From IMG/VR virus record IMGVR_UViG_3300040801_000976, positions 32,001 through 96,000 of that record: a stretch of DNA of 64,000 nucleotides, one strand, 5' to 3'. Made by a program: the position numbers and the translations under genes. Of the stretch, positions 1 through 64,000 are shown piece by piece. Below the pieces are notes generated by a model, which made no database searches, was not told the DNA's origin, and saw nothing but the letters and a program-made list of their open reading frames with translations. Source of the stretch: a virus. Numbering within the stretch: the first letter of the stretch is position 1; each line of letters begins with the position of its first letter.

Positions 1-2
1 TT

Positions 3-3000
3 AACTCTTCTGAATCAGGTTATAGTTCTTTTAACTTTAACTTACCATCGTCACCGATAGATGGGTACAAAATATCACTTAAGTTAGTATCTTCTACTTC
101 GGAAAAACCTATATACATTAAGGGTGGGGATAATACCATCAATGAGTCCGAAGACATCATAATGGATACGTCATCTGTTTATGAGTTTACTTTTAGTGTT
201 GATGCAGATACCTGGGTATATAATAAAACTAGTAGTTCCGCGTCAATTATAGAAGAGAAAAGTACTAGCTTTACTATAGGTTCAACTACTAAGTCAGGAA
301 CTTTATTTGTTGTATCTAATGATGCTGACGTAACCCTGTCTAATCCAACTAATTTTCCTGACGGATTTAAGGTAAACATTTATAATTCAGACGGATCAGA
401 TATAGATGTATTTCCATACGGATCAGATGTGATAAAACTATATGGTAAGTATGATTCGATAGAACTTACTAAGTTAGGCAGCACTTATATTATAAGCGGT
501 ACGGGTTCACCCATAGATTCCGAGCACGTAATTTCTTACGGAAGTCCTTTATCAACCTGGGATTTTTCATTTAGTTCGGCAGCTGTTATTACTCTCACAG
601 GTAATACAGAATTGAATCTAACAGGGGTGCAGGGCGGTGATACAGGTATTTTACGCGTGGTACAAGATTCCACGGGAGGTCATACACTAACCTTACCATC
701 AAATAGCCAAACATATGGAATAGATAGTTTAGATATGTCGCCCGGATCCGTGGTTATATTATCTTTTTACTACGATGGAACAACATTAAACTGGACTGCT
801 ACCTCAACAGGTTCTCTTAATTTTAATATAGAGGATTTGTTAAATGTAATAGTAACTGAGCCGCTAAACGGTGAAGTATTAACATTTAATGGCGTAAGCT
901 GGGTTAATGCTGAACCAACAACAGGTGCAGTTGATTTTCTAAGTTTGTCTGATGTTACACCAACTACTTATACAGATAACGCGGGTAAACTTGTGGCTGT
1001 AAATTCTACACCCGATGCCTTGGAATTTGTAGATACCGTTGATTACACACTTGCAACAGGTACAGCAAACAACGATAAATTAGCTACACAAGGTTATGTG
1101 GATGATAATGTGAGTGCAGGATCACCATCATTTGGAAGTGATAATCAGATTCCATACATAAATTCATCTGGAGATGATTTTGACTATTCAAGTCAATTAA
1201 CATTTGATGGAACAAATTTAACAGTAAATGGTAATATTACTGGTGGTGCTTTTATTAAACCCGGGGGTCTTTCAACACAATTTTTAAAAGCAAACGGTAC
1301 GTTAGATTCTACTACATATCAAGATATAACTGAGAAAGGTGCAAGTAATGGTTATGCATCATTAGATTCAGCGGGTAAAGTCCCAATAACACAATTACCT
1401 TCATCTATTATGGAGTATAAAGGAGTTTGGGATGCAAGTACTAATACACCAACTTTAACAGACGGTGTAGGAAATACTGGTGATACATATAGAGTATCTG
1501 TTGCTGGAACACAAAATTTAGGTAGTGGAAATATATCATTTGAAGTTGGGGATTATGTTATTTATAATGGTACAGAATGGGAAAAGTCAGATACCACAGA
1601 TGCAGTCGCTTCAGTTAATGGTCAAACTGGTATAGTATCATTAGATTTAGCGGATATAGGCGAAAGCTATGCGAGCATTAATTATTGGACGTTGGGGAGT
1701 GGGCAGGTTAGCTATTTGGGCAACGTAGGTATAGGTACTGATTCGCCTACAAATACACTTGCTGTTCAAAGTAATATGGACTTTATGTATAACAATAGCA
1801 GGAGAATGACAGTAGGTTTTGATGGTTCTACTGGCTATGGGTTAATTGAAGGGCTTGATACATTAAATGGTGTTCGGATTGGAACTGACACAAATAATAA
1901 TATGTTTGTTGTTAAATTTGACGGCAATGTAGGTGTAGGCACTATTTTACCTTTAGTAAAATTTGAAGTCTTAGATAATACCGGATATGCAAAAACAATT
2001 TCAGATGGTGGGTGGAATGTAAAGAGGGATGTAGTAGGTAGTGGCAGCTCTATATTTTTATTATTAAACGGGAATGATGAATTAGCTCTTTCAGTAAGGG
2101 GAAATAAAGATTCTATTTTTTATGGCAACGTAGGCATTGGTAATGATTCACCTGCTTACAAATTAGATGTAAACGGTACTGGTAGGTTTACGGGTGACTT
2201 GCGTTCGGACGGTGTTATCCAATCGTCAGCTTATTTTAAAAGTGCAGGTACTACTGCTGTGGTTGGTACAAATGCCGATGGTGAAGTTAGATTAAGGCCA
2301 AGCGGTCATTTATCTACAATTGCCCAAAGTACATTTACAACCAGTTTAGCTACAATAGGAACTGATGCTTATTTTACTGGCAACGTAGGTATAGGTACTG
2401 ATACTCCCAGTGCTAAATTACATATCACAGGCGATATATTTTCAGATGTTATTAACGACGTGCAATTCAGAGGGCCTAACAATTGGTTTACAATAAGTAA
2501 CCAAAGTGGTTATAGTTACTTGTCTTGGTTTGGGTATTTCGATGGTACGAATTGGCGCGGTACACATCCTACTTTAGGTTCATCGAGAATACGTGGTGTA
2601 GGTGGTGATATTAGATTTTCAACAGCATCTAATAATGGTGATGAAGGAATATTAACGTATACTGATAAATTAGTCATTAACGAAAACGGTAACGTAGGTA
2701 TTGGTAATGATTCACCTGCTTACAAATTAGACGTAAACGGTACTGGGAGGTTTACTGATACTGTATTAGGCAAAACAGAAGCCCTATCAGACAATTCAAC
2801 GAAATTAGCTACCACAGCCTTTGTTAAAGGACAGGGGTACACTACACATGATGCAGTAACTGTAACAGATAGCAGTGAGATTGATTTTACTTTAACAGGT
2901 CAAAATATAACAGCTTCACTTAAACCAGGAAGTATTGATGAATCAAAGCTCGATATAAGTGTAAATGCAAGCTTAGATTTGGCTGATAGTGCAGTTCAGC

Positions 3001-3377
3001 CCGGAGATTTGGCTGACGTAGCAACAAGTGGTTCTTATGATGATTTAACAGATAAACCATTAAGTCAAACAAGTATAGCAAGTGCAACATCAATAACACC
3101 AACAGGTGGTTCAAGGGAAAATGAGCACTACGTAACCACATTGGCGGCTAATTTAACTATTAACGCACCAAGCGGAACAGCTGCAAATGGCAATAATTTA
3201 ATGATAAGAATACAAGATAACGGAACATCACGAACATTAACATGGAACGCTATTTATGAAGTTGTTGGAACTACATTACCAACAAGTACAACGGCAGGTA
3301 AAAAAATGTACATAGGCTGTATTTATAATTCAACGGATAGTAAGTGGGATGTTGTATCAGTAATCGAGGAGGTATAA
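3..3377 (+). CDS. Tail/receptor-binding fibre protein, 5'-truncated by the window edge
   Basis: Frame is open from position 3 (NSSESGYSSF...) into the listed ORF at 162. Five GNVG(I/V)G fibre repeats, a YKGVWDASTNTPTL...GDYVIYNGTEWEK module, Ser/Thr/Gly-rich composition. Confidence 0.75.
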   Translation, partial: NSSESGYSSFNFNLPSSPIDGYKISLKLVSSTSEKPIYIKGGDNTINESEDIIMDTSSVYEFTFSVDADTWVYNKTSSSASIIEEKSTSFTIGSTTKSGTLFVVSNDADVTLSNPTNFPDGFKVNIYNSDGSDIDVFPYGSDVIKLYGKYDSIELTKLGSTYIISGTGSPIDSEHVISYGSPLSTWDFSFSSAAVITLTGNTELNLTGVQGGDTGILRVVQDSTGGHTLTLPSNSQTYGIDSLDMSPGSVVILSFYYDGTTLNWTATSTGSLNFNIEDLLNVIVTEPLNGEVLTFNGVSWVNAEPTTGAVDFLSLSDVTPTTYTDNAGKLVAVNSTPDALEFVDTVDYTLATGTANNDKLATQGYVDDNVSAGSPSFGSDNQIPYINSSGDDFDYSSQLTFDGTNLTVNGNITGGAFIKPGGLSTQFLKANGTLDSTTYQDITEKGASNGYASLDSAGKVPITQLPSSIMEYKGVWDASTNTPTLTDGVGNTGDTYRVSVAGTQNLGSGNISFEVGDYVIYNGTEWEKSDTTDAVASVNGQTGIVSLDLADIGESYASINYWTLGSGQVSYLGNVGIGTDSPTNTLAVQSNMDFMYNNSRRMTVGFDGSTGYGLIEGLDTLNGVRIGTDTNNNMFVVKFDGNVGVGTILPLVKFEVLDNTGYAKTISDGGWNVKRDVVGSGSSIFLLLNGNDELALSVRGNKDSIFYGNVGIGNDSPAYKLDVNGTGRFTGDLRSDGVIQSSAYFKSAGTTAVVGTNADGEVRLRPSGHLSTIAQSTFTTSLATIGTDAYFTGNVGIGTDTPSAKLHITGDIFSDVINDVQFRGPNNWFTISNQSGYSYLSWFGYFDGTNWRGTHPTLGSSRIRGVGGDIRFSTASNNGDEGILTYTDKLVINENGNVGIGNDSPAYKLDVNGTGRFTDTVLGKTEALSDNSTKLATTAFVKGQGYTTHDAVTVTDSSEIDFTLTGQNITASLKPGSIDESKLDISVNASLDLADSAVQPGDLADVATSGSYDDLTDKPLSQTSIASATSITPTGGSRENEHYVTTLAANLTINAPSGTAANGNNLMIRIQDNGTSRTLTWNAIYEVVGTTLPTSTTAGKKMYIGCIYNSTDSKWDVVSVIEEV
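1719..2402 (+). repeat. 24-nt exact direct repeat GGCAACGTAGGTATAGGTACTGAT (1719-1742 and 2379-2402)
   Basis: Read directly; both copies encode GNVGIGTD. Confidence 0.9.
2124..2755 (+). repeat. 68-nt direct repeat (2124-2191 and 2688-2755) with 4 synonymous mismatches
   Basis: Both copies encode GNVGIGNDSPAYKLDVNGTGRFT. Confidence 0.9.
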
Positions 3378-4306
3378 TGAAGAATTTGCAATTATTGATG
3401 ATGAATAAAAGTACTGATGTATTTGAACTCAAATCGCATGTATATTTATCAAATTCAATATCTACATATATAGATGAAGATTTTATTATTGTTGGAACGT
3501 CTAATTCTATTAGAACTTATACTTATAACACCTCTGGATCAGTGACATTTGTTGATTCTCAGAGTATATCTGGAGGATGTTACAAAATCGTAAGAGATGG
3601 TAATTATATTATAACCGCCTGTTTCTCTGGAGGAATAAGACTTTATACAATAGATGCTTCAGGGAATTTAACATTTCAAGATTCTGATAATATATCCAAT
3701 GGTACATATTGGTCTTTATGGACAGATTCTTCTTATATTTATTGTGTTGGACAATTAAATAGCAGGGGAATAATCACATATTCTATAGATGGTAGTGATA
3801 ATTTAGTTTATGAAAGTAGGTTAGATATAAACCTCACGTACACGGATATTGTTGGTGATTCTGGATATTTATATACTACTGTATATACATCTGGGGGACA
3901 AGTATGTTCATATGATGGATCTGGTACTGTTTCATATGAAAGCGCAGTATCTGACGGAGGGAGTTATGTAGAAGTGTGTTTAGCTGGAAATTTTGTAATA
4001 TTTGCAAGTAGTAATTATTTATTATCATATTCAAAAAGTAGTGGAGCTTTAACATTAGAAGACAATTCTATAACTGGGAGTTATTCTTGTGTAACTTATG
4101 AAAATTCAAAAATATTTACAAGTAAATCAGATACTGTAGATAAAATCCAATCATATAGTATTGATATAAATGGAGATTTAACATTAATTCATTCACAAGA
4201 TATTCCTGAAACAAGCAGTTCTTTTACTGCTATTGAAGCATATGGAGATTTTATTTCATGTGTAGACAATGGAAGTGGTTTATATTTATATAAGTATAAT
4301 GGTTGA
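3377..4306 (+). CDS. Beta-propeller (LVIVD-like repeat) accessory virion protein; probable start 3377
   Basis: TAATG stop/start overlap with the fibre gene. Repeats of about 40-45 aa of the type GIxxYxIDxxGNLT. Confidence 0.6.
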   Translation: MKNLQLLMMNKSTDVFELKSHVYLSNSISTYIDEDFIIVGTSNSIRTYTYNTSGSVTFVDSQSISGGCYKIVRDGNYIITACFSGGIRLYTIDASGNLTFQDSDNISNGTYWSLWTDSSYIYCVGQLNSRGIITYSIDGSDNLVYESRLDINLTYTDIVGDSGYLYTTVYTSGGQVCSYDGSGTVSYESAVSDGGSYVEVCLAGNFVIFASSNYLLSYSKSSGALTLEDNSITGSYSCVTYENSKIFTSKSDTVDKIQSYSIDINGDLTLIHSQDIPETSSSFTAIEAYGDFISCVDNGSGLYLYKYNG

Positions 4307-4360
4307 AATATAATAGATAATGATGATTCAAATATATAATAAAATTAAATATAAAACAAC

Positions 4361-5104
4361 ATGCCAATAATAAAACTACCAACAGGGATATTGAAAATAA
4401 GTGGATCTGCTATTAAAGTACCTGAACCAATACCAGAAGGCTTAGGCTACGGATTACTTTATAACTGGTATACTGTTGAAGGTAACGCCTCAAACCTCAT
4501 AACAGATTTACACGTTCCGAGCGATACTGAATGGACTACTTTAGAAACATATTTAGGTGGTTCGAGCGTGGCTGGAGGTAAACTAAAACAAACTGGTACG
4601 TTAGAAGCTGGTACTGGGTTGTGGTATGACCCAAATACAGGGGCCACTGATGAAGTTAATTTTACAGCCCTTCCGGGAAGCACTAGGGATAGTAATGATG
4701 GAGCGTTCTACGATGATGGTACTGATGCTTGGTTTTGGACAACTACAGAAGGAAGATTTGAAAGAGCTTTTTATTATAATATTAATTATTCTGATAGTTT
4801 TTTATTCGTAACTGATATTAATTATAGATTTGGGTGTAGTGTCCGTTGCCTCCGCACCCTAACAGCGCAAGAACAAATAGATTTTGCAGACGGTGATGTA
4901 GTTGAAACTAAAACAGATTATGATGGTAACAGCTACGATGTAGTAAGGATAGGTACACAAGGCTGGAGTGTTGGTAGCTTAAAAACTACACATTATTTGG
5001 ACGGCACAGCCCTAACAAAAGTAACAGATAATACAACTTGGTCTAACGCCGGAACAGGTGATGCTTATTATTGTGCTTATGATAACGATGAAGGTAATGT
5101 ATAA
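4361..5104 (+). CDS. Fib_succ_major (FISUMP, C-type lectin-fold) domain protein, circularly permuted
   Basis: Motifs YGLLYNWY, HVPSDTEWTTL, GGKLK, FTALPG, GCSVRCL, followed by TDYDGNSY-VRIGTQGW-LKTTHY-YCAYDND. Confidence 0.8.
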   Translation: MPIIKLPTGILKISGSAIKVPEPIPEGLGYGLLYNWYTVEGNASNLITDLHVPSDTEWTTLETYLGGSSVAGGKLKQTGTLEAGTGLWYDPNTGATDEVNFTALPGSTRDSNDGAFYDDGTDAWFWTTTEGRFERAFYYNINYSDSFLFVTDINYRFGCSVRCLRTLTAQEQIDFADGDVVETKTDYDGNSYDVVRIGTQGWSVGSLKTTHYLDGTALTKVTDNTTWSNAGTGDAYYCAYDNDEGNV

Positions 5105-5113
5105 TACTATTAT

Positions 5114-7123
5114 ATGAAACTAGTAAAAGTTTACAAGAAAAATAATGCTGTCTTAATAGAACAAGATGGTAAAGATACCATATACATAAATCCCGACGAC
5201 GCGAGACTTTTGGTGTCTAAGGGGTTCTTAATGATACATGATGGTCAGTCAGGTAAGAGTTTTGAGTTAGGTCCTTATACCAACATCAGGACGGAAGCTA
5301 ATTCTGCATTCTCTTCTTACGACCAGTGCTTTGATTACTTAGTGTCTTCATTAGAGACAGCGGGCGCTATCACCTTAGACTCTGGAAGAATAACTGTACA
5401 AAACCCTCTACCCTCAGACGGCGATTCGATTTATGCTAAAGATATAGATGTAGCTAATAGTACGGTTACGGGGTGGGTAGATGATTTGGATGCGGAAGTA
5501 AGTAATAATGTGTTAATACCATTCACGGACTTACATACTACTGTTAAGAATACAAGTTCCAGTAATCCTAAGACGCTATTAATTCATTTTAACAGAAGTA
5601 TTAATGCGCATCAGGTTGGTTTAGGTTGTTATGACGATACGTACAACTTTTCAAACATAGTGGTAAAACTATTAGGTAGTTCTGGTACAGTTCGGTATGT
5701 AAAAGATTTATCGTCCGACAATACTAAGTATAATAGTACTAACATACAATTCGAGCCACAACTCTTTAATGCATTGTTACTGGAGTTTCATACTACGGAT
5801 CCAGTTGCTATATCAAACATCACTGTACAAAAAGCAGAGGTGGTTGAAGCTACACTTAAGGGATGTACCGATGCAGGAGATACAGAATTTGTTAAAACTT
5901 CTATACTAGGTAATTTACGCGTTGCATTGGCAGAATATCAAGGTGATGCTTTCGGTAGGTTACGTGTATCCGAACCATATACGATAGCGGACCATACCAT
6001 GGTTTATGAGGATGCAGTAAGTCTTTTCTGGAGTAACAGAGCTGAAGGTGTGGGGTCATTGATTACTTGGGATAAAGCTACATCCAAACAAACATTATCA
6101 GTAACCAGCAATGGTGAATGGGCTGCTAGTCAAACTAAACAGAGATTCACTTACCAGAGTGGTAAAAGCCATGAATTGTTGGTAACTGGTATATTTTCAC
6201 CGGAAGTTGATGTAGAAAAGTACGTTGGTTACTGTGATTTAGATAATTATAATGCACCTGTTATAGACGGCAACATTAAGAACGGCATAGCTATGTGTTC
6301 CAAAGAGGCTGGCGTGTATTTCCAGATATACAATAATGGCGTACTGGTCGAGGAGGTCGAAAGGGCTAACTGGAATTTCGATAAGTTGGACGGTAATGGG
6401 CCTTCTGGCATGACATTAAATATGTTATATGGTCAGATTGTTTTTATGGATCTGGAATGGTTAGGTTTAGGAACTGTACGCGCAGGGTTTGCTTTAAATG
6501 GAACTATTATAAATTGTCATCTATTTCATCACGCGAACGTACTGTCCCAAGATGTATATATGCGCACCGCTAACCTACCCATAATGTATATGATAAAATC
6601 CACGGGCGGTTCTGGTAGTATGAAGCAGATTTGTAATACAGTTATATCAGAGGGTGGTTTTAATCCTGAAGGAAACAAGCCATCTATAGTGAGTAACGGA
6701 GCTATTAGTGTTTTATCTGGCGACGAGGAATTAGTTTTAGGTATAAGGTTAAAAGAAGCTTCCTTCGACGCAACAGTTATACCTCTGGCAGTAAAGATAA
6801 TTAACTTACTTGATGCTTCCGGAGAAGTGACGTTAGGTTTTAATCCTACGTACACGGGCACTGTGACATGGACCGATTTACCAACTTCTAGCATACAAGT
6901 GGCTTATAATAATAATAATGAAGTAACGGACAGAGGTTTAATACAGTTCGCTGATTTTGTTGGAGCTTCAAAACAAAGCACGGGAACTATATCAGGTCAG
7001 GTAGCCTCTTCCGTGAAGATAGGTAAAGACCTGTATGGTAATTACGATGAATTATGGGTTATGTTTAAAGCTGATGGCGATTCTAGTGTAAAAGGTATAC
7101 TTGAAATTAAAGATTTATTATAA
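5114..7123 (+). CDS. Virion structural/fibre-type protein of the DAFGRLRVS family
   Basis: Motifs DAFGRLRVSEP, YQSGKS, LDGNGPSG, DLEWLGLG and YMRTANLP, recalled from phage structural proteins. Confidence 0.6.
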   Translation: MKLVKVYKKNNAVLIEQDGKDTIYINPDDARLLVSKGFLMIHDGQSGKSFELGPYTNIRTEANSAFSSYDQCFDYLVSSLETAGAITLDSGRITVQNPLPSDGDSIYAKDIDVANSTVTGWVDDLDAEVSNNVLIPFTDLHTTVKNTSSSNPKTLLIHFNRSINAHQVGLGCYDDTYNFSNIVVKLLGSSGTVRYVKDLSSDNTKYNSTNIQFEPQLFNALLLEFHTTDPVAISNITVQKAEVVEATLKGCTDAGDTEFVKTSILGNLRVALAEYQGDAFGRLRVSEPYTIADHTMVYEDAVSLFWSNRAEGVGSLITWDKATSKQTLSVTSNGEWAASQTKQRFTYQSGKSHELLVTGIFSPEVDVEKYVGYCDLDNYNAPVIDGNIKNGIAMCSKEAGVYFQIYNNGVLVEEVERANWNFDKLDGNGPSGMTLNMLYGQIVFMDLEWLGLGTVRAGFALNGTIINCHLFHHANVLSQDVYMRTANLPIMYMIKSTGGSGSMKQICNTVISEGGFNPEGNKPSIVSNGAISVLSGDEELVLGIRLKEASFDATVIPLAVKIINLLDASGEVTLGFNPTYTGTVTWTDLPTSSIQVAYNNNNEVTDRGLIQFADFVGASKQSTGTISGQVASSVKIGKDLYGNYDELWVMFKADGDSSVKGILEIKDLL

Positions 7124-7130
7124 GATACGT

Positions 7131-7298
7131 ATGAAAGAAACTATAAAAAAGATAAAAAAGTTAAGAATATTACTTAGAGATAAAAGTTTTCGTAAATGGT
7201 TATTTATAATCTTAACTTTTTTTACTATAATACTTAGAGAGGTAGAGATAGTACCATTTTTATACCTGGCCTCTGTTATTTATCTACTTAAAGATTAA
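7131..7298 (+). CDS. Small basic/hydrophobic membrane protein (55 aa; weakly holin-like, may be spurious)
   Basis: ATG at 7131. Lys/Arg-rich N-terminus followed by two short hydrophobic stretches; it overlaps a promoter-like motif. Confidence 0.35.
   Translation: MKETIKKIKKLRILLRDKSFRKWLFIILTFFTIILREVEIVPFLYLASVIYLLKD
7219..7234 (+). promoter_or_regulatory. Putative late promoter motif TTTTTACTATAATACT, copy 1
   Basis: Exact 16-mer also at 16740 and 31784; lies upstream of the LRR gene at 7310. Confidence 0.55.
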
Positions 7299-7309
7299 TA
7301 CTTATATAC

Positions 7310-10300
7310 ATGAGATCTAGTAACAATAAAAAGTTTTTATTCAACTCACTTCCTGGTAAGAGAAGTTACGGAGGTATTATATTTTATACCACGCGTTATG
7401 GGGAGTTTAATCCGACAGCTGTAACTAATGACGGAACTTCTGTGACTTGGTCTGTTTCTGGCTATGAGCCCCAAACAACCAACACACCGTCCTTTACTCT
7501 AGGAGCTGGGTTAAAAACTGTAACTCTAATACCTAATACACCGGAAAGTCTTATAGAGTTAGATCTGTCTAATCAAGCTATTTTAAAGGGATTTAGTATA
7601 AGATCGGCTCCAAACCTAGAAAACCTATACTTAAATAATAATATCGATCTAACATCAGTATCTGTAAATATTCAGGGCGATGTAGGTGTGAAAGTATATC
7701 TGGCTAATTCCGGCATTCTTTCTTTTTATAATCTAGGTAATTTACGCGGTTTGGATATTAGTAATACACCTATAACATCGCTTTCTTCTTTGGTATCTGG
7801 TACCGAGGGTGCTTTTTTTAAGGCGCAAAATGTACAATCTATCACTAACGTAGATCTCAGTAATTATGTAGTAACGGAGTTGTTGAACCTTCAGGATAGT
7901 TCTATAGTTAATCTTACCGGCCTCTCTTTTATAGATGGTGATCCGGACTATCTCACTGAATTTCGATTGAAAAACTCGGTGCTTAGTACTACTTTACCAC
8001 CATTGAGTGTCACGCTTGCACTAGATCTAGAAAATACGGGTATTAAAGACGTTACCTTTCTTTATTTGGACACAGCTTCTACGTCAGGTCCATATAACAC
8101 TGATTACGTATCATTTAAGGATAATGATCTATCGTCAGCTGAAGTAAATACTATATTAAATAAGTTAACAACAGAAAACATAGAAAATGCCACTATAGAT
8201 GTAAGTGGTATTAATTCAGTACTTGATGGTGATGCGGGTGGATTAGATGGATGGGCATTGGTAAACTCTTTAGAAGCTAGAGGTAATACTGTGCTGTTTA
8301 ATTATAACGCAGCTTCTTTGTATTCGGGCACGACGGGTAATTTACGTATGACTGTTTATACCACTGATACCTCTGATGTACGAGTAAATATAAATGGTAC
8401 TTATGTCCAGACAATAAGCGGCGGTACAGTTTTATCTGTAGAAGAAGGTGATTTTATAGAGTTTATACCCGAACGATTAAACTACTTCACGGGCCTATAC
8501 CATAACGCTGGGTTAGATGCCGGAGCAATAAGAGGTACTTTAGATATATCGAATACCTACATAAATGAAGTAGTGTTACCAGAGCCTCTACCTAACTTAA
8601 ATAGTGTAAACTTATCTTCCCAATCAACACAGCAGTTAATATTTACCTCAGATCTCGGTGCTATGTATAACATTAGTGCGGATACTGCGGGAAGAGTATC
8701 AGCTATTATGACGATATCCAACGCATCTAGATTAAATAATATTGATTTTGGTGAAGTACCAACTCAAATAGATTTTTTAAATATACCCAACCTACAGTCC
8801 ATTACAAACCTACATCTTTTTAATAGTTTGGTAATGACCGACGTACCTTTATCTGCCGGACTAACTGTTACATCAGGAACAGACATTGATTTCTCAATCA
8901 ACAATAGTTTGTTATCTTCCCTTGATTTATCTGATGTAACGCTAAATTCTCTAGAGTTAAGTGATAATTTATCATTAAGTACTTTAGTTGTACCAAGCGG
9001 TACCTATAACGTTGACATAGATAACTGTGAGGCTCTAGTATCAGCGGATTTTTCCGGTGTACAAGTAGTCTCCTTATTTAGGTTCACGGATGGTACTGCT
9101 CCTAGTCTAACATTACCATCAGTAATCGCAGATGCTTCGGAAATTCATTTAGAGAATAACTCTTTTAGCCCTGCTGCTGTAAATAATTATCTGCAACAAC
9201 TAGATGCAACTGGTATATCAAGCGGAACCATTTACTTAAATGGTACTAACGATGTAGCAGATACTGTATCCGGTGGTATAGATGGTATACTGTATAAAGA
9301 AAATTTGGAATCTAGAGGTAATACTGTTTATTGTGATGTAGCACCAGAGACTCTTAGTTTTACAACTGTAAAGAACGGAGAGGTATTATTAGATATTACA
9401 CCGTCTGTATCATGGTCAACGGATAAGGGTCATAGCGGCGTTGGTAATCCTTCGTTCACAAACGATGGTACTGCAACCGTTATTACATTAAATGTAGTCG
9501 ACTTAGAGGATATATTGAGTCTTCAATTCGCGAATCAAGGATTGGTTGGTAGTGTTGACCTTTCTGGTCTTACTAACCTGAGCGTTTTGGATTTATCGGG
9601 TAACGCAATAACTTCGGTTCTAAACCTGGAAACTACGTCGCTAGAGTCGTTGACGTTAGATAATACATCAATAATCTCACTAGATTTATCGTCTTGTTCT
9701 AATTCGGTAGAACCTGTTACACTAATAAGTTTGGTAGATATTCCTAGTCTAACCTCCCTGCAACTATTTTCGGGTGCCGTACAGGAGGTACAGGATTTAT
9801 CAATACAAGATACAGGTATTAATTCCATAGACTTATCATTTGTAGATATAGTTTTACGAGTATCAATTACTGGCGGAAGTGTAACATCTATAACGGAGTT
9901 GACCGCGTCTGCTATGATTGAATCGTGCGAAGTAGATTCTACGTCTATTACCTCGTTGAACCTAAATGGTTTAACATCTGATTATATAAAGATAACCAAT
10001 AATGACACTTTGTCGAGTGTGACGGGATTTCCTTCAGGTGTAAGGATGATAGATGGTTTGGATATCTACAATAACAATTTAACGTCTGTTCTTGATTTAA
10101 ACAATGTACAGATCTCAGACCATGTAGATTTCAGCAACAACACGTTATTGACCGGTATAACAAATCTAAGAGGTTATTTGACAACCAGTCCTATATCTAT
10201 AAACGGAGATAATTGTTCGTCATTAACCACACTTAACTTAGTAGATGTCACGTTAACAGGTACATTATCGTTACAAAATACGACCTCACTAACTACTTTA

Positions 10301-12256
10301 AGTAACTTGTCAGATAACGGTAATACTGTTATTATTGACTTACGTGGTACGGGCCTAACGTCTGTGGATCTTAGTAATGTTACTATAAACGATATCTTTA
10401 ACGCCAGTAACTCCGATTTGGAGACTATTACGGGAATGTCTATTGCTGTAAACTCCGTGATGGATATGGATGTGGATATTAGTAACGCTAATCTACAAGG
10501 GAGTTTATCCATCGAATTACAATCTGGTTACCTAAATTTATCAGGTAATTCCGGTCTAACTGCTTTGGTAGATACTAATGTTACAGCAAAAACTTTAGTA
10601 CCGAATCTATCCAACACCTCGATATCAGACATTAATTTTCCAAATGCTTACCTTGTAGGAGATTGTTTGTTTGAGACAATGGACATAGATTCTATAAGTG
10701 TGCAAGGTATTTCTGATGACCCAGGAATTAGTACTAGTATATCTTTTAGAGACGGACTAACTTCTGTCGCAGGTAATAATAATATACTATCCACGCTAGA
10801 CGGTGAGGCGTATGCAGGATCAACAGTTGATTTTACTAATTCTCTATATGGATATGATTCTACATCTGGCGGAGTAGATGGCAAGACGGCGTATAATAAT
10901 CTGGTTGCTGCTTCCGTAGTTATAGTGGGATTATACCAAACATTCAAATTTACTACTACTTATAACGGTAATATTGCACCATTCATATCGTTTGTTGTCG
11001 GGTCACCAAGTGTTGTATGGATGGTGGATGGTAACTCTTACACGGGCAGTAATCCATCATTACCGATAACGGGAGTCAGTACAGATGTATTCTTTACGAT
11101 AAAGTCTAGTGAACCAATAAATAGCCTGAGACTAAACGGCATGGGTTTAACAGCGTTTGAAAACCCTAACCTAATAATGACTGGTGAATTAAATATTAGT
11201 AATAATTCCTCACTGAGTAGTTTTTCTATAGGTCACGGTACCTCTGGACTAGACTTAAATGTCAGTTCGACAGCCATAACTACAGTAGGAGGACTGGCAT
11301 TCCCAAAAATAAAGAATAGGTTATTAGCCCAAACTTGCGCTTCTGTCACTACTTTATCGGCAATATCTCAAGATAATCCTATAGAACTTAGATTAACGGG
11401 AACGCAACTTGTATCAGCGGATTTATCAAATGTAGATTTCTATAGAATTGAATTAAAGAGTAATAGTTTACTAACTACTATAGCAAATATAACATCTACT
11501 TATGTAGGTCAGGTAATTGGAGATTTCTCCAATAATGATTTAACGGGTAATATTAGTTTCGCCAACCTTGATTGGAGTTATTTAAACCTAAATAATAATC
11601 CAAATCTCGGTATCTTTGGTGATTTAATATCTACCGCAGGTACTTTGGAATTAGCGAATACATCTAGACCGTCTACATTAAACTTGACTGCTTTTGTACT
11701 AAGTAATAACGGAACACTAAATATAAAAAACAATACATCTGTAACAAGTCTTACACTACCAGATACTAACAATTACTTTGCACTAGATGCATCTAATTGT
11801 TCAATAAGTACTATTAGTAGAGCTGTTAGTGGTACACCAAATATAACTAATTATCTGTTATTACCAAACAATGCGTTGGCAGCTTATCCTACTTTTAACA
11901 CGGCTAGTAATATACGTATGGACATTAGTGGTATTAGTACGATATCAGGTTCATTAGATATCAGTGGTAATTTATTCAAGACGTCGGTAAATATGTCTGG
12001 ACTAGGTGCCTTAACGGATTTGATAGTAACTAATTCTATATTCAGTGCTGGCACACTCATTGATCTTAGTGATAGTGTGCCTGTTGTAGACAATGTAAAT
12101 AAAATATTATATAATATGTCTCAGACAAATATATTTAATTGTACAATAGATATAAGTGGTACCAATCCAGCTCCGGACGCAACTTCCGGAGGATTCGACG
12201 GATTGGCTGCTGTAGTGGCTTTGGAGTCTAATGGTAATACAATAATAACATCATGA
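7310..12256 (+). CDS. Giant leucine-rich-repeat protein with four tandem modules (putative adhesin/decoration protein)
   Basis: LxxLDLSxN-type repeats. Four modules, each ending in a GGxDG cap (three continuing LExxGNT). Confidence 0.7.
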   Translation: MRSSNNKKFLFNSLPGKRSYGGIIFYTTRYGEFNPTAVTNDGTSVTWSVSGYEPQTTNTPSFTLGAGLKTVTLIPNTPESLIELDLSNQAILKGFSIRSAPNLENLYLNNNIDLTSVSVNIQGDVGVKVYLANSGILSFYNLGNLRGLDISNTPITSLSSLVSGTEGAFFKAQNVQSITNVDLSNYVVTELLNLQDSSIVNLTGLSFIDGDPDYLTEFRLKNSVLSTTLPPLSVTLALDLENTGIKDVTFLYLDTASTSGPYNTDYVSFKDNDLSSAEVNTILNKLTTENIENATIDVSGINSVLDGDAGGLDGWALVNSLEARGNTVLFNYNAASLYSGTTGNLRMTVYTTDTSDVRVNINGTYVQTISGGTVLSVEEGDFIEFIPERLNYFTGLYHNAGLDAGAIRGTLDISNTYINEVVLPEPLPNLNSVNLSSQSTQQLIFTSDLGAMYNISADTAGRVSAIMTISNASRLNNIDFGEVPTQIDFLNIPNLQSITNLHLFNSLVMTDVPLSAGLTVTSGTDIDFSINNSLLSSLDLSDVTLNSLELSDNLSLSTLVVPSGTYNVDIDNCEALVSADFSGVQVVSLFRFTDGTAPSLTLPSVIADASEIHLENNSFSPAAVNNYLQQLDATGISSGTIYLNGTNDVADTVSGGIDGILYKENLESRGNTVYCDVAPETLSFTTVKNGEVLLDITPSVSWSTDKGHSGVGNPSFTNDGTATVITLNVVDLEDILSLQFANQGLVGSVDLSGLTNLSVLDLSGNAITSVLNLETTSLESLTLDNTSIISLDLSSCSNSVEPVTLISLVDIPSLTSLQLFSGAVQEVQDLSIQDTGINSIDLSFVDIVLRVSITGGSVTSITELTASAMIESCEVDSTSITSLNLNGLTSDYIKITNNDTLSSVTGFPSGVRMIDGLDIYNNNLTSVLDLNNVQISDHVDFSNNTLLTGITNLRGYLTTSPISINGDNCSSLTTLNLVDVTLTGTLSLQNTTSLTTLSNLSDNGNTVIIDLRGTGLTSVDLSNVTINDIFNASNSDLETITGMSIAVNSVMDMDVDISNANLQGSLSIELQSGYLNLSGNSGLTALVDTNVTAKTLVPNLSNTSISDINFPNAYLVGDCLFETMDIDSISVQGISDDPGISTSISFRDGLTSVAGNNNILSTLDGEAYAGSTVDFTNSLYGYDSTSGGVDGKTAYNNLVAASVVIVGLYQTFKFTTTYNGNIAPFISFVVGSPSVVWMVDGNSYTGSNPSLPITGVSTDVFFTIKSSEPINSLRLNGMGLTAFENPNLIMTGELNISNNSSLSSFSIGHGTSGLDLNVSSTAITTVGGLAFPKIKNRLLAQTCASVTTLSAISQDNPIELRLTGTQLVSADLSNVDFYRIELKSNSLLTTIANITSTYVGQVIGDFSNNDLTGNISFANLDWSYLNLNNNPNLGIFGDLISTAGTLELANTSRPSTLNLTAFVLSNNGTLNIKNNTSVTSLTLPDTNNYFALDASNCSISTISRAVSGTPNITNYLLLPNNALAAYPTFNTASNIRMDISGISTISGSLDISGNLFKTSVNMSGLGALTDLIVTNSIFSAGTLIDLSDSVPVVDNVNKILYNMSQTNIFNCTIDISGTNPAPDATSGGFDGLAAVVALESNGNTIITS

Positions 12257-14439
12257 GTTTAATAAAAATAGATAGTAATATAAACTTTCTTGAAATTACG
12301 TATCCGGACGGTAGAAAAGAGTATTTTAATTATTTCCTAACAAAGAGGTTATTGTATGACGACGTAGATGATATGGTTATACTCGTTATGGCGGATGGTA
12401 ATACTAAAGAATTATATTATAAAAAAATAACAATACCGCTATATGACGATATACCGTTTTCTACAGGAACGGCCCTACTATCTTACCTAGCTTCGTTATA
12501 CGGCTTTGAGTTAGATGAAGGACAAACGTCAATAGAACTACAGAATGTATTTTCTAGTAAGATTGTGGAGAAGGATGGTCTTTATTACTATCCCGACTTA
12601 TCTGGAAATGGTAATGATATACAGATTAAAAATACCCAAATAGCCACCCTTGACGGAAATGTTTACCTAAAATCTGATTACAACCTAACCCTAAGAGGGA
12701 TTACAGTAGAAGAATTTATAGGCACTTCAACACCAACTATTGATGGTTTTAATATAACTTTTACAGCCGGAACAGCTATCTATATGAAGCTTTCTAATGG
12801 TGCTGAGTATTGGTTTCAGGCAAGTAATGGTATAAAGGTTTACGATTTGAATGGTATTACACCTGACTTTATAGTTGCGCAAGATGTACTTTCCACCCCA
12901 CCAACCCAAATAGGTAGCGATTGGGGCTTTGAGGACAGAACTACTTATGGAAACGATTTAACAATAAAAAATACACAGGTAGCTAAATTTAACGGTATAG
13001 CATTCATAACAGGTAACTTTACAGGTTACACTATTTCATCACAAGAAGGTACGGCAACAGCCACAAAAACTAATGACAGCAGAATTGATGTAACATCAGG
13101 ATTGATTTATTCAATAACAATAACCAACGGAACGTTCACGCTAACTTGGTATGCTCAGGAGAGTGATTTTGGAGAGCTATATTTTGCTGATGATTTAGGT
13201 AACACTTTGATTGCTCAATTAGATACCGCAAATTTAGAAGATATTTGGTCTGAGGTTTCAAGTTTGCCATATCCTGCTTTATCTGCAAAAGGGTATTCAA
13301 AATATTTAATTTGCAAAACAGCTGGTACAACAGCACATTTAGCAGAACCTGATAAAAGTAATTTAGGTAGTGAATTAGTTGTTAATGGGATGTTTGATAC
13401 TGACAGTAATTGGATAAAAGACGCTGGATGGTCGATTTCAGGCGGTGTTGCTAGTTGTGATGGAACTAATAGTGCTGCTATTAAACAAGTAATACCTGAA
13501 TTATTAGGTAGTAATTATAAACTTACATTTGACATAACCCAATATGTTTCCGGGTCAATAACTGCTTATTTGCCTTTTGGTACTTTTAATCTTGGAAATT
13601 ATTCTGAAGACGGTACTTATACACTTATAGTTATAGTCGGTTCTCTTCCAACCTTAGATTTATATTTTAAGTCAAACTCATTTGTTGGCTCAATTGATAA
13701 TATCTCAGTAAAAGAAATTCAGCCTATTGATTTAACAGCTCAGGAAAATACTTGGGAGTTTAGTTTTAAACTTAATAACGGTTCAATTAATCATTTTGTA
13801 TCAATATTTACTGATAATATTGATTGGTTAAATGGTTTTGGTTGTTATCTTAATTTAAGAACTGTAAATGGTGCGTTTCAATTATCTGAAAGAAATGGTT
13901 CTGGGGTACTTTTTATAACTGATAATAATTATATTGATATTAACCAATATTATACATTAAAAATTATACGTTCTACATTAGGTGAATTTACTGCTTATAT
14001 AAAAGGTAATAAGTTTGGAAATGATTATGTTTTAGTTGATACAACTGGTGGTTATGGAACAAATCCCGTGATTGGAAACACACATACAACATCTAAATTT
14101 ATGGTTATAGATAATAACGCTGGTGATAAAGTTTCTAATATTAAATTTAATAATGAAAGTTATGATGTTAGTAATTTTGTTGATAATACAGGCTCTTATG
14201 GCGTTCAAAAAGTGATAGCAGCATCAGAATTATTAGATGCTAAAGGAAATGAATTAGAAATACCCGCAAACGTGGTAAGTAATTCAGGTAACACCTACGA
14301 TGGGTTGCAAGTAACAGGCAAAGAAACAGACGCTACTTATGGTGATATTTATGAAATTGAAAACTCAGTAAATGTTGAAATAACCAAGACAGCAAATAAG
14401 CAAATGGGATATGTTGAACGAATAAAAATTAAACAATAA
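12253..14439 (+). CDS. Mosaic fibre/carbohydrate-binding structural protein
   Basis: ATGA overlap with the LRR gene. D(L)SGNGND-type motifs, a CBM-like LGSELVVNGMF...IDNISVKE insert, and paralogy with 14786-16696. Confidence 0.6.
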   Translation: MSLIKIDSNINFLEITYPDGRKEYFNYFLTKRLLYDDVDDMVILVMADGNTKELYYKKITIPLYDDIPFSTGTALLSYLASLYGFELDEGQTSIELQNVFSSKIVEKDGLYYYPDLSGNGNDIQIKNTQIATLDGNVYLKSDYNLTLRGITVEEFIGTSTPTIDGFNITFTAGTAIYMKLSNGAEYWFQASNGIKVYDLNGITPDFIVAQDVLSTPPTQIGSDWGFEDRTTYGNDLTIKNTQVAKFNGIAFITGNFTGYTISSQEGTATATKTNDSRIDVTSGLIYSITITNGTFTLTWYAQESDFGELYFADDLGNTLIAQLDTANLEDIWSEVSSLPYPALSAKGYSKYLICKTAGTTAHLAEPDKSNLGSELVVNGMFDTDSNWIKDAGWSISGGVASCDGTNSAAIKQVIPELLGSNYKLTFDITQYVSGSITAYLPFGTFNLGNYSEDGTYTLIVIVGSLPTLDLYFKSNSFVGSIDNISVKEIQPIDLTAQENTWEFSFKLNNGSINHFVSIFTDNIDWLNGFGCYLNLRTVNGAFQLSERNGSGVLFITDNNYIDINQYYTLKIIRSTLGEFTAYIKGNKFGNDYVLVDTTGGYGTNPVIGNTHTTSKFMVIDNNAGDKVSNIKFNNESYDVSNFVDNTGSYGVQKVIAASELLDAKGNELEIPANVVSNSGNTYDGLQVTGKETDATYGDIYEIENSVNVEITKTANKQMGYVERIKIKQ

Positions 14440-14786
14440 TGCCGACAACTACGTACACACCGAAAGAGACATTTTTTTTCATAGCGACCCCGGCAATACT
14501 GGGTGCTGTGATACCTGAACAGATAAAATCTGAATTGGGATATGCGCAGGATTACACGCTAAGAGAAACAGCTCAAATAGTAAGGGAAATGGCGGACGGC
14601 AATTTTGCCGTATCAGTTCAATTATGCCCAAACCCTCTATTGCCTAACAAGTGCGTTAACGGATTTATAACCGAACAGGATTTTAACAAAGCCCTGCAAA
14701 ATTATCAAGCATTTGGAATAACCGAATTTTTAACGTTACAAGAGTTTAGGGAATTGGAATTTAAAGGAAACGAAATTTTAGAATAA
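14439..14786 (+). CDS. Hypothetical protein (115 aa)
   Basis: TAATG overlaps with both neighbouring genes. Confidence 0.65.
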   Translation: MPTTTYTPKETFFFIATPAILGAVIPEQIKSELGYAQDYTLRETAQIVREMADGNFAVSVQLCPNPLLPNKCVNGFITEQDFNKALQNYQAFGITEFLTLQEFRELEFKGNEILE

Positions 14787-16696
14787 TGGATTTAACTTTA
14801 TATACAGATGCGACCGAAATATTAACAGAAGATTTATCTCCTGATTCAGTATATTATGGTGCAGAATCAAATAAGCCATTTGCAGCATTAACGTTGTCAA
14901 GTGAACTTGATGCAACTGATTTAGGTTATGTGTCCACTGATGATGCTAACAATCATCTTGCTGCATCTGCTTCTGGATGGGTTGGGCATATTATAAAATT
15001 AGTAACTACAAGTTCAAGCATTACGCAAATATCGGTTACAGCTAAAGGGTATGGTACAGGTGGTGGAACTTCTGATTGCGGATGGAGTATGCATATATGG
15101 AATTTTACAACTGAATCATTTAGCGCAAGTTTAGATTCACATACTACTACAAGTAAAGATACCTTAACGGCTAATATAACTACTAATTTATCTGACTATG
15201 TAGACGCAAGTGGTAATATTTATGTATTACTACAAGCAACAGTAGGTACAGAAGGTGCAGGAAGTGGCAGCTACTTGTATTATGCAGAAAGTACAATATC
15301 CTACCAACAAGATTTAGGTGAAACGGAATTATCAGGAGCAGCGCTAACAGCATTTTGGGCTACTCGATCAGATGCAGCTTTTCCGGCTTTATTGAAGTAC
15401 GGGTATGATGTTTATGCTGAGATAGGGGATTTAACTAATCAAAGTAAGTGGCAATACATTATTCTTACAGAGGGGAAGTCTAAGACCATTGATGTACCTA
15501 CAGGTTATCAGTATTCTCATACAGTACCCCCTCGCTCGGGATTTAGTAACACTGGTAATACATTATTACAGAAGGCTGGAAGCAATGAATTATATGAACA
15601 TTCTGAATCGTATAACCTACAGTGGTATTCCGAGAACTCTAGTAATCCAACTATAATTAACTGGAATACTCTTATGGATTACTTGAGTGGTTCAATTTAC
15701 GAAATAGACAAAACAGCCAATTATATAACTAGGTTTAAAACTGATGACCAGGACGTAGTATCCACTCCACCAACCCAAATAGGCAGCGATTGGGGGTTTG
15801 AAGATGCTACCAGTAATGGTAATGATTTATTGGTTAAAGATGTACAGGTGGGTTATTTTGATGGCATTGTTTCTACGGTTATTTTTGATGATTGGGAGTT
15901 TACTGTTGGCGATGAAATTATAATCAATATAAACCTTGGCGAGGTTGATGATACTCAATATTTTCTTGGAAGAAATGTTACTGGAGATGGCGGAGGTCTG
16001 CGTTATAATAGAAGTAATATATTATTTTTTGCAAACGTTTCTGCAAATAATGGGACTTGGGATTATTTAGCACCAAATAAAATAGTAGAACTTAGATTAG
16101 TTAGGAATACATCGACTGTTTTTGAATTATTTATCGATGGAAGTACATTAGGTGTTATATCATTAAGTGATTCAGTTATTTATTTTAATAGGATTAGTGA
16201 AAGATATGACGGGTACAATTTTAAAGGGTTAATTAGTAGTGTTAAATTAGGAAATGATATTTCATATAATTTCCGAACAGGCGGCGGTACAGAAATTTTT
16301 GACAATTCAGGCAACGGCAATCACGGCACTTTAACAGGAGCGAATTTAGAAAGTTTTTGGGGCACTAAAGTTTCGGGTATTGCAGATGCATTCATTGAAA
16401 ATGGTGGTAAGGTTTACGGAGAAACAGGTGATTTAACCAATAAATCAAAATGGCGATATGTTGTTGCACAGGATGATGGCACTTACTTAACACCAACCAT
16501 AACTGGATATGAAGTAATTGCTACGATTCCACCGGGAGTTATTTCAGATAGCGGTAATACTTTTGACGGATTGCAAGTAGCAGGTTTAGAAACAGGAGCT
16601 ACTTATGCAGATATTGATAATGTTATACCAGAAAATGTTTTGAAATTTGATTATGAAGATAATGTGTTTAAGAGTATGATTAGCTATAAAAAGTAA
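14786..16696 (+). CDS. Mosaic structural protein with a LamG/ConA-like domain
   Basis: FELFIDG...FKGLISSV...FDNSGNGNHGTL LamG-like signature; shares STPPTQIGSDWGFED with the 728-aa gene. Confidence 0.6.
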   Translation: MDLTLYTDATEILTEDLSPDSVYYGAESNKPFAALTLSSELDATDLGYVSTDDANNHLAASASGWVGHIIKLVTTSSSITQISVTAKGYGTGGGTSDCGWSMHIWNFTTESFSASLDSHTTTSKDTLTANITTNLSDYVDASGNIYVLLQATVGTEGAGSGSYLYYAESTISYQQDLGETELSGAALTAFWATRSDAAFPALLKYGYDVYAEIGDLTNQSKWQYIILTEGKSKTIDVPTGYQYSHTVPPRSGFSNTGNTLLQKAGSNELYEHSESYNLQWYSENSSNPTIINWNTLMDYLSGSIYEIDKTANYITRFKTDDQDVVSTPPTQIGSDWGFEDATSNGNDLLVKDVQVGYFDGIVSTVIFDDWEFTVGDEIIININLGEVDDTQYFLGRNVTGDGGGLRYNRSNILFFANVSANNGTWDYLAPNKIVELRLVRNTSTVFELFIDGSTLGVISLSDSVIYFNRISERYDGYNFKGLISSVKLGNDISYNFRTGGGTEIFDNSGNGNHGTLTGANLESFWGTKVSGIADAFIENGGKVYGETGDLTNKSKWRYVVAQDDGTYLTPTITGYEVIATIPPGVISDSGNTFDGLQVAGLETGATYADIDNVIPENVLKFDYEDNVFKSMISYKK

Positions 16697-16739
16697 TGTA
16701 TTAAAATTATATATAGTGATATATTTCATTTTTAAAATA

Positions 16740-16755
16740 TTTTTACTATAATACT
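16740..16755 (+). promoter_or_regulatory. Putative late promoter motif TTTTTACTATAATACT, copy 2
   Basis: Intergenic, directly upstream of the scaffold-capsid operon. Confidence 0.65.
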
Positions 16756-16797
16756 GACGTAGAACATTTTTACAAATTTAATAAGTTTAATGGAAAA

Positions 16798-17958
16798 ATG
16801 GATATTGATGATATTTATGATGATCCTGTAGTAGAGGATCCAAAAAATGATACCACTGGGGATCCTAGTAAGGATACCGACGAAGATGGTGATCAAAAAC
16901 AAACCGATGGTAATTCCGTTACAGATAAAGATACATCTAATAGTAACGATGATGGTAAAGGAAGTACTGATAAAGTAGAATCAGACGCTGAGGATAAGGA
17001 CTCCGACAAACCAAAAGACGAGGAAGAGGAGGGTTCTGGTACTGAGGATTTATCGGGTACTGAACGTTACTTGTCGCGTTTTGGTATAGAAGCCGGTATG
17101 ATCGAGTTTGATAACGGTGAATCGAAACACTTTGACGAACTTGACGCAGAGAAACAAGAAGAGGTATTAGCTCAGTTACACTCCAGCAACGAAACTTCTA
17201 TAGAAGAGAAGTATGGTTTAGATGAGAAGGAGATAGGATTTATAAATTATTTAAGGGAGAATAAAACTTCTGTAGAAGAGTTTATACAAGATGCCGCTGC
17301 TCGTAGGGTACAGACAATACTTGCTCAACAACAAGTTGGTAACGAGGATTATGATAAGTTAGATGAAGATATGATCTTTACCGCTTTCTTAAAGAAAAAT
17401 AATCCTGAAGCAACTCCCGAAGAAATCGAGGAAGATCTTAAAAAAGCCAAAGAGTTAAAGGGTTATAAGACTACTGTAAACGGAATACGAGAACAATTTA
17501 AAAAAGATCAGAAAGCAGAAGTAGAGACTTTACGTACCAAAAGTTTACAAGATAGGCAAAAAGAACTTGAGGAAGAGAGAAAATTAGTTGTAAACAAAGT
17601 TTCCGAGCTAAACGATATAGACGGATTTCAGTTAGATGATAGTACTAAAAACTCGGTTCTTGACTTAATTCTGGAAGTAGACGAGGACGGAGACTCTAGA
17701 TTTCTTACAGAGGTTTTTAGTGACCCAGAAAAATTATTTCGTGCAGCATGGTGGTACCAGAATGGTTCCGACGTGATGAAGCAGCGAGAGGAATACTGGA
17801 AAAAAGAAAAGTCCGCCGCATATAAACGTGGGCAATCTACTAAAGAATCTAAGAAACAAAGTTTTAAGTCAAATGATTCTGATTTAAGCAATAAAGATAA
17901 AACCACACCGACACCAGGTAATTATGATAATACATATTCCCTGGATGATTTATATTAA
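16798..17958 (+). CDS. Putative capsid scaffolding protein
   Basis: Very acidic disordered N-terminus and coiled-coil middle; sits immediately upstream of the major capsid gene, as in crAss-like phages. Confidence 0.6.
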   Translation: MDIDDIYDDPVVEDPKNDTTGDPSKDTDEDGDQKQTDGNSVTDKDTSNSNDDGKGSTDKVESDAEDKDSDKPKDEEEEGSGTEDLSGTERYLSRFGIEAGMIEFDNGESKHFDELDAEKQEEVLAQLHSSNETSIEEKYGLDEKEIGFINYLRENKTSVEEFIQDAAARRVQTILAQQQVGNEDYDKLDEDMIFTAFLKKNNPEATPEEIEEDLKKAKELKGYKTTVNGIREQFKKDQKAEVETLRTKSLQDRQKELEEERKLVVNKVSELNDIDGFQLDDSTKNSVLDLILEVDEDGDSRFLTEVFSDPEKLFRAAWWYQNGSDVMKQREEYWKKEKSAAYKRGQSTKESKKQSFKSNDSDLSNKDKTTPTPGNYDNTYSLDDLY

Positions 17959-17988
17959 TATTAATATTTTAAATTTTATTTTTGAAAA

Positions 17989-18841
17989 ATGAAGATTGTT
18001 GATAAGAAAACGGTTCTCCACAATATGGGAGAAACAAGAACCGTTCAGAATTTCAATCAGGTATTTGGAACAAAACCGCATCGTATGGGTTTAGTAGCCT
18101 CACTCTATCCAGATTTGGCTATCACTATACTTACCGATGCACTAAAAAACATTTTCTATAATAAATCTAAGGGAGCTGATAGTTTCCAACCAATTAACTC
18201 AATGGCTGTTGAATGGACTGTTGACGTTAACTACATTAAAAAAGTAGAGATTGCGGAAGATGTTACAACTGCTACACCGGGTATGAATAAAGTGCCTGTT
18301 ACCATGATTTTGAAAGAAAAGTATTACGATAAAAATGATACTTTTTCATTAGAAAACCACCAACAAGCGTTGGTTATTGCTCCTCCTAGACAATTAGGAC
18401 CAGCAAGATGGGAACATGTCGTAGTTTTAGTAGGTAATGATTATTCCAAATCGTTTGACCCACGGTTCTTAAAAAGAGGTAAATTTACTAGATACCGTAG
18501 TAATTACCATCCTGAGTTGTCAGAGAGAGGATATACCAAGTATACGGATAACACCGAAACACACAGAAACTGGATGTCTAGGCACAGAGCTTCTGATACT
18601 GTATCGGCTGATTATAAAATGCAAGAGTCCGTATATTTAGAGATTGCTAAGAAAGATAAAAAAGAGTATTACAAGATGCATCAACATGAGGTAGACGTGA
18701 TGAATACGTTTATGTTGGCTAAAAATAACTCTTGTATCTTTTCTCAAACCAACTATGATGTAAATGGTAAATGCCTTGACCAGGATGAGAGAGGTCGTGA
18801 TGTACCAATGTCAGATGGTGTATTACCGCAAATAGAACGTT
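17989..18841 (+). CDS. Major capsid protein, exon 1 (spliced product 472 aa)
   Basis: crAss-type MCP motifs (ETRT, LKEKYY, SNYHPELSERGYTKY, HRAS, DGVLPQIER). The exon ends at T18841, the U of the P1 U-G pair. Confidence 0.88.
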
Positions 18842-19996
18842 AAACTTCGCAATGGCGTTCCAAAACTTGTTTAACTGCTGGAAACTTCGTTAATTAATAT
18901 ACACTACAACATAACTCGAAAGGAGTAAGTGTGAATGTTAAAAAGTATATTAATCGAACAATCAGCAGCCAGGTGCCTAAGTTTTTATATGGTACAAGGT
19001 TCAGAGACTATCGAAAGCCTATACGTAGAGTGAGTAGAGTAATAACAATGAAACAACAAGATGAAGTATATAGTTTATATTACAACAAACACAATTAATA
19101 CCAAGATATACGTAGGAGTGCATAAAGTAGAAGATCCAAACGTATTTGACGGGTATATAGGTTGTGGAATAAAATCCGACAAACAGAAGTTAAATGATAA
19201 TTTATTTCATAAAGCTGTTAAAAAGCACGGATACCACAACTTCACAAGACACACATTAGCTGTATTTAATACAGCGGAAGAGGCTTATCATTTAGAAAGA
19301 CAGATTGTTACACAAGCTTTTGTACAATCAAGATTCACTTACAACTGCATAAAAGGCGGTATTTGTAATGCTGGTACTAAGAATAAGTGCAGTATAATAC
19401 AATATACAATGAGCGGTAAATTTGTAAGAGAATGGTCTTCAATAACAGAAGCTTCAGAGTCAGTTAATTGTTCTCCAGGAACTTTAAGACAGGCATTATC
19501 ACCTCCTTATAAATCCAGAGCCGGTTACCAGTGGAGGTATAAAACAGAAGACTATCCATTATATATAGGTTACTATAACTCTAAACTTAGAGTTGCACAA
19601 TATGATAAGGATGGTAATTTTATTAAGTTATGGTCTTCCTGTAAAGCCGCAGCCGCGAATTTTGGTAAAAAAAGTGATTCCGCGTTACTTTCGTATGCAA
19701 AGAGTCATAAATTGTACGAGGATTACCAGTGGAGGATTATTAGAAACCATGAAGAGGTTCCTGATTTTATTGAGGAATATAAGGATAAAAATATTATTCT
19801 ACAAATGACTTTGGATAACCAAGTTGTGAGAGAGTGGGATAAAAGAATTCTTTATAAAGATAGTGTGTTTAAAAACGTTAAGGATTGTGTTAATGGTCGT
19901 TGTAAAACTTACAAAGGCTTTAAGTGGAAATATAAATATAAACTATAATATTCATAAGATATAGTCCACACAACAAAGGGGTTTAGTTAGCCCGAG
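18842..19996 (+). mobile_element. Group I self-splicing intron (IA2-like, 1155 nt) in the major capsid gene
   Basis: P AACTGCTGGAAA 18873; Q AATCAGCAG 18960; R GTTCAGAGACTA 18999; S AAGATATAGTCC 19956. P1 GAACGTT/GGCGTTC; perfect P10 TCGCAAT (18847-18853) with ATTGCGA (19997-20003); terminal G at 19996. Confidence 0.93.
19061..19948 (+). CDS. Intron-encoded GIY-YIG homing endonuclease with three NUMOD1-like repeats
   Basis: YIVY...IYVG...YIGCG N-terminal nuclease domain; repeats QYTMSGKFVREW, QYDKDGNFIKLW and QMTLDNQVVREW. Confidence 0.88.
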   Translation: MKYIVYITTNTINTKIYVGVHKVEDPNVFDGYIGCGIKSDKQKLNDNLFHKAVKKHGYHNFTRHTLAVFNTAEEAYHLERQIVTQAFVQSRFTYNCIKGGICNAGTKNKCSIIQYTMSGKFVREWSSITEASESVNCSPGTLRQALSPPYKSRAGYQWRYKTEDYPLYIGYYNSKLRVAQYDKDGNFIKLWSSCKAAAANFGKKSDSALLSYAKSHKLYEDYQWRIIRNHEEVPDFIEEYKDKNIILQMTLDNQVVREWDKRILYKDSVFKNVKDCVNGRCKTYKGFKWKYKYKL

Positions 19997-20562
19997 ATTG
20001 CGATAAATTTAACTATAGTATGCTTTCTTCTGAGGTACTGGATGATGTTATTGGTGCTATGGTTGAAAAATCAGCCAAGCCTACGGGTAATATCTACACA
20101 GCTATCGTGAATGAAAGATTTTACACCCAGTTTGGTCGCGTTGGCCAATCTGACTACAGGTTCAATGCTCCTAACGATGCTTCTTACCTGTACTCGAAAG
20201 AGAGCGGTAAAGTAAGGATGGGTGCTGAATTTGATGGTTATAGAATACAAGGAAACGAAATTATATTTATTCCGGATAGGGCTCTTTCTCAAGAGTTTGC
20301 GGAGTATGGTTATGCTGTTTTCTTAGATACTACCGCTGATATAAAATCTGGAAAACCAGGTATTGCTTCATTTACCTTAGAAGGTAGTGAGATGGTTGAT
20401 GGTTTTGTAGAAGGTCTTGGCGGACGTTCAGGTAACGATAGTGGTGGAAGTATCTCCACGGGAGTACATGGTTCAGAATATCACGTTCTTGGTTATAGTT
20501 GTTCTGTGGTATTTAATCCATACAAATCGTTTATTTTAAAAGAAAATGTGTACATCGACTAG
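19997..20562 (+). CDS. Major capsid protein, exon 2
   Basis: Splicing gives in-frame QIER-Y-CDKFNYSMLSSEV; motifs EKSAKPTGN, PDRALS and VFNPYKSFIL. Confidence 0.88.
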
Positions 20563-20589
20563 TTCGATTGTACTAAATAATATAATGAT

Positions 20590-20627
20590 TAGTAACGGGT
20601 AGTTAATACTCGTTACTATTTAATTTT
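20590..20627 (+). terminator. Hairpin/weak intrinsic terminator after the capsid gene
   Basis: TAGTAACGGGTA-gttaa-TACTCGTTACTA followed by TTTAATTTT. Confidence 0.6.
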
Positions 20628-20651
20628 AATGTAAATAGGTAAGAAAGAAAG

Positions 20652-21458
20652 ATGAATAAAACGATACTTACGGAGGAGCAACTACAAAGAGGTACTCCCC
20701 AAGATAAAATTATAGAAATTAAATCTGTATACAAAAATGGTAAGACCACTGTTCAACCTGTTAGAGACCCGTTAACCGGATGGTTTAAAGGTATTGAAAG
20801 ATTGTCTGAGGACGATAAGAAGAAGAAGAAATTCTGGGCAGAGGCACACCATAAATTTGTTTTAAAAGAAGGTGTTACTTTTGATTTAAATAATGAAGAA
20901 CAAGTAGTTATATGGGAATGGGTTAAACATCAACCCTGTCTAGCATCCAGCTACGAAGAAGCACAGGTGAAATCCGGTGCTGAATTTTATATCCATAGAA
21001 GGCATAAAGAAGCAGTTAAAAGCGTTACGTCTAAACAGACGAAGTTGAAAGCTATGCGTCTTGTAGACGAAGATAAAGTAGAAAATTACTCACTTCGCGC
21101 TAAACTTTTGGGTATTCCAATGGATGGAGAGGATCCTTTAATCATCAAAAACTTTTTATTAGATCAAGCAGATAGTAATCCCGCGAGAGTATTAAAAATA
21201 TATGAAGATTCTCAGTTATCTCTGAGGCTTCTATTAATAAAAGCCCTTGAAAAAGGGAAAGTAACGATTGATCCTTCTGGAGCTTACCGTTACGGTCATG
21301 TCCTTATGGGTATGAGCGAAGATTCTGTGGTTTCATGGATGTCCAGCTCAGATAATAAGAACACCGTTAATTTACTAGAGCGGGAAGTTAATCCCGACTA
21401 TTTTGAGAAGGAGGGTAGTGCCAAGAAAGAGACACCACCTGCCTTAGAAAGAAATTAA
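20652..21458 (+). CDS. Conserved crAss-like protein downstream of MCP (gene 75-like)
   Basis: Position after MCP; FDL...WEWVK and YRYG...MG motifs. Assignment rests on gene order. Confidence 0.5.
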   Translation: MNKTILTEEQLQRGTPQDKIIEIKSVYKNGKTTVQPVRDPLTGWFKGIERLSEDDKKKKKFWAEAHHKFVLKEGVTFDLNNEEQVVIWEWVKHQPCLASSYEEAQVKSGAEFYIHRRHKEAVKSVTSKQTKLKAMRLVDEDKVENYSLRAKLLGIPMDGEDPLIIKNFLLDQADSNPARVLKIYEDSQLSLRLLLIKALEKGKVTIDPSGAYRYGHVLMGMSEDSVVSWMSSSDNKNTVNLLEREVNPDYFEKEGSAKKETPPALERN

Positions 21459-21476
21459 TAAAAATACTTTTAGTCA

Positions 21477-22589
21477 ATGACTGCAAGAGAAGTTTACGAG
21501 GCTGTGCTGGTCGAAGTAAACAAGGAGAATTCCGCAACATTTACGATTGAAGAATTTAATTATGTGTTAAACAAATCTATTCTAGCTTTCGTAAACGAAA
21601 AATATAATTTCTTTGCTTCAAATCAACAACTTTCTGATGATCTGCGTGTACTATTAAAACCCGCTAAGTTTAATTTAGAGAACGAGGGTGATAGTGGTAT
21701 AGAGGAAACTTTTAATCCGGTACGAAGTTACGTGTTGGAGGATTATGATTTTGGTGATGAGGTGATTGGTGTGTCTTTACTAACTGATTTAGAGGTAAAT
21801 TCACGTATAAAGTTTGGTAACCATACCCAAGAATATCGGATCACGGCTGTGAATGATAGTTCGTACCCGTACACAATATCAGTATCGCCTACAAGCGGTG
21901 GAACAGGTTTACTCACAGCCGTACCACGTCATACTTCTATATTGGTTAGAACGGCTGTTGTAGACTATACCCAGTGGGAAACAAGTCCAACAACAGATAG
22001 AGTAATACCAGTAACTTTTCCTTCTTCAGATTACCTACACATGTTATCGTGTCGTGTGTTCTGGAGTGGTAGGAAAGCTGGAGACGATCAGGACGCTTAC
22101 CTAGCATTTCCCGCTAAGAGGCTTACATATGATATGTTAAATGCTATTGAGAATAATGTATACATGAGACCGGCTCCTAACAGACCGTATTATCAGGTAC
22201 ACGATAGTCAATTTAACAGTGGTGTGGTTAAACAACTAGCCGGTGATTTGAGTGCTTATAGAGCATATCAGAACCGACCAAAGATTGAAGTACACATAGG
22301 TAGACCTAGTACTTACATGAAGCCAACGCAGATAGTGATAAATTATCTTAAACTTCCAGAATTAGTGATTTTGGATGATATTGATATTTTCACAGCCGGA
22401 GCCGATTCATCACAATCATTAGAATTACCTGATTATTTGAAGAATGAAATTGTACGCAGAGCAGCGGACTATTTATTAGAAAAGAATAGAGATCCTAGGA
22501 TTTCTACTCACCCACAGCTTAATCAAGAAATACCTACTGTTCCTATTAATATCCAGCAACAAGCTGCAAATGATAGGGCAAAACAGTAA
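21477..22589 (+). CDS. Tail ring/head-tail connector protein (gene 74-like)
   Basis: MTAREVYEAVLVEVNK...FNYVLNK, QQLSDDLRVL, DYLHML, YLKLP and LELPDY motifs. Confidence 0.6.
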   Translation: MTAREVYEAVLVEVNKENSATFTIEEFNYVLNKSILAFVNEKYNFFASNQQLSDDLRVLLKPAKFNLENEGDSGIEETFNPVRSYVLEDYDFGDEVIGVSLLTDLEVNSRIKFGNHTQEYRITAVNDSSYPYTISVSPTSGGTGLLTAVPRHTSILVRTAVVDYTQWETSPTTDRVIPVTFPSSDYLHMLSCRVFWSGRKAGDDQDAYLAFPAKRLTYDMLNAIENNVYMRPAPNRPYYQVHDSQFNSGVVKQLAGDLSAYRAYQNRPKIEVHIGRPSTYMKPTQIVINYLKLPELVILDDIDIFTAGADSSQSLELPDYLKNEIVRRAADYLLEKNRDPRISTHPQLNQEIPTVPINIQQQAANDRAKQ

Positions 22590-22630
22590 AATCTATACAA
22601 TTATTTTTAATTATTTAATACTTTATTTTT

Positions 22631-23827
22631 ATGTCATTTAGTTTAGGGTATAAAGAGGCTATACTAAACAACGCTTCAATCTATCCCATTACAACCAGTG
22701 ATGGAGGTGCCAAGTTACATATCAGAGGATATGGTAATTTTGACCAATCTAAAATTCAATCAGCCTTCGGGCAAAGGTACGTTGCTCCTAGAACAGGAGG
22801 TTTGGTTATAACGGCTCCTACTACCACCGCTTTAGGAATTGAAGACGCTGATGTTAATGTGCCAGTTATAGTACATATCAGAGTTAATACTAGCAGACAC
22901 AGTTCTGAATGGGCTACTGATTTTATCAAGAGGGGGCGTCCTTTTGTATTTGAGTTAAAAGTGAATGGAGGCGAATCTTCTATAGCTATCGCTACCAAAC
23001 TTTACGAAGCTTTAGTTGATTATGAATCAAAGTTCAATTTCTCAAGTGGATTACCTTTTACCTATTCAGACGATGAGGCTGGTAATGTAACCCTGATTTT
23101 AAAGGCCGATCATCTATCGTTTCAGAATTATGTGGATTTCCTACCAAAAGGATTAACTTATGGAGTACAGGCTACCACAAGTAATATACTTCCAATGTAC
23201 GATGCTGACGGTACAACTCAATCACTTGTAGATGGAGTAAATGCGGAGGATGCAACTACTCTTAGTGTGGTTGATAGTACCAATATGCGTGTCGGTGATG
23301 AGATATATATCGAAGATGATACTACTAAATATACCATTGAATCTATTACAAACGGCACAACAGTAGTACTTACTTCAGGATTAGTAGCTGCTACTACTGG
23401 TGATGAAAAAATCACGTATGTACGCAACGGGGAAGAAGCTAAATTATCTGGAAAATATCTAGAAGAAAACGTTCGTATGAGTACACCTTATACCTCGGAT
23501 TCTTACGGTATATCTCCAGATGAGAAACCATTTATTTCAGGTAAATATACCACCATTTCATTTAGAATGAAAGGTACGTATTCCGAAGGTATTGGCGGTG
23601 GTTATGTACCACATAGAAGTCTAGGAACAACTGCTGGTGAACAAGAGGGAGATTGCTTCTTCATGTTTACTTTGTATTTCTTAGAGGGATCAGATTTATT
23701 TGGCACAAGCAATGAACTAGATACAGTTGTTACTTGGTTAAACGGTAGTGCTAATGTAAATGTTACTACTGACTTCCTAAAAGCAAATAAAGATGTTTCT
23801 GCTAGTGTTGCAGATTTCATTGCATAG
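22631..23827 (+). CDS. Putative auxiliary capsid (decoration) protein
   Basis: Beta-rich protein in the capsid operon, followed by a strong terminator. Assignment rests on gene order. Confidence 0.5.
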   Translation: MSFSLGYKEAILNNASIYPITTSDGGAKLHIRGYGNFDQSKIQSAFGQRYVAPRTGGLVITAPTTTALGIEDADVNVPVIVHIRVNTSRHSSEWATDFIKRGRPFVFELKVNGGESSIAIATKLYEALVDYESKFNFSSGLPFTYSDDEAGNVTLILKADHLSFQNYVDFLPKGLTYGVQATTSNILPMYDADGTTQSLVDGVNAEDATTLSVVDSTNMRVGDEIYIEDDTTKYTIESITNGTTVVLTSGLVAATTGDEKITYVRNGEEAKLSGKYLEENVRMSTPYTSDSYGISPDEKPFISGKYTTISFRMKGTYSEGIGGGYVPHRSLGTTAGEQEGDCFFMFTLYFLEGSDLFGTSNELDTVVTWLNGSANVNVTTDFLKANKDVSASVADFIA

Positions 23828-23867
23828 AATTAGTTATCAGTAAAGAAAGATAAATAAATCATAACTT

Positions 23868-23904
23868 AAGGGTGATTGGCCGTATATGCCGGTCACCCTT
23901 TTTT
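23868..23904 (+). terminator. Rho-independent terminator
   Basis: AAGGGTGATTGGC-cgtatat-GCCGGTCACCCTT followed by a T tract. Confidence 0.85.
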
Positions 23905-23947
23905 ATTTATTATAGTTGTATTTATTATTAACTTAATACAAGAATAA

Positions 23948-24628
23948 ATGACATTAGAAGAAATGGCTAGTACCATACGTAATGATGTAGGTTCTGGTCT
24001 AAAAGAAGTGGCTAACTTTAATTATTCATTAGACCAGATCAAAGATGAAATAAGTAATGTTAGAAGCTCAATAATTCTGGAAACTTCCAAAGCCGGCACA
24101 TTAAATCATTCCTACTTTTCCCAAAGAAGAGATAATGTAAAACTGTCTTCTGATGTTTTTCCAGAAAATGGTTATAGAGAAAGTAACCAATTTGTTTTGA
24201 AAGCATTTATACCGAAGTTAGCGATGACTAAAGATAACTCGTCGGTATTATATATAGGACCAGCGGACATGTCTCTAAATTTAAAATTATACTATGATTA
24301 TACGGATGTTAAGAATCACAAACACTCCCGTGTTATAAAGAATAGACCGTTTGCGTTTATTGACCTGGCTCAGGATGGTAATGGAAACCTTCCAGTATAT
24401 GTATTTAATACAGGGCCTGCTTCATTCAAATTAATGTCTGTGAGAGCTATTTTTGATGACCCCGTTAGATTGTTACGAGAGGATGGTATATTTCCAGATG
24501 ATGAAGAATTCCCCGCTCCGCTAGCTGTACAAAAAATGATAATGGATAGGTTAACTATGAAGTACATTAAGTTCTACAAACAGTTAAGTGGTCCTAATGA
24601 ACCTAATGATCAAACAGATAAAACATAA
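23948..24628 (+). CDS. Tail ring protein
   Basis: MASTIRNDV.SGL...SLDQIKDEI...R and VRAIFDDP motifs; tail module position. Confidence 0.55.
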   Translation: MTLEEMASTIRNDVGSGLKEVANFNYSLDQIKDEISNVRSSIILETSKAGTLNHSYFSQRRDNVKLSSDVFPENGYRESNQFVLKAFIPKLAMTKDNSSVLYIGPADMSLNLKLYYDYTDVKNHKHSRVIKNRPFAFIDLAQDGNGNLPVYVFNTGPASFKLMSVRAIFDDPVRLLREDGIFPDDEEFPAPLAVQKMIMDRLTMKYIKFYKQLSGPNEPNDQTDKT

Positions 24629-25344
24629 TGGATAGAATAGCTAAAAAAAATAATTTAAACTTTCTAACGGCCTACCAGACTGCACGTAATCTGTACCACC
24701 TCGATATGACTGAGGATGACTTTATAGAGACAGCTTACCCCGTATGGAGATCTATAGGTAATATTGCTAAAACAATAAGAAGATATTCCTCAGAGATACC
24801 TAGTGATTTGGTACTAGAACTTCCACCGGACGCGGAGTTTGTAAAGACTGTTACAATAATTACAGGTAGGAAGCCTTCCGGTATGTATGATAGTGGAGGT
24901 TACAAAGATCGAAACTATCCCGCTAAACAAGAGGTTAGTATTGATCCATCGTTGGGGGATTCCGTATCAAGTGCTTATGGTATTTATGCCAACTACGAGG
25001 TTGGTGATGGTTATATTAAATTTACATCTAACGATGTCGCAGGTCAGCAAGCTTTGGTGATATATGAGGCTATTGATAAGGATGATATTGGATTACCTTT
25101 ACTCAACGACCTTGAGGTGGCAGCTATTGCGGCAGAGGTTACTAGAATAGATACAGTAAGACAATCTTTCCAAGGTGTGACTACAAAGCAACAAATGTTG
25201 GAGTATATTACTAATGAAGCTAGACGTTTAATGACGGCGGCTAAAATGGATGAGAATATGAGTGACGACGGTTTAAATAAGATATTAGATCAGAAAGTTT
25301 CTTGGGATAGAAAGGTCTACAATAGAAGAATGAATTTAACGTAA
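24628..25344 (+). CDS. Tail tubular/ring protein (Ttub-like)
   Basis: WRSIGN, LELP.D, DDIGLP.LND.E..AIA and SWDRK.Y motifs; overlapping start. Confidence 0.55.
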   Translation: MDRIAKKNNLNFLTAYQTARNLYHLDMTEDDFIETAYPVWRSIGNIAKTIRRYSSEIPSDLVLELPPDAEFVKTVTIITGRKPSGMYDSGGYKDRNYPAKQEVSIDPSLGDSVSSAYGIYANYEVGDGYIKFTSNDVAGQQALVIYEAIDKDDIGLPLLNDLEVAAIAAEVTRIDTVRQSFQGVTTKQQMLEYITNEARRLMTAAKMDENMSDDGLNKILDQKVSWDRKVYNRRMNLT

Positions 25345-25354
25345 GTATTGGTTT

Positions 25355-25885
25355 ATGGCTACATTTGCATACGATGATAATGGTAATAAGGTACAGTTTG
25401 CTAGGTATGATACATCCGGTGTATATAATACCAAGGATCTGTTCCCGGATAATGATGAGGTTAAGAAGTTATTAAAGAAAAAGACTAAAAATATTAATCT
25501 ACAAAAGATTTATGGTCATCACCATAGTCAAGAACTAGTTCGTCGAATTTTCCATATATTTATGTTAAAGGTATTAGAGCGTGTCGCGGAAGGGGATGTG
25601 TTTATTTTTCCAGGTAAAACTGGAGCTAATATTTCCCTTAAACCTTACGATGATGATTATGTAAAGGGAACGCGTCAGGCCGGAAAATTTAAAGAAATTG
25701 ATATAATAAAATCCAACTTCAAGATACCGTACTTTGCTTTTGATTTCGGACCTAAATATAACAGAAAAGAGAGGCGACTATACGTTCCTAAATACATTAC
25801 TACGAAAGCATTTAGAAACGCAGAGAATAGAAGTTTAAAATGGAGTTATGTACGAAAAACCCTTTCCCATGATAGTATCGTATAA
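25355..25885 (+). CDS. IHF/HU-like protein of the crAss tail module
   Basis: Basic protein in the usual position before the muzzle gene; F.EIDIIKSNF motif. Confidence 0.4.
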   Translation: MATFAYDDNGNKVQFARYDTSGVYNTKDLFPDNDEVKKLLKKKTKNINLQKIYGHHHSQELVRRIFHIFMLKVLERVAEGDVFIFPGKTGANISLKPYDDDYVKGTRQAGKFKEIDIIKSNFKIPYFAFDFGPKYNRKERRLYVPKYITTKAFRNAENRSLKWSYVRKTLSHDSIV

Positions 25886-26147
25886 GGATATACTTCCTGA
25901 TTTGGAAAAAGAGTTTCCTGACCTTACCACAAAGTCACTAGAGTCAATATGTAAGAGAGGTTTGCGTGGAATAAACAGGTTAATGCGCGAGGGTGAGGAG
26001 GTGGTACTAAGTAATACTCGGAAGCAACCTATTAAATTTTATATTCCTATGTCCCAGGAGAAGTACAATGCTACAGCTCTGAAGAGGAAACGTAAAAAGG
26101 ATTTAAAGGATAAAAAGAAATATGACAAAGAAAGCAGTAATAAATAG
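25869..26147 (+). CDS. Small basic IHF-like/hypothetical protein (probable start 25869)
   Basis: Overlaps both neighbours; helical N-terminus and Lys-rich tail. Confidence 0.4.
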   Translation: MIVSYKDILPDLEKEFPDLTTKSLESICKRGLRGINRLMREGEEVVLSNTRKQPIKFYIPMSQEKYNATALKRKRKKDLKDKKKYDKESSNK

Positions 26148-29100
26148 TTTTAACCAAGGTGTTAATTCTGATATATCGGAAGAGAACTTTAGTACTCAGT
26201 CACTAATATCCGGTCATAATATAAAAATAACCAGTAACGATGATAAACAATTCATACTACAGAAAGAGGAAGGTAGGATTGAGGAAATAGATGCTTTTCC
26301 GTCTGGTGTTGTACCTTTAGCAGTGAAGGAATTTAACGACGTTGCTTATCTGGTAAATTATAATAAAAATACTAACAAGGTTGAATACGGAATGTACCCT
26401 TCTGTTTATCCCGGAGGTTCTTTAATAACCGAGATTGATGGAGCTACAATGCCTGTTATAAATACAGAACTACTAGATGTTCGGATATCTGAGGTCACGG
26501 AAATACCAGAGAGTCCAGACAGTCATTTCTCATTTAAAATAACTAATCACTCAGACCTTACAGTTACTATTAAAATCAATAGTAATCTTGCTTTTAGAGA
26601 TGGTACTGTAAATTCCAATGATTATACGGCTTATGTAAATCTGGCTTCGGGTTCATATAAAACGTACTATCTTAGACCCGGCTTAGGAACACAAATACAA
26701 GAGGATCCGCGTGGTTTTGGAGGTATAGAGACAGATACTCCTAAGTTACAGGTATCCGTTACCAATGTGTTAGGTAATTATAGATTTATCAGATATGTGG
26801 CTGATGAAGTAGATTTGGTTAATAATTTTGCGCCGGATGATTTTTACTATGTAAACATAGCCGACTATGCTGTATCAGGCATGTTCGAAGAAGAGAATGA
26901 TATAGAGTTTAGGGGCTCTGAAGTTACTAGAAACATATGGTCTGGTGTAGATTTGACTGCTATAGACGGTATGGTGTTTAGAGCTTTTAATGATAACGGA
27001 CACCAGATTGGTGTTAAAACTATAGAGGGCGGTTGGTCTTCTGGTGATAATGATAATTATACTATTTCCCTAGGCTCGTCTGTCGATTCATTTAAAATAG
27101 ATTTGAATACAGATACTAACTCCTTACTGATATACGATTTTCCTGAAGGTGTTAGGTATATACAGGTAGAAAATATAAATAACCAGTTCCCTGAGGATGT
27201 TTACTCATACATCAGCTTATCTACTACTGCCACCACTCCGTTAGGTATTTACGACGGTCTAAACAGGCAATTAGTAACATTAGATTTTGATACAGTATCT
27301 ACTCTATACCGATTAACAGAAAATAGGTATATTGATTTATCTGCTGTTCTTGGAAATAATTCTAAAATACGTTTCTCGGTAGAGGATAGTATAAGTGTTT
27401 ACAGAGAAGATCCTGCTGACGAAAGTAATTTTTCTTTGTTTCGAGATTCAGAAGTATCTGACACACGATACATAAAGGTTATATGCTTGCTAGATGGTAG
27501 TGATGCTGTAAGTTTTACTGCTTTGAGGTTAAGAGAATTACAAGACGAGTACCCAATTATATATGAATACAATCCATTCATCAATTTTTATGATGGTGAT
27601 ACATCAAGCGGAGATTTAACCACACAAAACTACTCTGATTTTTTTGCTACAGATAAAATAGAATATAATTCGGAATCAGTAGTTGACTTAGAGGTTCAGT
27701 CTTCATATGACGGATCTGTAAATTTAATCTCGGCCTCCAAAGGAACGGCTCCGCGTATCGTGAATAGTAGAACACAGATAGATGTAGTTGAGGGATCAGG
27801 TACACTTATTATGCGTAACGGCAATAATTTAGATAATGTTTATTCCGACGACACTATAGAAAAAACTAGGTTAATACCTTATTTAGGAGAAACAGTAGTA
27901 GATCTATCCTTTGAAGGTGTTATACCAAATTCAGGTAATTTGGCAGCTGGTGGTTATAAATACTATTTTAAATTAATGACTGGAGATGGGACTGAGTCAG
28001 AAATAGTTGAACAGTCGAGGTTGGTTTCCGTACATATAGGAGAGAAGTTTGGCAACTCTCACTCCGCTCTCGATGGTAGAAATACAGGTAAATCCGTTAG
28101 ATTTAAAATATCTAATATTGATAATAAAAGTTTTAGGTTCTTATCCGTTTATTATACTATTACCACCGGAGAGACAGATACACCTTCAGTCACAGGTTAT
28201 AAGATAAATAGAAAATACGAGATAAACACGGATACTGCTGAATGTTTTGTAGAACATACGGGTGATGAAGATGTGGATCAGATAGATGTAACTGAGTTAC
28301 AGGTTGAATATACTCCTATTGTTAGTGCTGAAGCAGTAAACCAACAAAATAGTAGGTTATTATTAGGAAATACAGTAGTAAAAAATATTTATTCCGATAC
28401 ATTAAAGAAAGCGGCTTTATCCTGTTATCCCAGTTCGGGAAGCAATATTATAAATGTTGTTTCACAAAGACTGGAGTTACCGGGTTTTTTTACAGTAGAG
28501 AATACATATGCTAGTCCCGATAATATTTACTATAAGTTAGGTTACTTACCTGGTGAAACATATGAACTTGCTATAAATTATGTATTTGATACAGGTAATG
28601 TATCCCCATCATACCCTATACAAGGATTTGATTTTACTCGTGACGGCGAAGTATTAGATTCTAGTTATTTAAGTAAAGATTTTGGGTGGTTACCCAGCGG
28701 TCAAAATTCGAAAGGAGTAATAAGAACTGAGGATAAAACAATCGGAGACGCCGTACCATCAACTTATAAATTAAATTGTTATACCATCGGAATAAATACC
28801 CAATCCATGGTGGATAATTTTACCGATGACTTGAAGGATTTAGGTGTAGTTGGTTATTTTATCTCTCGTAGAAAAAGGAAGCCCGATATGTTGATGGAGG
28901 GTTTAATATCTTTAACAGCCACAGCTCCTAAATCTCCAAGTTCTAATATAGAAAGTAATGTATTTACATCAGGAGAATATCTAGGAGTTGGTTGTGATCC
29001 AGAACGTGTAGGTAGTAGGTATGTTATTTTTCCTACGCCTGGTAATGTAATGAATTTTAGTACAGAAGATATAATTTGGTCCAACCAACCGTTTGATGCA

Positions 29101-31782
29101 TTGTTGTATGCTCCTGTACCATTTCAGGAAAGAAATAAGTATTTATCTTTTCTATCTCCTGATATAATGATGGATGGAGCTAGATTTGCTTCTAGGTTTG
29201 TTTCATCCAATTCTTATGGATTACATGTGACTAAAGATTATCTGGGCCAACATATAGCTTATGACACCGGATACATATTAAAACAACCGGCCGCAAACCC
29301 AGGAGAAAGGTATGGCAGGATAGCATATCCGTCCGGTATTATTCAGGCACCAGAAGGGGATGTATATTTATCCTCACCTACAATAACGTTCGTGGGTGAC
29401 TCTTATCGAAGTTTGTCTGACAGGTCTTTTACTTCAAGGATCGACAGACAACTAGCACTAATGGCTCCTTTTAAGCTTGGTGGTAATAGTCCAAAAGTAG
29501 GAGGTACTAATCCTATAGTATATACTCTAAACGGTGCTAAAAGTAGTTTTTTCGGCTTTCTTGGCACGGTAAAAAGTGATGTGGATTACAGCAAAAGAAC
29601 GCACTTCTACTATGATGACGCTATAGAACTGAGTACTGGTTACGAGTTAGATACAGAGGATTTGGCTAATCAGAACGAGAGGATACTTTTATCAAATGTG
29701 GCATATTCGCCGTATTTGGGTATAGAAGTTGGTAGTGCTTCCTCCATAAATCAAATTGTAGATAATTTAAATCCGCCCACAGTAGAAGAAGGCGGTTTGC
29801 CTCGGGTAAATTATGTATTTAATAATCCTGACATTACCACGGGAGCTTTAGCAGATTATTCACAATTACCGGTATCGAACACTACTGTTCTCGGGGTTAT
29901 AGGTAGAATTTACTCTAGTAGTAATGGGAAGAAATTATCCAACGAAGCTTGGGAAAGTAGGTATTCCTCCGAAAGAAGTGATGGCTATTTTGCTATATCA
30001 CAAAGGTATAAAATTGACGAACCTCTAGATGATAAAAGTATGACTGGTGGGGATGCTTATGTTGGTTATTTTTACCACAGATTATTTAGACCCGGAGGTG
30101 TTGAAGGAGCTCCAACAGCATCCAATCCACAGGATTATAAGAATGATGATGGTTCCGGTCGTGAGGGTACGGGATTAACTAACGCAGGTTATGGTGTGTG
30201 TTTTCCCGTGAGGTCTAGTTATAACTTTGCTCTACGTGCTTTAGATAAAGTATCTGACGAGGAATATGCTATACACAGGTCGGAGAGAACTTATCTATCT
30301 GATAAGAATCGAGATAAGATACGCGGAAATATGCAAGCAGAAACACTAACCTCTAATTACGGTAATTATATTGAGAATTCAATTGTTAAAAAATCTCAAT
30401 ACAACAACTCTATACCTTTCAATCAAGTAAACCAACCAAACAGGGTTTATATATCTTCCGCAGATATAACGAGTGAGTTTGAAAATGGTTATAGAGATTT
30501 TAGGGGTTTTAATTTTAGGGACTATGAAAATAAGTTGGGTCCTTTAACCAAGATTGAGTCAAATGGTATACTCACATACTTAATATTCATAAGCGGAGTT
30601 GCTGTAATAGAAGTTTCTGAAAGAGCCGCAATACAGTCTGAGCAAGGTAATAACGTTTACATGGCTAATGCAGCCGTTTTACCAGATAAAGCCAATACTG
30701 TTTTATCGTTTATAGGATCAAAATATCTTAAATCAGTGGTATCAACCAACTATGGTATATATGGTGTGGATACGGATAAAAAGAAAATATGGCAGATACT
30801 AGGTTCACAGCCGAAAATAATATCTGACAGTCGTGTACAATCTATAATAAATCCTTGGTTTACAGATGAGTTAACAAACATTTACTCAAGTCATAACTCT
30901 ATAACCGACGAGGTTAAGTTTGTTTTTGAGTATTCAGATAATTCATATAATACTATATGGTACAACAGTAAATTAGATACGTGGTATGGTACTTCAGATT
31001 TTAGTCCTATTTATCAATTTGCAGTGGCAAATAAGCATTATAATGTTGAAAAGGTAGGTACAGACACTTTTAAGTTTTTGAACACGGATAATAGTCTTAA
31101 AACGCTTTCTTTTTACGAAGATGCCTATCATAAGTTTAACGCCAGTTTTGAGTTTGTTATTCGAGATGAGTCAGGTTTAAGGTTTATGTTAGATAATCTC
31201 GTCGTTAATGGTGAGTGTGTGCCTGATTCTATAGATATCGTACCACAATCATATGCACCTTATTCGGTAGATAAAATGAATGTAACGGGATTTTCCGGTA
31301 TACCTTGTCATACTAACTCTTATGTAGCTGATACAACATCTATAACAGTGGTAGACGATTATACTATATCTGCAAACTTTGTTAGAGAATTTAAAGTCGG
31401 TGACTTAATCACATTGAAGGTGGATGATGTATTAAAACAGTTTATAGTTTCCAAGGTAACTATGGCTGGTAGTACTTCTACTATAGTGTTAAATAAAGAA
31501 GTTGGTGCAACGTCTAGTGTTACTGAATCCTACTTTGGTTGGAGAATACCTTTGAGATTAAGTCTTATGGAATACTATGAAGATACATTGAAGGTAAGTA
31601 TACCAACTAAACAGTTTGCGGAACTTCTTAGCGGTGTCACCATCGACAAGAATACTTCTAGAACAAATCAAGATAATGCTAGACCTTCTGGCAGGTGGAT
31701 AAAAGTGAAATTTAACTTTGAAGGAATAGATCCCGTGTACATAAACTCGATTATTTCCTCAATTAATTTTACTTATTCATAA
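26122..31782 (+). CDS. Tail stabilisation/muzzle protein (Tstab-like)
   Basis: NSFNQG.NSD N-terminus, YYKLGY.PGE.Y, GGDAY, NGYRDF, GIYGVD..KKIW and C-terminal RWIKV motifs. Confidence 0.7.
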   Translation: MTKKAVINSFNQGVNSDISEENFSTQSLISGHNIKITSNDDKQFILQKEEGRIEEIDAFPSGVVPLAVKEFNDVAYLVNYNKNTNKVEYGMYPSVYPGGSLITEIDGATMPVINTELLDVRISEVTEIPESPDSHFSFKITNHSDLTVTIKINSNLAFRDGTVNSNDYTAYVNLASGSYKTYYLRPGLGTQIQEDPRGFGGIETDTPKLQVSVTNVLGNYRFIRYVADEVDLVNNFAPDDFYYVNIADYAVSGMFEEENDIEFRGSEVTRNIWSGVDLTAIDGMVFRAFNDNGHQIGVKTIEGGWSSGDNDNYTISLGSSVDSFKIDLNTDTNSLLIYDFPEGVRYIQVENINNQFPEDVYSYISLSTTATTPLGIYDGLNRQLVTLDFDTVSTLYRLTENRYIDLSAVLGNNSKIRFSVEDSISVYREDPADESNFSLFRDSEVSDTRYIKVICLLDGSDAVSFTALRLRELQDEYPIIYEYNPFINFYDGDTSSGDLTTQNYSDFFATDKIEYNSESVVDLEVQSSYDGSVNLISASKGTAPRIVNSRTQIDVVEGSGTLIMRNGNNLDNVYSDDTIEKTRLIPYLGETVVDLSFEGVIPNSGNLAAGGYKYYFKLMTGDGTESEIVEQSRLVSVHIGEKFGNSHSALDGRNTGKSVRFKISNIDNKSFRFLSVYYTITTGETDTPSVTGYKINRKYEINTDTAECFVEHTGDEDVDQIDVTELQVEYTPIVSAEAVNQQNSRLLLGNTVVKNIYSDTLKKAALSCYPSSGSNIINVVSQRLELPGFFTVENTYASPDNIYYKLGYLPGETYELAINYVFDTGNVSPSYPIQGFDFTRDGEVLDSSYLSKDFGWLPSGQNSKGVIRTEDKTIGDAVPSTYKLNCYTIGINTQSMVDNFTDDLKDLGVVGYFISRRKRKPDMLMEGLISLTATAPKSPSSNIESNVFTSGEYLGVGCDPERVGSRYVIFPTPGNVMNFSTEDIIWSNQPFDALLYAPVPFQERNKYLSFLSPDIMMDGARFASRFVSSNSYGLHVTKDYLGQHIAYDTGYILKQPAANPGERYGRIAYPSGIIQAPEGDVYLSSPTITFVGDSYRSLSDRSFTSRIDRQLALMAPFKLGGNSPKVGGTNPIVYTLNGAKSSFFGFLGTVKSDVDYSKRTHFYYDDAIELSTGYELDTEDLANQNERILLSNVAYSPYLGIEVGSASSINQIVDNLNPPTVEEGGLPRVNYVFNNPDITTGALADYSQLPVSNTTVLGVIGRIYSSSNGKKLSNEAWESRYSSERSDGYFAISQRYKIDEPLDDKSMTGGDAYVGYFYHRLFRPGGVEGAPTASNPQDYKNDDGSGREGTGLTNAGYGVCFPVRSSYNFALRALDKVSDEEYAIHRSERTYLSDKNRDKIRGNMQAETLTSNYGNYIENSIVKKSQYNNSIPFNQVNQPNRVYISSADITSEFENGYRDFRGFNFRDYENKLGPLTKIESNGILTYLIFISGVAVIEVSERAAIQSEQGNNVYMANAAVLPDKANTVLSFIGSKYLKSVVSTNYGIYGVDTDKKKIWQILGSQPKIISDSRVQSIINPWFTDELTNIYSSHNSITDEVKFVFEYSDNSYNTIWYNSKLDTWYGTSDFSPIYQFAVANKHYNVEKVGTDTFKFLNTDNSLKTLSFYEDAYHKFNASFEFVIRDESGLRFMLDNLVVNGECVPDSIDIVPQSYAPYSVDKMNVTGFSGIPCHTNSYVADTTSITVVDDYTISANFVREFKVGDLITLKVDDVLKQFIVSKVTMAGSTSTIVLNKEVGATSSVTESYFGWRIPLRLSLMEYYEDTLKVSIPTKQFAELLSGVTIDKNTSRTNQDNARPSGRWIKVKFNFEGIDPVYINSIISSINFTYS

Positions 31783-31783
31783 T

Positions 31784-31799
31784 TTTTTACTATAATACT
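31784..31799 (+). promoter_or_regulatory. Putative late promoter motif TTTTTACTATAATACT, copy 3
   Basis: Intergenic; TATAAT (31791-31796) ends 7 nt before the A of the ATG at 31803. Confidence 0.65.
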
Positions 31800-31802
31800 A
31801 AT

Positions 31803-32843
31803 ATGAAAAAACCTTATTTATTAATGAAGAAAGGTCCGAGAGGCGTACTTAAGGGTCAAGAGGGCCTTCTTCTTTCAAACTATGATACCAATAAGGCGAT
31901 GAAGCAGGCTTGGGACAGCTCATTTAGTGGCAGTGCTTTTGGGGGGCGGAAACCCGGGTTTACTACAGATTTATATAGTGGTGATATAACCGATGGTGTA
32001 ACTAATGGTGTAACTGACATTGTTGAAGAACAGTCCAAAGGATTATCACCTACCACTAAAGCCGGCCTTTATTCTGCAGGAGCAAACCTAGTTAACATGA
32101 CGGGACAGTCACTTATTGAGAGAAATAGCAACGATAGAGTCGATTCTTTTGGTTCTGTGAATCCAGACGAATCCGCTATTAAAAAATCTGCTGCACTACA
32201 AGGAGCTTCAACAGGAGCAGGGGTGGGCGCCACTATAGGTACCTTAATTCCTATACCAGGAGTTGGTACGGCAGTAGGTGCGGGTGTTGGAGCTTTAGTC
32301 GGCGGTGTCGCAGGTTTATTATCAGGTTCCAACAAAGCATCTAAGGCCCGTAAAGATTATCAAACCAATAGGACTGCTAATTTACGTGCCGCTAACAGGG
32401 CGAGGGATGCGAGGGATGCAGCTTCTATCTATGGTTATGCGAAAAGTGGTACCAAAACTACAACCTACGGATCATTTAAAACACCGATTGGAAAAGGTAA
32501 TAAAATAACACCAATATTCAAGTCGGGTGGTAAATTAGAATCACCCGGTAAAGTAAATATTATACCTAAAGGTAAATTACATAAAGAGAATAATAACCTA
32601 GGTAATAAAGATAAAGGTATTCCCGTAGTTTCTAAAGATGGTACAAAGGAATACGAACTTGAGAAGGATGAGTTAGTTCTACGACTAGAGGCCACCAACA
32701 AAATTGAAGAGTTGGTGTCTAATTATAATAAAAGTAGTGATGATGATATTTTAGAGGAGTTGGGTAAATATATAACCGATGAACTTAAAAATAATACACA
32801 CTCCTACAGCAAGAAATACAGTCGTATAAAGATTAAAAAATGA
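31803..32843 (+). CDS. Cargo (ejection) protein with a glycine-zipper membrane hairpin
   Basis: GAGVGATIGTLIPIPGVGTAVGAGVGALVGGVAGLL; first gene after the muzzle gene. Confidence 0.6.
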   Translation: MKKPYLLMKKGPRGVLKGQEGLLLSNYDTNKAMKQAWDSSFSGSAFGGRKPGFTTDLYSGDITDGVTNGVTDIVEEQSKGLSPTTKAGLYSAGANLVNMTGQSLIERNSNDRVDSFGSVNPDESAIKKSAALQGASTGAGVGATIGTLIPIPGVGTAVGAGVGALVGGVAGLLSGSNKASKARKDYQTNRTANLRAANRARDARDAASIYGYAKSGTKTTTYGSFKTPIGKGNKITPIFKSGGKLESPGKVNIIPKGKLHKENNNLGNKDKGIPVVSKDGTKEYELEKDELVLRLEATNKIEELVSNYNKSSDDDILEELGKYITDELKNNTHSYSKKYSRIKIKK

Positions 32844-33418
32844 AGGTAAAGATAGGCGAAAGCGAGTTTAAAGTTGTTGTAGCTGATACAGACGAGAAGC
32901 GTGAGGTTGGTTTATCTACTTTAGATAAATTACCAAAAAAACATGGTTTATACATGAAGTTTGATAATGCCACGCGAATCCCGATTACTACTGAAAAAAT
33001 GAAATTCCCGTTGGATGTTTTATTTATTAAGGACAGTAAGATACAAAAGATTGTTCCTATGGAAGTAGGTAAAACAACCTCAATAGGAAAAGATTCCGAC
33101 GCTGTGTTGGAAGTGAATATGGGGGAGGGTGGTAAGTTTCGAACTAATCAAAGGATAGAACTAATAGGATCTAAAGAAGAAGACGGTTCTATAAGTATTG
33201 TGGAAGGAGAAATAAAAGCTTCTGGAAATAGACATCTTTTGGACGATAATGGTAAAGTCCAGATGAATTTACTTGGTGAGGAGAGAATTCTTTCTAGAAA
33301 AGATACAGAAAAATTATTGACGTTAGCTAAAAAGAAAGATTACAAAAAACTAGGTAGGTTTTTAGTTAATGTTATAAATAAGCAAGACAGCCAAGAACCT
33401 GAATTTTCAAATAACTAA
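32840..33418 (+). CDS. DUF192-domain protein fused to a cargo-type C-terminal domain
   Basis: VADT...R..GL, MKFPLDVLFI and VLEVN.G DUF192 signature. Confidence 0.7.
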   Translation: MKVKIGESEFKVVVADTDEKREVGLSTLDKLPKKHGLYMKFDNATRIPITTEKMKFPLDVLFIKDSKIQKIVPMEVGKTTSIGKDSDAVLEVNMGEGGKFRTNQRIELIGSKEEDGSISIVEGEIKASGNRHLLDDNGKVQMNLLGEERILSRKDTEKLLTLAKKKDYKKLGRFLVNVINKQDSQEPEFSNN

Positions 33419-33420
33419 TA

Positions 33421-34071
33421 ATGCCTAAGTACAAAGAATTATTCGACATATTTTATGCAGAGAACCCCGAATACACATTACCCAAAAAGGATAATACTGA
33501 GGTTATTACACCTGGTAAATTAACTAAAAAAGACGAAGACTACGAGTTTGACTGGAAAATTAAAGATGAAGAAAGTAGTGATGACGACACTTTTATATCA
33601 AGAGATTTAAGGTGGAACGATAAAGTATCTAGAAACGCTTTACTTGACGCACAGTTGTACCACGAATCGAGGTTTAATCCTACTGCTGTATCACCAGCAG
33701 GTGCCCAAGGCATTGCGCAGTTTATGCCTGAATCTTGGGTAGATGCGATTAATAGGGGATGGGTGTCGCCTGATTCTACTCCATTCGACCAAGAGGAATC
33801 TATTAAAGCTCAGAGTAAATATATGGATTGGGCTTATAATCTCGGTGAAGTGAAAGCTGCAACTACTGAAGAAGAAAGACTTGCTAGAGCATTAGCTGTA
33901 TATAATTACGGTATAGGTAACTTTAGAAAAACATTAAACAGATCTTTCGAAGAAAGCAGGGATTGGAAAGAACTAATTCCTAATGAAACTAAAAAATATA
34001 TTAAAGACATCTTAAACGATACAAGGCAGTATATTTCTTCTGGAAATTATCAGCCTAAATTTAACAGATAA
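33421..34071 (+). CDS. Lytic transglycosylase (SLT domain), probably virion-associated
   Basis: HESRFNPTAVSPAGAQGIAQFMP, LAVYNYG and ETKKYI motifs. Confidence 0.9.
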   Translation: MPKYKELFDIFYAENPEYTLPKKDNTEVITPGKLTKKDEDYEFDWKIKDEESSDDDTFISRDLRWNDKVSRNALLDAQLYHESRFNPTAVSPAGAQGIAQFMPESWVDAINRGWVSPDSTPFDQEESIKAQSKYMDWAYNLGEVKAATTEEERLARALAVYNYGIGNFRKTLNRSFEESRDWKELIPNETKKYIKDILNDTRQYISSGNYQPKFNR

Positions 34072-34093
34072 CAATTAAATTATTTACAAAACT

Positions 34094-34417
34094 ATGAATT
34101 CAAAAAAAGATTGGTTAAATACCTACGGCAATAAGTCGGTACGAAAATTTCAAATGGGTGGTCCTATGGAGGGCGGAGATATGACAGGAGCAGGTCCTCA
34201 AGCAGGTGCTGCACCAGAAGCCCCGGGCGGTAATTTAGACGCAATGTTAGCAGAATATGCTCAGTCTAGAGACCCTCAATTAGCGGTTCAAATTTGTGAC
34301 ATGCTGGTTGAACTCATTGCTTCACAAGGTGGTGGTGCAGGAGCTCCGGCCGAAGGTCCTGCGATGGCAAGGAACGGAGCTAAGATGTCAAAGAAAGCAC
34401 CTGTATTTAGAGCTTAG
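34094..34417 (+). CDS. Small cargo/internal virion protein
   Basis: KFQMGG and ARNG motifs flank a short helical core with Gly/Ala/Pro linkers. Confidence 0.6.
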   Translation: MNSKKDWLNTYGNKSVRKFQMGGPMEGGDMTGAGPQAGAAPEAPGGNLDAMLAEYAQSRDPQLAVQICDMLVELIASQGGGAGAPAEGPAMARNGAKMSKKAPVFRA

Positions 34418-34434
34418 AAATATTTTATAAGTGT

Positions 34435-34467
34435 CAAGGTTTAGGTAGTTTGACTACCTAAGCTTTG
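34435..34467 (+). other. 15-bp intergenic hairpin (terminator or mRNA stabiliser)
   Basis: CAAGGTTTAGGTAGT-ttg-ACTACCTAAGCTTTG; poor U tract. Confidence 0.6.
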
Positions 34468-34495
34468 GTTAATTTAATAAAGGAAACATTTAATT

Positions 34496-35707
34496 ATGCC
34501 AATATTGAGAAATAAACAAAAGGCTAGAGAACAGGCTAAGGCGTTGCAAGAAAAAGGCTATACAATATCCTACGGTGATGATCCTTCTACCTACCAAATA
34601 CTAGATAAATCTGGTAATGTGGTTGGTTTTACTGGAGGAGAATCGGGATTAGATGTTGGAGGTCTAGCTGAAGGCTCTGGTTTGTTTCCTGGTAAGAGAC
34701 GATATAAGAAACTAACAGGTAAGGCGATAGAAGGTATTTTACCAAAATATAAAACATCTACTAAACCAAAGATTGACGATACTGATATTGATCCAGCTCA
34801 GAAAGGTGGTAAAGAAGACTTGGAAGGCGATAAACCTGAATATATCAAAGACTTCGAAGAGAGGTTAAAGAATATCGAATCTTCTGTAGAGTCTACTTCT
34901 ACAAATAAAGCCAAAACTGTTTCTTCTGAAGTAATAGGTAAGGATTTTACACCAGCAGAGAGTGCATCGAGAGAAGATTATTTTCTGCACCCTTTAAATA
35001 AGAGTGAAAACGCGAAGGGTAGTCAAAATACAGTTGAAGTACAGTCCGGAGGATTTAACGAGGAATCGTTTTACACAGTTACAGGTAAATTCAGACCTTC
35101 GATAGAGGATTTCTTTTCTGCTTATAATTCTGGCAAAGATTACTTACGTGTTGGAGATAAGGTGTTTGATGTAAATGAGTCAATACAATCTCTACAAGGC
35201 GGTAACGATCCAGTAAGGATTAATACCTTTGTCAACGAAAAAGTATTTACTTCTGATGAACTAAATGCTGCTGAAGCTTTAGATGCTAAAAGAAAGGGTA
35301 TTAGGTACTACAAGGTTGGCAACGAAATGTATGATTTATCAACTATTGATGATTTCACAGACCCAGCTTCTTGGTCATCAACCCCAGCACAACCGACCTC
35401 TAGAAATATTTCTGTCCCATCAATAGGTAGGCATGCAATAAATGCTGTATTACCCGGCGGTGGTTATATAACTAAGGTGTTGGATGCAGTATTATGGGGT
35501 AGAAATAGAATGGTTGGAGATAGACTTATTGAACGTACACCAGATATTCAACCATCTGTTGCAGGTAAAAATCTTACCGAGGCAATTAATCCTGTAGAAA
35601 ATACTGTACCACCGTCCACAAGACCAGAGGGTGGGAGAACAAGAGAAGGGTATGAGGTACGTCCTTCCATAGTAGAAAATATTGTATTACAAAACTTAAA
35701 CCGATAG
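34496..35707 (+). CDS. Putative cargo protein
   Basis: Cys-free, contains AQKGG, located in the cargo block. Confidence 0.5.
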   Translation: MPILRNKQKAREQAKALQEKGYTISYGDDPSTYQILDKSGNVVGFTGGESGLDVGGLAEGSGLFPGKRRYKKLTGKAIEGILPKYKTSTKPKIDDTDIDPAQKGGKEDLEGDKPEYIKDFEERLKNIESSVESTSTNKAKTVSSEVIGKDFTPAESASREDYFLHPLNKSENAKGSQNTVEVQSGGFNEESFYTVTGKFRPSIEDFFSAYNSGKDYLRVGDKVFDVNESIQSLQGGNDPVRINTFVNEKVFTSDELNAAEALDAKRKGIRYYKVGNEMYDLSTIDDFTDPASWSSTPAQPTSRNISVPSIGRHAINAVLPGGGYITKVLDAVLWGRNRMVGDRLIERTPDIQPSVAGKNLTEAINPVENTVPPSTRPEGGRTREGYEVRPSIVENIVLQNLNR

Positions 35708-35708
35708 T

Positions 35709-36950
35709 ATGGGATATTTATATAGGAAACCTAGAAAATACCAGACTGCGGGGAAAACCTCTCCTTACGGTGAATATTACACCATAGATCCTAAGGTATC
35801 TAAAGCAATTATGTATGGCTCCGATGAATTTGGTTATACACCGTCTGCTATAAGTCCTTATTTGGGTGGGGGTCAGGTTAACAGGGATTTAACACTAAGT
35901 AAGCGTAGAATACCTGAATATACAGATATACAGAAGGCACCTAGGTTGTCTGCGGTGGGCGCGGTACCCTCGATCCCAACTGATCCCGAAGAATCCTATA
36001 CGCTTGGTACCCCTACCAGAGTAGAACGTATGGCGCCTAGGGAACAATCTCCGGTTGGAACTCCAGAATTAACTATCAAACCAAGACCGTATCCTCGCGG
36101 AGATACTTTATTTGAATCTAATAATGATACTGAGTTTAAATCCCAAAAGGATGGTTTATTTGGATCATTAGAGGGTAATGAGTTAGCTCTAGGTGCTTTA
36201 GCCAAAGCAGGACTTAATTTATCTAATGTTGTTATGAACAGAATGAAGATTGAGAAAGCCGTTGATAGAGCTAGGGATAGAATTGTTCCTAGAGTTGAAG
36301 CTGAGGTTAGGGAGATTAGACCTGTTCAGGATATACCAGAAGAAGTTTTACAAGAACGCAAAGAACAAATAAGTAATATTAAAAGTGGTTACAGAGGATC
36401 GGATGTAGTTTCTGATATATTAAGTAAAGCAATTACCTCTGACCAAAAAGAAAACTTGATGCAACAATTAGGTGCTGAAAGGGCTGCACACCTTACTTCA
36501 GAAAGAAATAGAGTTTCTGAACAACGTGGACAGAATCAAATAGCTCAAACAAGAGCCAGAAATATGTCTGCTGCCCAAGGTGCTGCTGAAAGTGCTAGAA
36601 TAAGAGGTGTAGATGTACAGAAAGAAGAAGCTCTGAGAGATTTATACTCTAAAGCTATAAATGAGACAGTTAAGTCTATTGACTCAGCTGCCGCATATAA
36701 TATAAGTAAAGATTTAAAAGAAAGTGATTCCGCATTAAAGTCTATAGATAATGATGTGAATACTATTTTATACCAACTGGCTTTAGATCCAGACTATAAA
36801 ACTAAAAAACAACTAAACAACCTACTAGCAATTAAAAGGGGGGAGAGGCAGCAAATTGTGGACGAAGCTTTACCTTCCTATAGTGAATTTCTAGGAGGTG
36901 GTTTAAAAATTCGTTTTAAAAAAGGTGGTAAGTTATTACCCAAAAAATAA
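35709..36950 (+). CDS. Putative cargo protein with a coiled-coil C-terminal half
   Basis: N-terminal KYQTAG and C-terminal FKKGGKL; Cys-free. Confidence 0.55.
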   Translation: MGYLYRKPRKYQTAGKTSPYGEYYTIDPKVSKAIMYGSDEFGYTPSAISPYLGGGQVNRDLTLSKRRIPEYTDIQKAPRLSAVGAVPSIPTDPEESYTLGTPTRVERMAPREQSPVGTPELTIKPRPYPRGDTLFESNNDTEFKSQKDGLFGSLEGNELALGALAKAGLNLSNVVMNRMKIEKAVDRARDRIVPRVEAEVREIRPVQDIPEEVLQERKEQISNIKSGYRGSDVVSDILSKAITSDQKENLMQQLGAERAAHLTSERNRVSEQRGQNQIAQTRARNMSAAQGAAESARIRGVDVQKEEALRDLYSKAINETVKSIDSAAAYNISKDLKESDSALKSIDNDVNTILYQLALDPDYKTKKQLNNLLAIKRGERQQIVDEALPSYSEFLGGGLKIRFKKGGKLLPKK

Positions 36951-36956
36951 CTTTAG

Positions 36957-36987
36957 AACCCCTCGCCGCCTGGTGCGGGGTTTTTTT
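36957..36987 (+). terminator. Rho-independent terminator
   Basis: AACCCCtCGCC-gcct-GGTGcGGGG followed by T7. Confidence 0.75.
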
Positions 36988-37033
36988 CTGTCTTGATAAT
37001 AATATTAGTGAAAAACTAACAAAATATACATAT

Positions 37034-39019
37034 ATGATATTAAAGAAAAAACAATCCGGAGGACGTTTGTTTGCACCAGCACAACTAGATTTTGGTGCCC
37101 GGGATTTTTCCGGTTTACTGAATCAGTTTGACTCTGGAAGAGCCGGAAGAACATCTTCTGGTGTTAGACTTCCTAGAACTACTGCTAAAAGTCAACAAGA
37201 TGTGTCGAGTAAAGGTTTACCGAGCGATATAGCCTATTACCAACAAACTAAAAAAGAAATTGAGTCAGAAATTGAGGACGGTTTTATAGCTGATGAAAAT
37301 TTTGACCAGACTAAAAAATACGAAGCTCTAACAGACAGTTTGTACAGTCTTACAAGCTCTTTCGTACCTACATTCGAAACTAGAAAGAAACAGTTTGAAG
37401 ACGCTAGGAAACGATTAAGAACTGAGAAGGCGTCTGGTATGCCCGCCATAATGGGAGATAAAGTGTTAGTTCAAAGTAAAGATGGATCAATGGAGTTTCT
37501 AGATGATGAACAATTACTACAGTCTCCAGAAGACTATAAGATGTTAACTATACGAGAAGCAGCTGACTTACGATATAACAACCCACAATTCAGCGGTGCA
37601 ACAACACAAGGTCGTTTATTAGATATGGTCATGGAGGATGCGTTTGGTGGCTCTTCATTCAACGATTATATAGGAGATCTTATTAAACAGGCTGGTTATA
37701 CATCTATTGACGGGAAGTTAGCTGACAATGAAAAGCGTATAATTAATATAAATGATATTGTTTTTGAGGGTACTGAGTACAGATCAAAAAGTAATCAGAA
37801 GTCTTTAAATGGTTTAGTTCGAAACTTTGTGACACAAGCTGACCCCGCAGCATCTAACTATGTCCAGGGCATGGCTTTGAAGAATTTATATAACAAAGCT
37901 GCACGCGGGGAAATAGATCTTGAAGATAAATCTCCGCACGAAATAGAACAGATGATAGTTAATAACTACGAATCTTTTGTTTTAAAAACTATACTACCGT
38001 CGTTAAAAGAGGAGTTTGAGTTAGACGGTGATGTAGACGGAGGAGGAGATGGTTCAGATTGGACTACTAAAGATTTAATTAAAACAAAGGTACCTATGAA
38101 TATATTTAGATTCGCTAACCTACAAGTATTAGGAACGGGTAGAGAGTCTGTTGAAAGCGTCCCAGGTGTGAAGGAAGATTCGGATATGGGTTCAATACTA
38201 TATAATATACCGAGTACAAAGATACCGGAAACCAATGAATTATTAGAGAATAAGTATGTTGAATTCGAGGGTGATGACGGTAATAAAATAAAAACCATAG
38301 GAGATAATAATCTTCTTAGAGATATCGGAGATCCGTCGGAAGCTACATTGGCTAACGGAGTAAAATTAGAAGATATTACGGATGGAGGTATGCAAAATAT
38401 TACTACTAATTGGTCAAGTAATATAAGATTAATCATAGCTCCTGTGATAGATGGTAAGGTGACTTTTGATATACCACAAAATAATCAGGTTGTAGATTTG
38501 GTAAAGGAGTTGGAAGAAGAATTGAAGAAAGTTAATTTAACTCCAGAAGATATTCAAACCAATTCTGATAGCGAAGTAGTTCAAGATATCAGAAGAAGGA
38601 TCAACCAAAAAGCCTCTAAGATTCCAAACAGTAACATAAGTTTTGATTTAGCTGTAGCATTTGATGTGTACATGCCTGTTACCAAAGAAGCGGAAAGACA
38701 GTACGATATGTTCTCAGATGCTTCGTCGGTAGCTGATAAAATAAAATCTAGAATAACAGATCCTATAAGAAATAAGAGTAGATATAAATCAGCTAAAGCT
38801 TTTATGCCTGTGAGCAGTTCTTTTTATAAAACTATGGCTGATGCTAATAAATATAACACCAAAGGGGATTATAGTTTAGCTGAGATTAGAGCTATTACAA
38901 CTACCCAACCACAGGGTCTTGGGTCACAGAGTCAGGATGATGTGATAAAAGATGTTACTAAAAAAGAAGATGGTGGTAAAATACCAACCGCGGAAGAGAT
39001 TAAGAATATTTTATTCTAA
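37034..39019 (+). CDS. Putative cargo protein
   Basis: N-terminal KKQSGG, GLPSD motif, C-terminal KEDGGKI; Cys-free. Confidence 0.55.
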   Translation: MILKKKQSGGRLFAPAQLDFGARDFSGLLNQFDSGRAGRTSSGVRLPRTTAKSQQDVSSKGLPSDIAYYQQTKKEIESEIEDGFIADENFDQTKKYEALTDSLYSLTSSFVPTFETRKKQFEDARKRLRTEKASGMPAIMGDKVLVQSKDGSMEFLDDEQLLQSPEDYKMLTIREAADLRYNNPQFSGATTQGRLLDMVMEDAFGGSSFNDYIGDLIKQAGYTSIDGKLADNEKRIININDIVFEGTEYRSKSNQKSLNGLVRNFVTQADPAASNYVQGMALKNLYNKAARGEIDLEDKSPHEIEQMIVNNYESFVLKTILPSLKEEFELDGDVDGGGDGSDWTTKDLIKTKVPMNIFRFANLQVLGTGRESVESVPGVKEDSDMGSILYNIPSTKIPETNELLENKYVEFEGDDGNKIKTIGDNNLLRDIGDPSEATLANGVKLEDITDGGMQNITTNWSSNIRLIIAPVIDGKVTFDIPQNNQVVDLVKELEEELKKVNLTPEDIQTNSDSEVVQDIRRRINQKASKIPNSNISFDLAVAFDVYMPVTKEAERQYDMFSDASSVADKIKSRITDPIRNKSRYKSAKAFMPVSSSFYKTMADANKYNTKGDYSLAEIRAITTTQPQGLGSQSQDDVIKDVTKKEDGGKIPTAEEIKNILF

Positions 39020-39036
39020 TACCACAAAAAATAAAT

Positions 39037-42000
39037 ATGTCAGATAATATCGATAAAAATATAAACGAAGACCTTACTCAGCAAGAAAACAATATTGAAG
39101 TTGTTGAGCAAGAAGTTAAAGATGATGTAAAACAAGTCGACGAGACTAAAGAATTATCTTTTTTCGATAAGGTTATACAGGCTAAAACTAAACCCACGGA
39201 AACCTCTTACTTACCAGGTAAAGAAGATTTCAAAAAAGAGTTAGAAGAACGGGCTGGTAGAGAGTTAGAAGATGAAGAGGTTGACGAGGCTTACAAACAT
39301 ATTTCAGATTATTATAACGAGTTAGCTCGAGAGGAACTAGAAAACGCACAAGTATTTAGTTCCTTTGATTATATGTTTGAGGGCGCGGAGGATGATGTAA
39401 ATTTTGTGGACGAAGGGGATTATCAACCTACTTTGGATGTTACTGTAGAGACTAACTCTGGTGCAAAAAGAATTCTAGATACATGGACAGACCCAACCAG
39501 GTCAGTCAGAAAAGGCTCTATCCTATCTAAAAAGTGGATAGACCATAATGGTGAGGTACGTGAGTTAAACACTGATCTATTTGACGGTATGGTTGGTAAT
39601 AAAGAGTTCGCCAACGACGAGGGTAAAAATATTATAGGATATACTTATCTGCCATCGGATCCTTATGCTAGAGGAACTGGTCTTGTTAAAGCTTTTTACG
39701 AGGGTGAAGAACCAGACGGTGAGGTAGTAAGTAGATGGGATGCCAACGGTAGGTTTTTAAACGGAAATGACTTAGATTTCAGTACATGGAAAGTTCCTAT
39801 TGCGTCCACATTTAATTTTGCTGTCAACCTGGTAGATACGGCTCTAGCTCTATCAGAGAATGTTTCTGTAATAGCAACACACGGAGGTGTTACAGACACG
39901 GAATTCTACAAGGATTTACGTGATGTTAGAAATAAGTTACAATCGTTCAATGTATCTAAGTCTGACTGGGATCAGCAAAAGATGTTTACTGTAAACAATA
40001 TGGTAGACCTCGGTATTAATGTAGGTTTACAATTACTTACAGCTCGTGGGTTAGCAACAGCTTTTGGTAAAATATTAGGAGCTTCCGCCAAATCTGTTAA
40101 AAAACTATCTGCCATGCAGCAGACATTACAACAAACTACGGATCCTGTTAAGAAAAAGGCACTAAGAAGTTCGATTGATAAACTAACTGCTACAATACAA
40201 AAGGCCGGTAAGGGTAGCCAGAGAAGTACTTTATTTATGCTAGGTGCTATGGCAGCCAAAGACGCTTCACAAGAGGCTAAACATGCTGGTTTTACAGACT
40301 TAGAGTCAGCTTATATCTATGCAGCTAGTTTAGGTGGTATGATGTGGGTGAATCAGCTAAGTAATCTAGGATTCGAGCGCGTGGGGCTAAATAGAGCTTC
40401 TAAAATTACTAATAATATATCTAAGCGTATTTTTAATGAAAATACAGCGGCTAAAGTAGTAAAAAATCCTAAGAGTTTAAAAGGTTTAGTTAGTAAATAT
40501 TCCGATGATTTAATAAAAAAGTATAAAGAGGCAACAAGTAAAACGGGCTACGCATCTCATATGCTCTCTGAGGCAACGGAAGAGGAAGCTGAATTACTTA
40601 TGCAAGAAGTAGTCAATCATACGGCAAATTTATATTCTGCTCTTGGTTACAGGGAAGAAGATAGACCTAAATTTAAGACAGTATTTGACGAGGGGTATTG
40701 GGGAGAATTCATGACAGAATCTGTTATGAGTGTATTAGGCGGTGCTATGGGTGGTGCTATGGCTAGAGGATTATTTATACCAAAGTCTGAGTTAAATAAG
40801 ATCAAAGAGTCAGAATTACCCGTTACAGGTAAAGAGGCTGATGCTTTTAAACGTGTAGCATATATGTCTACCAGAACGCAGGAAGGTGCTCAGTGGGAAG
40901 ATATGATGATGACCAAGATGAAAGATAAGAGGGAGAAAGGTTTATTTGGCAGAGAAGATATTTCTACCCTATGGGATAAAGAGTTGGGTAGGTATAAAAG
41001 AATGACGGAACTAACGGAGGAGGAATCAGAGAAATATTTTAGCCAGGCGGAGACTGCTTATAGAGCATCAATGGCACAGTATCAATACTACAAATTAGTA
41101 TTCGCAAATGAATCTGGTAAGTTTGAAGATATAGTAAAAAATAACCCAAATTTTGCCCATTTAACAGAAAGCCAGCAGTTACAAGATGCTACTATGGATA
41201 AGATACAGAGAAAATCTGAAATTCTTAATAGTGCTGATTTGGGTACTATGGAAATAGATACTCTGATTACTAAACTGTCTGATACCAAAAACAAACTTAA
41301 AAAGGATGAGGATGGGAAGGTAGATGATGCTAAATACCAGGAAGAGTTAACTGAGGTATCAGGAGCAACCAAGTTATCTGTAAAAGATGTAGAAGAGTTG
41401 GTTGAAATAAATCAATTTCAAAAAGATGTGTCGTCTGGCGCAATACTAGAAAATGCTTTTATAGACTTACAGCTTACAAGCGAAAACTATAGAGATGTAT
41501 TTTCCCCCGAAACTTTTAGAATGCTTATAGAGTCTGATTCAGAGGCTCAAGATAGTTATCAAGAAAGTAAATTATTGCTAAAAGAGCTTCAGGACAAAAT
41601 GTCTGAGTCATTCGATAAAGTATCGGAAGAAGGTGGTCTAACAGACGAGCAGAAGTCTATATTACTTTCTGGTAAAGCTGTGTTAAATCCTGACACAAAA
41701 GAAAGGTTATTGGAGGTTGTTAGAAATACAGGAGTGCCGTTGGTTGAAAGGAAAAAAGCCGCTGCTATGCATGTTTTGAACTCAATGAAAACCAATGGAT
41801 TATTACAGAATGAGGAGAAGTATTATGGTCAACAGTTAAACTTTTTAGCTAATCTTGAAAAGACTGTTAATACTGACCCAAGTGCTTTACCACAGACCAT
41901 AGAGGGTATGTTGGATAAGATACCACCAGACTACGAAGTATATCCATTTACCCAGAATGAAGAAGTAGAAGCTGTAAAATTAGCTTACGCAAACAAAACT

Positions 42001-45000
42001 TTAAAGAAAATTGCTACGGCTAAGTCTGAGAGTGAATTATCTGACATTTTGTACGATGAAAAAGATGTTACTGCCGCGAACTACGCTGCGGATTATGCTA
42101 CACCAGATTTTCCATTCGCAGGTACCAGTTTAGAGGGTGAACCTCTAATGTTTAACGAATCACCTAATGCCGCTCCTATATACGATGCCGTTGGTTTTTC
42201 AGAAGACGCTAAAGAAAAAGCACAATTACTCGACGCTATAAATAACACGCAGTCAGTAGAAAACGCAGATGAAAATAGGCCCGATGCACTGTTTGATTTT
42301 GACGATAGTAATCCAAACAAAATAAAATACTTAACTTCTAGTTTAGAAGAAAAATATTTATCGTTAACCGGTGGTGAAGAAAATCCTCGTACTTTTGCTA
42401 ATTTATCAGGAGCAAAAAAACTAGCTGATAAATTACGTATGCGAATAAAGCAACTACATTTTCTTGTAGAGAATGTTCCTGCTCTACTAACAATACAACA
42501 AATTAACGAAGAACAGTTTGGTGAATTAAGAGATGATCTAACATACTTTACGAAGCATCTAAATAAAATAGTAGATACTAAAGCTATACGTGAAAACGAT
42601 GCTTATAAATCGCAGTATTTATTAAACCTAGTTCAGCAGCAAGTCAGTCTAATTAAATTATTAGAGAAAACGGAAAGGTTAACTAAGTTAGCGGAGAATT
42701 CGTCCGTGGACTTACAAAAAGCTTATTTTGGTGATGCTGTGAGCTACGCGTCTGATTCAATAGAATCAGTATCGGCAGTATTTTTACGAGATGGAGGGCA
42801 AGCAGTTATACAGTCAAATCCTGCATTGGAAGGTATCGAAGACTTAACTATAGGCTTGAACTACGAAGATACAGATCAAATAAATGTAAAGAAGTTGTTC
42901 GATTCGTTGTACGAAATTAGGAGAAAACTACAAAAAGCTCGTGTCGACAACCCAAAATTTGTAGATGAGTTAGTGACACATCTTTCTGATAAAAAAGGTA
43001 CAGATAAAAGTTTAATTAATACTATACTACTTACACTATCCCCATCGGATTATATTTTTAGTCGAATGAGGTCTGTATATGATGAAGCGATAAAAGCAGC
43101 TGACAGTGTAGAGAAGCTAGAAGCTTTACAATTACCTACGATAAGCCAATTACGTTTAGCGGAGGAAGCTGTTACTGCGTCAACAACATCGTTTCTGTAT
43201 TATGCTAATATTTTACGCGGCAGTAAAACGAAGATGTTACCCATAGCGGTATTTTCTGGAGCTCAGGGTACAGGTAAAACCCAGGTAGTTGGTAAAGATG
43301 CAGCTAAATACGCTCAAGAAGTTCTATATAAGTTAGAACAGGATAAAGCATCTAATAAGTTACCGAAAATATTATTTGCATCTAACTCGGAAAGTCAGGC
43401 TAAAAATTTACGTGTTTCAGCCGAAAAGGGTGATGTTGTCAGCGGAAGTTTAGAAGGTAAGAAAGATGTAACACAGGAAGATCTCTGGAACTTATTCGTC
43501 GGCTCAGATTTATCTGTAAAAGATATTGCTGATAAACTTACTGACATAGGAGCTATTTTTTATGATGAAATAGCTGATGTAGAGTTTGATGCCAGTACTG
43601 CTGGTGTTAAGAAAGGATTCGATAATCCTAAAGAAGCTTTTGTCTTAAATGCTATTTTAGCAAAACTTTCTCAGGTTAACGATTATAGGAAATCACTGAA
43701 GCAGGAAGCTCTGGTATTAATAGGACTCGGGGATACGGCACAGGGCGGTTATATGGAAGGATCACCTAGTCCTAGAAACCCAGACGGTAAAGAACAATTA
43801 ACAGGTAGAGTATTTTCGGTAACAGATCCTACTACTAGTGTTTATAAAGGTTCTGTAGAGTTAAAACACCCGTTCAGATATCGCGTAGGAGAATTAATAA
43901 AAGCTCCTAAAGAAATTCTTGAGAAATTAGACCCGAGGATGAGGTTAGATTCCAAGGAGATGCAGCCCGTTACATTTAACTATAATTTCGAAGAAGGTAC
44001 TTTTACTGGAGTTAAAAAATCTAATACTTGGAACGATATAATAAACGACGAAGATTTAGCTCAATCTATTAGAACTAAACTAGGCGCACCAAATAGTGGA
44101 GGAAACTTTACTATATTAGTTGTTACTGGTAAACATAGTTACGATGGAGTTGTAGACTCTAACTCTGCATTGGGTAAATTGTTGAAGGAGTATGAGGGAG
44201 ATGAACGTATATTACTACGTGGGTTCTATAATGTAAAAGGTTCGGAAGCAGACTATGTATTAGTTAATATGCCTAAAGATCATTTTATACACTCTAAAGA
44301 AGAGGTGGAATCACCGGACTTTGCTTCCCCAGAGCAACTTACAAACAGACTACGTATAATGGCTTCTGTTATTGGTAGAGCACATACGTTTACCAATATA
44401 GCTGTGACGGGAGATTATCCCATACACTCTAATAAAAGTACTACCACCATTATTCCGGTCAACGAAACCAATGAGTTTAAACGTGCTTGGAGTGAAATGT
44501 TATCTGGAGCCATATTATCTAACTATGACGTGATTCCAGAGTCAGTAATACCTAATATTGAAGTAGGAAAAGAGTCTGATAAAAGTGGTTTTGATACATC
44601 GGTTACCGACGAAGAGGGTATTGCCGGAGTGTCGGATCCTTATACTTCATCCGCCACAGAATCTACGGAGTATGCAAACTCTGTTGCCAGGGAGTTGGGG
44701 ATAGAAGAACTTACGGAAGATAATGTTATTGCGGCACGAGAGTTAGCAAAAGAGTTGGAAGATAGTTCCACAGGTACAGATAAAGATAATGCTGGTTCGC
44801 TTAAAGTGTTGCTGAACAATATCTTCAGCGTGATAAAAAATGAAAATGAAGGTGAGGTAATATCATTTGATGACTCAGATCCAATTGGTAATAATTCTTC
44901 TTTCCAGAATATGTCAGACAAGAAGATTATGCAGGAAATAGAGAAACAGGAAGGTAAGATTCTGTTTTTCGGACAGTTAGGTCAAGAAGTTACGCAACAA

Positions 45001-48000
45001 AAATCTTTAGAGAGTAAAAGAAATTATAGTTCTCACCTTTACGACAATGTTCCGTCTGCAGAAAATTTTAAGCCTGAATTCTATAGTGCATTGGGTTTAG
45101 GACCTAGTGGTACATCAGGCATGAGAGATTATAAATATCATGTGGTTAGTTATGAATTTGCTACACAAAACAGGGTTCAGGCATTTAATCATGTTATAGT
45201 AGCCGAAAATAAAAATGGAGAAAAGTTTATAATAGGAACATTAGGAAAAAGAGCTAACTACGATCCTAACGGTGATATAGCTAAATGGATGGATGCAAGA
45301 GAAGAGAAGTTAAAGTTAATAACCGAAGCCTACGCTAACGATGAAGAAGTTAATGTTGACGAAGTACTAACTCCTAGCGAGAGAGTGTCTTTTAGTGAAA
45401 TGCGTAACGACTTTATGTTACCGGATTCCGGTAGAAGAGGATCTAAATTTAACAAACAAAATAGATTCTTCATCTACAACGAAGTACCTAACGGCGCTAA
45501 TATAATAGATGGTGTAACGGTAGGTAACACTGACTCAGGTAATAGTGTAATACTTAATTTAGCAAAGCAAATTGACGAAGTTAGAGCGGAATTACCAAAT
45601 ATAGACAAACTGTCTGCTGGGGAATTTGTAAAAAGTAAGCTCGACGACGCAGACACAGTAAATAGAATTGATTCTTTTAAAGAGAAGGGTAAATTTATAC
45701 CTGTAAAAGATATAGTTAGTACAGATACTAAACAAAGAATTAATCCGTTCGAAATCATAAACGGTAATATGTTTTATTCTATAGGTGGTTATGACATATT
45801 AGGTATCAAACTACGAAGAGGAACTGTATATTTTGCTAAATCAACAAAGGCCTGGGTTCCAGTGCTAGGATTAAATACCACGGACAACACGCTAATACTG
45901 GATAACGAATCCTTAAAGCCGGGTGCTAACTACGACGCGGAGTTTACTAAAATCTCTAATTCATTAAGAAATTTACGTGTAGATAAAAACTTTCAAAAGA
46001 AATTTTCTGATAGTACTTTTTCTGAAAGAGTAGCATCGTTGATGGGATATAAAACAACTATATTCTCAGAAATAAGTAATAAAAATAATTTAAAAAAAGA
46101 ATTACGTAGAATATCAACAGAAAATACAACAAACACGTTTTTTGGTAATTCTAGGTTAACACTAAAAACAGCTATTAAGTTATGGAATAAAACAGGAGCG
46201 CCTTACTCTATTTCTAAGCCTTATGTTATAATGAGAGGAGAGAATGCTGGTAAATCTATGATATTTTATTCGTTTGATAGATCTAAAAATTTACTGGATA
46301 TGTCAGAGGATGCTATTATGAGTGAATATAACGCGATGTTGGATAATATGAAAAACAATCCTACAGCGATGACTTCCAATAGAAATAATCTAGGTTATAT
46401 ATTACTGGACTCTAAACCAACTACAATTCAAGAACTAAATGAATTGTATCTAGGTGTGAGTAATAAAGGTATAACAGATAAATTTAATAAAGTTGTTATA
46501 AGAGGTAATGCCGAAAGTAGATTAATATCATTACTGGCTCATTTACATATAGCGATAAATAGACCTACTTCTACTTCTAAAGTATATCAATTACTAGAAG
46601 ATGTGGACGATAACATCAATAAAGATGCGGTCTATTCCTGGGTAAAATCTAAAGGAGATTCTCAACTTAAGGATATTAGTACAGTTTTGCGTTCTATATT
46701 TCAGGATGAAAATCTTGGGAAAATAGCCATGACTAATACAGATGAAGCCTTAAATAATTTTATAGAAGATATTAAGAAGTATAAGGATAATAGACAAATG
46801 TTAGATTCAATTTATGATTCTTATTATTCTGTTAATGCAACACAAGAATTATTAGATCGTTATGGTATAAATAAAAATAACATGACAGATTTACTAATAA
46901 CTGGTGGGGAAGGTTCGGTAGGTAAAATTGTATTGAACAAACATGGCGTACCTGCGGTATATGGAACAGAATCTACTGTAATAAAATACATTCCTAGTTC
47001 TTTGGTTAATAGTTTAAGTCAAGGTGAAAAATCTTCTATAACACCTTCGTTGGATCTATTGAAAATGTTCACTTTAATACATTCTACTTCTCTTACAGAG
47101 GATAGTAAGAATAATATCTTTGAACAGTTAGATGAGATTATGCCAAATATTGATGGTTTAGGTAAAGGCTTAATGGTATCACCGCTTGCTGTCGACAATA
47201 AAAATCCTATATCTAGAGCGATAACATCAACAAAACAACCTTTAAGTGAGATGTTGACAACTAATGTAAAGCAGATAAAGGAACCTAGTATAGTGTTTGA
47301 TGTACATACAGAACTTGATTCAATATCAACTCCTCGAAAACAATTTAGAGTTGCCGAGGAAAAAAGTTCGGAAAATAAGAATTTATCTGAAACCACCTAT
47401 GAAGATAGAATTAAATCTTCAGACCTTAGAGAACTAAGTAGAATACAGAAAGAAGTAAATAAAGATAACTCATTGTCTTCTGATGAAAAATTAAATATAT
47501 CCTTAAAGATAAAAGAGAGAGTAAAGAGTTTGAGGGGAGAAGGTTCGTCTGTTTTTGATTTTAGAAAAATGTCTTTAGTAGAATTTGTTGGTGATACAGT
47601 AACTCCGGAAGTAAAAGTTGTACTGGAACAGTTTGATAAATTACGACCAGTAATTAAAAATAAAGAAGAGTTAGATAATATTTGGGTACAGGGATTAATT
47701 ACTACACTTAATAATCAACTAAACTCACAGATAAGTAAGTATATATCGAATATACAACAATCGTCTGGAGAAATGGTACAACTATCAGACATCCAGGTGG
47801 TCGAGGCTGCTAAAACAATAGTTGAAAATAACGAATCTATACCCAAATTAGATATTGAAGGGTTTGATGTGTCATCGTTAGAACTTAAATGGGATACTAA
47901 TCAGGACAACATGGGAAATAGATTGGCTATGTTATTGTCATGGTCTGTAGCAGAGGGTGATGAGAAAGCTAAACTTAGAGATATGCTTTTAACTAATCCT

Positions 48001-48579
48001 AATGACCCAGAACTAATAGATCGTCGTCGGATAATGGACGAAGAAGTATTGTTCTCAGATGTCTTACAGGCAAATGTTGAAGATAGAGTAAATTTATTAA
48101 GACAGTATTTTTCAAATGTCATAAATAATTACTATAATATAACTAGTCAAGCCAACGCAATTTCCATGATAAGAGAGGTATTAGAAACAGTACCAGATAG
48201 TTATGTGGGAAAAGCCGAATTAACCAAAGATATTACTGATTATTACAAAAATACTATTGTAGAGTCTCTAAGACCTACTTTTGCGGAGAGAGCTAGTTCT
48301 TTGTTTGCAAACAACCAGGATTTTGTGGATAATGTGGATAAAGATATACAAAATTTAGTTATTAAAGAGGTAGTTCCTTTGATAGAATCTATGCAAAATG
48401 TAGATCAGTACCTGGAGTTTTTACAGCAAGGTACTCCATCAGATCCTACTAAACTAAATATGAATCACATAACTGCACAAAGTGAATTTTCAGATTTATT
48501 AAACGAAAGTTTGAGGATTCCAAACGAAGCAAAAGACAAGATACTGGAGGCTATAGATATAATGGTAGCATGTAAATAA
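39037..48579 (+). CDS. Giant virion/ejected protein with N-terminal membrane-like helices and an SF1 helicase-like domain
   Basis: GAQGTGKT 43258; YDE 43561; GDTAQ 43729; KGSEADY 44236; GRA 44374. Small-residue hydrophobic helices at about 40.0-40.8 kb. Confidence 0.75.
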   Translation: MSDNIDKNINEDLTQQENNIEVVEQEVKDDVKQVDETKELSFFDKVIQAKTKPTETSYLPGKEDFKKELEERAGRELEDEEVDEAYKHISDYYNELAREELENAQVFSSFDYMFEGAEDDVNFVDEGDYQPTLDVTVETNSGAKRILDTWTDPTRSVRKGSILSKKWIDHNGEVRELNTDLFDGMVGNKEFANDEGKNIIGYTYLPSDPYARGTGLVKAFYEGEEPDGEVVSRWDANGRFLNGNDLDFSTWKVPIASTFNFAVNLVDTALALSENVSVIATHGGVTDTEFYKDLRDVRNKLQSFNVSKSDWDQQKMFTVNNMVDLGINVGLQLLTARGLATAFGKILGASAKSVKKLSAMQQTLQQTTDPVKKKALRSSIDKLTATIQKAGKGSQRSTLFMLGAMAAKDASQEAKHAGFTDLESAYIYAASLGGMMWVNQLSNLGFERVGLNRASKITNNISKRIFNENTAAKVVKNPKSLKGLVSKYSDDLIKKYKEATSKTGYASHMLSEATEEEAELLMQEVVNHTANLYSALGYREEDRPKFKTVFDEGYWGEFMTESVMSVLGGAMGGAMARGLFIPKSELNKIKESELPVTGKEADAFKRVAYMSTRTQEGAQWEDMMMTKMKDKREKGLFGREDISTLWDKELGRYKRMTELTEEESEKYFSQAETAYRASMAQYQYYKLVFANESGKFEDIVKNNPNFAHLTESQQLQDATMDKIQRKSEILNSADLGTMEIDTLITKLSDTKNKLKKDEDGKVDDAKYQEELTEVSGATKLSVKDVEELVEINQFQKDVSSGAILENAFIDLQLTSENYRDVFSPETFRMLIESDSEAQDSYQESKLLLKELQDKMSESFDKVSEEGGLTDEQKSILLSGKAVLNPDTKERLLEVVRNTGVPLVERKKAAAMHVLNSMKTNGLLQNEEKYYGQQLNFLANLEKTVNTDPSALPQTIEGMLDKIPPDYEVYPFTQNEEVEAVKLAYANKTLKKIATAKSESELSDILYDEKDVTAANYAADYATPDFPFAGTSLEGEPLMFNESPNAAPIYDAVGFSEDAKEKAQLLDAINNTQSVENADENRPDALFDFDDSNPNKIKYLTSSLEEKYLSLTGGEENPRTFANLSGAKKLADKLRMRIKQLHFLVENVPALLTIQQINEEQFGELRDDLTYFTKHLNKIVDTKAIRENDAYKSQYLLNLVQQQVSLIKLLEKTERLTKLAENSSVDLQKAYFGDAVSYASDSIESVSAVFLRDGGQAVIQSNPALEGIEDLTIGLNYEDTDQINVKKLFDSLYEIRRKLQKARVDNPKFVDELVTHLSDKKGTDKSLINTILLTLSPSDYIFSRMRSVYDEAIKAADSVEKLEALQLPTISQLRLAEEAVTASTTSFLYYANILRGSKTKMLPIAVFSGAQGTGKTQVVGKDAAKYAQEVLYKLEQDKASNKLPKILFASNSESQAKNLRVSAEKGDVVSGSLEGKKDVTQEDLWNLFVGSDLSVKDIADKLTDIGAIFYDEIADVEFDASTAGVKKGFDNPKEAFVLNAILAKLSQVNDYRKSLKQEALVLIGLGDTAQGGYMEGSPSPRNPDGKEQLTGRVFSVTDPTTSVYKGSVELKHPFRYRVGELIKAPKEILEKLDPRMRLDSKEMQPVTFNYNFEEGTFTGVKKSNTWNDIINDEDLAQSIRTKLGAPNSGGNFTILVVTGKHSYDGVVDSNSALGKLLKEYEGDERILLRGFYNVKGSEADYVLVNMPKDHFIHSKEEVESPDFASPEQLTNRLRIMASVIGRAHTFTNIAVTGDYPIHSNKSTTTIIPVNETNEFKRAWSEMLSGAILSNYDVIPESVIPNIEVGKESDKSGFDTSVTDEEGIAGVSDPYTSSATESTEYANSVARELGIEELTEDNVIAARELAKELEDSSTGTDKDNAGSLKVLLNNIFSVIKNENEGEVISFDDSDPIGNNSSFQNMSDKKIMQEIEKQEGKILFFGQLGQEVTQQKSLESKRNYSSHLYDNVPSAENFKPEFYSALGLGPSGTSGMRDYKYHVVSYEFATQNRVQAFNHVIVAENKNGEKFIIGTLGKRANYDPNGDIAKWMDAREEKLKLITEAYANDEEVNVDEVLTPSERVSFSEMRNDFMLPDSGRRGSKFNKQNRFFIYNEVPNGANIIDGVTVGNTDSGNSVILNLAKQIDEVRAELPNIDKLSAGEFVKSKLDDADTVNRIDSFKEKGKFIPVKDIVSTDTKQRINPFEIINGNMFYSIGGYDILGIKLRRGTVYFAKSTKAWVPVLGLNTTDNTLILDNESLKPGANYDAEFTKISNSLRNLRVDKNFQKKFSDSTFSERVASLMGYKTTIFSEISNKNNLKKELRRISTENTTNTFFGNSRLTLKTAIKLWNKTGAPYSISKPYVIMRGENAGKSMIFYSFDRSKNLLDMSEDAIMSEYNAMLDNMKNNPTAMTSNRNNLGYILLDSKPTTIQELNELYLGVSNKGITDKFNKVVIRGNAESRLISLLAHLHIAINRPTSTSKVYQLLEDVDDNINKDAVYSWVKSKGDSQLKDISTVLRSIFQDENLGKIAMTNTDEALNNFIEDIKKYKDNRQMLDSIYDSYYSVNATQELLDRYGINKNNMTDLLITGGEGSVGKIVLNKHGVPAVYGTESTVIKYIPSSLVNSLSQGEKSSITPSLDLLKMFTLIHSTSLTEDSKNNIFEQLDEIMPNIDGLGKGLMVSPLAVDNKNPISRAITSTKQPLSEMLTTNVKQIKEPSIVFDVHTELDSISTPRKQFRVAEEKSSENKNLSETTYEDRIKSSDLRELSRIQKEVNKDNSLSSDEKLNISLKIKERVKSLRGEGSSVFDFRKMSLVEFVGDTVTPEVKVVLEQFDKLRPVIKNKEELDNIWVQGLITTLNNQLNSQISKYISNIQQSSGEMVQLSDIQVVEAAKTIVENNESIPKLDIEGFDVSSLELKWDTNQDNMGNRLAMLLSWSVAEGDEKAKLRDMLLTNPNDPELIDRRRIMDEEVLFSDVLQANVEDRVNLLRQYFSNVINNYYNITSQANAISMIREVLETVPDSYVGKAELTKDITDYYKNTIVESLRPTFAERASSLFANNQDFVDNVDKDIQNLVIKEVVPLIESMQNVDQYLEFLQQGTPSDPTKLNMNHITAQSEFSDLLNESLRIPNEAKDKILEAIDIMVACK

Positions 48580-48614
48580 TCTAGGATTAACATATTAAAA
48601 AAAATAAGAGAAAG

Positions 48615-51600
48615 ATGAAAAGAAAGATCAGTTGTGTTCCAACACTTTCGTCTATTTCTCAAAGAATGGTTAATAGCATTAAAAAAGGAAAAGGTATGGC
48701 TCCTAGTGAGTTATACCTTTTTGTTGTTAAAGATGTTATGCCAACTATTCTAGGAGAACAAGATGTCCGTAAAGAATTAGATAATATTGCCAAAGGTGAG
48801 TTTAACAGTAACTTGGGTGAGTTGCTCATGGGAATTGGTATGTCTATAAACCAGATAGCCAAACTTAGTAATGATAAGTCGCAGACTGTAAGTACTACGG
48901 ATATGATTTCTATCTGGAGAGATACATCAACCAAACTATTAGCCAACTTAGAACCAACTCCGGGTAGTGGTGTATCTAATATCAGTTTAGACGAAAACAC
49001 TACTCAAGAATTAACAAGCGACGATGAAGTAGAGGCACCCTCTAAAGTAGATACTGAAGATATTCCTGGGGAAATTTCTATAAGGAAACCTTTAGGGTCT
49101 AAAAATATAAACGAAGTGTTAGACCACTACCTGGTAGGAGATCTACGTAAAATACCTGATAGTTTACAATCATTCTTCCAAAGTATGATAAGTAAAGTTT
49201 GGTTAAGTGGAGATAATCAGACTAATTTCACTAGCGAGGCTATAAAAGCAAAATTGAGAGATAGTCTAAATGCTGTTGTACGGAATTATTATTCCGGCAA
49301 TGCGGTAGAAATGATCACATCTTCTATTGTTAGTCGTAAAAATTTTATCTCTACAGACAACCTAAATACCTTGATATTTAACGCAGAGTCAGCAATACCT
49401 TCCGATAGTAAACTTGTACATGAAGATGTAGATTTTGGTATTAAATATTATACTAACTCTAGTATATTAGGTACCGATAATATGCCTATGTTACTTGTAG
49501 TAGGTGAGGATCCTACTATGATGTTGGAACAATTCCTGACAAACGAAGAATTATTTGGTGAAAGAGCTGGTAATAATACTGTTATACCAGAATCGCTACA
49601 AGATGGTATAGATAGAAAATATAGTTCGATAGATAGAGAAACAGTTCAAGATAATTACTACATACCAGAGGTTAGAAATACTTATTTCGCACAGATTATT
49701 AACAACGAGTTAGATACTTTTATTAGGTCTTACGCACCAATGTTAGATAGTACCTATAAAGAAATATTTAGAACTTCGTTTGGTGATATACAATCTTTTG
49801 GTAGTAGTATGGCAAACAAACTTACAAAAATCAACATTTCTACCACACCTTTATTATATAAAGGTAGAGAAGCTAAGGATGTTAAATCTTCCCTAGGGTC
49901 ATTAAAGTCAGAATTATCTAAGTCCTCTAATTATTACGGAACACTAGCTAACTCTTCTTTACTATCAGAACTGGATACTAACGGTAATAAAATGATTTCA
50001 GTTAGGTTAGATAATAAAGAATACAGCGGTGTTATGTTGGATCTAGGACCTAAAAATCTTATCGTAGTCAATGACGGAAACTCCTGGTTAGTACCTATAT
50101 CTAATGTTGATGGAGATGTAAGTATGGTACAAGCTCAGGAATTATTTAGGGATAGTAGTAACATTGATATGTTCTATGAAGCAGCTGTCATATCCGCTGT
50201 AGATTTTTTAAATAGAAATGCCACGGATATTGAAGGATTACGAAATAATACTACAGAAGCTAAATTCGATAAAAGTACATTTTTCAATATTATCAAAAAT
50301 ACCAACACACCTCTAACAGAAGATGTGGATAATATTAATCTATTTTCAAATGAGGGAGGGAGAAAGTTTTTACAAGAGTCTGACTTAGAAATAGCTTCTG
50401 AAGTATTTCAATTTTTACCTGGTAATATAGCTGACGCGTCTAGGTACCTGGCTAGAATAGCATCTGATACAAGCTCGGTGTACAAAGATATAGCTAGGTC
50501 ATTATACTATAGATTTTTTAAAAAAGGTAAATACTTAGTAACTTCTATAAACCCAGAAACCGGTAGACTGGAGACCACAGAACAAATGTCTATGTATGAA
50601 AGATATCATAGATTTAATGATACAGTGGCGCGAAATTCATTAATCTCGCTAATGGTTCAGTTAAGATCCTCGTCGTTAGATAATAAAGCAATGGTTCAAG
50701 ATAACGAATTCATCGTTACAAATGTACAAAAAGGAACCACATTACAATCACTTATCTCCGAAATAGAAAATTCAAATACAGAATATTTTGCAGGTAAACG
50801 TGTAACACCAGACAAGGTATATGAAAACTTTACTGTAAAGGAATTAAGAGGTAATGAGTATGCTATAGAGTTTTATAGATTTAGTAGTAAATCTTCTCCA
50901 GATATTAAATTTTATATCAAAGACTTGGGTACCAATAACGACGGTAGAGCTAAAGGAAATAAATTTGAGGTTGTTGAAAAAGATGACTCAAGTTCACTGA
51001 ACCTTGAAAATATCGGTATATTATCGGGGTTTATGGGTTTACCAGCATTTTTATCTAACAAAAACTTCTACAACCAACTATATGATGACTCCGTTACCGG
51101 AAATGATGTAAGTAATTTCTTCGCTAATGTAATAGCACTAAAATTAGCAAACGGGAATAAATTGTTAGGTAATAAAAATTATACAAGTTCTGGTGCTTCA
51201 AAACTAGCCCTAGTAAGATCAGAAGGTGACATCAAACATACTTTCGCCAACAACATGTATGGTTATACTAATTTATTAGATACTACCATAGAGAAAGTCC
51301 TAGGTAACTCCAAAAGAGCCTATATAATGAGTCCTGAGGGTCATAAATTGTCCGTATCCATAATTACTAACAAAGCTAAGTCGAAGCAGGAGTTGGTGGA
51401 CCAGGTAAAGGATAATAAACTGTCTGAGTCAAATTTATATCGACATAGCGAGTTTGCTACTGGTGATATGAGGTTAACCAATAACGGTGTTACTAAAAAC
51501 GGTATTCGTGTAGGTGTTGACGGAAAAGGTAACGCAAAGCTGGATAGTTTAGAACACGTTATCTACTTGATGGAAAACGCATACTTGGCTCATGCAGAAA

Positions 51601-54600
51601 AACGTAATTTTTTAGAGTATCTATCCCAAGCGGGTACAATGTCAGATAGAACAACTGTGAATTTAGATGGTGTATCGTTTGAAAGTATGCAAGCATTGCC
51701 GGTAAAAGAAGGTAAGTTAGATGAGGAATTACTGAGGAAGAAATTTTTTGAAGTACAACGAAATTCACAAAAAGGAATAAATGAGTCATTGTTAAACGGA
51801 TGGAATGGATTTATTCGGAAAATTAAATCCGGTGAAATTGTAATGAATTCTGGTAATATAAAGCTATTACCTAACTCATTTACATCCATAAGTTCTTTAT
51901 ACAACACATTAGAAAAGGTTAAATTTGATCGTAATGAAGTACTAAAAAAATCTGGTTTAACAGACAAATCTTTTATTGACGATTCTAAAAAAATAGCTAA
52001 TATAAGATATAGTATTATAATGATGGATAATGTAATTTCTTCGCAGGGCGATGGACTACGATCTTTATTTCTAGATACTTATCTAAATACATTTAAACAG
52101 TATCTAAAAGACGTAGAGTATAAAATAAGTCCAAAAGCAGTTAGTATATTAGCTAATAGATTTCCATCAGCACTAAGTTCATCCAATGGATTTGAACACA
52201 ATAGGGTTATTGCGCAAGAAATACTTACAAGATCTTTCTTTTATCAAGATACTATAGCAGAACAAAATCTTATTAGTATACTCAGTGGTAATGTATTTCA
52301 ATATAAATCAAAAATACCTAGTGTATTTGAAAAACTTAACGCTAAGAATTTTAAAAGCGATATAGATAAATTACGATGGTTAGGGGAGCAAAAAGGTTAT
52401 GAAAATAAATCTATAGTCGAATCGACGTTCGCTGAATTAGAGAAGTTAGGTTCAGAAGGTAATAGATTAGGCTTCATAAAATCAATATTAGACTCTAATT
52501 TATCTGATAAGCAAAAGCTTTCTTTATTATATTTCGACGATCTATATACACAAATAACTCCAATGTACGTCGACCGTGTTAAACGTAACCAAGGTTCTGG
52601 TACTAGCTTTCAAAACTACGTTTTTGCTGCAGATAATTCTTCGGGATTTTTAATAGATAAAACTAGTAAAGAAATATTGGTAAAAGATCCAGAAACAGTA
52701 GTAAAATTATTGGGTAGTGGTTCGTTGTCGCAGGATATTTATGATGCTGTTCAAATGGCACACCCACTATTTTTTTACAAACATAACATGTCTTTAGGAG
52801 ATAAATTCTCTAACTTTAGATCTAGGAGCATTATTAAAGATGTCAATGCTTCTAATTTTGAAGATACATCGGAGTACTTGTTACAGAAAAAAGCTACTTT
52901 TCCTATGTTTAATTGGGAATTTATTTTTAGAGGTACACCTGAACATAATAACTTATTCTCATTAATGAATTCTCGTATTAAACTGGATATAGACGGATTG
53001 TTTTTGGATGAAAACCCATTATTGCCATTTCCAAACTTTGGTACAACTATTTCAGAAGAAGTACTACTTAATCACGGTGAGTATTTAGGAGAATTACTTG
53101 TAGATGGAAATAAAACTACAGCATCAGAACTATTATACTTACACAACAATAATGAAATAGATTTAAGTACTTTAGATATAAAGTCGAATAAGGTATATAA
53201 GACAGGCTTTTATACATTACAAGATATTTATAACTACTATGGTGGTGCGCAAGGTGATTTGGATGCTTATAACTCAGCTGATAATAAAACTGCTTTTATA
53301 GAAGAATTTCCTTTTGGTTGGACGTGGTTTAAAATAGGTGAAATAATTACTAATTACCGAGGTGTAGAAAATAATTATCCTATAAGAAATAGTTACATTT
53401 CTAAATTAGGATTTACATCTCAATCTAAAACTGGTAGTAGAAATATAAATGAGGAAACTATTCTATCGGATAAATTGTCTAAATATGATGAAGTAGAATA
53501 CGCGGAAATACCAAATAGATTTTCTGGTCCTGTTCTTGACGCAGAGCATGAGCCGGACACGACCGCTGAACTTAGTATGTCAGAAGAAGCACAAAACAAT
53601 ATGGTTTCAATGATAACTCAGGTTATGTCAGCTTCTATTGCACAAGGAGAATCGTTTAATGAGGTGGAGGCTATGTTTGGTGCACTAGGTACATTAAGTG
53701 ATCTTCAGTTAAATATAATAAATGAAAAACTATCTGATTATGAAGCATCATCATCTTCGCTAAATAAACTTTCTGACTCAGTGAGACGCTATGCTTTGGA
53801 GTTAGCTCAAGAAACCATGACTACTAGAAAAGATCCTGGTTCAACGTCTGCTTTCTTAGGATTAGGCACCGAAAGATTAGATAAGATTTCATTTGATTTA
53901 AAACAAATTTTACCACTAGTGCGACAATCTTTAAATGCACATTTAAATAGTCAGACTGTTAGGTTTAAAATGAAGGGTGGTCAATACATTGTCTCTCCTT
54001 CCCACGATCAGATTAAAACTTATAGCTTTGGTAAGTCCACAAATCTGTTCAGAAGTTCTATGAACTCTGGTAATAACGATGTAAACTCTATGATAGTTGA
54101 TGCAGTTAAAACAGATACATTACCAAACGGATGGGAATTAAACACAGTAACAAGTTTAGATCAGTTCGATAGATACCATACTAATACAGACACAGTGTTT
54201 ATTCGAGAAGATAAAGAATCTGTTTCCGACCTAGTACCTGTAAAAGTATCGGAACTATTAAAAGACAAATCAAATTTAATATCTCTAATAGAAAATGGTT
54301 TAATATCATCTGCCTGGGTAAACCCAGACCCGGGTAATACAGTTTCTGCTAAAGCACGTTCTATTGAAGGTAATACACTTTCGTGGTTAAATTATTTTAA
54401 AGATGGTAAAAATATATATAACACTGATGAGTATTATAGTTATTACTTAGCAGGTAAAGCACCTTTATATTTATCTAATCTAAAAGAAAACACTAAAAAT
54501 AATGCGGAATATTTATCTAAAGCTAGAAAGTTCTTTAGTGACGAAACAGAGGGTTCCGGTGTTCCGAAATTATTGTGGGCAAGGTATTATTATAATTCTT

Positions 54601-57600
54601 TAAATAAAAATAATACATTATCCTTATCTCCATTATTACCCGAAAGTAGTATAAATAAAGCTTATGAATCTTTTGATATAAATAACGAGGAACAGTTTTT
54701 AAAATTTTTAAATTATATAAAAAGACAAAAATCTGACCCAAGATTTTTTACAAACCAGTTTAAATCACAACTTCAATCACAACTTGAAAACGGAAACTGG
54801 CGTGCTAAAGAAGCAGAATTCTATATGCCTCCTATGCATCAGTCCGCTTTTTTAATAGATTACGGGGATTCAATACAAGATATAATTGGTACTCAAGAAC
54901 AACCAGATGTAGAAAGGGTCCGTGATAATTTATCTGAAGAAGAAATTAACATAATTACTAATAGATTTAATTCCTCTGAAGCACAATCCATAAAAGATAA
55001 ATTGAAAAATACTACTTTTTTACGGTTAAAGGAGGAACAGAACCAGCATATGTTAGATTATTTCTTAGCTAAAATTAATAACTTAGAGAAATTATCGCGT
55101 AAAAGTAGTCTTAAAGAATCGGAGAAAGAAAGTTTAATGCGTAGGTCCCCGTTATTTTTATTACAAAATTCAGTGCGTAATAAAGATACTTTAAGTAAAG
55201 CTGTAGATAAATTACTAACCAAAGAAGTGGTGCTGGCTAATAGTTCTAATACAAAAGACCTAATTACACTAAAACAAGAGTTAATAAACAATAGAGGTAG
55301 TGCTTCGGAAATACTAGATGATGCCTTATTATCTTTTAAGGAAAAATGGTCCGCTACTCTAGCTAATAACTTTGAAAAAAGTTTGACTTTTATAACTGCA
55401 CGAATTCCTGCACAAGGTAAACAATCTTATACTGTAGGAAAAATAAAGAATTTTATTTATTCGACCAGAAATGCGATATATGGTCCTCTAGAGATGTTAA
55501 CCGTAACTGGCGCAGACTATGATATAGACAAACAAAATAATATGGCATGGGATGTAGACGACCACGGTACCGTTATTGATTGGACACCTTATCTTGATAA
55601 AAGTGGTAAGATTAATGCTGTTAAGATTAATAATGTAATTAATAAATCTACTAGTGAATTTAGGGAACAATTAGAACAATTAGGTTTAACAGATATAGAT
55701 AATAGAGTATCTGCTTTTAAAAAGAATAAAATAAACTTTATATCGAGAGCAGTACAAAACTTTGTGGTAGATAGATTAATGAAAGGTGCTTTAGACCCAG
55801 TAAATGGTATCGAAGCAGCTACAGCAGTATCTATGCGTAAGTTAGGTGTTATAAAAGAAGTGATGGATAGTTTTAATTTTGAAAATTTAGGTATAGATAA
55901 ATATAAATTAACTACTACTGATGGTAAATATAATTTTTCTGAAAGTTTAGTTAAAGCTATTCAAAAAAGACAACATGCCTTACCGTTCTCCCCCAGCACT
56001 AAAATGATTTACGAAAGAGTAAATATGGATGGTAAAACCGGCGTCGGTATTTATGCTTCAGCACTGAAAGCTTATTTAGCAACCTATTATGCTTGGTTAA
56101 AGAACAATAGTATCACTAATTATAATTCTACTTTGACTAATAGGTACACTATGGATGATATATTAAACGCTAGCGAGAAAGAATTACAGTCAATACATGA
56201 TGCTATCGTTGACGAGGATACTGATAGAACTTGGATAACTTTTACCAATAAATTTGCTCCTAGTATAAATAGGGATGCTAAGAAAATACCAAAAGGTACA
56301 AAAACTGATTTATCTTTGGATAATAATGCTTTACATTTTATATGGAAAGATCCTGAAACTGGGTTATTTGAGATAAAATCAGATATTTATTCTTTAGCTA
56401 ATACTGGTAAACACATGCCTTCTGTAGGAAAAACATTATCTAAGATAAAAACTCAGAGAGCTAAAGAAGTTTATAAAAGAATTGGTTTTGCAGACGAACA
56501 AGAGCAGGTAGCTTTATTATCCAAATATATGGATGATTTAAATTTGTTAGATAATTACAATACAGAATCACAGGCTTGGGAAGACTTATCCGAATTATTA
56601 TCAGCGGCCACAGATAATGCTAAAGAACTTATACTAGGCAAAATTGGATCTAATGCCACAACCAGTTCGATTATATCTGTTATGGTTGTTTTAGGAATAG
56701 ATTTACAAAACGCTTTACTATTAATTAATGACACTAAAATAAAAGATATTGTTAGTTTAGTAGAACAAAAATCTAGATTGTTAGGAGTCAAAGACTCTTA
56801 TATACCAGCTTTATCTAAACTATTAGAGAATAAGATAGATAAATATAAGCCAAACGAAGAGTTGTCTGACGAAAAAATAGAACAGTTAGTGAGGAAATCT
56901 GCTACCGCAAATACACCTGAAAAAGAAATTAACGCGCGTATTGAGAAGCAAAAAGTTCTTCGTAAACACTATAATCCTTATGAACAATTTATGTTCTTTA
57001 CCAAAGCAGCAGATGAATTAACTAAACTAAGTAGAATACTATCAATAAACCAAGGCTTACCAAATAGTGAATTTGAAGTATTTAACTATATCAGAAATGT
57101 AGAAGATGCTATAGGAGCACCAATTGAAGAGTTTGTGGGAGATTCTAATATGTCAGCAGCAGATATTGATGCTAAAAGATTAGAGATAATAAAAAAATAC
57201 GACGTTACAAAAACTGTATTTAATATTCCTTATATTTTATTAAAAAATGAACATTATTTTTCGTATATCAAAAGTTTATTAAAAAGCAATAATATATTAA
57301 AAAATCTATCTTATACAGTAAGATTAGTATATAATGACTTAAATACCAACTTACCTGTAGACAAAACTTCTGTGACAAAAAGCGAGTTTACTAACTATAT
57401 AAATACATTAACTGATTTTGTTATCTCTAAATTTTACAAATCTCCATCAGTAAATAGTATTGTAAATTTAGGTAAATATGGTTCTTATGACTTATCCAAG
57501 GTTTCTTCTGGCGATACTGATATAAAAGGTAGACAAGAATTTATAAAAGAATTTCCTGATATATTAAATAATATTAAAAAATCTTCCGAAGAACTAAATA

Positions 57601-60032
57601 ATAATACATTATTATCTCAAATAAGTCGTAAAGAAACGGAGACAGATATTATAACTAAAGAATCTTTTGATATACTAGGTGGTATAAACACCGAAACTAC
57701 CACAGTAGGTGATATAGCTAACTTCAAAATATTGTTAAAAAATATTCAAAAAACACATCCAGATTTATACAATGCTTTATTTAATTATAGCTTGATTATA
57801 AACAAAGGTGGTTTAGGTAAATCTTCTTTAACATCTTTATTTGATTTGAAAATATTTGAAGACTTTGAAAACTTTTTAAATACTATTGAAAAGGAAAAAT
57901 TAATAGAAGAAGAATTTCATAGTTTATCTAAAGATGTAAAGGGTTTATTAATTCCTATGTTATTGCAACAATTCCCGACCAAGACCGGTGTAAAAATATT
58001 AGAAAAAACCTTAGATAAATCAGGCCTGACGGATGAAGAATTAGAGCAAGAATTTTCAGAGTCTCAAGAAAGTGAAGAGAATCTACATGAATTCATGGAA
58101 GAGGATTTTTCTAATATTCACAGGGATTATAGAGAGGAGATAGCTAAAAACTACGATGTTAGTAGTATATTATCTGCAAAAATCAGTGGTAATATACACG
58201 CTCCGGATATTTTTAAAAGTAGAACTAACAATTTGGTGTATGCCTATAATGAGAAAGTGAATGATTATGTACCTATAACCAAAACAATATCTAACAGGGT
58301 TATACCTATAGATATAACCACAGATACTGATGTATTAAATAATCTTTCTACAATAGGATATGATTGGGGGTGGGAAATAGAGATGCCTAACGGAACAAAA
58401 GCTAGATTACTAAATCTATCGGACAGGGCCAAAGGTACTTATAATGTACTACAACCCGACGGTACTGTGATACAGATGAAAGATATTGATATTATGACAT
58501 TTAATCCAAATGTTAGATTATATTACGAAGCTATAAAAATCCTACCAGGTAAATTTGAAAAAAAATATCCTTATAATTTTTTCAAAGATAAAAATACTGG
58601 TGATATAACTGTAAATGATGGTGATAGTGCTATACCTATTAAAATCGAAGTAAAAGACACAGATGTAATTAGAAGTTCAGATAAAACAGTATTAACATCA
58701 TACTTGGTAGACCTTATTAATAGTAAGGTAAAAAATAAACCTAAAGAGAATAAAAAATTTGATGATATATTAAAGTTATTTGATGATCTAGTAAATGAAG
58801 TAGAAGTAGCTATACAGCTGTCGTCTATGCCAGATAATACTGATGTGTTTGAAGCTCAACAAGCCATAAAATCAAATCCTAATCCCGCTATCAATCATGT
58901 AAGATCTGTTTTATATAATCTACCTCTGGTACTAAGATATTCATTATTAAGAAAACCTGAATCACAAAAAATAGATTATATTAAAAAGATAGTAGGTTCT
59001 AATATGAATATTACTTCTTGGCCTAAAGTACGAGGTTCTAAAGTAAAAGATATGAGTGTTCCTAAAATATTTGAGTCGGATATAGAATTACTTACCAAGG
59101 AAGAGTTAGCTTCCCAATTACAGATTATGGATTATTTACCTATATTAAAGTGGGTAGGTATTTCAGAGAATGTTTATAGAAAAGCTATAAATAAAAAAGT
59201 TTTGGTAGATGGTAATAAAGTATATACAGATCCAACTATTATAAAAAATATAGACGAAGATGTAAAATTTGATAAAGCTATACCTATTCCAGAAGTAATC
59301 AGACAAAACTCACTAAATAATATTAGTCCTGTAGTTATAGAACGATTGGGTGCTTTTGTTAGAAGTAGATTTACTGGTGTTTCTGTTAAAGTGTTGGGAA
59401 CATCTGATATAGTGGCACAGTATGGTGAAAAATACAATCACGCTGCTTTTGTGAAAGATGGTACTATTGTGTTAAATAGAGACAAAGCCACATTAGATAG
59501 TGCTATGCACGAGATGGGCCACCTATATCTTGCAGAGATTAAGAATTCAGATAAAGAATTATATATCAATTTAATGAGTTTAGCTTCTAGACACGAAGAC
59601 TATAATTTAGTAAAAAAGTTATACCCTGAACTAAGTCCGACAGATATTGCTGAAGAAGTGTTTGTTGGTTTATTATCTAAAAATAAACGATCCAAACTTG
59701 AGAATGCGGTAGTAAATGAGATGGCAAATACATTGTCTGATGAAAATGGGAATCTTTGGGGTAAAGTAATAAACTTTTTTAGAAATTTATTCAAGGGATT
59801 TGTTGGTAATTCAACTATAAATAACGACTTTATCGACTTAGACACTAATTTGACAGAAGCGTTAAACACTATCAGTGATGATATATTATATGGGAAAAAC
59901 TCTAAACTATATAACTTTACATCTAGTTTTAAACAAGATATTAAAAAATCTAATCCTTCATATGAAATGAGTACATCGGAAGCACGCGCTTATTTAGAAG
60001 AAAGAGGTTTCATAAGATGGATTTGTAATTAA
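48615..60032 (+). CDS. Virion-packaged single-chain two-barrel RNA polymerase with C-terminal zincin domain
   Basis: ARIPAQ (55398) and catalytic GADYDIDK (DYDID 55515-55529), as in crAss-like virion RNAPs; SAATDNAK motif; HEMGH at 59508-59522 with downstream EE. Confidence 0.9.
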   Translation: MKRKISCVPTLSSISQRMVNSIKKGKGMAPSELYLFVVKDVMPTILGEQDVRKELDNIAKGEFNSNLGELLMGIGMSINQIAKLSNDKSQTVSTTDMISIWRDTSTKLLANLEPTPGSGVSNISLDENTTQELTSDDEVEAPSKVDTEDIPGEISIRKPLGSKNINEVLDHYLVGDLRKIPDSLQSFFQSMISKVWLSGDNQTNFTSEAIKAKLRDSLNAVVRNYYSGNAVEMITSSIVSRKNFISTDNLNTLIFNAESAIPSDSKLVHEDVDFGIKYYTNSSILGTDNMPMLLVVGEDPTMMLEQFLTNEELFGERAGNNTVIPESLQDGIDRKYSSIDRETVQDNYYIPEVRNTYFAQIINNELDTFIRSYAPMLDSTYKEIFRTSFGDIQSFGSSMANKLTKINISTTPLLYKGREAKDVKSSLGSLKSELSKSSNYYGTLANSSLLSELDTNGNKMISVRLDNKEYSGVMLDLGPKNLIVVNDGNSWLVPISNVDGDVSMVQAQELFRDSSNIDMFYEAAVISAVDFLNRNATDIEGLRNNTTEAKFDKSTFFNIIKNTNTPLTEDVDNINLFSNEGGRKFLQESDLEIASEVFQFLPGNIADASRYLARIASDTSSVYKDIARSLYYRFFKKGKYLVTSINPETGRLETTEQMSMYERYHRFNDTVARNSLISLMVQLRSSSLDNKAMVQDNEFIVTNVQKGTTLQSLISEIENSNTEYFAGKRVTPDKVYENFTVKELRGNEYAIEFYRFSSKSSPDIKFYIKDLGTNNDGRAKGNKFEVVEKDDSSSLNLENIGILSGFMGLPAFLSNKNFYNQLYDDSVTGNDVSNFFANVIALKLANGNKLLGNKNYTSSGASKLALVRSEGDIKHTFANNMYGYTNLLDTTIEKVLGNSKRAYIMSPEGHKLSVSIITNKAKSKQELVDQVKDNKLSESNLYRHSEFATGDMRLTNNGVTKNGIRVGVDGKGNAKLDSLEHVIYLMENAYLAHAEKRNFLEYLSQAGTMSDRTTVNLDGVSFESMQALPVKEGKLDEELLRKKFFEVQRNSQKGINESLLNGWNGFIRKIKSGEIVMNSGNIKLLPNSFTSISSLYNTLEKVKFDRNEVLKKSGLTDKSFIDDSKKIANIRYSIIMMDNVISSQGDGLRSLFLDTYLNTFKQYLKDVEYKISPKAVSILANRFPSALSSSNGFEHNRVIAQEILTRSFFYQDTIAEQNLISILSGNVFQYKSKIPSVFEKLNAKNFKSDIDKLRWLGEQKGYENKSIVESTFAELEKLGSEGNRLGFIKSILDSNLSDKQKLSLLYFDDLYTQITPMYVDRVKRNQGSGTSFQNYVFAADNSSGFLIDKTSKEILVKDPETVVKLLGSGSLSQDIYDAVQMAHPLFFYKHNMSLGDKFSNFRSRSIIKDVNASNFEDTSEYLLQKKATFPMFNWEFIFRGTPEHNNLFSLMNSRIKLDIDGLFLDENPLLPFPNFGTTISEEVLLNHGEYLGELLVDGNKTTASELLYLHNNNEIDLSTLDIKSNKVYKTGFYTLQDIYNYYGGAQGDLDAYNSADNKTAFIEEFPFGWTWFKIGEIITNYRGVENNYPIRNSYISKLGFTSQSKTGSRNINEETILSDKLSKYDEVEYAEIPNRFSGPVLDAEHEPDTTAELSMSEEAQNNMVSMITQVMSASIAQGESFNEVEAMFGALGTLSDLQLNIINEKLSDYEASSSSLNKLSDSVRRYALELAQETMTTRKDPGSTSAFLGLGTERLDKISFDLKQILPLVRQSLNAHLNSQTVRFKMKGGQYIVSPSHDQIKTYSFGKSTNLFRSSMNSGNNDVNSMIVDAVKTDTLPNGWELNTVTSLDQFDRYHTNTDTVFIREDKESVSDLVPVKVSELLKDKSNLISLIENGLISSAWVNPDPGNTVSAKARSIEGNTLSWLNYFKDGKNIYNTDEYYSYYLAGKAPLYLSNLKENTKNNAEYLSKARKFFSDETEGSGVPKLLWARYYYNSLNKNNTLSLSPLLPESSINKAYESFDINNEEQFLKFLNYIKRQKSDPRFFTNQFKSQLQSQLENGNWRAKEAEFYMPPMHQSAFLIDYGDSIQDIIGTQEQPDVERVRDNLSEEEINIITNRFNSSEAQSIKDKLKNTTFLRLKEEQNQHMLDYFLAKINNLEKLSRKSSLKESEKESLMRRSPLFLLQNSVRNKDTLSKAVDKLLTKEVVLANSSNTKDLITLKQELINNRGSASEILDDALLSFKEKWSATLANNFEKSLTFITARIPAQGKQSYTVGKIKNFIYSTRNAIYGPLEMLTVTGADYDIDKQNNMAWDVDDHGTVIDWTPYLDKSGKINAVKINNVINKSTSEFREQLEQLGLTDIDNRVSAFKKNKINFISRAVQNFVVDRLMKGALDPVNGIEAATAVSMRKLGVIKEVMDSFNFENLGIDKYKLTTTDGKYNFSESLVKAIQKRQHALPFSPSTKMIYERVNMDGKTGVGIYASALKAYLATYYAWLKNNSITNYNSTLTNRYTMDDILNASEKELQSIHDAIVDEDTDRTWITFTNKFAPSINRDAKKIPKGTKTDLSLDNNALHFIWKDPETGLFEIKSDIYSLANTGKHMPSVGKTLSKIKTQRAKEVYKRIGFADEQEQVALLSKYMDDLNLLDNYNTESQAWEDLSELLSAATDNAKELILGKIGSNATTSSIISVMVVLGIDLQNALLLINDTKIKDIVSLVEQKSRLLGVKDSYIPALSKLLENKIDKYKPNEELSDEKIEQLVRKSATANTPEKEINARIEKQKVLRKHYNPYEQFMFFTKAADELTKLSRILSINQGLPNSEFEVFNYIRNVEDAIGAPIEEFVGDSNMSAADIDAKRLEIIKKYDVTKTVFNIPYILLKNEHYFSYIKSLLKSNNILKNLSYTVRLVYNDLNTNLPVDKTSVTKSEFTNYINTLTDFVISKFYKSPSVNSIVNLGKYGSYDLSKVSSGDTDIKGRQEFIKEFPDILNNIKKSSEELNNNTLLSQISRKETETDIITKESFDILGGINTETTTVGDIANFKILLKNIQKTHPDLYNALFNYSLIINKGGLGKSSLTSLFDLKIFEDFENFLNTIEKEKLIEEEFHSLSKDVKGLLIPMLLQQFPTKTGVKILEKTLDKSGLTDEELEQEFSESQESEENLHEFMEEDFSNIHRDYREEIAKNYDVSSILSAKISGNIHAPDIFKSRTNNLVYAYNEKVNDYVPITKTISNRVIPIDITTDTDVLNNLSTIGYDWGWEIEMPNGTKARLLNLSDRAKGTYNVLQPDGTVIQMKDIDIMTFNPNVRLYYEAIKILPGKFEKKYPYNFFKDKNTGDITVNDGDSAIPIKIEVKDTDVIRSSDKTVLTSYLVDLINSKVKNKPKENKKFDDILKLFDDLVNEVEVAIQLSSMPDNTDVFEAQQAIKSNPNPAINHVRSVLYNLPLVLRYSLLRKPESQKIDYIKKIVGSNMNITSWPKVRGSKVKDMSVPKIFESDIELLTKEELASQLQIMDYLPILKWVGISENVYRKAINKKVLVDGNKVYTDPTIIKNIDEDVKFDKAIPIPEVIRQNSLNNISPVVIERLGAFVRSRFTGVSVKVLGTSDIVAQYGEKYNHAAFVKDGTIVLNRDKATLDSAMHEMGHLYLAEIKNSDKELYINLMSLASRHEDYNLVKKLYPELSPTDIAEEVFVGLLSKNKRSKLENAVVNEMANTLSDENGNLWGKVINFFRNLFKGFVGNSTINNDFIDLDTNLTEALNTISDDILYGKNSKLYNFTSSFKQDIKKSNPSYEMSTSEARAYLEERGFIRWICN

Positions 60033-60045
60033 TAATTATTATTTC

Positions 60046-60079
60046 GAGAGTACGGTGTAAATTACCGTACTCTTATTTT
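60046..60079 (+). terminator. Hairpin/possible terminator between the RNAP gene and the next giant gene
   Basis: GAGAGTACGGTG-taaat-TACCGTACTCTT followed by ATTTT. Confidence 0.6.
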
Positions 60080-60092
60080 AAACTGAATAAAG

Positions 60093-63000
60093 ATGGCAAA
60101 AGATTGTAAATTTGTATATTTTGATGGTGACGGTAAGCCTTCTGTAGATTACTATAATTATATCAATAAACATGGTCATGTTAATGCAGAAACTAATTAT
60201 ATTAATAAAACTTTAGCATTAGCAACTACTAAGTTTCAAAAAGATATTGATTTGAGAAAAGTACTTGAAGATGAGGCTAATTCTCCTAAATCAGATGTTA
60301 GTTACAAAGCTGTAACAACAGTTATATCCGAACACACACAGGATATTCCTGATGAAGTAGTTACCTTTATGGCTAAACAGCAGCGTACACAAGATATTAT
60401 AAATGAATATAAAGAACAAGGTAATAAAATTGATTGGAAGAAAGCCAATAATCAAGCTACTAAGTTTTTTGAAAAAGAAGATAACGCAGAAATATCTAGT
60501 CTATATAAATCCGAAGTCAGATCTAAATGGTCCAATCAAGCTAAACAGGGAGATTTAGTCCATGAATCTATACAATATGCTTTGGAAGAAAGGGAGGATA
60601 GCGAAGACAAAAGTTTAGGTAAAATACCGGAGTTTGTAGCTAAATCCAGGAGAAAGATGGATGATCGTTACGGTGAAGGAAATCATTTGAGTTTTAACAC
60701 TATTTCTCTAGTATCTGATATTGTAAAGGAAATCACCAATTTAGAAAATAAATACAAGACTACTTTTCAGGTGTTGCCTGAAGCAGAGCTAAAAAGTAAG
60801 AAGTTACAGATAAATAATCAAAAGTTGTCTGGTAAAGTAGATATTTTACTATATTCTCCACAGTTAAATAAAGCTGTAGTGATGGATATTAAAACCAAAT
60901 CTTCGGACAAAGTACATAATTTTGATAATGTTAATCTACCTAAGATGACAGGTCCGTTCTCATCTTTAGTGGGTAATTCCGAAGAGATGGCAAACGTACA
61001 GACCACTATTTATTCTGATATTTTAGAGAATGATTATGGTGTAAATGTATTAGAAACAAAAACTTATGTGGCTACAGGACAACTAAAACAAGATGGTAAT
61101 GAAGTTGGTAATCGTGAGTGGAGATTCTCGTATTTAGATCCCAAAACCACAAAGTTTGTTGAAGGTCAAAGATACTCTGGTTTGACATACGATACTTATG
61201 ATAAAAGTGATAGTGATTTAGAAAAAGATCTAAGTATAGATAAAGCTATAGATTTTTTATTTAAAGGAAAATTCGCCACAACTATAGATAGAAAAGATCA
61301 GTTTGTCGAAAGTCAGATGTCTACTATACAAAAATCAGAAGAGTCTGGTAAATTTTATTGGAGGAATACGTTTGATAGAAGTTTTGAATATGCCGTTACT
61401 ACTGATGAATTAGAGAAAAAAATAAAAAAGGCGTATGATAAATTTTCTGAGAGTAAAAAGACGGCATCGCAGGATTTAATTTATTTGTTTAAACACGGAG
61501 ACGCTCCTAAAGATTCAATATGGAATAACGAATTTTATCGAAGAAAAGCTAATAAACTATTCGAGGGTATAAATCCTGAAACACATATTTTACTAAATAG
61601 TTCTCAAGTAAAAAGTCTAAAGGGTATAGGTAAAGATATACTTATAGCTCAAGACAAGAATACAAAAGAACTTACATTAATGTCTATATCTCCTACATGG
61701 GATATGCAACAATATTTTCACGAAGAGGGTTCGGACGAAGCTAGAACTACCATCCTAGGTCCTTATATGACAGATACCACAGTATCAAAACTATATAATG
61801 AAGGTATAATACCTAAAGCAACAACACACTCTATGAATATGCTGAGATTAGCTTTAGTTGCTGCTGACCTTAGAAAAAACAATCCTTCTTCTATGGGTAA
61901 AGTAAAAAAACTAGTATCTCTAACCGTGATGGGGGAGAGTCATAACTTCAGGACCTCTTCTATGGCAGAACAAATAGCCCTACTTCGTGAATTACATTCT
62001 GTTATTAGCAAAAATAACGGTGATATACCAAAACCTCTGGATGATATTGTGATGGATAAAGATTTACGAGATCCATCTAACTACAATAGTAAATATTTCG
62101 ACGATTTTGTTTCTAGATTTATTCATGACCAAGATGTATTTGGTGGTATTAAGATTAGAAAAGAAACACAACAAGCCATAAATAATCTTAGGAAAACACT
62201 AGAAGAAGCTGGTAAAGACGAGGATAGTTTGTACGGACAATTTCGAGTAGAACAGAGTTTAATGAATTATGGTAAACAAGTATATACAGAAGTAGCTGGT
62301 ATAAAGAATGTATCTCTTACTGAAAAAAAAGCAATTATAGCTGATTCCCGTGTACAAGAAGCTATGAATGCATATTTAGCATATAAGAATCTAAAAGTTA
62401 ATACAGACCCTTTGTTTAAAGGAAAATTTCTACATATGCTTAATTCTGCTAAAACAGCTAACGATCCTTATGCTGATATGTTAGATAAATTAGTAGCTCA
62501 ACATGAACAACGTGTCCGAGAAGATATAATGGAATTTATGTCTGAGCATGATCGTTTGGTAAAAAACCTTGTCAAAAAAGAGGGTATAAATGCTGCACAA
62601 CAAATGGTTTCATTAGATTTTTATGAAAAAATATTTAAACCATTAATGCGAGATGAATACCGATTCGATGAGAATAATACGGAAGATTGGATGAGGTTCA
62701 AAGATCCTAAAGATAAAAATAATGATCTAAACGATGACCAGCGAGCTTATATTGAATTCTTTAATAAACATATTAAAGATGCCTCAAGGGCTATGTTACC
62801 TAAGAAATTATTCACGAACATGTTTCCTGATCCAGAAAGTGGTATAACAAACGATTCTTGGAAAGAAGGTTATTTACCCATTATACCCGGTACTGCTACC
62901 GGCGAGATGCAGAAAACCATGAATATGGAAAATGGACAGGATGTTTTAGAGGTTATAAAAAGATCATGGAGTAAAGCTTTTAAACCAACGGATGATGGCA

Positions 63001-64000
63001 AAATAGAAAAAGAACCATGGAGTTACGAGGCGGCTTTTATGGAACAAGTTGATGCTAATAAAGGACGTGGTACAAGACAAACTAGAAATTTGTTAGGTAT
63101 GACAGATGAAGGAGAAGCTTTACCACAAAAACGAGACGTAGAAAAAAATCCCGTGGTACTATTGAATATGTATGTTGTTAATGCCTTTCGATCTAAACAT
63201 ATGGCTCAAGCAGCGTTTGCATATCATGCTTTAGACTCATCTTTAATAGCTCAAAGTTTGTTAATGAAAGAAGCCGGCGTAGACATAGAGCCTTTACGAG
63301 AAATTTTACGTAATGTTAGTAAGATAAGGATACATAATAAATTCAAGGATGAAGACTTGATGGGGAATATGCTAGACCTAATGAATAGGTTTAGTTCCGT
63401 TGCCTTATTTGCTGGCTCATTACGCCAATTCTTTACAGAAGGAGCTACAGCTACTGCACAAACTGGATCATCTTTGTTAGGAAATGCTTTTAATAATATA
63501 TTATTTAAAGGAGAGAAAAAATATACTGCTAAAGATTATGCCTGGGCTTCAAAACACGTTGGTTCTGGTTTTGGACATCAGGTTATGATTGAATATGGTC
63601 TATATAATTCTGATCTAGGGCAATTCTCATCTTCTGATTATGTAGCTACAAAAAAGAATTCTTTATATCAAACAAAACATTTATTTGCTCCTATACACCA
63701 GGTAATGAAACAATCTTTTCAAACAATTACTATGTCACAGATGCATAAAGAAGGTGTGACGGAGAAAGCGTTTGAGTATAATAAAGATCTTGGTAGATGG
63801 TCTTATAATGAAACTCAAGATCCTAGGTTTTATGTTTACAATGCAACCACACCATTAGAAGGTCAACAATCTAAACCACCAGAAACAAAAGAAGAGTTAA
63901 GCAGGTATAATCTATGGAAAGCGCATAGAACAACAATGCAGCAAGAGGGTAGTGGTATCAAAAATAATCGTATGACACGTCCTTTTACTATCGATCACCT
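60093..64000 (+). CDS. Third giant virion protein with an N-terminal PD-(D/E)XK nuclease domain; 3'-truncated and missing from the ORF track
   Basis: Manual translation from ATG 60093 (MAKDCKF...) is stop-free for 1302 codons. GDLVHE 60549, PE, SGKVD 60828, DIK 60885, QTTIY 60999. Confidence 0.85.
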   Translation, partial: MAKDCKFVYFDGDGKPSVDYYNYINKHGHVNAETNYINKTLALATTKFQKDIDLRKVLEDEANSPKSDVSYKAVTTVISEHTQDIPDEVVTFMAKQQRTQDIINEYKEQGNKIDWKKANNQATKFFEKEDNAEISSLYKSEVRSKWSNQAKQGDLVHESIQYALEEREDSEDKSLGKIPEFVAKSRRKMDDRYGEGNHLSFNTISLVSDIVKEITNLENKYKTTFQVLPEAELKSKKLQINNQKLSGKVDILLYSPQLNKAVVMDIKTKSSDKVHNFDNVNLPKMTGPFSSLVGNSEEMANVQTTIYSDILENDYGVNVLETKTYVATGQLKQDGNEVGNREWRFSYLDPKTTKFVEGQRYSGLTYDTYDKSDSDLEKDLSIDKAIDFLFKGKFATTIDRKDQFVESQMSTIQKSEESGKFYWRNTFDRSFEYAVTTDELEKKIKKAYDKFSESKKTASQDLIYLFKHGDAPKDSIWNNEFYRRKANKLFEGINPETHILLNSSQVKSLKGIGKDILIAQDKNTKELTLMSISPTWDMQQYFHEEGSDEARTTILGPYMTDTTVSKLYNEGIIPKATTHSMNMLRLALVAADLRKNNPSSMGKVKKLVSLTVMGESHNFRTSSMAEQIALLRELHSVISKNNGDIPKPLDDIVMDKDLRDPSNYNSKYFDDFVSRFIHDQDVFGGIKIRKETQQAINNLRKTLEEAGKDEDSLYGQFRVEQSLMNYGKQVYTEVAGIKNVSLTEKKAIIADSRVQEAMNAYLAYKNLKVNTDPLFKGKFLHMLNSAKTANDPYADMLDKLVAQHEQRVREDIMEFMSEHDRLVKNLVKKEGINAAQQMVSLDFYEKIFKPLMRDEYRFDENNTEDWMRFKDPKDKNNDLNDDQRAYIEFFNKHIKDASRAMLPKKLFTNMFPDPESGITNDSWKEGYLPIIPGTATGEMQKTMNMENGQDVLEVIKRSWSKAFKPTDDGKIEKEPWSYEAAFMEQVDANKGRGTRQTRNLLGMTDEGEALPQKRDVEKNPVVLLNMYVVNAFRSKHMAQAAFAYHALDSSLIAQSLLMKEAGVDIEPLREILRNVSKIRIHNKFKDEDLMGNMLDLMNRFSSVALFAGSLRQFFTEGATATAQTGSSLLGNAFNNILFKGEKKYTAKDYAWASKHVGSGFGHQVMIEYGLYNSDLGQFSSSDYVATKKNSLYQTKHLFAPIHQVMKQSFQTITMSQMHKEGVTEKAFEYNKDLGRWSYNETQDPRFYVYNATTPLEGQQSKPPETKEELSRYNLWKAHRTTMQQEGSGIKNNRMTRPFTIDH

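Follow-up and report, generated by a model that had tools for sequence, protein, structure and literature searches.

Paired terminal cysteines in the giant cargo proteins of crAss-like phages and a candidate head-to-tail disulfide chain

Crassviruses, which outnumber all other phages in the human gut, pack and inject about 0.7–1 MDa of protein, among it the polymerase with which infection begins. The cargo proteins gp47, gp50 and gp49 of crAss001 were detected in virions by mass spectrometry and were not resolved in the structure of the particle, whose tail and portal vertex were reported to contain several intermolecular disulfides (PMC10172136). The cargo of phi14:2 includes gp67, gp66 and gp65, is present in virions and is delivered into the host; the preprint that describes it mentions fused polyprotein forms, gives DFDID as the active site of gp66, reports a zincin-like protease domain for gp65 orthologues and proposes proteolytic activation of the polymerase (10.1101/2020.03.07.982082). 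In the accessible parts of these two sources (PMC10172136 and 10.1101/2020.03.07.982082), the word ‘cysteine’ occurs 0 times and no covalent cargo link is mentioned. Our literature searches turned up no account of covalently chained crassvirus cargo or of cysteines at its termini.

Cysteine content has been discussed for other ejected proteins. The original prediction took the virion RNA polymerase of N4 to be cysteine-free, and this is in print for both N4 gp50 and DEV gp71, whose lack of cysteine has been put down to their route across the periplasm (PMC11445570). A covalent link between ejection proteins is known from cyanopodophage A4, for which cryo-EM of the pre-ejectosome revealed a Cys1715–Cys5 disulfide between gp27 and gp26 (PMC12002296). 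The original prediction, which knew of no description of such a mechanism, was thus too strong on this point. In the genome of this phage (Anabaena phage A-4L; KF356198), gp27 has 1,717 amino acids and a sole cysteine, C1715, third from its end, gp26 has 1,114 amino acids and a sole cysteine, C5, and the neighbouring ejection protein gp29 is cysteine-free.

Three giant proteins with four cysteines

The window analysed here is a stretch of 64,000 nt of a virus contig from a very divergent crAss-like phage, the genome of which is about 80% complete. Three giant ORFs on its plus strand form the putative chain. P1, the first member (positions 39037–48579; 3,180 amino acids, 356 kDa), has a sole cysteine, C3179, as its penultimate residue (TGT codon at 48571–48573, plus strand). 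P2, the middle member (48615–60032; 3,805 amino acids, 430 kDa), has C7 (TGT, 48633–48635, plus strand) and the penultimate C3804 (TGT, 60024–60026, plus strand) only. P3, the last member and part of the gp49 family, occupies 60093–64000 within the window and has C5 as its sole cysteine (TGT, 60105–60107, plus strand); on the whole contig it ends at window coordinate 64667, past the window, with a full length of 1,524 amino acids and 175 kDa. The cysteine positions first noted (48571, 48633, 60024 and 60105) all hold, as does the single cysteine in the 1,302 visible residues of P3, to which the whole contig adds none up to residue 1,524. Together, the proteins contain 4 cysteines in 8,509 residues, all at adjoining termini (C3179/C7 and C3804/C5). 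P1 has no N-terminal cysteine, as originally stated, and P3 has no C-terminal one. Their combined mass of 961 kDa agrees with the predicted size of ‘near-megadalton or larger’ for the three proteins.

At the background frequency of the same genome (0.752%; 218 cysteines among the 28,978 residues of 86 further ORFs), 64 cysteines would be expected in the three proteins, compared with the 4 found. If cysteines were placed uniformly, all four would land in the four adjoining terminal windows with a probability of 4.9e-10. Cysteine occurs in the first 11 residues of 3 of the 86 control ORFs and in the last 9 residues of 3 of 86, and none of the 81 other junctions between same-strand neighbours has it on both sides; the first ATG served as the start codon. 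Interior cysteine is also sparse in the pooled relatives (0.144% versus the genome background of 0.752%). Upstream of P1, six plus-strand ORFs (31803–39019; 346, 192, 216, 403, 413 and 661 amino acids, 2,231 in total) contain 0 cysteines and are candidates for further cargo or ejection proteins outside the cysteine-linked chain. One of them (33421–34071) matches PHROG endolysin and internal-virion-protein families.

P2 contains D2301-x-D2303-x-D2305 within a G-A-D-Y-D-I-D-K motif (55515–55529, plus strand). The aspartates are nearly invariant in the P2-family alignment A2 and, by a match to the DFDID of phi14:2 gp66 at motif level only, are a candidate for the catalytic motif of a crAss-type virion RNA polymerase. 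A zincin-type HExxH (H3632-E3633-x-x-H3636; 59508–59522, plus strand), also nearly invariant in A2, lies about 170 residues before C3804. The polymerase label originally given to P2 is backed by the DxDxD-type motif and by transitive BLAST links (15 ORFs are common to the matches of crAss001 gp50 and of P2), whereas direct searches came back empty: hmmsearch with alignment A2 found no match among the crAss001 proteins, and sequence and profile searches of P2 found none in the PDB. An AlphaFold model of P2 residues 2180–3100 (mean pLDDT 52, pTM 0.37) was too poor for a fold search. P3 is homologous to crAss001 gp49 by profile comparison: alignment A3 (window P3 and 7 relatives) matched alignment A4 (11 sequences including gp49) in hhalign with a probability of 100% and an E value of 1.9e-48 over 1,167 columns. 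A match to the PD-(D/E)XK nuclease family PF12705 was found in 3 of 8 P3 family members. P1 shares no BLAST matches with gp47 and does not match it directly, and is its positional counterpart only.

Direct comparisons of the window proteins with crAss001 gp47, gp49 and gp50 (blastp, phmmer) gave no match. P1 and P2 fall in no PHROG or Pfam family, and a renewed Pfam search with a stretch of P1 and the zincin end of P2 gave no match either. Single-sequence searches with the C-terminal 400 residues of P1 and of P2 recruited no related loci, neither P2 nor P3 had a tblastn match in the phage collection, and a homologous-protein search returned only P1 itself for P1 and one relative for P3.

The pattern is kept in all close relatives in which the junctions can be seen. 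Five of five database homologues of P2 (29–37% identity) have cysteine at position 4–5 and as the last or penultimate residue. In loci L086–L092, three of which (L086, L089 and L092) have P1 homologues, the pair is present at 6 of 6 visible P1/P2 junctions and at 6 of 6 visible P2/P3 junctions. All 12 rows of A2 keep C3804 and all 8 rows of A3 keep P3 C5, and in both alignments the terminal cysteine is the conserved residue amid otherwise diverged termini.

Cultured crAss001 has the same pattern. Its gp47 contains a single cysteine, C2339, at the third residue from its end; gp50 contains C5, C1334 and C2404, the last being the ninth residue from the end; and gp49 contains C5 alone. The terminal cysteines of cr128_1, cr1_1 and bajarodcaudo virus follow the pattern of crAss001. 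As gp47 is encoded on the opposite strand from gp50 and gp49, a nucleotide or translational-coupling signal does not account for the pattern.

Cysteine pairs at gene junctions and their absence from gene fusions

We surveyed 159 related crAss-like loci, recruited with an alignment query, which yielded 406 junctions and, after near-identical ones were merged at 70% identity over 60 flanking residues, 205 dereplicated junctions. Junctions were built from plus-strand ORFs of at least 200 amino acids; a separate pass over the first 79 loci only used an 80% merging threshold. Both cysteines are present at 133 of the 164 close dereplicated junctions, neither at 24, only the N-terminal one at 4 and only the C-terminal one at 3. 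Among distant junctions, by comparison, 2 of 41 have both. Taken with the database homologues (5/5) and the alignments (A2, 12/12; A3, 8/8), the 133 of 164 junctions bear out conservation of the terminal cysteines in homologues, which the original prediction had set as one of its tests.

Chains are present in 147 of the 159 loci, and the pattern persists under three genetic codes. The junction cysteines are encoded by TGT (228) and TGC (38), and the use of both codons points to selection on the residue. Spacing varies (0–8 residues from the C terminus, 3–11 from the N terminus), and in some lineages the N-terminal cysteine lies as deep as position 11, indicating loose geometry. The residue before the C-terminal cysteine is N in 30, D in 22 and E in 15 of the 133 pairs. 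Each terminus has a single cysteine, with no conserved histidine or second cysteine beside it. In 16 of the 133 dereplicated pairs, each partner has one cysteine in its visible sequence (the upstream protein being complete in just 2, L017 and L090), so that only an intermolecular bond is possible there. The pairing is independent of gene adjacency: in L046 it is kept although the partner genes are 5.1 kb apart.

The ends of the chain behave differently from its junctions. All complete first proteins (7 of 7) lack an N-terminal cysteine, and among 84 complete last members only 5 show a C-terminal one. In at least 4 of these 5, a distant break (>120 nt) or a gene-call problem comes next, so that they are not true chain ends. 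The exceptions, with one cysteine of two, comprise 7 of the 164 close junctions, and L036 and L133 look like real exceptions to the pair rule. Among the 12 loci without a chain, six offer no gene junction that could be used and two are assemblies of low coverage in which frames are broken. In L041 and L098 all breaks lack a pair, L066 is a fusion, and L133 has a C-terminal cysteine with no N-terminal partner after a 193-nt gap.

Pairs appear where the cargo is split and are absent where it is fused. At the boundary between polymerase and zincin, L009, L004 and L015 have a split and a pair, and the window and L001 have a fusion and no pair. Between the zincin and gp49-like parts, the window has a split and a pair. 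These two parts are fused in L057 and L078, where the fusion site has no cysteine and the only cysteine of the downstream protein is the N-terminal one, which pairs with the polymerase protein, and in L066, which has no pair whatever. The gp47/gp50 boundary is split with a pair in crAss001 and fused in ORFs of more than 4,100 amino acids in L124, L126 and L134, each with a single C-terminal cysteine. Split positions vary between loci, and the pair is found at the split each time. That terminal cysteines would be lost at natural fusions, as originally proposed, is thus borne out in the window, L001, L057, L078, L066, L124, L126 and L134. Breaks without a pair mostly lie at conserved motifs and contain an intervening ORF, which encodes a LAGLIDADG homing endonuclease in 4 of 5 tested cases. 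On account of this position and these ORFs, such breaks are probably introns, repaired before translation.

A proposed covalent thread and its alternatives

We consider it probable, on the basis of the sequence patterns, the phage A4 precedent and the disulfides of crAss001 virions, that head-to-tail disulfides staple P1, P2 and P3 into one covalent pseudo-polyprotein of about 0.96 MDa. The three proteins would be the counterpart of the RNA-polymerase-associated cargo block, which in cultured crassviruses is packed into the capsid and delivered to the host. This cargo is purged of cysteine, as is often the case for ejected phage proteins, and the remaining four would be selected. Two intermolecular bonds, P1 C3179–P2 C7 and P2 C3804–P3 C5, would form in the assembled particle and impose a fixed order and a 1:1:1 stoichiometry. 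With links 0–2 residues from the C terminus and 3–7 from the N terminus, the product would be an essentially linear thread. The thread could keep the pieces together while they pass the tail partly unfolded, and the reducing cytoplasm would then separate them. For crassviruses, the disulfide bond itself is an inference, as are passage of the tail as a thread and reductive release.

Co-folding of P2 residues 3506–3805 with P3 residues 1–300, run with our own alignments, scored 0.43, compared with 0.00 for the best of 3 controls. The runs agree in ≥40% of contacts, with a partner pLDDT of ≥56. In the reference sets, 58 of the 80 solved complexes and 2 of the 110 mismatched pairs attain the mark used; at scores of ≤0.60, only 7 of those 80 solved complexes and both mismatches do. 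The co-folding check suggested with the original prediction therefore lends weak support at the P2/P3 ends through its score, but lists no contacts. A difficulty for the disulfide proposal is the site and route of thiol oxidation, given a reducing cytoplasm and the oxygen-free habitat of gut phages. The loose geometry in some lineages and the 7 close junctions with one cysteine of two also count against it. Thioredoxin and glutaredoxin families were not found in the phage’s own genome (about 80% complete). A search for the Erv1 family had no match there, but its control was likewise without a match in any genome, so that this negative carries no weight either way.

Some alternatives dispense with the disulfide. 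The facing cysteines could form a metal clasp (Zn, Fe or Cu), built from two thiolates and nearby side chains or from four thiolates of two junction copies; the Rad50 zinc hook is a model for such a four-thiolate bridge. A clasp would fit the conservation, the split/fusion rule and the chain ends, would require no oxidant in an anoxic habitat, and could draw on the acidic residues that are common just before the C-terminal cysteine. We nevertheless regard it as unlikely, given one cysteine per terminus with no conserved neighbouring histidine or second cysteine, the use of disulfides in crAss001 virions (PMC10172136), and the fact that the sole solved case with the signature, gp27–gp26 of phage A4, is a disulfide (PMC12002296). 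Free thiols with another role, such as thioester-type joining, a zincin cysteine switch, or portal or scaffold contact in packaging, are very unlikely. The HExxH motif about 170 residues before C3804 and the proteolytic activation of the polymerase proposed for phi14:2 (10.1101/2020.03.07.982082) speak for such a role, but P1, a 333-amino-acid piece of L009 and gp47, all zincin-less, also have terminal cysteines, for which reason a zincin switch was rejected as the general cause. P1 and P2 match no Pfam family and hence no intein- or ligase-like domain, cysteines at most 11 residues from the end leave no space for a domain between cysteine and terminus, and a role in one protein would not yield paired gain and loss across a junction. 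Split inteins and protein trans-splicing were rejected, with no Hint or intein domain in Pfam searches and the cysteines too near the termini for intein halves.

Other alternatives keep the disulfide but not the train, or dispose of the pattern altogether. P2 could be self-closed through C7–C3804, with P1 and P3 paired or as homodimers and no linear train. Sequence is blind to which thiol meets which, and the counts of N- and C-terminal cysteines balance here as well. Such a topology is nonetheless decidedly unlikely: the 16 of 133 pairs with single cysteines in their visible sequence allow only a cross-junction or homodimer bond, new pairs arise exactly at new splits, where both ends were neighbours in the unsplit protein, and the cross-junction bond is the one seen in phage A4 (PMC12002296). 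Homodimers, moreover, give no reason for the missing N-terminal cysteine of the first protein and C-terminal cysteine of the last. That the pattern reflects chance, gene calls with wrong starts or a nucleotide signal at gene boundaries is exceedingly improbable. Starts were set at the first ATG and TGT is the commoner cysteine codon in AT-rich genomes, but the window probability (P = 4.9e-10) and control junctions (0/81), the conservation of cysteine amid diverged termini, the occurrence of both codons, the variable spacing and the persistence of the pattern with partner genes on opposite strands or 5.1 kb apart (L046) all argue against it.

If a conserved covalent head-to-tail link exists, it would account for cargo order and stoichiometry and for the interchangeability of fused and split gene forms. 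The terminal cysteines also provide a simple sequence rule for spotting the members and ends of a cargo chain in uncultured phages. More tentatively, crassviruses and, independently, at least one cyanopodophage may use a redox-gated thread of 0.7–1 MDa, built from separate gene products joined by terminal disulfides, that exits the capsid through the tail as one partly unfolded chain of set order and that host thiol reductases then divide into polymerase, protease and nuclease, with gene fission tolerated only with a replacing cysteine pair.

Comparison with known systems

The window resembles the cargo blocks of crAss001 and phi14:2 in having giant genes beside the structural module. The crAss001 proteins are known virion proteins and those of this uncultured phage putative ones, and the three genes of the window are collinear on one strand, whereas gp47 of crAss001 is opposite to gp50 and gp49. 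With the Schitoviridae operon (N4 gp50, DEV gp71–gp73), the window shares a giant ejected virion RNA polymerase, a putative one here, and strong suppression of cysteine. In the Schitoviridae, depletion is complete and terminal cysteines are not described in the accessible text, whereas in the window the interior is depleted and the junction-facing cysteines are kept. With these four terminal cysteines, the window proteins do not belong to the fully cysteine-free ejected type of N4 gp50 and DEV gp71.

The likeness to phage A4 lies in the signature, as gp27 and gp26 are consecutive, large, capsid-internal ejection proteins with the same arrangement of cysteines as both window junctions. phmmer searches of gp26–gp29 against the window, crAss001 and all locus ORFs of ≥300 amino acids gave no match at E values up to 0.01, so that the precedent is an analogy. 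Phage A4 belongs to the Saffermanviridae, unlike the window phage, and its ejection proteins include no RNA polymerase. It has one link, whereas the crassvirus chain would have two to four, and the link is presented as stabilising a five-fold ring locally rather than as forming a thread; the accessible text reports no split/fusion rule or conservation (PMC12002296). The head-to-tail disulfide of ejection proteins is thus already known from phage A4, and the bond there suggests that the principle may extend past the crassvirus order.

Cysteines and identity of the giant proteins P1, P2 and P3

The original prediction held that the few cysteines of three adjoining giant proteins face one another across gene boundaries, and the DNA bears this out at all four codons. 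On the plus strand, P1 (39037–48579; 3180 aa, 356 kDa) has its cysteine codon at 48571, P2 (48615–60032; 3805 aa, 430 kDa) has codons at 48633 and 60024, and P3, which starts at 60093, has one at 60105. The window comprises bases 32001–96000 of one viral contig of 128,786 bases, from which the full length of P3 was read (1524 aa, 175 kDa), and the remainder of P3 past the window adds 0 further cysteines. DNA reading and tabulation thus give 4 cysteines in 8509 residues (961 kDa in total), where 64 are expected from the 0.752% cysteine of the 86 other ORFs in the genome. Under uniform placement, the probability that all four fall in the four adjoining terminal windows is 4.9e-10. Among the 86 control ORFs of the same genome, three have a cysteine within 11 residues of the N terminus and three within 9 of the C terminus; none of the 81 other same-strand junctions has both. 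The four-cysteine pattern is genuine and far beyond chance. Six consecutive ORFs directly upstream (31803–39019; 2231 aa) are cysteine-free; one of these, at 33421–34071, has matches to PHROGs of endolysins and internal virion proteins. A 107-aa ORF at 34094–34417 has one cysteine, C68.

No Pfam or PHROG family was matched by P1 or P2, and single-sequence queries of viral contigs and a phage collection found no relatives. P2 has five homologues in protein databases (29–37% identity). Nearly invariant in the P2 alignment are a G-A-D-Y-D-I-D-K stretch (D2301, D2303 and D2305) and, near the C terminus, an HExxH motif (H3632, E3633 and H3636; 59508–59522); in other lineages, this zincin-type domain occurs as its own gene or fused to a protein resembling gp49, a cargo protein of the cultured phage crAss001. 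The catalytic motif of a crAss-type virion polymerase is given as DFDID in the available part of the phi14:2 preprint (10.1101/2020.03.07.982082), and 15 ORFs are BLAST hits of both P2 and crAss001 gp50. From the aspartate motif and the shared hits, P2 is likely to be the virion RNA polymerase; we grade the label no higher because direct profile searches, PDB searches and a fold attempt yielded nothing. One P2 homologue (P0003) has an internal CxxC...CxxC at residues 2306–2374 that is missing from the others and may be an inserted zinc-binding element.

By hhalign, the P3 family matches the gp49 family, of which crAss001 gp49 is a member, with a probability of 100% (E 1.9e-48). A PD-(D/E)XK-like motif set lies in the N-terminal part of P3 (residues about 150–310), and the PD-(D/E)XK nuclease family PF12705 is matched by three of eight P3-family members (best E 1e-6); P3 itself falls below threshold. 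For P1, no link to crAss001 gp47 was detected, either directly or through common BLAST hits, and the stretch at 42934–44736 had no Pfam match at E up to 0.1.

Conservation of the junction pair across crAss-like phages

Conservation of the terminal cysteines in homologues, a check proposed with the original prediction, holds both in the window's own lineage and in wider crAss-like loci. All five database homologues of P2 have a cysteine at position 4–5 and at the last or penultimate residue; C3804 of P2 is retained in all 12 aligned sequences and C5 of P3 in all 8. Among seven metagenome loci of the same lineage (L086–L092), the pair occurs in 6/6 visible P1|P2 junctions and in 6/6 visible P2|P3 junctions.

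An alignment-based scan extended the comparison to more distantly related crAss-like phages, with 79 viral loci and 80 from metagenomes. The genetic code of each locus (table 11, TGA=W or TAG=Q) was chosen according to how much longer it made the ORFs; in many loci the giant ORFs are open only with TGA read as Trp (for example, L001) or TAG as Gln (for example, L016). A junction was defined as the boundary between successive plus-strand ORFs that are both ≥200 aa long, and a pair as a cysteine in the last 9 residues upstream together with one in the first 11 residues downstream. The 159 loci contain 406 junctions (205 after dereplication). Of the dereplicated close junctions, 133 of 164 have the pair, the remainder having neither cysteine (24), the N-terminal one alone (4) or the C-terminal one alone (3); the pair is found at 2 of 41 distant junctions. 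The N-terminal cysteine is mostly at position 3 (59) or 4 (42), and the C-terminal one occupies the last (51), second-to-last (46) or third-to-last (23) position, with codons TGT (228) and TGC (38). The chain is present in 147 of 159 loci, the other 12 being fragments for the most part, and the rule is valid under all three genetic codes. The interiors of chain members contain 0.144% cysteine, and those of 110 of the 249 members contain none.

Gene boundaries, chain ends and gene order

Gene boundaries shift relative to domains between lineages, and the cysteine pair moves with the boundary. In the window, polymerase and zincin are in one protein, P2. The same region is split once in L004 and L015 and forms three genes in L009 (3184 | 333 | 549 aa), with a pair at each boundary. 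In L057 and L078 the boundary precedes the zincin domain, which is fused to the gp49-like protein, and the sole cysteine of this fusion is N-terminal, facing that of the polymerase protein. In L066 a single ORF of 5540 aa or more covers the polymerase, zincin and gp49-like parts; it has neither a pair nor a C-terminal cysteine. In L124, L126 and L134, crAss001 gp47 and gp50 match, in order, the same ORFs, each longer than 4100 aa and with a single cysteine, at the C-terminal end. At three different junctions, then, the pair accompanies the split and is missing from the fusion, as had been anticipated for natural gene fusions.

Junctions without a pair are mostly chain ends, chain starts, or breaks at a conserved polymerase motif with an intervening ORF. 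An N-terminal cysteine is absent from all seven complete first proteins (those of the window, cr1_1, L017 and L153, crAss001 gp47, and its counterparts in cr128_1 and bajarodcaudo virus). A C-terminal cysteine occurs in 5 of 84 complete last members; in three of them (L018, L046 and L090) a gap of >120 nt comes next, and in L032 an overlapping 205-aa ORF does. At least four of the five are therefore not true chain ends, having a distant break or a gene-call problem downstream. The polymerase gene of relatives is broken at or beside DYDIDK-type and AATDNAK-type motifs, with no cysteine pair there, by interrupting stretches (L047 12340–13428, L062 12442–13140, L013 10988–11932 and L060 4424–5122). 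Because four of five intervening ORFs tested are LAGLIDADG homing endonucleases, these stretches are probably group I introns and the protein continuous.

The pattern is also independent of gene order. In crAss001, gp47 (2341 aa) has one cysteine, third from its end, gp50 has C5, C1334 and C2404, gp49 has only C5, and gp46 is cysteine-free; gp47 lies on the strand opposite gp50 and gp49, and the combined mass of these three is about 694 kDa. The layout and cysteine pattern are the same in cr128_1 and bajarodcaudo virus, and in cr1_1 a 4551-aa protein with a cysteine-bearing C-terminal tail precedes one of 2007 aa with C5. In L046 (6971–18470) an insertion places two chain members ~5.1 kb apart, and both facing ends retain their cysteines. 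A nucleotide or translational-coupling signal is ruled out, because the pattern persists across opposite strands and across this 5.1-kb separation.

Proposed disulfide linkage and comparison with known systems

We propose that the two cysteines of each pair would be joined head to tail by a disulfide once the particle is assembled, which would let separately synthesized pieces act as a single polyprotein. For 16 of the 133 dereplicated pairs only an intermolecular bond is possible, because each partner has a single cysteine in the visible sequence (the upstream protein being complete in 2 of the 16). Co-folding of the terminal regions, also suggested with the original prediction, was run on the last 300 residues of P2 and the first 300 of P3 with custom alignments. 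The score of 0.43 stands above the controls (0.00 for the best of three), at least 40% of contacts are shared between the runs, and the partner has a pLDDT of at least 56. Of 80 solved complexes used for calibration, 58 attained the mark, as did 2 of 110 mismatched pairs; with scores of ≤0.60, the range in which this model falls, it was attained by just 7 of the solved complexes and by both mismatches. The model weakly supports contact between the P2 and P3 ends.

A disulfide between the facing termini is the best-supported reading for crassviruses, one that we consider probable and that has a precedent in an unrelated phage, the cyanopodophage A4 (Anabaena phage A-4L). The sequence data are also compatible with facing cysteines joined by a metal clasp and with disulfides formed in another pairing topology, both of which we regard as improbable. 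For the disulfide between facing termini, we infer the bond in any crassvirus as well as the time and agent of its oxidation; passage of the cargo as one thread, freed by reduction, is plausible. Searches of the window's genome (roughly 80% complete) for thioredoxin and glutaredoxin genes found none. In cr128_1 and bajarodcaudo virus (L082 7290–7535 and L084 8444–8689), a small gene annotated as thioredoxin-family precedes the polymerase block by a few kb.

According to the available part of the crAss001 report (PMC10172136), gp45, gp46, gp47, gp49 and gp50 are detected in virions, the last four are assigned to the capsid cargo zone, cargo-zone proteins must partly unfold for tail passage, and several intermolecular disulfides occur in the tail and portal vertex; cysteine is not mentioned in that part. 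Cysteine suppression in the N4-like ejection operon is documented, with a periplasm argument, in the accessible text on DEV (PMC11445570). The literature searched contained no description of the terminal-cysteine pattern in crassviruses. In A4, as described in the part of the report available (PMC12002296), the C-terminal helix of the ejection protein gp27 is inserted into gp26 and held by a Cys1715–Cys5 disulfide; in the A4 genome these are the sole cysteines of gp27 (1717 aa, C1715) and gp26 (1114 aa, C5), proteins that have no detectable sequence similarity to those of crassviruses. A terminal disulfide between consecutive ejection proteins is therefore already known, seen once; what is new is the proposed chain of several links, which extends across the order, takes in the likely virion polymerase and obeys a split/fusion rule.
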